NCBI RefSeq assembly: GCF_037042905.1
Contig: NC_087251.1
Coordinates: 45,572,001-45,636,000 of the forward strand
Direction of reading: 5' to 3'
From: Lytechinus pictus
Taxonomy: Eukaryota
DNA: 64,000 nucleotides
In this document: positions 1-64,000 of the stretch, one piece after another
Numbering within the stretch: the first letter of the stretch is position 1
Layout: every line of letters starts with the position of its first letter
Program-made: the position numbers and the translations under genes
The notes under the pieces: generated by a model
Database searches by the model: none
The model's input: only the letters and a program-made list of their open reading frames with translations
Told to the model about the DNA's origin: nothing

Positions 1-491
1 CAAATAAAATTACCACCAGCAATCAGCACACCTAACGTTATACATGGCAATATACGAATAAAATAATACGATACGATACACTACACGAAGATAAACGATA
101 CTAGTTATAATCGCGATAAATCGAGACATGAAAAAGTTAATAACGATAATGACGTCATTCAAGATGGCAACTTGCAAGAAAAACCGTCAGGTCAGGTGAA
201 AATGTCTTAGATGACAGATTTCTCAATCATCCAGAGGATTTTTTTCAATAACTCCGGCCCAAGGTATGCAATTAGCTTAAGTTATCTATATTACACTGAT
301 AATGGAAACCATGAAAATGTCAATTTTGCCTAAAAAAAGTTTTAAATCGCGATCTATAAAACGCTAGTTCACTATACGTTGGCTGTAGGTAGGGGCCCCC
401 TCCGCTTCAGTCTATGTATGGTGAGTGAGCCAACGCAGTTCAGCGGAACAACCAAAATACAGAGACTGAAGCTTTTGGTCTACCTCAGTAC

Positions 492-624
492 CTGAACAGA
501 TGCCAGAAGTGGCTGCCATGAAATATTTCCCTTTGCGGAACTGTAGTCTAACATCCTTTGGAGTTTGGCCTCTCATCATCTCCTGGAAGTTCTTCTGCAT
601 ATCAGGTGCTCCTGTTGACGTCAT
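492..624 (-). CDS. DGLUCY: Probable first coding exon of a D-glutamate cyclase (DGLUCY/C14orf159, UPF0317/DUF1445)-like gene; rest lies left of the window
   Basis: ATG at 624, then 44 codons +1 nt to a donor TCAG|gtactg at 492/491. Peptide TPKDVRLQFRKGKYFMAATSGICSG resembles the recalled UPF0317 N-terminus (P..VR..IR.G....PTSG...GY.QANLVIL). Lies in a CpG-richer region. Confidence 0.6.
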
Positions 625-1010
625 CCTTCAATAATCGTTTCTAAGGCTCAGTGAACCTAGTACTAGTAGTAGTCTTACTACTCTTGACTGAGCTGAGCGG
701 AGGCCCTGACTGCGGAGCTCGCCGTGCGGAGCTGAGGCTTGAGCGGTGAGGCTGAGATTGGGCTTAATTCGAACTTGTGCTGTTCGTTGGTTCGGAAAAT
801 GTGTAGGCCTTTACCAAATGAATTATGATCCCTGATATGAGCCGGGCAATTAGCTTAGTTTAACTTTTAGACCCGGTTTTCAAGAATATCCTCTCGAATA
901 TCCTTCTCCGACCGACCTTGGTTTGTTTCCACTCGCCTCGACAGAGTTTACTACACTGTCATGTGACAAGACAAAGTCACATGACCAGTTACGCCTATCA
1001 TCAGGTGACA
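625..1010 (-). promoter_or_regulatory. Putative promoter/5' UTR region of the DGLUCY-like gene
   Basis: Locally CpG/GC-enriched. Possible UTR intron (donor TTG|gtaaag near 815, acceptor ctag near 657). Paired GTCATGTGAC/GTCACATGAC E-boxes at 958-967 and 976-985. Confidence 0.4.
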
Positions 1011-1089
1011 TTTGTTTATCTTTGCGAGATGTTCTTTAATCGGGGCAAAATCGGGGGCAAAATGAATGTTACCCCCTTCCCCATCATAA

Positions 1090-1670
1090 GAAGAAGAGGA
1101 AGGAGATAGAGGAAAGAAGGGCTGAGGAGAAGAAGAAGAAGGAGAAAGATAAGAAGAAGAAATAAAAAGGAGGAGTAGGATGTATGAGAAGGAGAAAGAG
1201 AAGAATAAGAACAGAGAAGAATAATTAAGGAGAAGAGGTGAGAGAGAAGCTAGGAGATGAAGGAGCTAGAATAAGGAGGATAAGAAGAAGGAAAAAAAAG
1301 AGGAGTAGGAGGAGAAGAAGAGGAGGAGGAAGAAGAAGGATAAGAGAGAGGAGAAAGAGAAGGAGAATAAGAAGAGAAGAATAGGAGGGAAAAGAGGAGG
1401 AATATGATTAGGAGAAAGAGAATGGGAGGAGAAAGGGAAGGAGAAGGGAAGGAGAAGGGGAGGAGGAATAAGACAAGAAGGAGAAAGAGAAGGAAAATAA
1501 GAGGAGTAAGGTATGAGAGGAGAAGATGATGATAAAAAGGGGGAAGAGGAAGAAGAAAACAAATTGAATAAAAAGGAGGTGAAGAGGATGAACAGAAGGA
1601 GAATAATTTAGAAGAGATAGAGTGAAGAAGAGGGAGGAGAAAGTAAACAGGAGTGGAAGAGAAGGGGGAC
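1090..1670. repeat. GA-rich low-complexity polypurine tract
   Basis: Almost exclusively A/G (gaagaag, gaggag) for about 580 bp; second copy at about 8220-8545. Confidence 0.9.
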
Positions 1671-2128
1671 CAGATGTGCACTGACAAAGAGTGTGACTTT
1701 GCCTTTCAATTTTTATAGAGCTATGATCTGTTTGTTTATAATGGTATGTTATGACCAGTCATTATTCTTATGTATAAACAAAACGTCTTCACTTATAAAA
1801 CAATGAAAGCGTGAAGCATGAGCTGGACTTTTTTTTTTGGGGGGGGGGGGTGTTGAAATAGTGACCTGCAAGTTGCCAATTCTTGCCTCCTTATTTTCTT
1901 CCATTTCTTTTCTTCTTCCTCATATTTTTTTTTGCCTTTCCCTTTTTTTCCCCCTTTTGTTCTTTTTAAACCTCTGATTTTTTTTGTGGGAGGGGGGGGG
2001 GGCAAAATTATATTTTGCCCCCCCCCCACAAAAATATTCCGGCAACAAACAAACCAGGCAGTCAGACCAGCATACTCCAAATTCTTGAGTTGTCGGTTGT
2101 AATTCTACTGGTTCAAATGTTGAGATGG

Positions 2129-2314
2129 GCTAAGCTGAAAGGCCTTTCAATTTACATCAATGAAAATCTAACACGGAAGCGATCTCAGCTGTTCTGGCAA
2201 GTAAAGAAGGGAAACCTCCCGCAAGTCCACAAAGTCTGGACTCAAGACGGAAGAGTAACAGCGATGAATAAGAGTGTAAAGGACCTCGGAAAACTTGACC
2301 AATTGAAGGAATGA
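2129..2314 (+). pseudogene. C-terminal remnant of LINE ORF1
   Basis: AKLKGLSIYINENLTRKRSQLFWQVKK...KVWTQDGRV matches the typical ORF1 C-terminal pattern (I.INE.LT..R..LF....W..DG.I). Starts exactly at the insertion junction. Confidence 0.75.
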
Positions 2315-2685
2315 GACAACAATATCAATCAAATTCACTGAACTGTAATACTTGGTCTGCTTGAGCACACAGGCGAATTCCTGTTTACTATTTGCTTTAA
2401 ATTGCACTATTAAATATACGATTTGTTTTTAATAACGTTAATCACTAGAACTTGGTTCTTATTTTATTGAATATTTGTATAAAATTACATTCATTACTTA
2501 CACGTAATACTTTTCACTTGTTTTGAAGTGTGACAATTTACATTTTATTGTTATTGTTGCTGTTGCTATTTTGCACATATTCGGGTTTTTCATGTATATA
2601 TATTTGATAATTAAAATGATTAATGTATATAAATTGCTTAGAGTGGAGGAAGTAAAATCTCAACCTAATTTCAACATAAGATTTA

Positions 2686-5600
2686 ATGATTAAATACCCA
2701 TGTTCAATTTGTAATAAATCTGTTAAAATAAATCAAAAGGCTTTGTTATGCACTGTATGTTCACAGTGGGTGCATATAGTTTGTGGCGGGGTCTCAAGAG
2801 AGACCTATGATTCAGATGAACTGTTTGAAAATTGGCAGTGCCCGAAATGTATTCTCCAAAGTGTATTACCTTTTTGGAATGATCCTGATCTATCTACTGA
2901 AGTCGTGTATAACTGTAATAATATTTCTGTCGACGCACATGATGATATGTCAACCGAAACTAATGATTTTGCTCTAAAAGATATTAAAGGTATAAAATTA
3001 GCTCATCTTAATGTCAGAAGCATTGTTAATAAAGTTGCTGATTTACAATGTTGGCTGAATAATAACCCTTATGATCTACTAGGAGTGTCAGAAACATGGT
3101 TAACAAAAGAACATTCTGATAGCTTGATTTCTGTTAAAGGTTATAAGTTTGAGAGGAAGGATAGATGTACTCATGGAGGTGGAGTGGGATGTTTTATATC
3201 AGAAAATTTATCGTATATAAGGAGATTGGATCTTGAATCTGTTGCCTTAGAAATAATTTGGTTGGAGTTGCAACGTAGCAATAGTAGCTCATTATTTATT
3301 GGTATATTGTATAGAAAACCGGATAATCATTTAGATTTTTTTGACAGTCTTGAAAGTAATCTTGAGAAATTGTATACAGTTACAAACAACGTCATCCTTC
3401 TTGGTGATTTTAACTGTAATATGCAAACCATAAATAATCTTTCTAGAAAAGTTTCCAGTCTCCTTACTACAATGCAAATGACACAGGTTATATCTGAACC
3501 CACTAGAATTTCACCACATAGCCAGTCAGTAATCGATTTGGTATGTATTTCTGATGCACTTGTTGACAATATTATTAAGTCAGGAGTGCAGTCAGCTGGA
3601 CTTAGTGATCACTCTGTGATTTTTACTGCAATTAAAGGGAAACATCAATCCCTTTCTCCGAAAATAACTAAATGTCGTTCATTCAAGTACTTTGACAGTG
3701 AGAAATTTAAAGATGATGTAAGGAAAGTTGATTGGCATGAGTTTTATTCCTGTGGGACTGACGTTGAAAAATTGTGGCACTACTTTAAAAACACACTCCT
3801 GGACATTTGTGACAGGCATGCCCCCGTGATATCAGTGCGGCAAAAACAAAGAGGGGTACCTTGGATAAATGATGATTTTTTGGTGTTAGCACGCGAAAGG
3901 GATTATTATCGAAAGCAATTTAGAAAAACTAGATTAATTTATTGGTGGAATAAATTTCAGTTTTCCCGTAACAGAGCTAATAACTTGATTAAAAATTTGA
4001 AAAAGAAGTATTATCAGGACAAATTTAAGGACTGCGAAAATGACATAAAAAAGAACTGGAACATTTTATCGAAGCTTATACCTAAGAAAAATAAAACCAC
4101 GAGTCATGATGTTAAATTAACAATTGATAATGATCAAATACCTAACAATGAAATAGCTCACGTTCTAAACAAAGCCTTTAATGAAGTCGGCTCAAGGTTG
4201 CAAGCCGCTTCGGGTAATTTCTCGAAAGATTTATTAAACAATTTACAAACTCTGTTTATTCCAGATTGTGAATTTAAATTTTATGCAATCAAAAAGGAGT
4301 ATGTTTTGAAAGAACTATTACATATTGATTGTTCGAAAGCGGTCGGAGTAGATGGCATTCACCCTAAGTTTCTCAAGCTGGCAGCAGAGAGTATAGCTGG
4401 CCCTTTAACCCATTTATTTAATGCAACTTTACAAACTAGTGTTATTCCAGAAGATTTTAAAACAGCAAGAATTACTCCTGTACATAAGGGAGGATCATTT
4501 GATATTGACAATTATAGACCAATTTCTGTGCTTCCAGTCCTGTCCAAAATACTAGAGAGAGCAATACATGATAAATTGTATAAGTACTTAAATGTAAATG
4601 ATCTACTTGCAAATTGTCAGTCTGGCTTCAGACCGTCTTATTCTACTGCCACTTGTCTAACTGAGATTACAGACTTTTTGTATGATAAAATGGACCGAAA
4701 ACATGTTACTGGTGGTATTTTCTTGGACTTACGCAAAGCTTTTGATGTTATTCCTCACAATTTTATACTTGCAAAACTTAAGTACTATGGTATTACTGGC
4801 AATGAATACAACTGGATGGAATCGTATTTAACAGACAGAAGGCAATTTGTAATGATTAACAATTGTCGCAGTGAATTTTTGAAGATAAAATCAGGTGTCC
4901 CACAAGGATCTATACTGGGTCCATTGATATTTTGTATTTTTATTAATGACATGTGTAATTTGAAATTGCATGTACATTCTAAAATGTCTCTTTATGCTGA
5001 TGATACCGCCATTTTTAATCACGGTGAATCAATTAAGGAGGTACAAAAGTATTTGCAAGATGATTTTGATTCAATAAGTAAATGGCTAGACTTAAATAAT
5101 ATGCATTTACACCCGCAAAAAACAAAAGCCATGGTATTTGGTCAAAAGAAAAAGTTGAGGGGTGCTCATTTGTCAGTGAAATTCAGGAACATACAATTAG
5201 AAAATGTAAAAAAGATTAAATACTTAGGTGTCATGCTCGATCCGGGCTTGACTTGGTGCGAACATATTACTAATATCGTTTGTAAAATATCTCGGGCAAT
5301 AGGTTGTGTAAGGCGGATTAAGCACTTACTGTCCTTTGATATTATGAAGAAGCTGTACTTTTCTATGGTTTTACCTTACATTGATTACTGTATTACATCT
5401 TGGGGAAGCAGTGCAAAAATACATTTAGGTAAGATACAAAAACTTCAAAATAAATATGCCAGAATGCTTTTGAAAAAAGATTATAATACATCACAAATTT
5501 CTTTGTTGCAGTCACTGAAGTGGCAATCAGTAGATCAGCGTATAAAATATCAGTATTGTGTTCTTGTATATAAAATAATGAATGATTTAGTTCCAAATTA

Positions 5601-5814
5601 TTTAAAACCTTTAGTATGTAAACGGCCCGTGAAATACAGGACACGGTATTCTTTACGATGCCCCCTTCAGCTTCCCAAAGCTAGAATTGAACATAAAAGA
5701 AAATCTTTCGCATATGTCGGACCCAAATTATTTAATGCACTTCCTTCAAATTTACAAGTTTGTACCTCCTTGTTAGTTTTTAAAAAATTATGCAAAGCCT
5801 TTCATACGAATTGA
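2686..5814 (+). CDS. LINE ORF2: PHD finger + apurinic-like endonuclease + reverse transcriptase (1042 aa)
   Basis: N-terminal C4HC3 PHD (CSIC..CTVC..H..C..CPKC). APE motifs HLNVRS, SETWL, GGGV, LGDFN, IDL, SDH. RT motifs NYRPIS, QSGFR, FLDLRKAFD, GVPQGSILGP, YADDT, KYLGV. No stops or frameshifts. Confidence 0.97.
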   Translation: MIKYPCSICNKSVKINQKALLCTVCSQWVHIVCGGVSRETYDSDELFENWQCPKCILQSVLPFWNDPDLSTEVVYNCNNISVDAHDDMSTETNDFALKDIKGIKLAHLNVRSIVNKVADLQCWLNNNPYDLLGVSETWLTKEHSDSLISVKGYKFERKDRCTHGGGVGCFISENLSYIRRLDLESVALEIIWLELQRSNSSSLFIGILYRKPDNHLDFFDSLESNLEKLYTVTNNVILLGDFNCNMQTINNLSRKVSSLLTTMQMTQVISEPTRISPHSQSVIDLVCISDALVDNIIKSGVQSAGLSDHSVIFTAIKGKHQSLSPKITKCRSFKYFDSEKFKDDVRKVDWHEFYSCGTDVEKLWHYFKNTLLDICDRHAPVISVRQKQRGVPWINDDFLVLARERDYYRKQFRKTRLIYWWNKFQFSRNRANNLIKNLKKKYYQDKFKDCENDIKKNWNILSKLIPKKNKTTSHDVKLTIDNDQIPNNEIAHVLNKAFNEVGSRLQAASGNFSKDLLNNLQTLFIPDCEFKFYAIKKEYVLKELLHIDCSKAVGVDGIHPKFLKLAAESIAGPLTHLFNATLQTSVIPEDFKTARITPVHKGGSFDIDNYRPISVLPVLSKILERAIHDKLYKYLNVNDLLANCQSGFRPSYSTATCLTEITDFLYDKMDRKHVTGGIFLDLRKAFDVIPHNFILAKLKYYGITGNEYNWMESYLTDRRQFVMINNCRSEFLKIKSGVPQGSILGPLIFCIFINDMCNLKLHVHSKMSLYADDTAIFNHGESIKEVQKYLQDDFDSISKWLDLNNMHLHPQKTKAMVFGQKKKLRGAHLSVKFRNIQLENVKKIKYLGVMLDPGLTWCEHITNIVCKISRAIGCVRRIKHLLSFDIMKKLYFSMVLPYIDYCITSWGSSAKIHLGKIQKLQNKYARMLLKKDYNTSQISLLQSLKWQSVDQRIKYQYCVLVYKIMNDLVPNYLKPLVCKRPVKYRTRYSLRCPLQLPKARIEHKRKSFAYVGPKLFNALPSNLQVCTSLLVFKKLCKAFHTN

Positions 5815-6264
5815 TAAAGAGCGAAATGATATTCCTTTGATTTACAATGCTATGTATGTTTAAATTGTCACTTCCCACTCTATATTTTGGTGTTAATTGT
5901 TTCTGATGTTAGATATTTTGTATTTTTGATGTTGTTTGTTGTTGTTGTTCATAGTTATCTTGACATGTATTTTAAACTGCAGGGCGCCTTTGTAAAGCAG
6001 TTTTAAGAACTGAACAGGCCTACCCTGCAGTATAAAATAAATAAAACAAAATAAATAAATAAATAAATAAATAAATAAGAGGAGTAAGCTGAAATTTATG
6101 TCAAGAGTTAAAGATGTCAGCTGTCAAAATATCAGATAAAAATAATAAACAGATGTATGTTTTGATTAATCCAGAAAGGAGGTACACCTACGGTAGAAAA
6201 AAATCATGACAAAAGTGAAAATTTGTAACAGGTAAAAATGTCAGAGGAAGATTTTGTTTTTCTC

Positions 6265-6858
6265 AAAGGCTTCTGTCCACTGCATAAAAATGTTGATTTG
6301 AATCAATAGAGAAAAATCAAAGAAGAATATAGTGATGAATATTTCATCAAAATAGGATGTTATAAGAAAGTTAGGACATTTTAAAGTTTTGCTTATTTTT
6401 CTCCAAACAGTAATATGCACAACTCAGGGATATGCAAACAAGAGTTGATGATATGTCCCTCACTCACCATTTTTGTTTCTGTTTGAATTACACTATATTT
6501 CATTTTTCATATATTTGACTATAAGGACCAACTTGACTGAACCATGAAATGTTAAAATAATGATAATTCCACATGTTGCGTGAGGAGAAAACTTTGTTTC
6601 ACAGGTAAATGAGGAGCAAATTAGAATATTTCATATAATAAAATACAAAAGGAATAGTGAGTGACGTCATCAGTCCCCTCATTTGGATACAGACCAGGAT
6701 GTGCATATAACTGTTCTGTGAAATTACGCGAAACTTCAAAATGTCATAACTTTGTTACGTCTGATTTGATGAAATGTTCAGTGCTATGCTTGTTGGATTA
6801 TTCTCTTTTTATTAAAAAAACACTTTTTTTTTGGGGGGGGGGTGGACTTGTCCTTTAA
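6265..6858. mobile_element. Non-autonomous TTAA-flanked DNA element (Kolobok-like), left end degenerate
   Basis: Ends ggtggacttgtcc-tTTAA. Homologous to 59704-60304. Duplicate at about 9180-9761. Confidence 0.7.
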
Positions 6859-7339
6859 AGGCGAAATTCACCTTGAAAATAAGTTGGTTTTGATGAAAGT
6901 AGATAAAATTGAGAAAACTATTAGTGAAGGTTTGATTAAAATCTGTCAATGAATGAGAGATTTATGAAATATTGAAGTTTTGTAAAGTCATTTGTGAGTA
7001 GCTTCCACATGTATCATGTTATATATTTTAACAGAACATAGTGAATAAAAATATTTTTCAATAAGGGGGCGACAAATGATGTGTCTAATCAAGGAGATAT
7101 CACCTCTAAGAGGTGATATCTCCTTGGTCTAATGATATATCCATTCCACAAAATATGAAATCACTTTATTTTTATGTGACATTAAAAAAAAATTGTATCA
7201 CATGACATAAGGAGTTGTCTACGACATCACAAATTTTCACATGAGTTTAAAGATTCTGAACATAAAATCTTTAAAAATATTCATCTCCAGTTTTTCTGAT
7301 TTTATGAAAACAATTTGTTAGGATGAACGTCCCCTTTAA
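6855..7339. mobile_element. Second TTAA-flanked element sharing the TTAA at 6855-6858
   Basis: TTAAaggcgaaattcacc ... ggatgaacgtcccctTTAA imperfect TIRs. Confidence 0.6.
7090..7126. mobile_element. 37-bp perfect palindrome with 7-bp flanking direct repeat (minimal TIR-only element)
   Basis: caaggagatatcacctct-a-agaggtgatatctccttg flanked by gtctaat (7083-7089, 7127-7133). Copy at 9989-10025. Confidence 0.7.
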
Positions 7340-7556
7340 GTAGGCTTCTAATGTCAGATGAAGGTTTCAATATGGATCTGCCAAATTGCTTACAATAGAA
7401 ATAACCATTTTAATTTTAGTTATAAAATAAAAAATCTATAAGGATTTTATACATAGGTTCATGTGAGACACGATTTTTCATGATTTTGTATAAGGTGTTT
7501 TGCAACAGTTTCTAGAAAAATACATTTGTTTTTTCCATTTCACAGAGATGGTTTCA

Positions 7557-7709
7557 GGGCCCCATAGCATAAAAGTTATCATTATGGTAACTCAAATGGT
7601 AACTACCACAGAATCCTTGATTTAGATTGGCTGATTAGCATTGTTACCATGGTAGTTACCATTTGATGGAAAAGTTACTATAATAGTAACTTTTATGCAA
7701 CGGAGCCCT
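7557..7709. mobile_element. MITE (GGGCCC-type TIRs); duplicate at about 10439-10579
   Basis: gggccccatagcataaaagtta ... taacttttatgcaacggagccc. Confidence 0.75.
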
Positions 7710-8219
7710 GATATCCCTCTATATTCAGTATAACATTTTTCTGAGGTTAATTGGCACGCAGGTTGTCTGGGACAAAGTCTACGAAATTCTATATTAATTT
7801 ATTTCATGCCAATCGCTATTAATTGATTATGCGTAATTAGTATGCAAACTCATACTTTTTCCTCTAACTCGATAATTAAAGCACCAAATGTCTACATCTT
7901 TGGTGTAGAAACTCTTTGTTGGGTTCTTAGCAAATGTGCATGACATGACACTTGCGACATCAGATCAATTTATGTATTATATTGTTTTTTTGCAATTTCT
8001 TACGCATTTTTTCTTTTTTACTTTTTGTTTTTCATTGTTTTTTTCTATGAACTTTTGAGATCATAAATAGCATTAAATAAATCCATTTAGACCAGCAAAA
8101 CTAAAAATAATCATACATTTATGATTTTTGGTTGAAAACACAACACGAAATCACATTCTTGAGCAATTTTTGGTCTGACATGCACTTACAAAAATGTTAC
8201 GTAATTTCAGAACCGCGTA

Positions 8220-11117
8220 TAGAGAATAGGAGGAAAAGGAGGAGGAATATGATTAGAAGAAAGAGAATGGGAGGAGAAAGGGAAGGAGAGAAGGGGATAA
8301 GAAAAAAAATGATAACAGAAGGAGAAGGAGGAATAGGACAAGGAGAAAGAGAATGAAAAAAGGAGAAGAAAAATAAGAGGAGTAAGGTATGAGAGGAGAA
8401 GATGATGATAAAAAGGGGGAAGAGGAAGAAGAAAACAAATTAAATAAAAAGGAGGTGAAGAGGATGAACAGAATAATTTAGAAGAGATAGAGTGAAGAAG
8501 AGGGAGGAGAAAGTAAACAGGAGTGGAAGAGGATGACGAGAAGGGGACCAGATGTGCACTGACAAAGATTGTGACTTTGCCTTTCAATTTTTATAGAGCT
8601 ATCATCTGTTTTATTCTGTTTGTTTATAATGGTATTTTACGACCAGTCATTATTCTTATGTATAAACAAAACGTCTTCACTTATAAAACAATGAAAGCGT
8701 GAAGCATGAGCTGGACTTTTTTTTTTGGGGGGGGGGGGGTGTTGAAATAGTGACCTGCAAGTTGCCAATTCTTGCCTCCTTATTTTCTTCCATTTCTTTT
8801 CTTCCTCCTATTTTTTTTTCGCCCTTCCCTTTTATTCCCCCTTTTGTTCTCTTTAAACCTCTGAAAATTGGGGGCAAAATATAATTTTGCCCCCCCCCCC
8901 ACAAAAAAAATTCCAGCTACAAACAAGCCAGGCAGTCAGACCAGCATGCTCCAAATTCATGAGTTGTCGGTTGTAATTCTACTGGTTCAAATGTTGAGAT
9001 GGTGTTCAAGAGGAGTTAGCTGAAATTTATGTCAAGAGTTAAAGATTTCAGTTGTCAAAATATCAGATAAAAATAATAAACAGATGTATGTTTTAATTAA
9101 TCCAGAAAGAAAAAAAATCATGACAAAAATGAAAATTTGTAACAGGTAAAAATGTCAGAGGAAGATTTTGTATTTCTCCAAGGCTTCTGTCCACTACATA
9201 AAAATGTTGATTTGAATCAATAGAGAAAAATCAAACAAGAATATAGTGATGAAAATTTCATCAAAATAGGATGTTATAAGAAAGTAAGGACGTTTTAAAG
9301 TTTTGCTTATTTTTCTCAAAACAGTAATATGCACAACTCAGGGATATGCAAACAAGAGTTGATATGTCCCTCACTCACTATTTTTGTTTCTGTTTGAATT
9401 ACACTATATTTCATTTTTTATATATTTGACTATAAGGACCAACTTGACTGAACCATGAAATGTTAAAATAATGATAATTCCACATGTTGCGTGAGGAGAA
9501 AACTTTGTTTCACAGGTAAATAGGAGCAAATTAGAATATTTCATATAATAAAATACAAAAGGAATAGTGACTTCATCAGTCCCCTCATTTGCATACCGAC
9601 CAGGATGTGCATATAACTGTTTTGTGAAATTACGCGAAACTTCAAAATTTCATAACTTTGTTACGTCTGATTTTGATGAAATGTTCAGTGCTACGCTTGT
9701 TGGATTTTTCTCTTTTTATAAAAAAGCAACTTTTTTTTGGGGGGGTGGACTTGTCCTTTAAAGGTGAAGTTCACCTTGAAAATAAGTTGGTTTTGATGAA
9801 GTAGATAAAATTGAGAAAACTATAAGTGAAGGTTTGATTAAAATCTGTCAATGAAGAAGAGATTTATAAAATATTGAAGTTGTGTAAAGTCATTTGCGAG
9901 TAGCTTCCACAGTATCATGTGATATATTTTAACAGCACATAGTGAATAAAAATATTTTTCTTCAATAAGGGGGCGACATATGATGTGTCAAGGAGATATC
10001 ACCTCTAAGAGGTGATATCTCCTTGGTCTAATGATATATCCATTCCACAAAATATGAAATCACTTTCTTTTTTATGTGACATTAAAAAAAAGTTATATCA
10101 CATGACATAAGGAGTTGTCTAAGACATCACAAAATCAAGAGTTTAAAGTTTCTTAACATAAAATCTTAAAAAATATTCATCTCCAGTTTTTCTGATTTTA
10201 TGAAAACAATTTGTTAGGGTGAATCCCCTCTAATGTCAGATAAAGGTTTTTATATGGATCTGCCAAATACTTATAATAGAAATAACCATTTTAATTTTAG
10301 TTATAAAATAAAAAATCTCTATAAGGATTTTATACACAGGTTCATGTGAGACCCATTTTTCATGATTTTGTATAAGGTGTTTTGCAACAGTTTCTAGAAA
10401 AATACATTTGTTTTTTCCATTTCACAGAGATGGTTTCAGGGCCCCGTTGCATAAAAGTTATCATTATGGTAACTACCACGGAATCCTTGATTTAGATTGG
10501 CTGATTAGCATTGTTACCATGGTAGTTACAATTTGATGGAAAAGTTACTATAATAGTAACTTTTATGCAACGGAGCCCTGATATCCCTCTATATTCAGTA
10601 TAGCATTTTTCTGAGGTTAATTGGCACGCAGGTTGTCTGGGACAAAGTCTACAGATTTCTATATTAATTTATTTCATGCCAATTGCTATTAATTGATTAT
10701 GCTAATTTATGCATAATTAGTATGCAAAATCATACTTTTTCCTCTAACTCGATAATTAAAGCACCAAATGTCTACATCTTTGGTGTAGAAACTCTCTGTG
10801 GTGTTCTTAGCAAATGTGCATGAAAAACTTGCGACATGAGATCAATTTCTTAAGCATTATATTGTTTTTTTGCAATTTCTTATGTATTTCTTTGTTTTTT
10901 CTTACTTTTTGTTTTTCATTGTTTTTTTCTGTGAATTTTGTCGGGGACTCTTCTGAAATCATAAATAGCATTAAATAAATCCATTTAGACCAGCAAAACT
11001 GAAAATAATCATACATTTATGATTTTTGGTTGAAAACACAACACGAAATCACATTCTTGAGCAATTTTTGGTCTGAAATGCACTTACAAAAATGTTACGT
11101 AATTTCAGAACCGCGTA
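8220..11117 (+). repeat. Tandem duplication copy 2 (uninterrupted, empty LINE site at about 9002-9008)
   Basis: Aligns by eye with 1376-2128 and 6077-8219, with scattered substitutions and indels. Confidence 0.9.
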
Positions 11118-11267
11118 CCCGGGCGATGCAAATTTGGTCTCAAAAGATGTGCAAGACTTGAAAGTAAAAAGTCAGTCAGTGAGTGGCGCGGTCAAAAAAA
11201 TTTGCATGGTGAAAATATTGCGCGAATCATTGGGGGGGGGGGGCCTCCAAGGCCTAGATTGAGTTAA
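10605..11267. mobile_element. Right part of a non-autonomous DNA element ending ...gagTTAA (piggyBac-like end); truncated copy at about 7733-8219
   Basis: Copy 1 stops at the duplication breakpoint. Copy 2 continues to poly-G ggcctccaaggcctagattgagttaa. Confidence 0.4.
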
Positions 11268-11969
11268 AGCATAAGGTTGTTTAGCATGAAGTTTATTGAG
11301 GAAAGAATTTTATTTCATGTTTATTTCATTGAAATGATTTAATTTTAGTGTAAGGTTTTTAGTATTTCAAGGTGGTTTAAGTAGAAGTTTTTTAAAAATA
11401 TAATGTGTCTGTATGTACAAGGTTTTGAAGCATATGTAAAACTTAAATCCATATGCTGAAAAAACCTTATACTTACAGCTTTATATTTATTGCCTAATGC
11501 TGACAAAATTACAGGTATAAACTTGTGCGGAATAACATATGCATTAAACTTAAAATCTTCTGCTTTAAAACCTTTAAGTATGGCATGACATTCTTGGCAA
11601 CGAAATTTGACTTTGGGGGGATATCATGAGCGTGTTTTAAATGAAAATAAAACCTTGAATTCATAAAGATGATCATCAAACATTGTAAACATTACAAATA
11701 AATACCATCCGAAAAAATACATTTCATTTCAGCATTTCATTTATTCATTTCTTTCATATTCAGCATACACATGCACTTTAAGTAACAGACAAATCACTTG
11801 TGATTTCACATAAACCATGATTTTCATATGTTTTCCATATATCTTCTTTTTATTTCTTTTCTCACATTTGGAGATGGTTTTCAGACAATTTGATCTACAA
11901 ATCACACATAACTACATCATAATGGTTCATGAGAATAAAAGATTACAGAAAGAGGGTGAAAGGAGACCA

Positions 11970-12488
11970 GGGCCCCGTCTTACAAAGAGTTACAATTGAT
12001 CCAATCAATCGTAACTCTATGGAAATCTATCAGTGTCATAATTTTTCTACAGGAAATGTGCAAAATGTCCTTTGAAAACAAAGGAGAACACACCAAACTG
12101 TCAAGAAATCAATGAATTTATGGATATACATTCATATGTAGAGAATTTTTATTAGCAAACATGCATTTTATGACTTTGCTTGCTTTCCATAGTTGCGATC
12201 AAACGGATCAATCACAACTCTTTGAAAGACGGGTCCCAGGGCCCTGTTTTACAAAGAGTTGTGATTGATCCCATCAACTACAAATATGGAAAGCCAGCAA
12301 TGCCAAAATCGAACACACAAGTGTATTCAAATTGGTTTCTCATTCGATGTTTTGACAATTCAGTGTGCCCCTCGTTGTTCACAAAGGACACTGTGCGGAT
12401 TATTTCCTGTAAGAAAAACTTAGACAATGATGGATTTCCAGTTGAGGTTGATTGAATCAATTATAACATCTTTGTAAGATGGGAACCT
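11970..12488. mobile_element. Two related MITEs back to back (11970-12237, 12239-12488)
   Basis: TIRs gggccccgtcttacaaagagtt/aactctttgaaagacgggtccc and gggccctgttttacaaagag/ctttgtaagatgggaacc. Confidence 0.8.
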
Positions 12489-15213
12489 GGCTTTTCTTAC
12501 AAATATGTCAAATCAATTGCAGTCAATTACAACTTCATGTTATACACAGCTGATATTTTGTTTGTCAAATTGGGGAAGGGCCCATGAAAAATTGAATAAA
12601 TCATGATGTTTTTTATGTTAAAATTTGTAGGTTTTTTTTTACATGAAATTATACCAATTGAAGACGATTATGAGAAGTAGGCACTGTTGTCTACAAAATA
12701 GTTGAGATATCAGAGAGAAAATTGATAAAAATCATATAGGAAATATCCTATATCCAATTCGACACTGTGCTTCTTATTATGAATACATACGATCCGTGGA
12801 ATATTTCATAGAACATATAGTGATTCTCAACCCAAAGTGCTTGCATCTGATTGGCTCAGAGTAAATACGTCAGTAAAACTCACTCATCATTGGTTATTGG
12901 TCATGGTGTTAATAAACTTATTTTATTATGGCAGTATGGTCTAAAGATAATTTTTTTTGAGAAATCTATTTTTCAATATTTATGACCTGGCAAGTAAGAT
13001 AAAAAAAAGAAAATACATGTACATGTTTGGGGATTTTGGTCTGCATCATATCATATTATGAACTACAAAGTGGAAGATTTCATAAATTGTTCCTTGGTAT
13101 GCCATTCCATGGGAGCAAATACTGTCATAAATTCTCTGATTTTTTTATAAAAAATGCAATGATTTTGTAATATTGCTCTGCAAATTAAGTAAAAGAAAAG
13201 AATAAAATCAAACTATAGTTTCTGAAGACTTTCTTTCAACAATACACAAGTTCTGTCACCACTCCAACTCATATACTCAAATGCTTTCTATTTTATAGAT
13301 ATTTTGAAAAAAATATGTACATTTCTCTCGCAATAGTTTCATAATATTCTGCTAAAGCACATATAGAAAGAACAAATATTTACACAACATAATATTGATA
13401 GAAAACAAAAATGGAATTTCACAGGATGTACATAATAAAATATTTCAAAACACATAAAAATGACAAATACAAAAATAATGCTGCCCTGAAAAAATCATTC
13501 ACGATTCAGAATCTATATTTTTTTTCTTCTAAAAATGAAAGCATCGTATCAGGTTGAACGGCAACTTATATGACAAAAAAAATCTTCAATATTTCTTGAT
13601 TTTCATGATTTGGGCTTTTAAATACACATATTATTGGATTTCGAATGGGTAATTTAGGGATCATAATTCGTGATTTGCCTTGTTTTATTTGATGAGAAAA
13701 ATATTTCAATTAATTGGAGTTCTGAAAGAAGTACACATACACATGGCACTATTCAAACTAATACTTGGTAAATTCCTAGACTTAAACCAAGACAAAGAAA
13801 TTTAAAAAAAGGCAATACAGCAAAACCCATCGTGGGCTGACAAGAATTGCGGCACATAAATAACAAAGTCAATCATACTATAAATAATAATGCAAATTGA
13901 AATATTTAAAATGTAAAACTAAAAACACTGGAAAAAAAAATACAGAAGAGGTATACGTGAACAACAAATAAGCAATATTGTCAACAAAATAATTTTAAAA
14001 CACGAATAATAGTAATGGATTGTCAAAGTATTTTGATTGATTGATCAAAAGGAAGGATATGAGCAATCGTTATAATTTTAAACATGGGTAAGTAACTTCT
14101 GAAGGTTTTCATGGCAAAGAAAGACCGAGTGCCAAAGTTTCACCGTATACATGTTTTGGTCCTGAAAAGGACCACCCAAACTCGGCGTTCCGAAAAAAGT
14201 GTTCTTAACATGGCATGAGACAAAGCCATGCAAGCAATTTAGTTAAGATATCTTAAAAGATGAAACAAAGACAAAAATATTTTTCAAAACAAGAAAGTAT
14301 CCCCAAAAAGTATCTGGAGGATAAAAAATTAGCACGGTTAGCACCTAAAAATGTCTTGTGTAGTTCATTAAACAGTCAAAATCATTTTTTCTTTCAATTT
14401 CCATAGATTCCATAGATATAATGAATCTTCTTGATTGTGTATTGATTTCAAAGCGAAGAAATAATTTGTGATTTTAAACTTATATCTTGAAAGCACTCGT
14501 ATCTATTTACCATGTTGGATGAACTTGGAATGGATAGAAAGAAGAAGTATGAACCTCACTGTGTCAGAGTGAAAGTGCGTGCTGGTAACAAATATAATGC
14601 AACTTATACTTTGTTACATTAATAAAAGACAGCCAATTTTTCTCAGGTTTTAGCAAAAATCCTGCTCATCTCCTTACCGGTACTTCCCCTTTTCTGCATT
14701 GGCAAAACAATGTGGGGTGGGAAGGTGTGGAGTGAAATAATGGATTCTTTCCCACAAGTATAACATTTGAAAACAAAATATAAACAAATAATTCATAAAA
14801 AGCATTCACCATGTGCAATCTGAACATGGCTGACTCAGAATATAGAGGAGCAAGCTTTTACTCATACACCATGTACCAACATTCCATAATGTTGACAAAA
14901 AGACTGGCATTGGTTGTAATGGGGTACCACATTCCAAGACAGAATGAATGTGTGTCCTCATGACTCCACATGAATAGAAGAATGAAAGAAGAAGCTTCGA
15001 AGACACTGGCAAGCACAAAGGTTTAGCAATGGTCGTAGCACAAAGGTTTAGCAATGGTCGTAGCACAATGATTGATCACATAGACTACAATACATCATCG
15101 ATCATTAAAATCAAGGATACGATCAATTACTAAGCCTTGTGTTACAGGCCCCAGGTAGGTAGCATACTTGGAAAGCCTCGTCAGGAGAGGAAAAATTTAT
15201 GACAAGCAAAACA

Positions 15214-15429
15214 GGGGGGTGTTTCACAAAGATTTAAGTATGACTTAGAGTCGTACTTAAATACCGAGTTAAGTACAGTATGAAAAGCTTGACCACATTG
15301 GTCAGATCGTGTCATGAGGACGCGCACTACTGCGTATCTATCAATGAGATCGCGCGTTCCATGTAATGTACCCATTGACATTTTTAAGAGCGATTTAAGT
15401 CATACCTAAATCTTTGTGAAACACCCCCC
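15214..15429. mobile_element. MITE
   Basis: ggggggtgtttcacaaagatttaagtatgactta ... taagtcatacctaaatctttgtgaaacacccccc, flanked by cag. Confidence 0.85.
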
Positions 15430-15689
15430 AGGTCATGGAAATAAAATAGCTACACATATTGTTATTGGTAAATCAGTTCCATCAAATTGAATGGATCTAT
15501 CTATTTGAAGACATTGGTTCTTTCTTGTTTATATACTACATGATATAATAACTCTCTGGTGTGGAAATGTATATCATTACAAGGTGAACTATATTTTGTT
15601 CCATCATTGATACCATACCATAATGCATATGCTGATTAATACAATAAATTACCGATTGGTCCACATCTGCCTTTCCTACTTTCTGTTTC

Positions 15690-16015
15690 GGTGTTTGGTC
15701 TCACCCAAATTAATCCAATCCTAATTTGTCTACAACCTGTTTATCTACTATTCATTTGGTCTAATTGCCATTTAGCCCTGTTACCATTTGTCTAATTTCC
15801 GTTTAGGCGAGATACTTATTTAATCCAATATCCGCTTGGTCTAATGACACTTGGTCTATATGGTAAAATCAAGTGTTTATGAACCAAATTATGGAGCGGA
15901 CATTAGATTACAAGGGCATTGGACTAAATGAGAAATAAACTAAGTGGGTATTAGACTAAACGTGGTGTAGACCACACAGCAGTTAGACCAAATTGTTAGA
16001 CTAAATTGGTTTTGC
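15690..16015. repeat. Foldback-like element of degenerate short repeats; related half-copy at about 61030-61150
   Basis: Repeated ttggtctaa/ttgtctaa motifs in the left half, their complements ttagacca/ttagacta in the right half. Confidence 0.55.
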
Positions 16016-16500
16016 CCATGTTGAATAAAATTATCTGAGAAGTAGATATACTGCTTGCAGAACGAGTGAAAGAATTAGCCATTCAAGCGGGTGCCGTATT
16101 GAAGGGCAGACATTATCGTAACACGCCCTAGAGTACACAATGAAAATAACAAAACAATTACTGTCTCATGAGATACATTTCACTCTAGAAAATTGTAATA
16201 CTAAACTTATGTGACTTTTAGAAAATCTGAATACCATGATCTATCAAATGGTACATGTCCAAAGTTGTGCAAATCACATGGAATCATCATCAAATTTACT
16301 TTACTGTAAAAGGAGTTGTTTTGCACATTTCACAATAACAATACTTTGAATAGCTTTTTTTTATCTATTAGTCTTTGTCTATATACAACATCTCACACTG
16401 ACATTAATGTAAACTTGCACAAACCAAGACAGATACATAAGTCTTCAGGCCACCTATAACCTATAAAGCTAATTTATATATCTATTTGGTTAGAATACAC

Positions 16501-17262
16501 TCAGACACATCCATATTCATACCACACCGAGTTCTTTTTAGGAGGATCCTTTTCCTTATCCTCTTTAGAGGTTGCTGGTGTTGGTTTTGCTTTGAGAGTT
16601 TTCTCTGTGGCAGAGACGGGGCGAGACTTCGGGAGGGGTACGGGAGGTTTTCCGCTGGGGCCCTTGGTCTCTGCATTGCCAGCCGTTTTAGCCGGTGACC
16701 TTCTAACGTTAGAAGGGCTGGAATCCGGAGAACCAGCTATGTTGACGAGACGTAACCTAGCCTCAAGGTTTGCCAGGTTCTCTTTGGTCAACATGTCTTT
16801 TCCTAGAGGGCTCAATTGTTCGCTGGACTTGCTCATTTCCCTTGCCGCATTTTCAATGGGGATTGACTTGGCTTTGATGGGCACATTGTCAGGATAGTGT
16901 GGCTTTGGCTTTATCACCTTTGTACTCCCTTGGGAAGGTAAGGCATATGAAGCAGATGACTGAGATTTGTTGTCCTCCCGGGAATTCTGCTTGGTGTACG
17001 GCCGTGCCGTGTACGCAGATGAACCCAAAGCACCCTTACTACCGGGGACAGGCTGTTTCTCCCGCTTCGGCGATCGGACAGTGACGATCTCCTCCTCCTC
17101 ATCGTCCAGAACTTCAAACTCCACATCCTTGACAGTTCGCTTGCTGCTGTCGTTGACCGAATGAAGATCTCGTGTTACGGACGCCTCGATGGAATCCTCC
17201 GATCCGTACGTCTTGTGGGGTGCCGTTGCGACGGGGCCATCGACCTCAGTTGCTTGAGGGTG
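16501..17262 (-). CDS. CCDC88C: CCDC88 last coding exon (HPQATEV...NSVWYEYGCV*)
   Basis: Strong acceptor attccttccctgcag|CAC, phase 0. 762 nt to TGA. Ends in the Daple-type PDZ-binding motif. Confidence 0.9.
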   Translation of the reverse strand, partial: HPQATEVDGPVATAPHKTYGSEDSIEASVTRDLHSVNDSSKRTVKDVEFEVLDDEEEEIVTVRSPKREKQPVPGSKGALGSSAYTARPYTKQNSREDNKSQSSASYALPSQGSTKVIKPKPHYPDNVPIKAKSIPIENAAREMSKSSEQLSPLGKDMLTKENLANLEARLRLVNIAGSPDSSPSNVRRSPAKTAGNAETKGPSGKPPVPLPKSRPVSATEKTLKAKPTPATSKEDKEKDPPKKNSVWYEYGCV

Positions 17263-18327
17263 CTGCAGGGAAGGAATATAAAATGGAGGAGGTGCTATAG
17301 GTGGGTGTGGTCCTTGTTGTTGTTGCAACAAGTGAAACAAGCGAGACTTGTCAAAGAATATCATTTCAATCATTTTCTGTCATGCTGACATGCAAGATGC
17401 ATCCGAAAGTGCAACAAAATCAGCAAGAACCTTTCCCCTCAGAAAATGCACCTAAAGCTACCTAGCATTCCAAGTACCTTCTTAATCCTAATCTGAGCTT
17501 GGGACCATTGCATAAAGAGTTGCATTTGGGCACAACTAAAAAACATCAAACACAAGTCCCTAATATGCACTTTTTTGATTCATTAAAAATAAAATTGTGT
17601 TTGATATTTAGACTTGCGTTTGAATGCAACTCTTTGAGCAACGAGCCCAAGTTCACCCTACTAAGTTTGTCACGGATAAAACATAAATGCTGATCTATAG
17701 GAGTTGTGTGATCTAATCAGACATCTATGCTAACTACGCTACAGTAACAAGTTTCCTGTACTTGTCATGGCAAATGACTACTCACTGACATCAATAACCT
17801 TGCAAAAACAAAAAGAGAAAAGTGATACATCATAAATGAGCATTCTAAAAGAAAAGACAATGTGAAGGACACAAATCTAAAGAAATGGTTCACTGGATCA
17901 CACATAGATAACTTTAATTTAAGGTTCACTGGAGTTCATCGTAGCTGAAAACATTCAAATGGTCTTACGCAATAATGGTCCTGGCCTAATAAAGAATAAT
18001 TTGTTTCTACCAGACTAAGAGGTGAGATATTCTGCTAAAAGTGACTGAACCCTTAAAGGAGCGATCACAAATTGCCAGTTACTCGTATATGGTGATTCAC
18101 TGCAGTTTGCCCCCCCCCCCCAAAAAAAAAAAAAAAAAAAAGTTTGATGCAATCAAAGCCCTTTATTACAGAATTCTTTGGCCAATTCTTTTTCAATGGG
18201 TAACAGCAAGGCACGTATTGCTATGTTAGGCAAATATAATTTTAAAATAAAAATTACAAAACCTTGTACTAATACACTGCAAGGGAATTTGCTAAACTCT
18301 CGGAATGAAGGACTTCATCCAACTTCA

Positions 18328-18484
18328 GTGGCCTGTTGCATAAAACTTTTTACCTGAGAAAACTCTGGTAAAAACTGAAAACTAAGGTTAGTCTGATTTC
18401 TGCCATTGACTTTAATACTGGGCAAAAACTCCGGTAAAAACAATCTGAGTTTTCTCAGGTAAAAAGTTTTATGCAACGGGCCCC
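18328..18484. mobile_element. MITE
   Basis: ggcctgttgcataaaactttttacctgagaaaactc ... gagttttctcaggtaaaaagttttatgcaacgggcc. Confidence 0.85.
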
Positions 18485-21400
18485 AGGGGCCTTCTAACTA
18501 AACCTGCGATGTGTAATCGTCCTTCACCGCTAACAATGACCCATCACTTGTTTGCACTGGACCATTGTAACACAGGACCAATTCAATGCTTTCACATGGT
18601 TTGGGACACAACTTAAACTTTGAAAATGAAGACACATTTAAGCTGCAGTAACACCCATGAAACCGACTCGAAACTGACCAATAGTTTGTCGATGGATAAA
18701 ACATACCATAACATCTTTAGTCGGTCTGGAGTTTGTTTTACCGGTGAGACCGAGGTATTATACAGGTTAGATGAATCTATTAAACTACTGCTATCACTAC
18801 ATAACACAGAGACACAAGTAGACTTGGCACATGCAACAAGTTAAACAACACAGGAGCCATGCAGGATAAGCACAGACGCCACCAAAGGTGCAAAAATAAA
18901 AATTACGCTTGGAGCGACACATCTTTAATTCCATTAGGGAAAAAAAAGGATAAGGAGATACCAAAGCAATACAAGTAAACAAGTTGTTATAAAATGTCAA
19001 AACATAAATGTATATGAAAAATATCTCGCTTATTTCTGACCTTCATTTACACGATCATGCTTCTAACTACAATATACAGGTCTGTACATGATGGTGTTTG
19101 GTCATTTTTATCTTGAATTTAAAACCCTGTATCACTTATTGTTTTTACATATCAAACACATCTTAGACATCAGGATTTACTGTAAAATACCTTGGAATAA
19201 GAATACAAAATTTATCATAAAATTTATGATGAATTTTTATTACCGGTACTAGTACAACTTTGTTTTACATTGAGTAGGTATCATTTCATCTATTTTCATC
19301 ACAATAATATCTCCCATTATGATTATTTATGATTGTCAAACTTTCCTACAATCAAGTACTATGTATGTCGCATTTCCCTTAAATGTTACATGTACTTATG
19401 AGTAAAAATTACAGGATAAGTTAAAACTTTGTGAAAATTATCACCGATTTATTCTAATTTTCATATCATTCTGAAGATCATCTATAATAGTCTTCTTTGT
19501 TCAAATAATATTGCACTGTTATATGTTGATGGTTGTGGTTCATGCATTGCGAATGTTGATATTATTGTATTAAGCAGTTTAATTAGGGTGCAAGCAGAAA
19601 CGTGCATGATGAAGAAGACATACGGAGATACCTCAATAAGAAATCGTGCAATTCATATCCCAAAATCAAAATCACACACACCAAGAAGATAGACATAAAA
19701 ATCTCTTTATTCAAAAGTACAGTTTTAGCTATATGTTGAGAATTGAGCAAGGAAATAATGCATGAATGATGCCCGAACCTTGCTTCTATAAAATACAATA
19801 AAAGATTACAACAAAGATTTATAATACTTGAAATTTCTATAGTGCATAATAATCAGTAACGACACTCTATGCACTTTATGCTATCTATTTATCTATCAGA
19901 CATAATATTTCTAATTCATGCATAAATTTTGAGAGGTAAATACATGGTAAACTGTACTTTTGAATTCAAGAGCAAATGAAATGCACACGGAGCTAGAATA
20001 AGCAGGATATTTGGGTATTATTGGGGTAAAAAAAAAAGGAACTGAAAGTCACACGGTACACAAGACATCAAACACAACAAAACGATGCAATGTCTGACTT
20101 TAATTTGGTGCAAGTTTATTGGTCAACATGTGAATATGTTGATAAGTCTGTTAGTACACACACATAAATGGGAGCTTTCATTGCTAAATGGGATGGATAT
20201 CTTACAATGTAGCTGTCTATTGCAATGGGCATATTCTAAGGAAAATTGTCTATTATCTTTGTATCGATACATTATAATAAAATTAATTCTGAAAATTCCT
20301 TACCCCCTACTTATTTTAAGAGATAAAAAATATTTCTAATAAAATAACTGTGGGTTTTAAAAAAAATCATAATCAATAATAAAAAAGAATGGCTGGATAT
20401 AAATTTCAAACAGCTCTTACAATAATTTAGCTCACACTCAAACAGTTTGGCTTCAATATTGAAATTTTGAATGTAAAATTATGTTGTATATGACAAAATT
20501 GAATTATTCATTGAAAAAAAATAAATTGATTGCAATATGTGCATTTCAGAAGAATGATCCTTTGAATGACTGTATTTTTTTTAATTTCACTTATCTAATA
20601 TCGACAATAAATTTTTAAAATCAATACTTAAATAAAAAACGGGGTATTTTTTCCAAAATTTCAGCCAAGTTAAAACCTTCACATTTCTTTTTTTTATCTT
20701 AAGACTGCTCATAGGAAGTTGCAAATGTATTTTTGAATATAATAAGATAAAAAGGACTTCTTTCCATATCACAAAGATGTTATCTAAGTTAACTTATTTA
20801 CAATAAGAATACTACATAATCAAAATTTGTTTTTCACTGATATATGTTTTCATCCTCACTAGGTTCAAAGATATATTCTCTAAGAAAATATTTACATGTA
20901 CATATATTACATTCTCAAATTTACAACACACAATTTTCTGCAATTCCTGAAATGTACACTAAAACAAATAATTCATGGCAGAGATTAATTTGGCAAATGA
21001 GAATTAAAAAATGCTTATTCACAAATAATGTTGGTCTTTTATATCTTAATGATGAAACAGTATATAAAAAATATCAGTGACTCTCACATTTTAGAAATGT
21101 TGTCAAATTGAAGATTTAAGATACATGTAGATGGGTATAAAATGCCACACTTAGAAATAAAAATGATGAATAAATCAAATCTCAAAATGTAATTAAGAAC
21201 TGAATGGCAATGAACTATGAATAACAGCAACCATGTCATACGCATAAAAGGAAGTTAAGGTGGAGTGCATATGAAAATTGCTACGAATCTAAACGTTCAT
21301 TATTATTTATACGGTTTTGATGATTATCAAGTGCCAATTTCATCTCTTCTTTAATATTATGAAAATTTTATTCACTCTTCGAGAAATCATTCCAAAATTT

Positions 21401-21931
21401 TCTCTCTTTTTTCCTTAATGCAAAACATGTTCCAATTTCAAGAGTAAATTTCAAATAACCATTGTTATTCATGTATGATCTAATGATTGAATGGAATAAA
21501 TTTGATTAATGATAAAAATTCGATCAAAATTTTCATTTGGCAAAACTTCCTATATTGCAATATTAACTTTCACAAAGTTTAGGACAATTTGACATCTTCA
21601 CATATTAAGAACGATGATTAAGAAAAATAATAAAACTTCCACAAACACAACAAATCATGCTCAACTTACACTATAGTAGTCCCAGCAAGAATACCTGAGG
21701 CCTATTCTATCATTAAATGACTGGTGCCGGACGAGAAACTTCAAAAATGCGACAGAAACCGAGAACAATAGGCAACATGCAGCATGCAGAAGGGAACAAT
21801 GCACAGACTTGCACAAAATGCCCAAATACCCCAATTTGAACAATATTTTACTACATGCAGACATTTTCTTGTGCATGTAAGCCACACATACATCCTATGC
21901 AAAGCACTGTCAATTTTGCACTGTAAGACCT

Positions 21932-22088
21932 GGGATCCGTTTCATTAAGGACTTACAACAGTTGTAACTTTGTCATAATGGCAACTACCATGGTAACAGG
22001 GCTCAGCAGCCAATCATAATCAAGGTTACCATGGTAGTTGCCATTATGGCAAAGTTACAACAGTTGTAACTCTTTATGAAACGGGTCA
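21932..22088. mobile_element. MITE with long TIRs
   Basis: ccgtttcattaagg..ttacaacagttgtaactttgtcataatggcaactaccatggtaac mirrored at the right end. Confidence 0.85.
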
Positions 22089-24487
22089 CAGGGTCCATGG
22101 TAAGACAATAACCTAACAATTCATATGAAATTCTTTCAATGTTTTTTTTTCTTTCTTTAAGAAAGGCAAGTAAAAAAAGGTTTGCATAGTTCCACCCAGC
22201 ACCTTAAGAAATTTGTTAAATTCCAGGTAAAATTCCTTTCTTCTGACGAAACACCTAACTTTCATATATCTTGGGGGTCACTTCTCACAACTGTCATAAC
22301 TAGTCTTAGATATTCCTTTAAAAAGATTCCCACATTATATTAACCTCTGATTTTGATTATTTGTAGTGACATTGAAGTGTATAAATTTGATATCCCTTGG
22401 CCAGAAGCACAGGGAGACAATGTAATTTCACTTCATTATTAAAACTGTATTCTAACACTATTTTCATAGATAATGCAATTTTAAAAGTGAATTCCGTCAC
22501 AGTTGAAGCAATGTTTCATGACAGTAAATGATGTTTTTGTCAGAGTGATCAAACCATTAAGCTATTCCCAGCTTCCCTTCCAACAAAAATATTTAGCCCT
22601 TTGCATTCTGAGACATAGAATTAGAAGTGTAATTTGATGGAATATCTGTAAAACACCTATGAAAGCTTTAAGAAAATAGACACCCGACCATATTTAGATT
22701 AAGGATTGTTATTGATAAACAGTAGATATTCTAACAAGATTTTTTTTAATGAGAAATGTTTAGGTTTAGTTGACTATTTAAGGTGCACAGAAACTTTAAA
22801 ATAGTAGTACACTCCACCCAATTGATACAGTATTAAAAGCAAAGAGAGAAAAAGACGAAGGAGAATGGCTAAAATTCACAGCATGCACACACATATATTT
22901 CTGGGACCTGTTTCACTAAACTTGTGACTGATAACATGGTCATAGAATGCTGTTTAGATTGGCTAAAAACTAATTTGTCATCAAATTCTAGCATTTGGAA
23001 TTAAAGACAAGTTTCATGAAACAGGACTCAGAAAAAAATATGAACATATCATTATCCATTTCAAACCAAAATGATATTAACCCTGCACTAAGTTTGAGTC
23101 AAAAGAATTCTGGCTTGAAGAGGCAATGAATAAGAATATAAGGATTGTTCCCAAATTTGCAGTTAATGTATTTTAAGTTGAAAATATCCATCCATGATAC
23201 AATAAGATACAAAACAATGTTATTGAACAGAGTTTGCAGTACAAGCAGTCTTTTGGCGTTCTCAAACAAAGTATTTTATCATATACTGTATATATTGAAT
23301 GTAATGACAATTAATTATCATTTCTGCATAGTGTATGATGAGTAAATGAAGAATGTAAACTTCTAACTCTGGAAAGTGCATTTTTCTGCTAATTTGGAAA
23401 CAACCCCTTCAAGACTGATTCATATGAATATGAATCATGCCATTTTTTGCCAATTCATCAACAATTTAAAAAAACTTGGAAGATGTAATAAAACCTTGCT
23501 TTATCTCATCAATTAAACTCAACGTGTTAAAATATCAATTTACTTCCATAAGATAAAAACTCACATACCAAATATAATAATAAAATATAGAAATTAAAAC
23601 TTAGCACCATCTTTTGCAATTCCACACACTTTTCATATGATATTTTGTATCAGATATTTTTCTAAAGAACAATATTTTAAACCACAGAATGACAACTTTT
23701 CAAGCAAAATCAATGTTCAAAAAATGTATTGTACTTTTTATGGGAGATACAGTATTGAGCAATGGTATTCATGAGATCTTCCCAAGCTTTTTATTACTTA
23801 CATTGAATTTTAAATTTAGTAAATGAATGGATCAATTATCAGATATAATTTTTTAAATACATTATACCTACTAAACCCCCCAAAAGCAAATTTGATCATT
23901 AAACCTGGCCTTCAAAAAAGAAGCTTGAAACTCTGGGGTGATTAAAAACCCTGTACATCTTTTTTTTTTAATGATACAAACACTCAAGGTTTGTTACAAA
24001 GTTATGTTTCTCTTTGATTATGACAGGAAAATGTACTAAATAATAAATATCATCTCTTTTATTTTATAGTGAATTTACAGGTATTTTAACTGCCCTTGGC
24101 TTTAAACTTCCTTTGCAAATTCAGGCCATGATGTCTTACATTCTATTTCTGATTCCTCCATTTTTAACTACTCTAACTTACCATCAATTACATTTCTTTC
24201 CATTCATCACTGAAAGTAGCCAAATTTATAATTGATGCTTTTGTCTCACATGGGCTCCCATGAATTACTTCCAGTACTGATATAATATCGAATCCCATTT
24301 CAAGAAACTCATTCCTCCTTCCCACAGTTCCATCAACCATTCAGCGTAGAAAGAATTAAGTTTGAAATGCTAAAACATTCTGTAAGCATGTCTCACATTT
24401 CATGTCTGTACGAGACGGACCCTAACAAATACGTCTCTTTAAGTGAATAGCTTATTTTCTTTTTGCAAACAAGCGCCTGGTACCTAC

Positions 24488-24681
24488 TTTGGTGTTTCCG
24501 TCGCCGTCCCGCGAGATGTCGTTGAGGTTTTCCAGCGACCCCGCCCGAAGGTCTGTCAGGATCTCCCTAGAGCGGCTCTTTATCCTCGAGAGCATCCCGA
24601 CGGCGCCGGAACGCTGTCTCATCTTCTCACCTCTCTGGGGGTTCTTCACGTAGTGTCCACTGCCGTCATCGTCGAGCAGTT
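24488..24681 (-). CDS. CCDC88C: CCDC88 exon (ELLDDDGSGH...GDGNTK)
   Basis: tgtag|AA acceptor (phase 1), AAA|gtaggt donor (phase 0), 194 nt, GC-rich. Confidence 0.8.
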
Positions 24682-25860
24682 CTACAATTGAGGATGGGAA
24701 CAGCAAGATCTCCCACTTTAGCAACTAGTCATTTTTTTTCCTGTCAATACACTTATGAATTCAATTTTATATGCAAGGCAATTATCCCCATGTGTCAACT
24801 ACAGTCGTCTAGCAGTTCTACAGTTCGGTCGTCTAGCAGTTCTACAATTGGAGAAGGGAACAGCAAGATCTCCCACTTTAGACACTAGTCATTTTTTTCC
24901 CCTTCCAATAAATTTATGTTTCCAGTTTAGACTACAAGGTGATTTATATCCTTAAGTATTTTGAAATACTGCAATACAAAAAAAAAATCATATTGAAGTT
25001 CTGTATGAAGTTTGCTAATAATGCCATGAAGAAGAATTTGGTAAAAGGGCTCCTGAGACCTTGTATGATCTATATTTTCCACAAGGAATTTCGTTACTAG
25101 TATACTTGAGGAATAAAAACAAAAGTAGCAGTAGGTACTGATTCTTCTCATTATCAAAATGACTGCAAATATATATAGAGTAATTAAAATAATAAAATGT
25201 TCACTCTTGTCTTTACGGAAGGCTTATGTAAAGTTCCCTCTATATAGAGTAAATACTAAATGCTATCAGATTTCATTCCTTCTTTGATTTGGATTATATT
25301 TCGATTTCTTCACCACTTTCTAGTTGATTTGGTTGTCATAGAAACATACATGCTATCCATGCATCATTCTCAAGAGTGAATTCATAGTTTCGTTTTCAAA
25401 CCAACAATACGGTAAAAATCAATAAAGACAAAGAAAACATGCATTAGAGTTCAGCTCCATTCAAAACTCAAATTCACGAACAAGAAAAGGACAACAAAAT
25501 ATAATCATAATTACAATCTCCATTTTAGGACTCATGTTAGTATTGGTAAAAAGAAACATTGATGGAAATCAGATTGAAACTAAATGGCAGATAATTTGTT
25601 AATGAACGTAAAACCATTAAGAGGAGGGATCACAAAGAAAATATGATGGTCAACAAAACCACATTTGTTAATAAACATATACCAGTAATAAGAGGAATCA
25701 GAAAGATAATATGAGAGGCAAGTGGTCAACTCAACCACTGAAGGTTAATTATTAAGCACCGCACACCAAAGTCTACTGAGGTTGGATTCTATTTAGGAGG
25801 GCAAAATCTACTCAAAAGGGGCGTGTCTAAAGAAGAATAAATGGGGGTTAATGTGATTAC

Positions 25861-26058
25861 CGCTTCCACCTGTCGGCGATCGAGGGGGCTTGGACGGTGG
25901 AGATGTATTCTGGGAAGAAGAGTTTGGCGTCGAGGTGTGCTGGGGCCTCCCGTTGGTGGCTGTTGGGATGGCCGACGTGGACGGTGATTGGTTGCAGCTG
26001 GTGTTGAGAGCACCGCTGCTCTGAGACGTCCGCAGTGCACCTCTTCTTATTTCAGATT
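25861..26058 (-). CDS. CCDC88C: CCDC88 exon (ESEIRRGALRTSQS...PTGGS)
   Basis: caatag|AA ... AGC G|gtaatc, 198 nt, phase 1-1. Alternative acceptor at 26040 possible. Confidence 0.7.
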
Positions 26059-27289
26059 CTATTGGTGTAGCATTCATGATGATGATGTGGGTGTTGGGTG
26101 TACAGTGTTTATTGATGAGTGTTTAGGTTTGGCGTTTGGAGGGAATGTAAAAGGGCATGCAAAATGTTACGTGGCAGAATTTGAATGTTGATTTTATCAA
26201 TATTTGGAATGCATGCCATCCAAAGAAAAAAAAAATTGTTGGTTGGTTTATGTTTTTTAGATTTAAGCCAAAGTCACGTCATTATAACCAAAATATATCA
26301 TAGAAAATTTTATGAAACCAAAATAAATGCAAAATAATACCAAAAAGCAGTTCAAATGGTATGTTGGAAAAACAATTTTTTTTTGGGGGGGGTGTGATCA
26401 AGTCAGCGGAGTGGAATCAATGTTAGATGTCAGATTGTTAATAATGGTGAGGGATAAGAGAAAGATGAAGTGTTAGCAGTTAGAAAGGCAAAAACCGGTT
26501 TGATTATAGAAACTGACTTATGCATGGATACACATTATAATTGCTGAGTATCAAAATATTATGTTGATATCAATTTGGTAGAGTTATTTTTTTCTCATGT
26601 AGATTGGAAAAGTTTTTTTTTAATTCACCAAGAAACAGACATTTGAAAATAACCAGAAAAAAGAAAAATAAGGGAATACATGATTCTATATTTGGTTATT
26701 AACTTTGAATAATTATTTTCACTATTTTGCTACAAAAGGCATCTAAATTAAGTATCCATACATAAGCCACCTATAATAGTTAACCATTTAAATAGAGAAT
26801 ATCCACTTTCCCCAGAGTTAAATGAAATTTGAAATAAATACAATACTGTCAACAATAAAAAAATGAAATGGTTAGACAGAAATGTCAATTAATAGCTGTA
26901 TTCAAGAAAGAGCATGTAAAATCAACAAAAGCATGAATGACTGCAGCATGGATTAAAATAAACCATTTAGGGATGCTACATTCTTACTCTGCCTGCTTAC
27001 ATCACAGCAGAACAAATACATAATTAAATCATCAAACATAATATTTCAATTTAAAATGCTGCCTTCTCGAAAGAGTTTGAGGTTGTTATTAGATGGCAAT
27101 ATGAGCAAATAGTTATTTAGTCACATCAATCAGTTAAACATAACAAGCTTTTCTTATTTTCTTATCATAATATAATCAGTGTTTAGGGGCCTGGCAATGA
27201 CATAATGCTTGTCAGAGCAAGATAATGTTTTGAGAATAGAATTCATGGAGCAGATCACTAAGAAATGTAGCTCGCATTAAATCAAGATC

Positions 27290-27427
27290 AGGGGAAGGTT
27301 TCATAAAGATTTTTGTCAGTGCTTTCACTGACAGATGTTATAAGCTACTGGGAATTCTTGCATCTGATTGGCTGACAGTATCAAAGTCGGTGAAAATCAG
27401 TGACAAAACTATTCATGAAATGCTCCC
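27290..27427. mobile_element. MITE; related copy at about 31158-31285
   Basis: ggggaaggtttcataaag ... ttcatgaaatgctccc with internal tctgattggctga. Confidence 0.65.
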
Positions 27428-28460
27428 TAGTATTCGTTAGAATATGTAACTTTATTTTATGATTTTTTTTTTTACTTTAGTTGTCAATATTTATCACCAG
27501 GAAAAGCTTTCAGCACAATCATTATACAACTTTGGAGTAAAATAATCACCAAATAGTAATACAATCCATGAGAAAAAAAACACACCAATACTTAAAAAGA
27601 ATCAATGGAAAGAAATGAAAACAATACAAAATTAATCACTTAGATTTGCCAATTACATAAGAAATACATTTCAAGTACCACTGGTGACAAAGAAATACAT
27701 TTGAAAAAAAAAAGTGATATGGAATGTATGAATTTGCACTTGTAGACAATATGATAACCAACAGACAGCATAATTGATAAGTTAAGAAGCAATAATATCA
27801 GAGCATCATGAAGCAAATAAATAATCATTGATGAATGAAAGGATTTCTGTATGTACATATATATAATCAAATATATCCCAAGATGCAATGCAAGATCACA
27901 TGATGCACAAAATACAAACATGCACACGAGGTGGGGGAACATATCAATAAGGGACATTTTGTATGTGCCTGTGATACAACAGCAGAAGGATATCATTGAA
28001 ATATCATGGAAGTGTGAGAAGAAAAGAATATTCATGCATCGACTGAGCTATACAGGAACTGAAAGGTGTAACTGAAATAAAAAGGAATAAAGATTGGGAT
28101 TTCAAAGGCAGAAAATAAAATTAAAGATAGGATAGAAAGCGACGATTGGCAGAGATAGAGGTAAAGGCATAGTAGGAGTAGAGATGAAGGAAAGAGGAAA
28201 GGAAAGGAATAATGGGGAAAGGGAAAAGAGTGAAAGAAGGCATAAACCGAGATGACCAAATTCTCTGACAGGGGGGGGGGGGGGGGCACCCCATTCAAAA
28301 TCTCGAATTTAAGCAATATGAAAAGAACATAGAATATGATGGATAAAATTGAAAGCAAGCAGGGTTTTCAGGAGGAACATAAGAAAAAGAAACAACTAGA
28401 ACTGATGGGGACTAGCGTAAAGAAAAGAATTTTTGAAAAGCAGCATAAGAATAGAGCACA

Positions 28461-28960
28461 GGGGCCCTGTTTCATAAATAGTCACAACTATGGTAACTGT
28501 GCCATTAACAGCAACTACCATGGTAACCTTGATTGTGATTGGCTGCTGATTGAGCCCTTTTACCATAATAGTTATTTTTTTATATAGTGCTTTTCCCATA
28601 ATGGCCCAAAGCGCTTTACAGCATATTACCCTGGTCATCGGATCCTTGCATGCCCGCGTACAATGTATGCACCTTCTCCACTCCCTGGGGAGCATTCCAA
28701 AAAGAGTTCCAAGACTCAATTGCTAAGCATACTACATAGGCTTTTGCGTATCCTACCGGGTACCCATTTAGCAACTGGGTCAAGAGTGGCAAAGTGTTAA
28801 TTAACGCCTTGCCAAAGGACGCTAGAACGCAATGAGATTCGAACACACGACCCTCTGTTTTCAAGGCGAGAGTCAGAACCACTTCACCTAGGCTCTTACC
28901 ATGGTAGTAGCCATATTGGCATACCTACAATGATTGTAGCTCTTTATGAAACGGTCCCCA
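28461..28960. mobile_element. MITE interrupted by a SINE
   Basis: gggccctgtttcataaa ... tttatgaaacggtcccc. Internal sequence resembles 21932-22088 once 28567-28895 is removed. Confidence 0.8.
28567..28895 (-). mobile_element. tRNA-derived SINE with L2-like 3' tail
   Basis: Minus-strand head with A-box-like taggtgaagtgg and B box gttcgaatc. Tail gtaaagcgctttgg..gaaaagcactatataaaa. TSD ttaccat at 28560-28566 and 28896-28902. Confidence 0.85.
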
Positions 28961-29053
28961 GAAGTGACAGAGGGAAGATGCCCTTGACAGAGGAGAAGGA
29001 TAGAAAAGTGGTGCATCTTGATGGAGGAAATACATAGGGAATAGTGTGCATAC

Positions 29054-29146
29054 CAGTGTAGTTGAAACTGTTGGAGACAGACGAAGGAGAGACACTAGAG
29101 GGCGGGCTCTCCTCCACGGAGTACAGGTTACTGCTCCGACGATGAG
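29054..29146 (-). CDS. CCDC88C: CCDC88 exon (AHRRSSNLYSVEESPP...NYT)
   Basis: aacag|CT ... ACT G|gtatgc, 93 nt, phase 1-1. Confidence 0.65.
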
Positions 29147-32010
29147 CTGTTCCGATCAGAGACGTTGAAGTTTGGGGATGGGGGGGGGGGTACACAATGG
29201 ATACACATCATCAATGAGGATGGGCTTTGGTAAGGTTAACCTCTTGATACTTGGGTATAGCGTGGAGAGTTTAACATGTTATATCATAGCACATGGAGAG
29301 AGACAGTTGCAAATTTGATAATTCATCAGGCTAAACAAACGTTCCATGATAAAGGTATTAAATTCAGAAGGGGGCATTGTAAATTCATTGGCTAATATTC
29401 CCTTTCTCTTCCCTCTGTGGAAAACATTCTAGCTTGTTTACCTAATAATTTGGAATGAGATAATAATTTGTATCCGGTGAATAAAATCTTCCGAACTAAA
29501 GCACTTTACACCCTAAATCTCAATTTTAAGATATGTTGAACTGGTTAAATCACATATGACGGACATCAACAAAGGAGTTGAATTGCTGTAAATTAGGTTG
29601 CCAATGTGACTTTCTTAAACAACAATCAACAGAATGATAATTTTTTCAAAACTATCAAAACAGACGGAAAAATTGGTTATCAATACCATCTCCTGACCTT
29701 CAATAGTGGTGTTTGTGCAACTTCATCTCGATATATGCTATGAGTTTGATACTCGCAAGGACTATGATTATGAGAATCTTTGCCCAACATATCATCCATC
29801 AGGTTAACTTCTACACCAGCAAGAAACAAGAGGCTAACTTACAAAATGTACACAACATGTACAAGTATACTTGATGATACAGTTACACCAGCGAAACTGA
29901 CTCCAGACCACCAAACCACGTTATATTATTTCCAATGGCATACCATAGGTCAGTTTGGTGTCAGTTTAATTAATGTGACTGTAGCATAATGATAATGTTC
30001 AAATGTACACAAGAGCTCATGTAACATAATGTCCCCCTCCCTCCCAGTGTATGAAAAGAGTAAAGCAAATGACTATGATATATTATCAACAGCTAGAGTT
30101 TACTGCTTGAGTCCTCAACATAATGAATTACTAATCATGGGTGGAAACTTGTTAGCACTCAAGATAAAGAGTTTTATTTGCTATTTTGCCCTATCTCTGT
30201 GTTCACCCCCCCCCCCCCACCCTTACAGTTTTATTAGAGCTTTCGTCATGTTATGATGAATATTTTCAAAAAATTAAGAAATAATTCTGGATACAGGCAC
30301 TAATGCTAGGCTAAACATACAATTCAAATATTCTGACATTTATAATTCAACTTCAATTTCATGAAAACATTTTTTTGTAAATATTTCGAGTGAATAAATA
30401 TTCATGCTGAAAATCTAATAATGATAACATATTGCTTGATAAAAATATTCTACATTATATGGGAAACAGATAAAGAATAAATTGAGAAAATTTCAAGATA
30501 AAGTTGAAATTCATATTGGCATATTGTTTGTTGATAAATGCAGCGTAAGTAATATTGGTGGGCTGGAATGACTAAGCATTGGACTGCTGACTGGCGATGA
30601 GTTCAAAATTGCATGATGTAATAACTACGACTGTTAAAATATATGACAGCATTTGGCATGAAATGTGAAATTATTTTTTAGTACTAGAAGCATTAGGCTA
30701 TATAGTTAAATTATTGCACTACACTGGGTGCTTTATTCCTTTATAATGTTATCAAAGAATATCAGCTCAGGGGTTCATCATTCACTACTGCATTCACTTT
30801 TTTTCTCATTCTAATTTATTTTTGTTAATTCTGACCTTTTAAGAGTAGTTTCTGCTTTCAAAGGTTTGATTGAATCATCAATTGCAGTGCTCCCTTTTTA
30901 AAGCAATTTGTATCAAACTTTTTTGGGGGCAAATAATCTGACATTAGAAGCAGCAGATATAACTGTATATTGCAAACAAAGTCACCCACGTAGAATGTAC
31001 AATGGTATCTTCAAAGCTGAGAGAAATGTATTTTAGCATTGATTAGCATTACAGGTACTTTCCATTCTTTTAGGTCCAACTAAGCAATCATGGAAGAGGA
31101 AACGGAAAGAAGTCTTAAAGAATCACCAGTTTACATCACAATCTATTTAAATATTTTCAGGGGAGCATTTCATGAAGAGTTTTTCAGTGACTTTTTATGA
31201 CAAATTTCCTCTGAGCCAATCAAACGCAAGGATTTTGCTAGCTTATAACAGTGAAAATCGCTACTTGTTTCATGAAATGCTCCCAAGCCTAAAATCAAAG
31301 AGCTGTTTGAGGTTCAGTCTTTGCCTCTCAATCAATATCAGCTTCATGGCTACAGCACGCTGATGAGAATTTAGGAATTGAAGAAACCTAATTCATCCTC
31401 GAGAGCGTGTTTTACTTTAAGAGAAGGGGAATTTGAATACAGCTAAAGGAAAGCATGAAGGGATAGGGTGTTAAGAGCATGCTAATAACTTGCCGAGGAT
31501 TATATCATGTTACATGTAAGCTAAAAGCAGCAAATGCACGATTAGTAAAAGTTAGTAAGCATCATAAAACCACACATCTTAGCATTTCAAAACTATATTT
31601 GTCTATATGCAAAAACAATTAGGGCATTCTTGCCTTTTTAGCTCAAAATTCATCTTTTTAGATTCCATGAATTGCTAAGTTTTGATAATAGGCAAGGCAA
31701 GGAGAGATTTCAAAACACAGGTCTTAATTGGAGAGCCAAATAAGGAATATGAATGTGTTTTTTATTTTAAATATGTGAATGTATTTCTGTTAGAAACTCC
31801 TTTCATTACTCCAAAATTGTTTTATTTTAGACACATAAATGCATAGTCGAAGAACTTGAATAAAACTTGAAACTTCAAACTATGTTACACCCACTGCCGA
31901 ACAAGTCCTCATCACAACAAACTCAAGCACGTCAACAAAACACAACAAAAACACCGTTTTAAAGAATGAGCAGGGGTAAAGCATTAGTGCAATGCATGCT
32001 GGGTAAGGGC

Positions 32011-32039
<29 letters not shown>
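32011..32039. repeat. (GT)n microsatellite just downstream of an exon donor
   Basis: tgtgtg... run directly visible. Confidence 0.95.
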
Positions 32040-32041
<2 letters not shown>

Positions 32042-32047
32042 TATTAC

Positions 32048-32173
32048 CTCTGTCTGATTGGCTGTCCTGTGATTGTGTGTCGTGCAGCATGGGGGTACTG
32101 ACACTGGGCATCATACCTTTATCCAGGGAGTCACGGGACATACGCAGGTCCTCGCTAGACATGCTGAAGGCTC
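32048..32173 (-). CDS. CCDC88C: CCDC88 exon (GAFSMSSEDLRMS...SQSDR)
   Basis: tacag|GA ... AGA G|gtaata, 126 nt, phase 1-1. Confidence 0.7.
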
Positions 32174-34296
32174 CTGTACCACCGATGGAATGGAGGATGG
32201 TGGATGGATGGAGGGACGGACGGACAGACAGAGGACAAGATGGATGTGATGGAATGGAAATGGAAGATAATTGAAAGGACATGTAGCAGGTTGGGGGCAA
32301 TGATTGATCAGTACAAGGTGTGTAAAAAAAAAAAGTAAATGGCAAGGAAATAAAAATGGATGGTTGAATTATGCAAGGGATGGAATAGAATGATTGATTG
32401 GGCCAATGGCATGTTGGGTCAGTGTTTGAGGAGTACAGGGTGTTTAAAAAAAAGGAAATATCAAGAAAACGAATGTGAACGGTTAATAAGGGAACATCGA
32501 GAGAAAAGGTGGTTAGTTGGGTCAGGGAGGGGTTGGAAGTGTTTCAAAAAATATAGGGTGTGTAAAGAAAAATAGAGAAATATTAGAGCAGAGAACATGA
32601 AGCATTACCAAGAGAGTATAAACAGGCGCAGAGGTGTAGGATAAGATCAGGGACGTAGTCAAAGGACAAAAAGAACAGTAGTGATTTTGATCAGGGTAGG
32701 GTTAGGTGTGGTTACAAAGTACAAGGTGTGTAAAAAAAAAAACAAGGCAAGATGGGGATGGCATAAAAAGGACCAGCAGTTAGTTTGGCAAGTGCGTGGA
32801 AGTGAGGTGTGTCGACAAGAGGGCATTAACGGGAGGTATCATCGGTATACAGGTTGAGGGAGTGGTAGAAAAAATTATAAGGGAATGTTTTTAAAACATA
32901 TGGGGGTATGGACAGTAAATATTAATAGGATTTTTTTTTTTTTTCAATGGAAGAGAGAGTGCATAGGGGGGTGAATATGCATCGAATTAAAATAGGCCAA
33001 TCAGAAATAGATTGTCATTGCATTTTTCAATTGAATATGTGTTAGTTTAAAAAAAAAAGGAATTTGACAAAATCAAGAGGATGCCATTTCACAAGAAAAG
33101 GAAATGGCACAAACAGTAGGAAGGGGGGGGGGGGGGCCATAACAATGAACATAAATTGGACAAGAGGGTGGGTTTGAAAATGATAATTGAATTATGAAGA
33201 AGTTGACGATAATGAAACATGACATGGGGATTGAGTGAAAATGATAAGTGTACAAAAATGTTCAGAAGCAGGGTTAAAAAATTAAAAATAAAAAAAATGA
33301 ACAATAAACATTGATGCAAATATGTGGGTAAAGTGCCCAGCAAGCATTCCATAGATATAAGTTGCAAATTGTGTCAGGATTTATTTTATTTTCAAACAAA
33401 ACATTGGCAATAATAAGTCAAAGAAAATAAATAAACATACGAGTGTAACGAAAATGTAAGCATAATATTAATAATTCATACCATCATATGAAACATGATA
33501 TTACCATCAATAACATATATTGAAATGCATGCAATTTCCATGTGACACATATATGTTTGTTGTTTAACAATTTAATCAATTATAACATGAAATGCAATGA
33601 GATACCAACTAGAAAATTAGAATGCACTGACGGAATTAAATTGAGCCAATACGTTCAATTCCACCCCTTTTTTGTGCTTGTTATTGTGGTTGCTCAATTA
33701 ACTTATGATTTCCATGTACCAACCTCCACTCCCTGCTACCCCCATCCCCTAAAAAGCAACTTCTGATCGAATCCAGAACAGATCAATCCAAGGAAACTTC
33801 AACAAGGGCAATTCCATAAAATAATCAACCTTTTTAACAGTCAGACTCCCATTTTGTCAATTTTACCTCACTTCATAAACTCCTCGAGCCATGATAAAGT
33901 GAGAGCATTACAGCGTTTCATATATCAAAAATAAAATTGGAAACAAATGATTTTTGGAAATTTCCACATGTTGCGTAGCCCATATTGCCTATACCATATT
34001 GCCTTTATGCAAAATAAGATTTTTAAAGTCTAAAATAAAAGATGATTACAGAATGGACATTTTTCCTCCTCTGAAGTTGGTACTGTACGACCAAATAACC
34101 CACCTTATCCTCATGCCCTGCTATAAAAAAGAATATGCCCTTTTGAGGTATGCAGTTGCAAAACGGTAATAGCAAAGCAAAATAAAATATATTACATTGG
34201 CCCAATATCTGCAACAAAATTTGTGAAATAAATGAAAGCTAAAATAACCGAATTTGTGCTCTTTTTTTTTTTTAATTGAGGTGGTTTGATATGTAC

Positions 34297-34425
34297 CTTT
34301 GGAATCTGAATTTCCATCTAATACATGTGAAGGCATGGATTGTCGATTGGCTGCTGATGCTGTAAAGCTGTCTCTCTTTCTCCTAACCACTGAGTTGTTG
34401 CTATCCAAGCTTGCTCTCCTATCGT
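34297..34425 (-). CDS. CCDC88C: CCDC88 exon (DDRRASLDSNN...NSDSK)
   Basis: aacag|AC ... AAA G|gtacat, 129 nt, phase 1-1. Confidence 0.75.
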
Positions 34426-35318
34426 CTGTTCACAATGGGAGTGTTAACATTAGCATTCTCGTTCAAAAGCATCTCACTTAAAGTAATACTGGTCTGCATA
34501 AATGTGTTTTATGTAAAAACATTCTTTTCATACGGGTAGGGTAGCTAAATTACATACTGGACTTCTAGTCTCACACGGTAATGAAAAAAGAAAATGACTG
34601 TATTTATCACTGACAAGATGTTTCAGTAGTTTGAACAGCCCCAAATCCCGATTACTTTATCATCTGTTACACATTTGCTACCTATAATTAGGATTAAAAC
34701 CATGGTTTAATTTCTTACAAATTTAACAATATGGGTCAATGGATTCATAACATGCAAAGACATTAAATGACTTCCCAATAACAAGCTATGTAGGTGTAAT
34801 AAGCCCCTTACATGTTCCTTCCGTAAAACTTTCCCTCAAAAACAAGGTCACCTACAAATGAATGATTCCCAAGTTCACACCAAAATGCTTCATGCTAACC
34901 CAATAGAATATATTTGAACTAGTTAAAAATAAGTCTAAAAAGCATGCCTTGGTATTACATAACTAGGGAGATTTGAGGATATAAGTTCGAGCACTTAGAT
35001 ACAAGTACAGAGATACATATATTTTAAAGATTAGATGCCCAAGACATTATATAATCAAACTCAATATACAAAGGGTATATAAATTGTATTGATGTTCCAA
35101 AGTGCAAAGTAGACTTTACAATGTGTATACATATGTAAACAACAATTACTATTTATAAAATATTCATATCACACCAGAACAAATAAAGAAAATAGCCCCA
35201 ATGAACAACAATTGGCATCCATACAAGTCTCATTTCTCGGACATATTTATCTAATGGGATTGATAGATGATCACCTGAACAAAGAAAAATCCTCTCCAAT
35301 CTTTCAGACAGTGCTTAC

Positions 35319-35475
35319 CTAATTTCTTGTTGGTTTCCATGACGATTGATCCATCGAGGGAATCGATACCGGATCCAATGGATGACGCCTCACCGAGGCT
35401 ATCCTGGGCTACGTCGAGATGATTGTCTCCATCCAACGTTCTCCTCTTCTCCCTGTCCTTGTCTCGTGATTTACT
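35319..35475 (-). CDS. CCDC88C: CCDC88 exon (SKSRDKDREKRR...NKKL)
   Basis: gacag|AGT ... TTA G|gtaagc, 157 nt, phase 0-1. Confidence 0.85.
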
Positions 35476-36044
35476 CTGTCAAGGTCACAATTTATGACAC
35501 AAAGGCTCATTTTATTGATATATATCACACTTTCTCATTTTCTCTGCTTTTATAGATTAGCCCAATTCAAACAGGTATATGCAGGGCTTATTTTACTCAA
35601 AGGCCAACAAAGACAATGACCCATGGATGCCCTTCTGACTGGCTTTAATGCCCCTCTATTTTTTTAGCACAGGAAACAAAAATTGTTATTATCAGGGGCT
35701 ACTTATCAAAAGAACTTATTCATACTACCTAAATCTGCGGCATGTGATAAGCTTTAACATTGCAATGAGTGGGGATTTTGGGGGGCTTTTTTGTTCATTT
35801 TCTCAAACGAACCCCTGTGTAAATCTACAAACAATGCATGATTGCCTTTATATTTAGCATGAATATGTATTTACACGAATCTTAAAATACATCAAATGGC
35901 TAAGAAATACAGATTGTTGGATTGAAATAAAATGTCTGATATATTCCAGTTTCTAAATACAAATCTATATTCATAGTTCATGGGAAGAACAAGTTTTAAT
36001 ATCTAATAATTTCCATCAAAAGCAGAAACAATGAAATGACATAC

Positions 36045-36090
36045 CTTGTATATCCTCTTCATGAATTTGAAGTTCAGTCCACCTCTTGTC
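36045..36090 (-). CDS. CCDC88C: CCDC88 exon (TRGGLNFKFMKRIYK)
   Basis: tttag|G ... AAG|gtatgt, 46 nt, phase 2-0. Confidence 0.8.
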
Positions 36091-36698
36091 CTAAATACAC
36101 AAGGAAGAAAGACGTAAACAGTATCTGTAATCATAAGGTGCATCTTTATTTTTTGTTTCATACTTGGCAATTCTATATCTAATCTACAGACAGTAAATTT
36201 GTCTATTATGATACAATAAAATATACAACTGGGGCACAGTAGACATGTGTTTTCAATTTCCAGAGCCTTACCTTTTGTACTAAACACTAATTCTGCTTAG
36301 GATATCTATATTATATTGATTTAATTATATTTAATTATATTGATTATATTGATTTAAATTTGACATGCATGTTAATTTATATTTGAATCACTTATTGAAT
36401 ATGTATATTATTTATTCAATGTTAAATTTTGTTCATGCTTTTATTTAAATTGAATTGATTTATCATGTAATTATTTGTATTATGTTGAAGAATGAAAAAT
36501 AAATTGAATTGAATTGAAAATATATCAAAATGCTGAGATAAAAAAAGGCCCTTGTCATGATAACAATCAATTACAACAAAAACATTACACATGGTCAGTA
36601 GTACCACAGTCTCTACTGCCATGCTTTATTAGTAGGTTAAAGAATTAGATTCATAAGCAATCGGAGACCATGCGTCGCATAGTGTTTCAAGAACATAC

Positions 36699-36788
36699 TT
36701 CTTTGACGGGGATGTGTAACTCTTGTACTGCTCCATGATCTTGTTTTCTAGCTTCTCTTTCTGCCGTCTCATGTTGTGTAGCTGATCC
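36699..36788 (-). CDS. CCDC88C: CCDC88 exon (DQLHNMRRQKEKLENKIMEQYK...)
   Basis: tgcag|G ... AA|gtatgt, 90 nt. Highly conserved Girdin/Daple motif. Confidence 0.92.
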
Positions 36789-37544
36789 CTGCATTAGAGA
36801 GAATATCAATATGATAATAAATGTTATCTCTAATGTAAAATCATCCTTGCTATGGCAACAACAAAAAGGGGAAAAGGAGGATAAAGAATATCTAATGAGA
36901 TAATCTCTGGAATTATCAGAATTTTGGTGATGGATACATTTGTTAATGCAAAAATGAAAAATATTCAAAATACACAAATAAATTGAAATCACTATCTAAA
37001 CATGCTAATTTTGTTGATTCCAGTGATAGAGATTTCATTCTAATAATAAAAACATTAAAATATGATTAAAGAGGAATTGCTTAACTCGATATCTGTGAAG
37101 ATACCATAAGAATAAATCATCAATAGCACCTCACTACACATATGAAAGTCCACAGTTCAATGCCCGAATGCCCTTGAGCAATGCATTCTATACATTGCTC
37201 TTTAACACTTATTAAAATCATAAATGTATGATTATTTTCAGTTTTGTTGGTTTAGATGGATTTTTTTTTTATCGCAAAAGGGTCCCCGACAAAGTTCATC
37301 GGAAAAAAAACTAAGGTTTGAAAAAACAAGGAAATACATAAGAATAACCCCCCCCCCCCCCCCCGTATATATGTTGGTCTGAAATAGCCCAGTTAAGATA
37401 AGGCCAAAGCATCAAATAAATGATGAGGCAAGCATTCTTGATACCAGCATGTGCACATGCTTTTCTTTTAGATAAAAAAACAAGCAACCAGCAAAACAAA
37501 ACAAAAGTACAAAAAAAGTACAAAAATAAACAAAACAAACTTAC

Positions 37545-37690
37545 TCTAGTTGTCTTTGCTCCTCATGATGGAGCTCCTTGGTCTCCAGGGTGTTGACCAG
37601 GAGCTCAGAGTTCTGAGCCATCAGCTGACTCAGCTGCTCCATCAGTTTACGGTTCTCCTCCTCAAGGTTGGCATTCAACTGATACAGCAT
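37545..37690 (-). CDS. CCDC88C: CCDC88 exon (MLYQLNANLEEENRKL...EEQRQL)
   Basis: tttag|ATG ... GA|gtaagt, 146 nt, phase 0-2. Confidence 0.92.
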
Positions 37691-37964
37691 CTAAATGGAG
37701 ACACATCCATGTATTAAGTCATTTAGAGCAGCGGTCTAACTGTACGGAGTGAATGCTCGATATCGACAATATCCAGAACTTCCCGCGTGAAGCGCAAGGC
37801 ATGAATTTGCACTTCACTTTTTGCACTGAACTAGGAATATTACTTCTTGTTCAGTGAAGTTTGACCCGTTATTAGACCGTAGCTTGCGCAGGTCTAGTTG
37901 CATCCGCTCTTCTACTGCATTCATCAATCTTGTTGTTGTACATTTCGAGGAATCATCATAACAC

Positions 37965-38560
37965 TTAAAGGGGTACGCCAGGCTGAAAATATTTATATCT
38001 AAATAAAAATAGTAAAATTCTGAGCAAAATGCTCAAAATTTCATCAAAATGTGATTACAAATAGCGAAGTTAGTTAATTTTAAAGTTTGACATTATGTTA
38101 TGAATGTCATCATGAATATATTAATTAATTGGGCTGATGATGTCACATCCCCACTTTCCTTTTTTTTATGTTATTACATGAAATCATGATTGTTTCATTT
38201 TTTTCATATATGTGTGAATAATGTGTCTCCTCTATAATGAAGCAAGTTGCAACAATGGATATCTAATGCACTAAATCAGTTGTCAATCTACATTTTTCAG
38301 TTCTTTGTAGAACAATTTGAATAAAGCTAATTTCATATCATAAAATACTAAAGAACAAGTGGGGATATGACATCAATTTGCTCATTGAATATTCATGAAG
38401 ACATGCCTGGAACTGTTTCACCGGAATAATGCAAATCTTTTAAAATGCCATAACTTTGTCATTCGTCGTCCGAATTGATCATATTTTCAGCGTTTTGTTT
38501 GTCTGATTTTTCTTTATCTGTTTAAAGCATTTTTTTTTCCAGCCCGGAACATCCCTTTAA
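37965..38560. mobile_element. TTAA-flanked non-autonomous DNA element (Kolobok-like)
   Basis: TTAAaggggtacgccaggctgaaaa ... ttccagcccggaacatccctTTAA. Confidence 0.75.
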
Positions 38561-39094
38561 TACTTAATTGTAATATCCTTCATGCTGTATACTATTCTTA
38601 CCTTCAAGCAACTGGAAGTTACTGTTCACACAAGCAAACATGGAGCGACATCCGGGAAATTTTGGTTATTGTCGTTAGCGAAAATTGTGACTAACATACA
38701 GTTCCATCTCTAGAAATTGTTCATAACGTTTCTTATAAATCCAAAATAAAATTTAAATTATTCGTGTTTCACGGCTGTAGAGTACTCTTGACCTATTACA
38801 TACATCATTTCCTTTTTTATGTCAAAAGAAGCATTGATATGGGACAAATGAGAAATAAGAAAGACAAAATTTGTCATTATCCTGGTTCATGTCACCTGTA
38901 CATTCAATTGTTCATTTCGTCGGTGGCGGAGACATTATTCAACTTCCATTCACTTTGTACTGTGTAAGACTGCACGCATTGGAAGAAGGGTTGACTTATC
39001 TCATGATTAGGCCCCCCCCCAAAAAAAAAAAAAATTAATATATTTATTTAAGTCAAGTTGTCCTGCTCAGTGCCTAGAATGACAGCCTCCTTAC

Positions 39095-39200
39095 CTCGCA
39101 TCTATGTTCTAGTTTAGCTCTCTCCATCTCTAATGATTGGCATTGATCTTTGGATTCAGACAGCTGACCTTGCATGTTGGTATGGTTCAACTGGTGCGTC
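39095..39200 (-). CDS. CCDC88C: CCDC88 exon (THQLNHTNMQ...LEHRCE)
   Basis: ttcag|G ... GAG|gtaagg, 106 nt, phase 2-0. Confidence 0.9.
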
Positions 39201-40286
39201 CTGAAATAAGAACAAAACATATTTTTGACTTATCTAATAGTGAAAAGGTCAAATGTTTACTTCTACTCATCACTGCTCCCATACACCCATGCAGAATGGT
39301 ACAATCAACAGATAGGATCAAATTATTGGGTTCCCATAACAATATGGTACCATAATTATCACAGTCTTTATACCATCATGATATTTATTCTTATTCATCA
39401 TTCATCAGAAAAATAGCTTTACTCAATATTTCAATGTCAGAACTAGATTATACCTCCCTCCCCCCACAATAAAAAAAGACTGTTTTGAAACTTCTTTCAA
39501 TACTCTGTGGTAACAGTAATGATAAGAAATATATTTGTGATAAAAGTGATAGGAAATATATCTGTGGTAAACATAATGATGCTAATGTCTATATGAACTG
39601 TGGCCGAGGGACTGATTACCATGCTCACAATAGTTATATCTTCCTTCCGTTCCCCATTTGAAACCAGTGTTATCCAAGGCAATTCAAAAGCTACTGTAGT
39701 ATATCACTGAAGGAGTGCACTCTGATTAGTTCAAAGCAAATCAATCACGGATTCGAAACACATGTGCTAACAGTGACTCAACATTTGCCCCCCTCTTAAT
39801 GCGACCTTACATTGCCAAATCATAGGGAAATTGAATCAATCCGAAATTTGCAAATTGACTTGCATAATATAATCCGTCCGTCAAGAGAGCCCGTCGGACT
39901 AATGCGATAAAAGTTCAGACAGCACGAATTTGACCGAACTCGTGATAGTTATTTACTTCGGGTTGTCGCAGTTCTAGTTTCCAACAATCCCAATTCCTAG
40001 ACTCTTAGCAGGTCTCTTGATTGCTAAACCAAAATAAATGTCCTCTTTGAAGTTACATGTTTCAAAGTGAAAACACACAGTTTACTTCTGGTTGGTTAGT
40101 CTACTAACTATTGCTCTCCCGTATTAGACCTCCCAGACATGCCGGCGTCTATTACATAACACCCCCAGGCATACGCCCGAGTGAAAGACTTTGATCCCTT
40201 CTCCGTTCTGAGATTGGCCTTGATTTCCCCATGATATGTCAATGAAAGTTCGCTTTAAGTTCTTCAAAAACAATCGGTTCACTTAC

Positions 40287-40492
40287 CTCTGTGAACCCTT
40301 CATGGATTTGAGTTCCCCCTCCACCCTCTGGTACTCCTTGTCCATGCGGGTGTGCTTCTCCTGGAGGATGTTGTACTCCTTCTGCAGGGACGCCACGCTC
40401 TGGGCATCGGACTTCAGCCGACGGAACTTGGCCTCCTCCTCCTTGAGGGAGCTCTTCAGTGTCTCCAGGTCCTTGTACCTCTTCTCGGTCTC
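40287..40492 (-). CDS. CCDC88C: CCDC88 exon (ETEKRYKDL...MKGSQ)
   Basis: cgcag|GAG ... AG|gtaagt, 206 nt, phase 0-2. Confidence 0.9.
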
Positions 40493-40788
40493 CTGCGATT
40501 CAATTGGATTACACAACATCAAAGTGGGTGATGACCCTCACATCCGATACTTCAAATCCTATGGCATAATCACAATCTTCTTGAGTGCTAGAATACTGAA
40601 GTTTAGAGTTGAGTCATCCAATTTAGTGCTTTATACAAAGCAAAGTATTCAAACATAACAATAACATGATAACATTCTGCAAAACAAAAGAAGGTATGAA
40701 ACTTTATTGCAATGAGTAGGGTGTAGCAAAAGTCAGAAAGTGGCTGATGGCATCAGGAAGATTCACAACACGTGACTTCGGGTCTTAC

Positions 40789-41052
40789 CTGGCACTTCTG
40801 TTGGACATCCTGCAGCTCCCCCTTCAGATGCCTGTAGTGTGACTTCAGGGTGCCATGTTCCGAATCCAGAGACTCGTACTCGGTGGACAGTGTCTCGTGG
40901 AGCTGCACCAGGTTCTCGTGGTCGTTGAGCAGTGCTTCGTGGTTGGCACTCAGCTCCTCAAAGCGGTCTTTGAGCTTGTCGTAGTCCGTCTCCTGGGTGT
41001 TGAGCTTGGAGCGCAGCGAGGACATCTGGGCCGAGATGGTGGAATGTTCCAC
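40789..41052 (-). CDS. CCDC88C: CCDC88 exon (VEHSTISAQ...QQKCQ)
   Basis: cacag|GTG ... CAG|gtaaga, 264 nt, phase 0-0. Confidence 0.92.
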
Positions 41053-41179
41053 CTGTGTGGATGAAGGAAAAGAGAGTAATGTGGTATTGGGAAGGAAACT
41101 AGTATTAAACTTCTCTCAAACTGAATATTAAGTTGCTTTCGATAGCTCTAGTTCATTTACACAAACCTAATTAATATGG

Positions 41180-41320
41180 AGGCATGATAGCTCAGTAGGT
41201 AGAGCACAGGGATTTGGATTCTAGTGACCCGAGTTCGATTCCAACTTGGTGCGCTAGAGCCCTTTTGGCAAGGTATTTATCCTAATTACCAGGTCCGTTA
41301 AATAGGACATTACACTTCGG
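41180..41320 (+). mobile_element. Degenerate tRNA-derived SINE 5' fragment
   Basis: A box tagctcagtagg, B box gttcgattcc, followed by cctttt-ggcaagg as in the SINE at 28567-28895. Confidence 0.7.
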
Positions 41321-41663
41321 TCCTCTTATTAAAAAAATCATCACCATCACCAACTGCGAAATCATGAAATCTAAGGTGTAGATTACCAACACAGATAAGC
41401 ACATATGAGACAGTGTATCATTATTATTGTTTTAAAAAATACCAGACACTTTGCTGGACTGCCGTGCTTATTCAGTCACTTTCTCAGCAATTGCATTTAC
41501 ACATTGTCTACCAGAGTCATTTGGCACGTAGTTTTCATTTCTACATACAAATACTTGGATACTCTGGTGGTCCTATTATACAATTATGTTCAAAATCATG
41601 TTCAGACTGCCCGTTTCAACCCACAAATAGCTACGAGCCTCATTCCCGGGGCACACTGCATAC

Positions 41664-41825
41664 CTGTAACTTGGCATTCTGTGCCTGCAGAGACATGTTC
41701 TGATCCTGCAGGGATTCAACCTTGTTCTGGAATGACCTACAGTCCGACCTCAATGTATCCGATTGCTTCTCGAGATTCTGAACCTGAGTCTGCATATTGG
41801 TGTTCTCGGCAAGGAAGGTGGCGTT
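41664..41825 (-). CDS. CCDC88C: CCDC88 exon (NATFLAENTN...QNAKLQ)
   Basis: catag|AAC ... CAG|gtatgc, 162 nt. Matches recalled Girdin NATLQAE...QNAKLQ. Confidence 0.92.
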
Positions 41826-42319
41826 CTATGGGAGAAAGAAATTAGAGGTATTACAGCACCGAACATACACATTGTAAGGTGACAACAGAATTCACATGCA
41901 GGAATATATTGCAGTATCTGAAGAAAAAACTCGCGTACAAATCTAATCGGTGACAATATTTATTTATTACAAAATTAGGTTTTTTCATGGCCTGCAATAC
42001 ATACTTAAAAATACTGCAAACTGCAATAACTAAGTTGAACTGATTCAAAACAACGTATATTGTATCTTGACACTATCTGGTAATCAAATTGTCAGGAATG
42101 TCAGATGAATCAGAATGTACTTTTTCTTTGACTCTTAAAATTCTTTCATATGCATGGGACATATATTAAAAAGAGTCCCAAGATCCCACCTCCCCCACCA
42201 ACATTCAAAGTTCTCTGAGAGTGGCTGCTGTAGGCAAAGCTGATGTACTAGTAATGACAAATGAGTTCAGATGATAATTCTAGAAGGGGCTCTTCTAGAC
42301 ATGATAAATACTACATTAC

Positions 42320-42395
42320 CTTTCTTTCAAGCTCTACTAAGTGATCTTTCATCTGCATGATCTGTTTTGCTTGAACTCTGTCACTGTCAGATCGT
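42320..42395 (-). CDS. CCDC88C: CCDC88 exon (RSDSDRVQAKQIMQMKDHLVELERK)
   Basis: ttcag|A ... AAG|gtaatg, 76 nt, phase 2-0. Confidence 0.88.
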
Positions 42396-42564
42396 CTGAA
42401 AATGGAAGAAAAGTATTATTCAATTAATCACTTAAAAGGATTTCTATGCATGCAACATATGATCAGAGCTGCCAAGTTGTATTTTGCATTTTCAGTATTC
42501 TTATCCCCCCAAAATCAGTATTTTGACAAAAAAATCAGTATATTTACCGTGTGAGATAAATATG

Positions 42565-42942
42565 CAGACCTGCCAACCTCTGGGAATGAAAAACTGTATT
42601 CTGTGATTTTAAAAAATGCATTTTTCCCATGAAAAGTGTATTTCATAATAAAATGCTTGGCACACTCATTAAAACATTAAAACATGTGTATATCTTCACC
42701 CTGGTTTTAACAAAATGATTGAAAAAAAAATAAGTTACCTGAAATTACATTGATCTAATAACCATATTTGTGTACGTTTTATGAAATAGAGACATATAGA
42801 GATTATTTTTCTCAATAAATTACGATTTAGTAAAAAAAGATATATTTTTTTAAAACGTATTTTTCAAAGAAAAAACGTACTGCCGTATTTTGGTTGCAAA
42901 AACGTACTAAATACGGCTAAAACGTACTGGTTGGTAGGTCTG
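42565..42942. mobile_element. TIR element inserted in a related older element (starting about 42463)
   Basis: cagacctgccaacc ... ggttggtaggtctg with subterminal cgtatt/aaacgtac repeats. Confidence 0.65.
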
Positions 42943-43439
42943 TATGATGGACACACTACTCTAAACACAGAAATGCGTTGTGGGGATTTTCTAACATAAT
43001 TTCACGACCAAAGCTTTGCAATAATTTTCAAATCATTTGTGGGTGGAAAGCAACCAAAGCATGAATAGCGAAATACCATATCTTCATCTTACTTTTATAA
43101 ATTCTTAAAAATGCAATTAAGAGTGGAAAGTTCTATAGACAGAATGCTTCATTTTTCATCCTTTTAACTATTCTCATCAAATTGTTAAAGTTGATATTCC
43201 TTTATTCTTCTTCATAGTCATACTGCCTTTTGGAATTGGCTTTTACCTTTTACTCAGTTCTTTTTATTCAAAAACTCTCATTCTTATCCTAGCAGTCATT
43301 GGTGATGAAATCATATACTGCAATTCATACAAGCTCTACTTTTATTCATTAGGTTATAAAGAGGACTGCTGAAAGATTAAGAGAGAGAGAGAGAAACACA
43401 ACCCTCTTTATTTCAGTTGGTAGTTTTTAAGAGGATTTC

Positions 43440-43472
<33 letters not shown>

Positions 43473-43519
43473 AGAAAACACAGCCCTCTTTATCTACTTG
43501 AATGTCTTCAATCACTCAC

Positions 43520-43669
43520 TTGACTTTGGCTTCTTGTGTAGTATTGGAAGATGGAGATTTGGCACTGCTAGTCTCTTGCACCAGCTGTTCTTTGACTATT
43601 TCGTTGTCTATTTTGATCTTCTTCAGCTCATCGGTCAATAGCTGATTCTTACTCACCGCCGATTGGAGC
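43520..43669 (-). CDS. CCDC88C: CCDC88 exon (LQSAVSKNQLL...QEAKV)
   Basis: accag|G ... AA|gtgagt, 150 nt, phase 2-2. Confidence 0.88.
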
Positions 43670-43794
43670 CTGGTGAAAGAGAACAGGAGCAAAGGAAGGA
43701 TATACCACTTGAGGTTTCCTGAAGAATATGACAGTTTCAAGTATAGAATAGTATAGTATATACTATTTTGTATTTACCAAGGGTAGCCACAAGA

Positions 43795-43915
43795 TCATTC
43801 TTATATGCAGAGCGCATGGCATGATAGCAGAATATCCTTTTTTTTTTATGGTATGAGTTGGCCAGGGATTGAAGCCAAACCTCCCAATCATGAGGCGGGC
43901 GCTCATTCATTGATA
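43795..43915 (-). mobile_element. Degenerate tRNA-derived SINE fragment
   Basis: Resembles the head of the SINE at 62880-63070 (ggccagggattgaa..acctccc..tgaggcgggcgctc). Confidence 0.55.
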
Positions 43916-44055
43916 GAAACTAATCCAATCTACCAGTAATTCTATCTGATACAGAGCAATTTCCTTGCATTAATAAAGCAACAACTTATCTCGTTATGAC
44001 ATGAACTATGTATGAACTATGAAACTTTTAAAAAAAAAACCTATGAAACTTTATG

Positions 44056-44458
44056 GCCAAATTCAAAATAGAGGTTTAAACAAGGAGAAGAGGGGCACAA
44101 AACCATGGACTCTGCAGATTTTGTGTAAAAACTTGTGCTTACTTTGGAGCTTACTTAGCACCCCATGCACATATCATTTGCCTTTTTCAGTGTACCTGAT
44201 GAATTATGCACAAAATCTACTTCGTCTGTGGTTCTGTATCCCCAACTGGGGGCCGTTTCATAAAGCTGTTCATAAATAAAGAGTGACTTTAAGAACGACT
44301 GGTGATCCTTTCTTGTGGTAAATGATAGTCAGCATTGAATACTCATCGGTGATTATTTAGCGCGTAATAAAGGTTCACCAGTTGTTCTTTAAGTCGCTCT
44401 TAACTTTCGGACAGCAAACACCCACCTGGTTTAAACCTCTTTTGTGAATTTGGGCCCT
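44056..44458. mobile_element. MITE with a second MITE nested at about 44247-44425
   Basis: Outer ggccaaattcaaaatagaggtttaaac/gtttaaacctcttttgtgaatttgggcc. Inner gggggccgtttcataaagctg..aagagtgactttaagaacgactggtga and its complement. Confidence 0.75.
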
Positions 44459-44596
44459 AGGAGTCAACATGGAGTCTAAATACAATACATATGTATACTC
44501 AACAAACCACACATAATACAAAGGTATTGACATCTTTACACCTTCATTCACGCTGAAATGGTGTTATTGCCTTTTTATAGTTAAAAATGAACTTAC

Positions 44597-44686
44597 TTTG
44601 TTTCTAATGTGTTGATCTTGTCATCTTTGATGTCCTTGCTTTTCTTAAATGTGTCTTCCATTCGGCTTTCCAAGTCCTTATAACGG
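44597..44686 (-). CDS. CCDC88C: CCDC88 exon (RYKDLESRMEDTFKKS...LET)
   Basis: tacag|C ... AA|gtaagt, 90 nt, phase 2-2. Confidence 0.9.
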
Positions 44687-45094
44687 CTGTATTTTTCAAA
44701 TAAGTAACACAAACATGCATAAGTAATAGGGTATATAAAATTTACATGTTAATAATAGTAATAATAATATGTAAAATTGATATTATGCTTCATACACATG
44801 ATTCTATGCACTGCATGTTATTACTGCAATGTTACATGTTGCTGGATAACCTTCAAACATATCCAAGTTTAACTTGAGTTTTTAAATATCCAATAAGTGC
44901 ATTTTAGATCAGAATTAATTTTGTAAGTGCAATTTACAACACAATATACATTGAAGAAAATAAACAAGTTTTGTTAAAATTTCTTACCCAAAGTGTCCTG
45001 AATAATAGAACAAACTCATTTGTTAAGTGAACTGATAAAAACGAGGGTTTGGGATGATTGTTAGAAGTGAAAAGAAGCAAGCTTTCTAGGATAC

Positions 45095-45222
45095 CTTTCA
45101 TCCGCAGTGAGCTCTCTTTGGAGTAACTTCTCTTTATCTAATCCAATGCGATCCAGTTCTGAGGTAAGCTTCTCAAGGTCATTGCTAAGCTGCTGAGTTT
45201 TGATCTTTTCATTTACAAGTTC
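45095..45222 (-). CDS. CCDC88C: CCDC88 exon (ELVNEKIKTQQLSNDLEKL...TADE)
   Basis: ctcag|GAA ... AG|gtatcc, 128 nt, phase 0-2. Confidence 0.92.
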
Positions 45223-45707
45223 CTGAGAGCGAGATAGAGATCAAATATTGAAAATAATAGAGGTTATTTATTAAGCACATAATGAATAGTGTTCTAGTAG
45301 TTCTATATGTGGAATATGTTGTAAAGACGTTCTCCAGCATAAAGTCTGCTCATAGACTTTATTGAATTGTTACATAAAAATCTGTTAAAAACAATCCTTT
45401 ACAGAATGATGTGAAAATACAGCTACAGAAAATGACTTCTTCTTAAAGTGAAGATTTAAAGAGATTTTAAAAGCAGTAGAAATATGGTTCCTGGTGATTT
45501 ATACTCACAGTTTGCACTGAACTGAAGTAGAACTAAACATATCACTTTGTTTTATTGACAGCAAGCACCAAAAGGGCAAGGTTGAAGTTCTTAGATACTC
45601 ATTAATCGGAAAATCAGATAGAAAAGTGTCATAAAACTTATGGAAATAATCGAATAGGTTCCACACATGAGAAACCTATTTGAACTCTAACCTGGCACAA
45701 AACATGT

Positions 45708-46198
45708 GGCCCATTTCATAAAACTTGTTACAATAACAAATTTGCAATAACAGTTTAAAGCTACTAAAATCATTCATTTTGATGTGCTGAGAGTAAACAT
45801 GTTAGAAATTGTGCATTTGTTATAATAACAAGCCTTTATGAAACAGGGCCCCGATCCTCATCTTTGTACTCCAAACCAACATATTATGACCCATATTCTA
45901 AAGTCGGGTTTAACTTAGACCACGGTCTAACTCTGTGCTAAAATCATGGGGAGCCAATATTTCAAAAAAATTGTTTATATTGTATTTTTCTTATGTTTAC
46001 TATTTTGATTCCTCTTACTTTCATAATGAGGAAATATACTTCAAAATACTTCAGTAATCATTCCCAGACATTTATGAACAATTTGAGTTAATAAATTGGA
46101 TATGTACTGTTATGGATTTGTGCCCCGATTGGCTCTCCATACTTAAACCACAACTTTAAACCAGGGTTTAATTTAAACCTGACTTCAGAATACGGGCC
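45708..46198. mobile_element. Two adjacent MITEs (about 45708-45852 and 45888-46198)
   Basis: ggcccatttcataaaacttgtta/taacaagcctttatgaaacagggcc; gacccatattctaaagtcgggtttaa/ttaaacctgacttcagaatacgggcc. Confidence 0.75.
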
Positions 46199-46285
46199 AT
46201 TGTCTGTCATTGGGAATAACATAACAGTATTTGTCATTGTGGTTTGGCTTCACTGGTGTGATTGTAGCACTGCGCCGAAACCTAC

Positions 46286-46601
46286 CTCCCTGAGTGTGGC
46301 AAGAGTCTTTTTATCGATAGTAGATTGTTTAAGTAGCTCCTTGTTCTCCCTCTCCAGCTCCTTGGCCCTGTCCCCGGATCCCTTGTTCTTGCCGACCGTC
46401 TTCTGCAGGAGCTTGTTGTCCTGCTCCAGGCTGCCGATCCTGGCATGGGCCTTGTCCAGCTGCTGGTCCCTGGACTCCATCAGACCCCGGAGACGCCTGA
46501 TCTCCTTCTCCAGGTTCTGCTTCTCCTTGGTGAGGTTCTGCTGCTCCAGCTCCAGGGTCTTGTTGTCTTTCTCCAGCTCCTCCAATCGCTTCTCACTCAG
46601 A
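46286..46601 (-). CDS. CCDC88C: CCDC88 exon (LSEKRLEELEKDNK...TLATLRE)
   Basis: cacag|T ... GAG|gtaggt, 316 nt, phase 2-0. Confidence 0.93.
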
Positions 46602-47096
46602 CTGTGAAGGAAGGAACGTGGCAGGAATAGAAAGCTGAGCTCATAGAAACTAATTGCCACCAACATCAAATGTATCAATGTCAATTGTATATAGAATGTT
46701 TATCATAGCTTGCCAGCTACAAAATTCAATGACTCCTCGATGCAAGTATCATGACATATTGGAAAGAAAGATACACGAACAACCTTCCCAAACAACCTTT
46801 CACAAAAGTGTACCTGCATATCTTTAATGCCAAAAGTAGAGAACTCTCAAGTAAACATTAGGACAGATATTGTACGTTCTTTTAAACATATATATTTGGG
46901 GAAAATAGATGATCGAGGAGTTATTGACTTTCGTTTGAAGGCTAAAATGCAGGAATCACTGCATGTATATTGTTATGATTTCAATTTGTAATTATAACCA
47001 TCAAATGATATTTATTTTATATATCAATCTTATTCCATAGTCCTACTTCTTTGATTAAAGGTTTGAAAAGTTTAGGTTAAAGGATACATTACTTAC

Positions 47097-48165
47097 CTGA
47101 GAGCTTCAATTTGTTTCTTCAACCTCTCCACCTCTGCCTCCAGGTTCTCATTCTCCCTCTCCAGCTTGTGTATGGTATCCTTGTTGAGCTCCACCACCTT
47201 CTCCACCCTCCTCTTCTCATTACCTAGCTTCATATTATCCACCTCCAGCTGTCCCGCCTTGTCCTGCACCGTCTTGATCCCCTCCACCATGTTCTGGAGC
47301 TGTCTGTTCTCCCTCTCGCACTCCTCCTTATCGTGCTCCATCTCCGTGATCCGCGTTGCCATGCCCTTCATGGCATCCAGCGACCTCTGCAGGGTCTGGG
47401 TGTCCGCTTTCAACCTCACGTTCTCATTCTCCAGGTGCTCCAGACGTTGGATGCGGACCTTGGCCGACTCCAGCGCCCGCGTCACCTTGCTGATCTCCAC
47501 CTCCAGCTCCGTGTTGTTCTTCTCCACCTCGTCAAACTTTTCACACATCAACTTGAGCATTTCAACATTCCTCGATAGTTTTTCCTTCTCCAGTTCCAGA
47601 GCCTCATTGCTCTTTTCCAAGTCCTCAATCCTGTCTGTCCTCTCTTTCAATCTCTCCAACGATTTCTGCAATTGCTTTGTCTCGTGTTCCGCTTTGGACA
47701 GTTTACTCTGATTATCCATCATGTCCTCCAACAACTTCCTGTTCTCCTTTTCAACATCCTGTATCCTCTGGTCGACATCCTTTTTATTTCTTTCCCGCAG
47801 GGTTTCTATCGTCCTTTCCAACTGCTCTTTCTCCGTATCCCATTCTTTCTGATACCTCTCAGAATTCTCCTTGATGGTCAAGATGGTGTCATCCAGAGCC
47901 TTCTTTTCTCGCTTCAGGACACTGTTCTCCTGTTCAATCTCAAGATGACCAGACATCTCCTTGGAGCTGGCCTCTTGCACTTTTTCAAGCTTCCGGCTGA
48001 GTCTTTGATTTTCCTTCTCGACCTCGAGGAGCCGAGTCTGCGCTTCTAACCCGGCAGATTCTCGCATTGTTTCCATCTCGCGATGGAGTCTTTGACATTC
48101 TTTTTCTAATTTGAGCACTTTACTTGAAGCACTATCATTGCACTCTGCTGACAAGGATGCAGCAG
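47097..48165 (-). CDS. CCDC88C: CCDC88 large coiled-coil exon (AASLSAECND...QIEAL)
   Basis: aacag|CT ... AG|gtaagt, 1069 nt, phase 1-2, heptad-rich E/K/L sequence. Confidence 0.95.
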
Positions 48166-48659
48166 CTGTTAAATTTGGACAAAAAGCATTGAAACAAATT
48201 GTTATTCAAGCAAAGTTCCATAAAAAAAACTCAGTGATAAAGGAATGAAATACTTTTCATGAGAGTATATCAATTGACTAACTGTAAATCAGACAAAACA
48301 CAAAGAAGTGGAGATTGACCCAGTCCAGCAAATTTTGAAAGAGGGGATGAACTGGAAGAAGCATTGCTAAAGATAACCAGAAGAATAAATTGAAAGTGTA
48401 TTGAACCTCGTTTCGGACATTGCTTTATGACTAGAATAAACTTTAAAGACCATTATTTTACTTTTTTCTATTCCAGCATCTTTTAAAAAAGATTGGGTGA
48501 ACCAGGAGAAACACTGTCCAAGTTAATTAAAAAAATAAACTAAAAGTATACATGGACCTTGCTTTTTTTTAAAGAATGATATATGACAAGAATAAACTTA
48601 AATAAACCTTAACTTTACTTTTATTTTCTGGCAAAAAGAAATCCTTGAACCCAACATAC

Positions 48660-48942
48660 CTGAAGAGTTTAGCTTTGCCTTTTCCAGCTCCACACCCAGA
48701 CTGGCCGACTCATTGAGACTCTGTTTATGGTCTAAACTCAGCCTAGCCACCTCCTCCGCTAGCTCTGCTATCCTACCCCTGTCCATATCTCTCTCCTCCT
48801 CTAGCGTCTCCATCTGAGCCTTTAACCTTAGACACTCTGCCTCGGCCAGGTGGCCCCGTTCCAGCTTGTCGTTAGCGGTGGTGACCTGCTCCTCCAGTAG
48901 GGACTTGGTTTCCAAAAGAACCGTGTTGTCTTCTTTTAATTC
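48660..48942 (-). CDS. CCDC88C: CCDC88 exon (ELKEDNTVLLETK...KLNSS)
   Basis: atcag|GAA ... G|gtatgt, 283 nt, phase 0-1. Confidence 0.93.
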
Positions 48943-49013
48943 CTGATGGATAACAACAGTAATAATTGTGAATGTATAAAGCACAATTTCTGTACGGATT
49001 TACTCTATCTGGA

Positions 49014-49110
49014 CCTTTAGCCTTAGACACTCTGCCTCGGCAAGGTGGCCCTGTTCCAGCTTGTCGTTAGCGGTGGTGACCTGCTCATAAAAAGAGGGAC
49101 TTGGTTTTCA
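49014..49110 (-). repeat. Intronic duplicate of part of the neighbouring exon (48819-48914)
   Basis: About 95 bp near-identical: cctttarccttagacactctgcctcggc...gtgacctgctc...gggacttggttt. Confidence 0.9.
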
Positions 49111-49719
49111 TATCGATAATTAAAGAAGGGTTAACTGAAGATGTGAAAGTGGCTTTATGCAACTGTGGAAGTCTTGAAAAGACAACGCCAACTGGGCAAT
49201 TCAATAAAATAATCCAAACTTTTTGTATGTCCGACCCCTAATATTTTTCCATTTTTTCTTCACTCTATAATCTGCTCAAGCCATTATAATTGAGAGCAGT
49301 AAACCCTTTCACATAAACTAGAAAACAGAAGACAAATACAGGGGGTGGAATGGACATACACTACGGAATGGCCTTTACGAAGTGATGCAACAAGAAATGG
49401 CTTTGATAGAAGAAATTTCAACAGCATTTCTAAAGAGCCGTGTTATGACAGCAAAATAAACATAATTTTTTTATATTTTTCTACATTAATCTTCTCCTTC
49501 AAAGCCATTATCATCCAATGAGGAAAAAATGGCATAAAACATGATGCCACTTGGAATTGATACAAAAAGTCTAAACGTCATCTAGAATGACCCGTTTCTT
49601 ACATGTACATGAAAAAGGCATATTCTAATGGCTGAAATGTGTTGAAAAGGTCTGAATTCAGACTTAATTCTGAAAAGTGGCATCCCTGAAAACACAAATT
49701 CATAAACAAGCAACCTTAC

Positions 49720-49878
49720 CTCGACTCTTTTCTTGAGATACTCTAGCTCATTGAGCTTCTCCCTGTACTTGGCGATCTCGTTCTCGTACTTCTCTGCTTT
49801 GCTGGCCTTCTCCTTCCACACGTCGAGCTCATCCCTGTACGCTCTCGCTGAACGCGCATCTTGCGTCAACTCGAGATT
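49720..49878 (-). CDS. CCDC88C: CCDC88 exon (NLELTQDARSARAYRDELD...KRVE)
   Basis: gccag|AAT ... GAG|gtaagg, 159 nt, phase 0-0. Confidence 0.95.
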
Positions 49879-50680
49879 CTGGCAAAACAAAAATATTAAT
49901 AAATAAGGTTGAATTAGTGATTATAATGACAAATCAAGTTTTCAAAACTCAATTGTAAAGTCAATCATTGATCAGAAGAATGAGTAAAGAAAACATGGTA
50001 CAGGGCCCTCAGTGATAGCAGTTTGTCAACTCAAGAGGTTACTCTGTTGACATGAAACTGGAAATAAATGAATAAATAAATAAATAAATAAATGACATTA
50101 ATAAATAATATTAATACTTCATCACTTCACTTCAGCAGACATTAATATCATCCACATCAATTCAAAAGAACAAATTATATTTAAACATAATACCAAATAA
50201 TTTGAATAAGTTTCACTTTCACCACATTAATAAAACATATTTGACACACTCAAGAGTGGTTACTTTAAAGAGTCATGGCTAATGGGGTTTGCTACCCTGT
50301 TAACATGGTCCAGTGTAGAAAATTAAGTGTAAAAATACATTTTTAAGGCAAATATTACACGGATTACATAATAACTGAGTGCAAACCAATAAAGGTCTGA
50401 GGTTGATTTAATCTCAGTTCTATTTATGGAAGGCCAGTGAGTCCATAATCCGTCACTTACAACGTGCAGAACCTGTAAGCAGTGCTTTCAAAAGAGAATG
50501 CACAGATGCATGTGTAATTGAATCGACAAATCACCATGCTTATATTGGCAGATTATATTTTTCCAATTTTCAATTTTGAGATCGATGTTAACTAAATGTA
50601 TCTTACATCTGACGGGCCACAGGGTAAATGAAAATAAGTTTAAAACTTAGGATTAAATATTTGAAACTTTTGTGGCTTAC

Positions 50681-50926
50681 CTCTTGCCGTAACTTCTGCA
50701 TGGTGGTATTATACTTCTCCACCTCCTCCTTGTACTCCAGAACCATCTCATTCTTCTCCTCCAGGTCCTGCCTCATTCTCCTCAGCTTGGCTTTGGACTC
50801 GGCTAGCTCAACAGTCACATGACGTTTGTCCGTTCCGGGGCTCGTCAGGGAGGGGGAAGGGGAGAGGACACGCCCGTCTGCCTGAGACTGGAGGTACTCC
50901 TTCTCTTGACTAAGCTCCATGATAGT
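50681..50926 (-). CDS. CCDC88C: CCDC88 exon (TIMELSQEKE...QKLRQE)
   Basis: catag|ACT ... GAG|gtaagc, 246 nt, phase 0-0. Confidence 0.95.
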
Positions 50927-51588
50927 CTATGGGTTAAAAGGATGAATGGATAATGAACGGAAAGTGATCCAATATATGCCCCTGCAACAATTTGCTCCCA
51001 TCTTAATATTTTTGAAGATATAAGGTTAGCCTAAAGGCTGCTATAATTAGCTCTTTTTTTAATTATCAGCATTATTTGTTATTGAATAACATTTTGAAAA
51101 AAAAAGAATAAAGGTGAATGCTATGTTTGTGATGTTTTATGATTATTATTTAATGTACATCTTTTTGATGGGAACAAAATGTCAATAGAGCATACATGGC
51201 AACTGCAAATGCAGGTATTTTCTTTCTGAATTCAAAAATGCCTGCAAATACTCAATATGATCCCACAAAAAACAAATGCTTTCATTTCTTTCAACTTCAT
51301 TTATTTTTTTAAACATATTTCTGACCTATAAACATCGCAATTACAAAAAAAATCAACAAGTTTTGAGTAAGTTTCTGTGTCACAAAACACACCCACAAAA
51401 TCCTGAAATTGTCTTTAAATGATTAGTGCTTAGATTAGTGATTAAAGAAAGGACTTAACTAATCAGAAAATATTTTATTTCTCAAACACCACATATCAAA
51501 ACAAGTACATTTTTCTTGGATTGAGATAAACAGAATGTTTTCCCATAACATCAGACCAATGCAATTAAAATCTTCAGTGATCCTCTAT

Positions 51589-52092
51589 TATGCTTTTCAC
51601 ACTGCAATATTTTTCCTTAACCCCGGGAAATTGGTGGGGCTAAGGGGGGGTCTTAGCCCCACCAATTTCCCGGGGTTAAGCTTAGCCCACTTCGTTTTCA
51701 CACTACGTTTTAGCAAAGTGGGCTAGCACGGTAAATAGTACGGTACTATCTGGCCCTGCAAAAAAGCAGGGTTAGCCGGCTTATTGTGGTGCTAGCACCA
51801 CAATTGCGGTGCTAAGAGAATGCAGCGTGAAAACCAACAGGGCTAAGGAAAGTGGGGCTAAGCATTTAGCCAATCACGGAAGTAGAATTGCACGTTAATC
51901 ACGCTCTGTATGGTAAAATCATCAATATTCATGAGCTGAGGGATAGTCCGGGGTTAATGCATTATCCCCGGCTGAGCAGATAGTATGGGGTTAAGAAAGA
52001 CAGTGTGAATCGAAAAAAAGATAGTATGGGGTTAAGGATAGTCCGGGGTTAAGGATAGTATGGGGTTAAGGAAATGCAGTGTGAAAAGCATA
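51589..52092. mobile_element. GC-rich TIR element with internal hairpins and subterminal repeats
   Basis: TIRs tatgcttttcacactgca / tgcagtgtgaaaagcata. Internal 29-bp-arm hairpin 51616-51680. Repeated gatagt(a/c)..ggggttaa units. Confidence 0.85.
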
Positions 52093-52609
52093 TATATGTG
52101 ATGCATAAAAATAAAAAAATGACATTTAAGCACCTGTCATTAAATTACTTAAAAATTAAAATAACAAGCTTTGAAGTAAACAACCAACTTCCTTTTCCAC
52201 TTTTCTGCCAAACACACTAGCCAGGCAATGTTTATGTTTTATACAAGGAAGTTGACTATTTCTTTCTCAGAATATATACCAAAGTATATACCTTTGCATT
52301 AGTAGTTGTTATGAATTCGATTGCATTATCAAATCATGTAATGATGAAGATTAAGTGGCTGATTAAAGATATTAATAAAAGCTAAGGAGATAAATGGCTT
52401 AGTTTCATTTGTGACGTCTATGTGCTGTATGTGAGCATGTAGATTTTTGCACGTAATTCACACTAAGATGCTTTAGTTTCATCCTAAATGATTTCAATTA
52501 ATCAATTCAATCAAAGGAGTCTCTCTTGATGAAATATTAAAGGAGCCTATGCAGATGTGACTGAATTGTATTTTTATATGTTTCATGCAAATGTGAATAA
52601 ATAAACTGA

Positions 52610-52829
52610 TGGGGCGTTGCAAGAAACTTGCGATCAATTGCAAGTCTATTTTCGTTCCCGAAATCAAACATATGCCGTGCAATTAATTGTAAATTTGCGA
52701 TTGATTGCTAATCTGCTCCATGAAACAAGGAGTGTAATCTGATTTGATATTGTTAAAAGTGATCAATCAATTGTAAAATTGCAACAGAATATTTGCGATT
52801 GATTGCAAATATTTTCTTGCAACACCCCC
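52610..52829. mobile_element. MITE
   Basis: ggggcgttgcaagaaacttgcgatcaattgcaa ... ttgcgattgattgcaaatattttcttgcaacacccc. Confidence 0.75.
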
Positions 52830-55800
52830 AAAGACAGAATTCAAGAAAATGAAAGATAAGGATATTCAAGATGGGAGTTATTTTCACATAACAGGAAACA
52901 TTTTGCAAAGTAACTTTGCATTTTATTTTTAAACTTTGACACACAAATGCTAGTTTCCTTGTTGTTTATTCTTAGTATTCTTGCTGTTGCCGATTCTTTT
53001 GCTATTGATCAGCTACATATCCTTTGGTTGCACTTCCGTTACGCCCAACTCATAAAACACAAGACCACTTTTAATCTTAAAACTCATACAGACATCAGTC
53101 GAAACTCTTGGGCCCTTTGCACCCAATTACCACCCCTCTGGGGTCTTGGCAAGAACATTTGCAGAATATTAGCAGCAACAACAGGAGTCATTGTCACCCT
53201 CTCAGTTTGAAATCCAAACCACATGAACCTATTGAGGTGCTTTCAGTCTGACTTCAAAACAAAGAATACCAGGTATTATCCTACTCCCATTTCATCAAGA
53301 CTTGTTGTAATAATGAACACTTTCGATATCAAATTTACTGTCAGCCAATCAGAGTGAAGGATTTCAGTAGCTTTTAACTGTTATTGAAAAATTGTTAATA
53401 ACAAGTTTTATGAAACAGGGCCCTGATCAGTAAATTTATCCTGATCTACACTAATCGGAAAAAACAGGTATTCTTGCCATTGTGAAAGCAAATAATTTTT
53501 TATATTTCTGAATGAAAATACCAACTAAATAGTAGGTACTTGTCTAAATATGGAGAACTTTCAAATCCGAGTGAGTACAATGGCTGTGGGCACCATGTGG
53601 CACCTGGGTTGCCAGCTTGCTATGAGCTCTCAATCGTGAATCATGCACCTCGTCAACAATTAAGACCATACTGGCCACGCTCACAACTTCAAAAACTTTC
53701 CCTGAAAGGATTTGAATCGGGCGAGTATCAATGCAGAAACAGGTATTTTGAGGCCGGATCAAATTCTCATAACTGTATCAATCATAACTGAGTCTGAGGG
53801 CCCTTTTCATGAGATCCATATCAAAGTGCTTTACAATGTAGAAAATTTGAAATATACAGACAAAAGTGAATTAGAAATTATACAACAAAAAAATAAAAAC
53901 ATCAAGGCCACTGTAAATTTGTAATATGCAAACAAAAGTATAATGGAGCTATGGGTATTCTGGTGATCGAGTCGGTCTGAAAGCACCTTTTGACTCGCGA
54001 GAGAAGAAAATTTGTGAATCATGTAAGGTTAGACCACATGATCAGTCTCTGTATCACGACCTTTGACACCCGTCAATCTCCCGTGCTTCATTAAGGAGTA
54101 AAAAAAAATGTTACCAAGAGTGAACAGTTGAAGTCAGATATTGTGCCACTATGCCACTATTTCCGGTTGATAAACTTTTTTGGTACGGCTGGAAGTTGTT
54201 TGCACATGGTTGATGAAATATTTTCACGATTCTTTCTAAAGCTACAAGTAAACAGTAACATGTTACATGAAGTTGAGTAGCATTACGGTCATCGATCCGA
54301 AAGGGAAACGTTGTATATGATTGATGAGATTAAGTCTATATACGAACAAGCAAGAAAAAAAAGTTGAATGCATGTCGTTATTCAAAAGAGCAAAGCTCAG
54401 TCATTTTTTTATTTCCATTATGAAAATATTGGCACCCGCCCCCCCCCCCTTTCTCTGCAAAGGATATAACTTGATTGTATCAATTGTAGACAATGTGAGA
54501 CTTGCATGCAACTATTTGAACTAACGATTGCAATGGAAAGGCATATAGGATAAATTGTTACAACTACAGCAAGATTATTTCCTTTTCGAAATTCAACTTA
54601 AGACTTGATGAGGGAATACCCAAATGTAGAGTAATCTAATAAAATATTGATGACTTATGATTGTCATGGCGACATACATACACCAAACACAGAGGTCCCC
54701 TCCTTTTTTTGAGTCAGCGCTACATAACTATTTTGAATGAATAACAATCTCCTCCAAAACATAAATGTCAATTACACAATCATGCGGTCCTTATTATGAA
54801 AAGCCGCATGAACTACTAGCAAATAAAGAAGGCCTAGATAGTATTGAATGATGTGACTTACTTTCTTTTTTAATAGAAAAAATACAAGGAAAGTTCTGGT
54901 TCACAATCCTGATAGTGCTTCAATTATTGCAGAGGTCTCAAATTATGTCAGGCTACATAATAGGTTTCCTTTATTTATATTATGTAGGCATAATTTGTTC
55001 TTTGCTCTCAAGTAAAATTACCAAATGATGATGGTGACGGCAATTGCCATTGCTGTGATGAATGCAGCAGCTTTCAAATCGAAACATAAGGCTTATAAAA
55101 ATCTGACAGCCATTTTGAAGAGATGGAAAATAAAATGCAGGCCAAAATATACATGTCTGCATGTAGGCCAATAAAGCATTTTCCGCTGGCAGACCACCTG
55201 CATGATCACGATGATTCATTGGAATTTAAATGGACATCAAAAATCATACTTTGGCCCCTGTGGGGAGAAGTTCCACAGTATAGGCCTTGTCGATAGAATC
55301 TGAATTGACATCAAAATTCGTGGTTTGGTCCCTTACGCCTGGGAGAAATGCCACATTACAGAGCATATATCTGACAACTGATGTATTCCAGATACTTAAA
55401 CCTGACTTTTATGGCAATGCACTTTTGGGAAATATATCTCATCCAAAGATACAGATTCACTGGAAATAGATAGTATAAACTTCATAGGCACCATGCAAGG
55501 GCCATTAACACAAAGCCTATTGATTGATCATAAGGTTGATTTCTATGATTAATTGCATTGATTATTGTGTATGATCAATTGTAAAAAAATCAGCTCCGGA
55601 TGAGATTAACCACCTAGCTTTATGTTATGGAGGCCCAGGTATATCCACAATTTCATATTGGAAATATCTTTATTGAAAATAAATACATTTATCTGAACTT
55701 CTGAAGTAAATATTAGGAAAAGGTATACCAGAATTTTCATCTCCTGCTATACACCCATCTCCTTCTTTTTTATCCCCATCTTGCCTCTCAATGAACTTCA

Positions 55801-56828
55801 TATCAAAAGTTTTGGTACAAATATATGCATCTGGGGAATTCTACTCAATTGCTCCACTCTATCAAATTGCAGGGAATTAAAATACATCAATATGGTCTGC
55901 AGTGAAGTTTTTAATCTCGAGAGATTTTAAGTTAAATCCTTTAGAGATTTTAAAATAATTTGTTCTTTTAGGATTAAATCTCAAATTTGATTGGTCCTTA
56001 GCTACAGTCCACCTGGGCTTATTTTAAATCTCTGCAACTTAAGAGTGCGTGTATGCAAATCATTCCAATTGACAGAGATATTGGAAAAACAGTAAATATG
56101 CTTTGCTCCTGCTATGCAGCAGAGACAAACAAAAAACATACCCCTCTTTATTATTTGCCTTCTGTCTAGAAGGAAGCAATTGTCACTAATGTTAACTTAT
56201 CTCTATGTACCGTGAAAAGATAAAAATCCAACAGCTAGGCACTTATTGTAATCTACTAGGCACTTTTCCTTCTTGGGAAAGATTTATGAGTTATCTGACA
56301 AATAAGTATCAGGTATATCCTTCCTGTATACACAAACTGTCTTCAAGCAACAGTATGAGGATACGGAGAGTGCAACATATATTGCCAATTGAGGGTGACA
56401 ACTTTGATCTTCAAACCAAGGTATGTGTGTAACGTCCCCTATAATTTGAAAACATGAGACTTCATCCAACAGACGACAGGCCATAGAAACTGAACTATCA
56501 TTTTTGAGAGAAAGATTGAACTTAATTGAATTTTCTATATTTTTTAACAAGACCTTGATTATAAGTAATAAAAAATCTAGTAAATTAATATTTTCTGGGA
56601 GACACTTCTTCAAACTTCAAAAGTCCAGTTTTCAAGTGATAGGCTAATGCCCAGGCATAGAACAAGTATATTCTATGCCTGTTCCTACTTGTGCATGTTA
56701 TGAAAGAAGATACTGGAACGGATATTAGATTATTCCTGTGACATATTTCCTGGATGAGAGAGAGAGAGAGAGAGAGACGAGCCATATGATGCGGTCATGC
56801 ACAACCATCCTGGATGAAGATTCAGAGC

Positions 56829-57422
56829 TTAAAGGAGAATGAAACCCTTGAAACCAGCTGGATCCATATCAAAGAGAAAAATCAAAGAAACATATTATTG
56901 AAAGTTTGAGGAAGATTGAATGAATAATAAGAAAGTTATGAGCATTTGAATATTGACATCACTAATGCCATGTAGATCCTCCCATTGGCAATGCGACCAA
57001 GATCTGTGATGTCACACACGTACAACTCCCTCATTACTTTAGTACTTATTTCACTTATATTCTCACTTTTATATAGAGTCTATCACAAGGTGAGGTGTTC
57101 TCTTTATGAGAGGACAAGTACAGAGGTTTCACAACATTATATCATTGATGAATCGTTTGTCATATGATTAGAATGAGCAAAAAGAGATGTTTTGGGGTAT
57201 ATTTTCAGTGTCCAAAAGGGGAGAGTTGTTCATCTGTGACATCATAGATCTTGGTCGCATTGCCAATGGGAGGATCTCCATAGCATTAGTGATCTCGACA
57301 TTCAAATGCTCATAACTCTTCTATTGCTAGTCCTATTTTACTCAAACTTTTGTTGATCTTATCCTTTGATTTTTCTGCTTTCACAAAAGCTAACTTGCTC
57401 CAAGAGTTTCATTCTCCTTTAA
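56829..57422. mobile_element. TTAA-flanked element with roughly 190-bp imperfect TIRs (Kolobok-like)
   Basis: TTAAaggagaatgaaac ... gtttcattctcctTTAA. Inner gatcctcccattggcaatgcgaccaagatct mirrored at about 57247-57275. Confidence 0.85.
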
Positions 57423-58485
57423 ACTTCAGACAACTTTTAGAATGTTATCACTGACTCATCCCGATTGCAGAAAGAATGGTATCACAGGCCTAAATAATTT
57501 CCCATAGACTCGTGTGTTAAAGTGGCACTTTAAAAAAATTTCATCAAAAATAAGGAGAAAATTCGAGGGTTGAATGTTTACTACCAGTGGATAGAGGATA
57601 TATGTCTGACATTCCATATCTGACCAGAAAAGGGTATCTCGTCCAGCTCATTTTAAAAATAAATCGACATTTATGAAGACTACACCTGACAGGATCAAAT
57701 CCATCACTTGAGAGAGTAAAATGGCCCTAGTTCTTCCACCAGTAAATAAATAGTTCCAAAGTGGTGATATATCTTTCCAATTTGGAAAAAGGAAGTTCAG
57801 TAGGTACCCTCCCTGGAATCGGTGTTAGATTGTCAGTCATATTCATTCATTTTTGTCAATCAGCAATATCAAATTTAAAAATTGAGAATGGGTTGGCTCG
57901 AATGAAAATCTTTTGCCTGCCAGTTGTAATTAGGCCTGTGAAACCGGATGCATAGAATTGTTTGGAATCAAACAAAAATTGAGGTACTGAGGGTGTTTCT
58001 ATTGGATAAAAGTTAAACAACCTCAAAGACTTCATGCAAGCCATAATCATCCAATTTCTATTTGTGTATTTGCAAACCCTTCAATGTAAGTCTACAGCGA
58101 ATGCTAATTATGTGCATCATATAATAAGAAGGATTCTTTGTGACTGTTCATGTTTTTGTGTAAAATAGAAATGTCTTTCCCCTCTTATGGTATTAGGTTT
58201 ATAGATGAGACTAAAAGATTTTCCTTTATGTAAAACACATGTAGGATTCAAATCTTAATCTTATCCACTTAAATTATTATCAAAATGCTTTGAAATAAAT
58301 CCTTTTCATTGAAAATTCATTGAAAACATACTTGTATATTGACCTATATAGGCTGTAGGCCTGAATAAATGGGCAAATATGTTATTTAACAAAATGTAAG
58401 ATAAAATGACTGATCAATTGAATTCATCGATAAACATGAAAAAAGATAAAACTTTCATGATTTACTAGCATCAAATACAGACCAT

Positions 58486-58885
58486 CAGGGTTCCCAGCTT
58501 TTCAAGAAAACAAAATTCCCTGATTTTTCCCTGATGAAGTTTAAAAATTCCCTGATAATTATTCAAACCCATTCCCAGTTTTGCAGGTTTTCTATAAAGT
58601 TGTTGCAGTTAACTACATGTATTTTCAGTATAAAAACAATAATGTAAAACTAATTAGTACCACCATAACCAGTCATTCAATGGATTTTGTTTTGATATGC
58701 AACAAAATATAACAGAGTCTGACTGACTACAGTGCTTTCGACTTTTGGGCCGATCAAAATTCCCTGATTTTCCCCTCATTTGAGGCATTTTCCCGTGATT
58801 TGGAGTATTTTTTTATCAAATTCCCTGATGTTTTCCTGACTGGAAAAAAATAAAATAATTTTCCCTGATGGGCTGGGAAGCCTCG
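58486..58885. mobile_element. Non-autonomous DNA element with ttccctga subterminal repeats (hAT-like ends)
   Basis: cagggttcccag ... ctgggaagcct; many ttccctga motifs near both ends. Confidence 0.6.
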
Positions 58886-59703
58886 ACCATGGAGCTTTAT
58901 TCTTATCTCCATGCATTAACAATATTCTGATGCAGAACACTAGATTTCAGCTCTATATTAGGAACAAGCCCTATAATAATGGAAAAGATTCCTACTGAAT
59001 CCCTTCAAAGTACAAAGGACAAGGGAAAGAGACAAGTATTCTCTAATTAGACAAGTATTGTCTGTCCAGTAAGTGCAGTTCAGGAGGAAAAATTCTGGAG
59101 ACACCCTCTCATAAACCTAGGTATTTCATTAGAAAGCGTTTAATGCTCTTCCTCATTAAAAGCATCAATGACCATCGGTGCGGCCAGGAGCTTTGCAGAG
59201 CTTGAGCCACCGTCTAGGGCTTCTGTAAGACACATCCTTGAACTGTGCCATCGCCAATTAGGAAACGATGCTTCACAGTGGCTATGCGGATCCTGTCCCA
59301 CAGGAAAGACAATTCTCTGCTGATCCAGCTGACATATACAGACGCCATGAATCATAGATGGGACTAAAGACTTCCATGGCCATGTTCACACTTGAGAAGT
59401 TGGATAAATTTCAGTACCTTCTTGACACCCAATCAACCCTACAAATAAAAGATCTGGATATCTTTTCTCATAAATGTTGGAAGGATGAAGTAGATGATGC
59501 TAATACAGACTCTTGTGTATTAAAAGTCTATCAACATCAAACATGGAACAAGGTCTATGCGCTTCGATCATACATATACATGAATACAGCATATTTAAGC
59601 AATTTGTGTCTGCTATTCAGATCTCATTCAAACACTGACAAAGGAAATAACCTTTAAAACTTACACACGATCAAAATAGAGGTTGAGGTACATCATGCAG
59701 TTT

Positions 59704-60304
59704 TTAAAGGACAAGTCCACCCCAACAAAAAGTTTATTTGAATAAAAAGAGAAAAATCCAACAAACATAACACTGAAAATTTCATCAAAATCGGATGTAA
59801 AATAAGAAAGTTAAGACATTTTAAAATTTTGCTTAATTTCACAAAACAGTTATATGCACATCCTGTTGGGTATGCAAATGAGGAGACTGATGACGTCATC
59901 CACTCACTATTTCTTTTGTATTTTATTATATGAAATAGGGAATATCCTATTTTTCTCCTCCTTGTCAAGTGAAACAACGATTAATTATTCCCTGAACATG
60001 TGGAATGGGCATTGTTTAATACTATATGATTCAGTCAAGTTGGTCCTTATTGTCAAATCCATAAAAAATGAAATATTGTATAATTCAAACAATAAAAAAC
60101 AAAAGAAATAGTGAGTGAGGGACATCATAGACTGTCTCATTTTAGTTGTGCAGATCACTGTTTTGTGAAAAATAAGCATATCTTTAAAATGTCATAACTT
60201 TCTTATTTTACATCCGATTTTGATGAAATTTTCAGCATTTTGCCAGTTTGATTTTTGTCTATTTATTCAAATCAACATTTTTGTGGGGTGGACTTGACCT
60301 TTAA
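59704..60304. mobile_element. Complete TTAA-flanked element (Kolobok-like)
   Basis: TTAAaggacaagtccacccca ... tggggtggacttgacctTTAA. Homologous to 6265-6858. Confidence 0.85.
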
Positions 60305-61164
60305 TGTTTCTGAATGTGGGAATGCATGCTTCATGTGGGGAGTTAACGTCTCTTCCTCGTTTCTGGAGAAGGGGGCACGAGAGGAAGCTTTAGTCACCCG
60401 TGCAGGCGTATCGTCTTACTGGCTCGGCAGAGTCGAACATCCCAAAATAGAGCGTGCGCTGGGATTAGCACCAGGAAAGACATTATTTGACGACTTTGAT
60501 TCATGTTGGTAAATGGGGATTCCTACTTCACATGGAAGATTTACACCTAAAACGAGAGAAGACATGCTGTGTGCATGGTGACCTGCCCCGCTCTCCGTTT
60601 TCAGATATGACTCGAGCAGGGAGCTACTCCCGACTCCCTGTTTTGAGCTTCCAAGACTGTTTGTAGCAGAAACCCCGTTACAGACAGTTAATATAATCTA
60701 CAACATTGTTTTTACCATCCAATTTCTCAATTTTTTGGATTGGCTGTTGAGCACTGGTAGACAATTGGATGGCAAAGTTGAATGGTAACTTTAATGCAAT
60801 GGGCCCTGGTACATCTATCAACATGTAATCCTTGGCCAGATAGCCCAGTTTTCAAATCTAAAAACCTTTATGATCCTTTACAAAAAACATCCATGGGGGA
60901 TTTTCCGGGGCTCTTTTTCATATTCAGAGCTCTTCTGGGCATTTCGAGACAAACTCGCCCGGAGCCCCCCCATGTATTTTTTTTTCCTGGAATAGCCTAA
61001 CTGAAAATTAGATAAATGGGAAAATATGATATTTGGTCAATGAGACCAAATAGTTCATAGATGAACTGACCGAAGTCAAACTAGGTTTAGACCATATTGG
61101 ATGAGACTAATCGAAAAATAGACCAAGTGTGCGTAGATCAAGTGGCAATTTACTGCTAGCTTAC

Positions 61165-61305
61165 CTCTGAATAGTCATCCCTCTCTGATGCGAGCCTTCG
61201 TAGATGGTTTATCATGTTCTTAGAAACTATCTCCTTCTGGGCCTGGTCTAGGTCACTCAGCTCACCGAGCTCCAGGTTGAATACATTCTCAGAATTGTCC
61301 GTTAC
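61165..61305 (-). CDS. CCDC88C: Most 5' CCDC88 exon in the window (VTDNSENVFNLEL...ERDDYSE)
   Basis: tatag|GTA ... GAG|gtaagc, 141 nt. Matches recalled Girdin VTHNQENVFDL...ERDEHSE. Not in the ORF track. Confidence 0.92.
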
Positions 61306-62879
61306 CTATAAGGAAGACAAAGTTAAAATATTAATTTATAAGTGTAGATAGCTGATCATGTTCAGGCAAAAAAAAAATTGGGGCTAGTTTTCATAACTTA
61401 CTGCCTAAATCTTGCAACATTGGATTTATAAGCTTTAACATCGTGACAAATGGGGATTTCCAGTTCTCCCTTTTTTTTGGTTCCAAGAACTCTCTTGAGA
61501 ATATCGGGGGGGGGGGGGGCTTAATCACCCCCATAACTGGGTACAAAAATCACCTAGCTCACAGTTCAGGGTCATATTTGTTCTTTGAAAGATCTTTTAC
61601 ACATAAATGAATAAACCTGTTAATTAGTGAATATCTAACATTAATCTAACGAATTATGGTACTTCTTGTGTAAATATATGAGAATTGATCATTCAGAAAC
61701 CTTGAAAGAATGTCCCAAAGTATATTCTCATTCATCGTCATTCACAATTAAAAGTTCAATTCAGATTATTCATAAAATGGGTAACTTAAACATGATGGAC
61801 AGTGGACTGCGGAACTACTTAATATTGACTGACTAATCACCATATTCATCATTTGTCTTCTACCTAACTTGCAGGTGTTGATATCTAATCCTGTTTATCA
61901 TCCCTCCTAGATCACGTTCTTCTCAGCAAACCATCATGAAACGGTGTCACGTAATGCATAATACATCACAGGCATGAAACCCATCCTCATTCTCTCTTCT
62001 TTCTTTCTTTCTCTATTTCTTTCTTTCTTTCTGCCTCTCCTCTGTCTCTCTCTCTCTCTCTCTTCTCAGTCATCAACCTTAATGGATGGAGGCTAAGAGG
62101 TGGGGCCTAAGAAGATGGAAGGTATCGCCATGGCGACGATTCCAAGGGGAAGAGTTTCTCATCAGATGGCAAATTGTATTTGATAAGCATGCTGATGACA
62201 TATTTTGGGCTCTAATGACCGCGATTTGGCAGGTACATTATTAAAAAGCATGATTAAATTATCAACCAAGAGCCTACTTTCCATACCATTTCAGACCCTT
62301 CACTTCGATCTAATATCTTCTGTTATTGATGGAGTGTATAATGACATTGAGTTTGGTTATTACTATTTACTACTCTCAACCAATATGGAAAACATTGGCA
62401 CCCTCATTGTATTTTCATCTTATGTAAATGGTATCTATTTACCTCTGCATTCTCTTTTGGAGCGGCCTTGTTACCTTATCTTGCGACAGATAGAGGTTAA
62501 TCAACTATTGTAAGTGATAAACTTTGATACATCACGGATTTCATGCCCTACTTCTGACATGGTGTTTTTAGTGAGGTTTTAAGGGTCCTAGTACTATGAA
62601 AAAAAATATAAGGTTATCTATAAGGTACTTATCACAACTCGGGTCTTGCAGCAAATACAAATTATTATTGACAAATTTCCTGACTTTCCGTTTTTACTTA
62701 ATTTCATTTCTAGAAAGAGCATTCTAAATTTCGCTATGAATCTTAAGTTGAATGTCAAAGGAATGTTTTATTAAAAAAAATAAAAAAAATAAAAATAAAA
62801 ACGAAAAACCAAAATAAATCCATATTTTATTGTTTGAAATAGTCATGAAATGAAATACTCAGAAAATTTGCTTTGCCCA

Positions 62880-63070
62880 ATTGATCGTAGGCCCGGCAGC
62901 CACTGTGCAGCGCCAGATCGACGAGGCTCTATCCCTTTAATCGTTGAACGCCAAACAGGGTAGCAGCAACTCCCATCTTTTAACGTCTTTTGGTCTGACG
63001 CGGCCGGGGTTTGAACCCCCGACCTCCCGGTTGTGAGGCGGACGCTCTATCAACTGCGCCAACACACCGG
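62880..63070 (-). mobile_element. tRNA-derived SINE (5' part, well preserved)
   Basis: Minus strand ccggtgtgttggcgcagttgatagagcgtccgcctcacaaccgggaggtcgggggttcaaaccccggccgcgtcagacc...: A and B boxes, then non-tRNA body. Confidence 0.8.
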
Positions 63071-64000
63071 TTATTGAGCCATTTAGAGAGGAAAAAATAA
63101 TTTCCTAGTAGTATTAGTAGTAAAATATTTCCACGGCAATATCATTACTTAGTTGAATTTTCCTTCAATTTGTTTGCAAACCAAGTTTGCTCAAATCAGT
63201 CAATATTTATGGAAATGACGCTTACTGCGAACCTAATCTAACGCTTGACCCAGTTCAAGGTGCAAACATTCGAAAGCAAATAAGGAAATAAAACATAGAC
63301 GAATGCTTGGCAACGCAAACACTGACATGAATGTTTCAGCTACATACTAAGAAGCAGCTCAGGGTTGATTTTCTATCAGGGGATAAATGTAGCTACATCA
63401 TGTAAGTTTGTCATAACCCTTCTGACTGAAAATCTGTCCTTTCCTCCACCCTTTTTCCGGCAGCATGCTTGAGCCAATTTCCTCTCCTGAGTGACAAATA
63501 ATTTGGTTTTACCAAGCAGCATCTGTTTCTCCAGCCCTAGTCCCCATGTACCAGGGATAGTTTTACCAATGTTATGCTACGGTCACACCAAGGAAACCGA
63601 TTCCAAACCGACCGATGGTATGTCATTGGTAATAAAGTGATAGATTTGGTCGATCTAGAATCGGGATCGCCAGTGTGAAAGTGGTAAGTCATGACATCAG
63701 TATAACTACATATTGATGCTACAGTCACACTAAACAATACCGGCTCTAAACCGACCGATAGCATATCGTTGGGAATAGTATCATAGATTTGGTTGGTCTG
63801 GAGTTTGTCCGCTAGTGTGACTGAGGTGTACACAGCTGCTGTAACTCTGCCCCTCAGCGATGAAGATACAGAGGTTGGCTTCATTGTACAATCACAGAGG
63901 GTATGAGTGAAGTACATGTAAACGTCATAATCGTCAAAATATAACATGGTAATACTATTATGTATCCATCTTCTAGTAACAGTAAGAAAGTTCATCACAG

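Follow-up and report, generated by a model that had tools for sequence, protein, structure and literature searches.

In the sea urchin Lytechinus pictus, a gene for D-glutamate cyclase (DGLUCY) follows a CCDC88 gene, and the question raised by this locus is whether the two have been neighbours since the deuterostome ancestor or came together later. The window analyzed here comprises 64,000 nucleotides of contig NC_087251.1, and all positions refer to it. Our preferred answer, to which we assign a probability of roughly 60% as a whole, is that the genes were neighbours on linkage group A1 in the deuterostome ancestor, were passively retained, and were separated in amphioxus and in the crinoid Antedon. 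The locus itself consists of two ordinary genes in tandem, CCDC88 and then DGLUCY with its own promoter, which were already annotated side by side in RefSeq.

The original prediction took a short minus-strand exon at 492..624 for the N-terminus of a D-glutamate cyclase, and this was confirmed. Its translation (MTSTG...SGICS, plus one base) gives residues 1-44 and the first base of Gly45, stops at a phase-1 GT donor (491-490), and agrees with the start of P0002 at all 44 residues (E 3e-20), a 632-aa protein annotated as 'D-glutamate cyclase, mitochondrial-like X1' of L. pictus in which both PF07286 and PF14336 are found. P0002 continues with GYKQAN, as anticipated for the next exon (GYxQAN-like). 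A chance open frame is rejected by this identity and by a contig spliced at the donor. This contig, 2,783 nt long and from a run that is probably RNA (X1), matches 491-921 with no difference and departs at the donor; the predicted exon is therefore real, but the first exon is longer and 492-624 covers its coding portion. Read mapping covered positions 60-1075 in four of 21 sequencing runs, none of the runs being on record as RNA. Raw RNA reads of X19 and X20 have a depth of 1-6 over about 502-671 and 774-909, and their first mate is always on the plus strand, which in most stranded libraries corresponds to minus-strand RNA. Exon 1 and its donor are thus backed by RNA, and the gene is expressed. 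Searched alone, the 44-aa peptide had no match among Pfam or NCBIfam models and a single, chance match in PDB, and it had four matches among 1.84 billion representatives (P0130-P0133), including a 75-aa relative (P0131) and an unrelated-looking repeat protein (P0130). For an alternative exon in Lytechinus and Amphiura, origin by one old duplication was rejected, and two events are weakly favoured.

The 5' leader of DGLUCY (625..921, minus strand, 297 nt) has no upstream ATG and carries an in-frame TGA six bases before the ATG. Position 921 is given by where the X1 contig stops and does not represent a mapped start site, and one X15 contig spliced at the DGLUCY donor reaches at least 1075. Just upstream of the leader lie two inverted copies of GTCACATGAC (958-967 and 976-985). 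This motif has 3 matches in the window against 0.11 expected, and two of the three lie at 958..985, where they are predicted to act as an E-box-like promoter element, which we take to resemble the CLEAR motif. On the other side of the exon, the start of intron 1 (1..491, minus strand) contains a piece of a high-copy repeat at about 428-482, seen as hundreds of partly fitting reads with loose ends at 427 and 482.

The partner is a CCDC88/girdin-like gene on the same strand (16501..61305, minus), with 22 exon matches to the L. pictus model P0134 (1,752 aa) from 50920 down and a further exon at 61305-61165 that matches residues 155-201 of the L. variegatus orthologue. The last coding exon (16501..17262, minus strand) ends in WYEYGCV, followed by the stop TGA at 16501-16503. 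Exons for the Hook domain were found neither in the 64-kb window nor in P0134; in the L. variegatus orthologue, HOOK (PF19047) occupies residues 15-154. The urchin protein has the long coiled coil, and its C-terminal WYEYGCV is also found in amphioxus, oyster and coelacanth Daple. Vertebrates have three CCDC88 paralogues, and the partner had been described as CCDC88/Daple. That it is Daple specifically was rejected by a quick tree built from the first 1,400 residues of 22 proteins (without CCDC88B), in which echinoderm CCDC88 falls outside amphioxus plus (Girdin, Daple) with support of 99-100. Judged by this placement, the urchin gene is pre-duplication and co-orthologous to Girdin and Daple. 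To our knowledge, neither CCDC88 nor DGLUCY is a transcription factor.

The DGLUCY ATG and the CCDC88 stop are 15,876 bases apart, in agreement with the roughly 16 kb first noted. That only repeats lie between the genes was largely, though not wholly, borne out: self-repeats cover 6,524 of the 15,876 bases and a LINE adds to them, and the remainder must include the CCDC88 3' UTR. The LINE ORF2 is a 1,044-aa open frame (2680..5814, plus strand) with a PHD finger (PF00628), an endonuclease (PF14529/PF03372) and a reverse transcriptase (PF00078). Beside it lies a local duplication (6077..11117), within which 6077-8219 matches 9008-11117 (91%) and 8223-9002 matches 1378-2128 (87%). The spacer had no tblastn match to the proteins collected here, and an Rfam scan of 1-17000 matched no family. 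DGLUCY has its own promoter about 15.6 kb downstream of CCDC88, and a shared bidirectional promoter is rejected here. The genes are in tandem and not head-to-head. The two genes show no sign of shared function.

Linkage was scored from accession numbers and contig sizes in 13 species with both genes: four have consecutive accessions, five have both genes on the same contig, two have them on different chromosomes, and two are uninformative. Consecutive RefSeq accessions on one contig were found in three urchins and one brittle star, namely L. pictus, L. variegatus, Diadema antillarum (seen on two contigs, of just 258 and 611 kb) and Amphiura filiformis (where adjacency is read from accession order). 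One contig carries both genes in S. purpuratus, D. setosum, Asterias rubens, A. amurensis and, with Daple, Latimeria; in the sea stars, the two accessions are 3,867 apart in A. rubens and some 440-470 apart in A. amurensis, so that these species count for linkage on one chromosome and not for adjacency. Different chromosomes carry them in the crinoid Antedon mediterranea (41,379,608 vs 25,047,721 bp) and in both assemblies of Branchiostoma lanceolatum (24,230,189 vs 31,719,604 and 24,017,008 vs 33,141,815). The uninformative species were dropped: Acipenser sinensis has its genes on two contigs, of 142 and 170 kb, and in Sphaerodactylus only the Girdin paralogue was seen. Of the 11 informative species, 9 have both genes on one contig. 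The CCDC88 search used proteins of 623-2,000 residues, and the best 120 of 173 matches were listed. Among the matches listed, DGLUCY appeared without CCDC88 in Holothuria, Apostichopus, Patiria, Acanthaster and Glandiceps, CCDC88 appeared without DGLUCY in Anneissia and B. floridae, and no hemichordate or holothurian pair was seen. The predicted linkage across deuterostome-scale divergence is therefore supported in urchins and a brittle star (neighbours), sea stars (same chromosome) and jawed vertebrates, but not as an unbroken state; absence from intermediate lineages, which was to count against it, was found in part, in amphioxus and the crinoid. The pair is probably as old as the eleutherozoans, and a deuterostome age is likely but unproven.

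For the human locus, three reports (PMC7645613, PMC6345810, PMC4519886) describe one 41.5-kb deletion that takes GPR68 exon 2 together with the last three DGLUCY exons, and give GPR68 together with CCDC88C in human and mouse. Read from this deletion, the 3' end of human DGLUCY points toward GPR68 and CCDC88C, which bears out the predicted change of orientation relative to the urchin tandem. In both loci, orthologous DGLUCY genes lie no more than one gene away from a member of the CCDC88 family. They differ in that GPR68 intervenes on human 14q32 whereas no gene lies between in the urchin, and in that the urchin DGLUCY turns its 5' end and not its 3' end to the partner side. The urchin partner is also co-orthologous to CCDC88A and CCDC88C. 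In coelacanth, too, DGLUCY and Daple are on one chromosome. The strand of human CCDC88C used in the orientation comparison is our assumption.

How the pair came to be can be considered from these data. The S. purpuratus transcript taken for girdin falls in Sp05/Bf01/Po01/Pf14/Sc01, which is the A1 linkage group, given the XP-to-XM accession conversion that we presume to be correct. DGLUCY had no entry under its presumed XM number in the 3,668-gene table, a weak negative. In our preferred reading, CCDC88 and DGLUCY would have been neighbours on A1 in the deuterostome ancestor, and the pair would have survived in urchins and brittle stars. Jawed vertebrates would have kept it beside the CCDC88C paralogue, with DGLUCY inverted and GPR68 placed between the two. 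Since Antedon and B. lanceolatum are unlinked, an ancestral pair requires two independent breaks; because CCDC88 would have stayed on A1 in amphioxus, DGLUCY would be the gene that moved there, and Antedon would have broken the pair separately. A rough odds model puts the ancestral pair at 0.70 (10-90% range 0.43-0.91), its inputs being assumed, guessed ranges, and the scanning of many windows favours coincidences.

It is possible, though we consider it doubtful, that both genes were on A1 without being neighbours, and that shuffling joined them on two occasions, in the eleutherozoan stem and, near CCDC88C, in vertebrates. The different orientation and the intervening GPR68 in human fit such a history, the three vertebrate paralogues offer three chances, and the model gives it 0.21 while a scan selects for such matches. 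However, the chance of landing within one gene was put at 0.1-1%, compared with 5-30% for an old pair to survive, both assumed ranges, and the same amphioxus and crinoid relocations are needed as for an ancestral pair. We find it very improbable that DGLUCY originated on a different linkage group and was relocated to the side of CCDC88 on two separate occasions. This would require no loss in amphioxus or Antedon, and the family may be mobile, with six members in B. floridae and three in P. flava in Simakov 2015 (PMC4729200), but a double landing beside the same partner is very unlikely (0.08 in the model).

For an ancestral pair, the mechanism would be mostly passive survival in slowly shuffled chromosomes rather than a common promoter or a regulatory block; we prefer passive retention since the orientation differs from human and no promoter is shared here. 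Selection could instead have held the pair, for example through DGLUCY enhancers in the CCDC88 introns or 3' flank, or through read-through transcription. In favour of this, the pair survives in Amphiura, whose genome is reported to be more rearranged than that of any other echinoderm sequenced, and the X15 contig extends beyond the X1 5' end. We nevertheless regard constraint as very improbable, as the pair is broken in two lineages, the orientation is tandem, the spacer contains a LINE and recent duplications, and the flip in human turns the 3' end and not the promoter of DGLUCY to GPR68/CCDC88C.

P0002, from which the PF14336 half is taken as its exons lie left of the window, has PF07286 (DUF1445) at residues 129-270 (179 bits, cut-off 25) and PF14336 (DUF4392) at residues 312-627 (294 bits, cut-off 27.9). 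NCBIfam NF003969 aligns to residues 15-272 with 262 bits, below its curated 324, which places P0002 as a homologue of this prokaryotic UPF0317 equivalog but outside it. Ariyoshi 2017 (PMC5339696) reports that mouse 9030617O03Rik/DGLUCY turns D-glutamate into 5-oxo-D-proline. The urchin enzyme has the same DUF1445 plus DUF4392 architecture and, by homology, probably has the same activity. Vertebrate alignment rows have 43-47% identity to P0002. Among its first 30 residues are 5 basic and 3 acidic ones, against 0-1 acidic in all five vertebrates counted; the urchin N-terminus is more acidic and may lack a mitochondrial targeting signal. In the same paper DUF1445 is stated to be conserved in vertebrates only; this is corrected by our finding of it in echinoderm, hemichordate and amphioxus proteins.

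C14orf159 is listed as a G1 deuterostome novelty with 0 copies in 19 non-deuterostome animals in Simakov 2015 (PMC4729200), and among the best 120 of our 565 DGLUCY matches every named row is a deuterostome. The N-terminal half of P0002 matches bacterial UPF0317 structures (3db9 and 2pif, E 1e-49) and the C-terminal half archaeal TON_0340 (4dwz and 4fc5, E 1e-25), which are separate proteins in prokaryotes and a single polypeptide in deuterostomes. Of 79 bacterial and archaeal loci, 19 have the two halves side by side as individual genes, 8 of these in the animal order, and in one pxpB/A/C-type genes then follow. A tentative scenario is that a bacterial DUF1445-DUF4392 unit might have been acquired horizontally on the deuterostome stem, fused, and landed behind CCDC88 on A1. 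If true, the urchin, brittle-star and human neighbourhoods would still mark, after >500 million years, where a transferred metabolic gene first inserted, and would let transfer be tested cleanly against repeated loss as the origin of deuterostome novelties.

Hundreds of old gene pairs are known, and one more is a modest result. No publication on the CCDC88-DGLUCY pair was found in a search that left the relevant published pair lists outside. By gene name there was no match in the available supplements of PMC11310086 and PMC11175523, PMC6006793 does not mention the gene, and atlas searches returned only already known families. PMC6834745 offers just an unordered gene list. Compared with the CAMPs of Irimia 2012 (PMC3514665), our pair is alike in linking two genes that are unrelated and, in distant animals, no more than four genes apart. 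It differs in being found in echinoderms and vertebrates only, two major lineages and not the at least four needed there for a low false-positive rate, and in being absent from amphioxus. Most CAMPs are also head-to-head, whereas the urchin pair is tandem and the human DGLUCY has its 3' end toward the partner side. Simakov 2015 (PMC4729200) puts false positives in pairwise micro-synteny at about 10% and counts 71 deuterostome-only micro-syntenic blocks. These blocks require three or more genes, whereas ours is a pair without a transcription factor; like them, it is common to an ambulacrarian group and chordates.

The minus-strand exon at 492-624 encodes 44 residues plus one base and is directly followed by a GT donor (491-490, minus strand). 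By itself the peptide matched no Pfam or NCBIfam model, while a search of longer proteins returned, from two scored candidates, only P0002 (632 aa; 44/44 residues, 100% identity, E 3e-20), a record named D-glutamate cyclase, mitochondrial-like X1, Lytechinus pictus. P0002 continues past the exon with GYKQAN, matching the GYxQAN-like next exon of the original prediction, and matches PF07286 at 179 bits and PF14336 at 294 bits, which identifies the exon as the N-terminus of a D-glutamate cyclase (DGLUCY), as had been proposed. The bacterial UPF0317 model aligns to P0002 from residue 15, thus the exon already codes for the start of the domain. Enzyme activity of the urchin protein is presumed from homology to mouse DGLUCY, as described in the available part of PMC5339696.

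Urchin DGLUCY may lack a mitochondrial targeting signal. Its first 30 residues include three acidic ones, compared to none or one in all five vertebrates counted, and the Patiria X1 and Glandiceps proteins carry presequence-like extensions. P0131, an unnamed 75-aa record related to S. purpuratus exon 1, has a basic, presequence-like extension of 29 residues before the shared Met, where L. pictus has an in-frame stop. In models left of the window, one segment of ~65 residues containing the conserved GCSFSF motif (columns 138-205 of protein alignment A1) is swapped between isoforms of both Lytechinus species and Amphiura (P0002/P0004, P0008/P0007, P0313/P0013). This suggests mutually exclusive exons. 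The variants are 71% identical in L. pictus and 57% in Amphiura, and two separate duplication events are weakly favoured by a tree of 67 columns.

Reads or contigs of four of the 21 listed sequencing runs were compared with 60-1075. A 2,783-nt contig of run X1, which we guess to be RNA, matches 491-921 without difference and departs at the donor, and one X15 contig also departs there and extends beyond 1075. Raw RNA reads from X19 and X20 give thin coverage of about 502-671 and 774-909; their first mates all map to the plus strand, which in most stranded libraries denotes minus-strand RNA. No ATG occurs in the 297-nt leader, and an in-frame TGA precedes the start codon by six bases. Two exact inverted copies of GTCACATGAC, E-box-like 10-mers, lie at 958-985, some 40-65 bases upstream of the 5' end of the X1 contig. 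CCDC88 and DGLUCY, in tandem, are most likely independent transcription units; DGLUCY has a leader of its own and this inverted pair, a putative promoter element. High-copy repeat pieces start about ten bases into intron 1 (428-482 and about 141-450).

The neighbouring frame, which ends WYEYGCV-TGA at 16501-16503, forms the final exon of a CCDC88 gene. This gene is mapped by 22 exon matches from 50920 downward, and its large exon (47099-48163) matches P0134, the L. pictus girdin-like X1, at 100% identity. The partner had been called Daple, but in a quick tree of 22 proteins (careful search unfinished, CCDC88B not included) echinoderm CCDC88 genes fall outside amphioxus and vertebrate Girdin and Daple. 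Daple proper is thereby ruled out, and the partner is a pre-duplication CCDC88. Upstream of the annotated L. pictus start, a minus-strand exon at 61305-61165 matches residues 155-201 of L. variegatus girdin at 100% identity; P0134 therefore looks N-terminally truncated, without the HOOK domain. Just upstream of the CCDC88 exon at 48894-48811 lies a partial copy of it (49006-49089, minus strand, 76/84 bases identical).

The spacer had been described as only repeats, which holds for the most part, though not entirely. It contains an uninterrupted 1,044-aa LINE ORF2 bearing an N-terminal PHD finger (2680-5814, plus strand), probably young, as well as local duplications, and it matched no protein of the collection searched and no Rfam family; self-repeats cover 6,524 of its 15,876 bases. 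The gap size is unremarkable. An (AAAT)n tail follows the ORF at 6035-6078. Long imperfect, MITE-like inverted repeats occur at 11967-12490, 15214-15429 and 59703-60304, the last related to 6275-6859 and 9189-9762.

Linkage was read from RefSeq accession order and the size of the carrying contigs in 13 species with both genes, and strands within the window only. Accessions are consecutive on one contig in four species: L. pictus (XP_063958936-938, then 939-946), where agreement with the window serves as calibration, L. variegatus (XP_041468123-124, then 125-129), Diadema antillarum (XP_071476219/220 and XP_071490160/161, on contigs of 257,706 and 610,845 bp, respectively) and the brittle star Amphiura filiformis (girdin XP_072031645-653, DGLUCY 654-657). 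Five others share a contig with non-consecutive accessions, i.e., S. purpuratus, D. setosum, Asterias rubens, A. amurensis and Latimeria (DGLUCY XP_064421262, Daple XP_064421213). There is good support for linkage as old as the eleutherozoans. Two further species were uninformative, with small contigs in Acipenser sinensis and only the Girdin paralogue in Sphaerodactylus. The proposed linkage across deuterostomes extends over urchins, brittle star, sea stars and Latimeria, but fails in two species with the genes on different chromosomes, the crinoid Antedon mediterranea (41,379,608 vs 25,047,721 bp) and Branchiostoma lanceolatum (24,230,189 vs 31,719,604 and 24,017,008 vs 33,141,815 in two assemblies, for the best-scoring DGLUCY copy). 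As six family members were counted in B. floridae in the supplement as available (Simakov 2015, PMC4729200), a second, linked amphioxus copy may exist.

In the accessible parts of the human and mouse sources, a human 41,543-bp deletion takes out GPR68 exon 2 together with the final three exons of adjoining DGLUCY (PMC7645613), so the DGLUCY 3' end faces GPR68; CCDC88C is listed together with GPR68 (PMC6345810), and the mouse order is given as Rps6ka5, Gpr68, Ccdc88c, Smek1, DGLUCY not being named there (PMC4519886). In the window the genes are in tandem with the DGLUCY 5' end toward CCDC88, whereas at human 14q32 its 3' end points toward GPR68; the arrangement has changed, as predicted. Human CCDC88C is presumably on the minus strand, making the change a simple flip of DGLUCY. 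We take XM_030998799.1, via an assumed XP-to-XM offset, to be S. purpuratus girdin X1. The portion of Lin 2024 available places this transcript on Sp05, Bf01, Po01, Pf14 and Sc01 and equates Po01/Sp05/Pf14 with linkage group A1 (PMC11175523). If the transcript is girdin, amphioxus CCDC88 kept its place on A1, and it was DGLUCY that moved in that lineage.

Most likely the two genes were neighbours on linkage group A1 in the deuterostome ancestor; eleutherozoans kept the pair, as did vertebrates at CCDC88C, whereas it was broken up in amphioxus and Antedon. A toy model, whose inputs are assumed ranges (guesses made explicit rather than measurements), gives such an ancestral pair 0.70 (10-90% range 0.43-0.91). 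In the same model, a chance meeting of both genes on a shared chromosome is unlikely, and two landings of DGLUCY from another chromosome are less probable still. Lowering the ancestral-pair figure because a large scan favours coincidences of this kind, we place deuterostome-old adjacency at roughly 0.65, nearly all of it for passive retention. Retention looks passive given the tandem orientation, repeat-filled spacer, vertebrate flip and two breaks; that constraint held the pair is highly improbable, the one hint being its survival in Amphiura, for which 26 interchromosomal rearrangements are reported in the part of PMC11310086 available.

A prokaryotic genome scan seeded on C-terminal patterns yielded 79 loci. 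The C half occurs alone in 58, both halves are adjacent genes in 19 (8 in animal order, 11 reversed), one locus is fused in reversed order (L014) and one has neither half. Neighbours were partly scanned at six two-gene loci (17 frames), and at one of them (L015) CT_C_D, LamB_YcsF and CT_A_B genes come after the pair, a set that we take to be the make-up of 5-oxoprolinase PxpABC. The DGLUCY homologue search covers the 120 matches listed of 565. The supplement of Simakov 2015, as far as available, classes the 'C14orf159 homolog' among the G1 novelties and counts 0 copies across 19 non-deuterostome animals (PMC4729200). In a tentative candidate reading, with the odds against it, a bacterial operon became fused on the deuterostome stem and the CCDC88-DGLUCY pair would mark where it landed.

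Both genes and their adjacency are already present in RefSeq. Our literature search found no paper on the CCDC88-DGLUCY pair, though the supplementary lists of PMC3514665 and PMC4729200 may contain it. The available text of Simakov 2015 reports 71 deuterostome-only blocks, with about 10% false positives in pairwise comparisons (PMC4729200). The pair behaves like the conserved microsyntenic pairs described in the accessible part of PMC3514665, but it falls outside their four-lineage membership rule.
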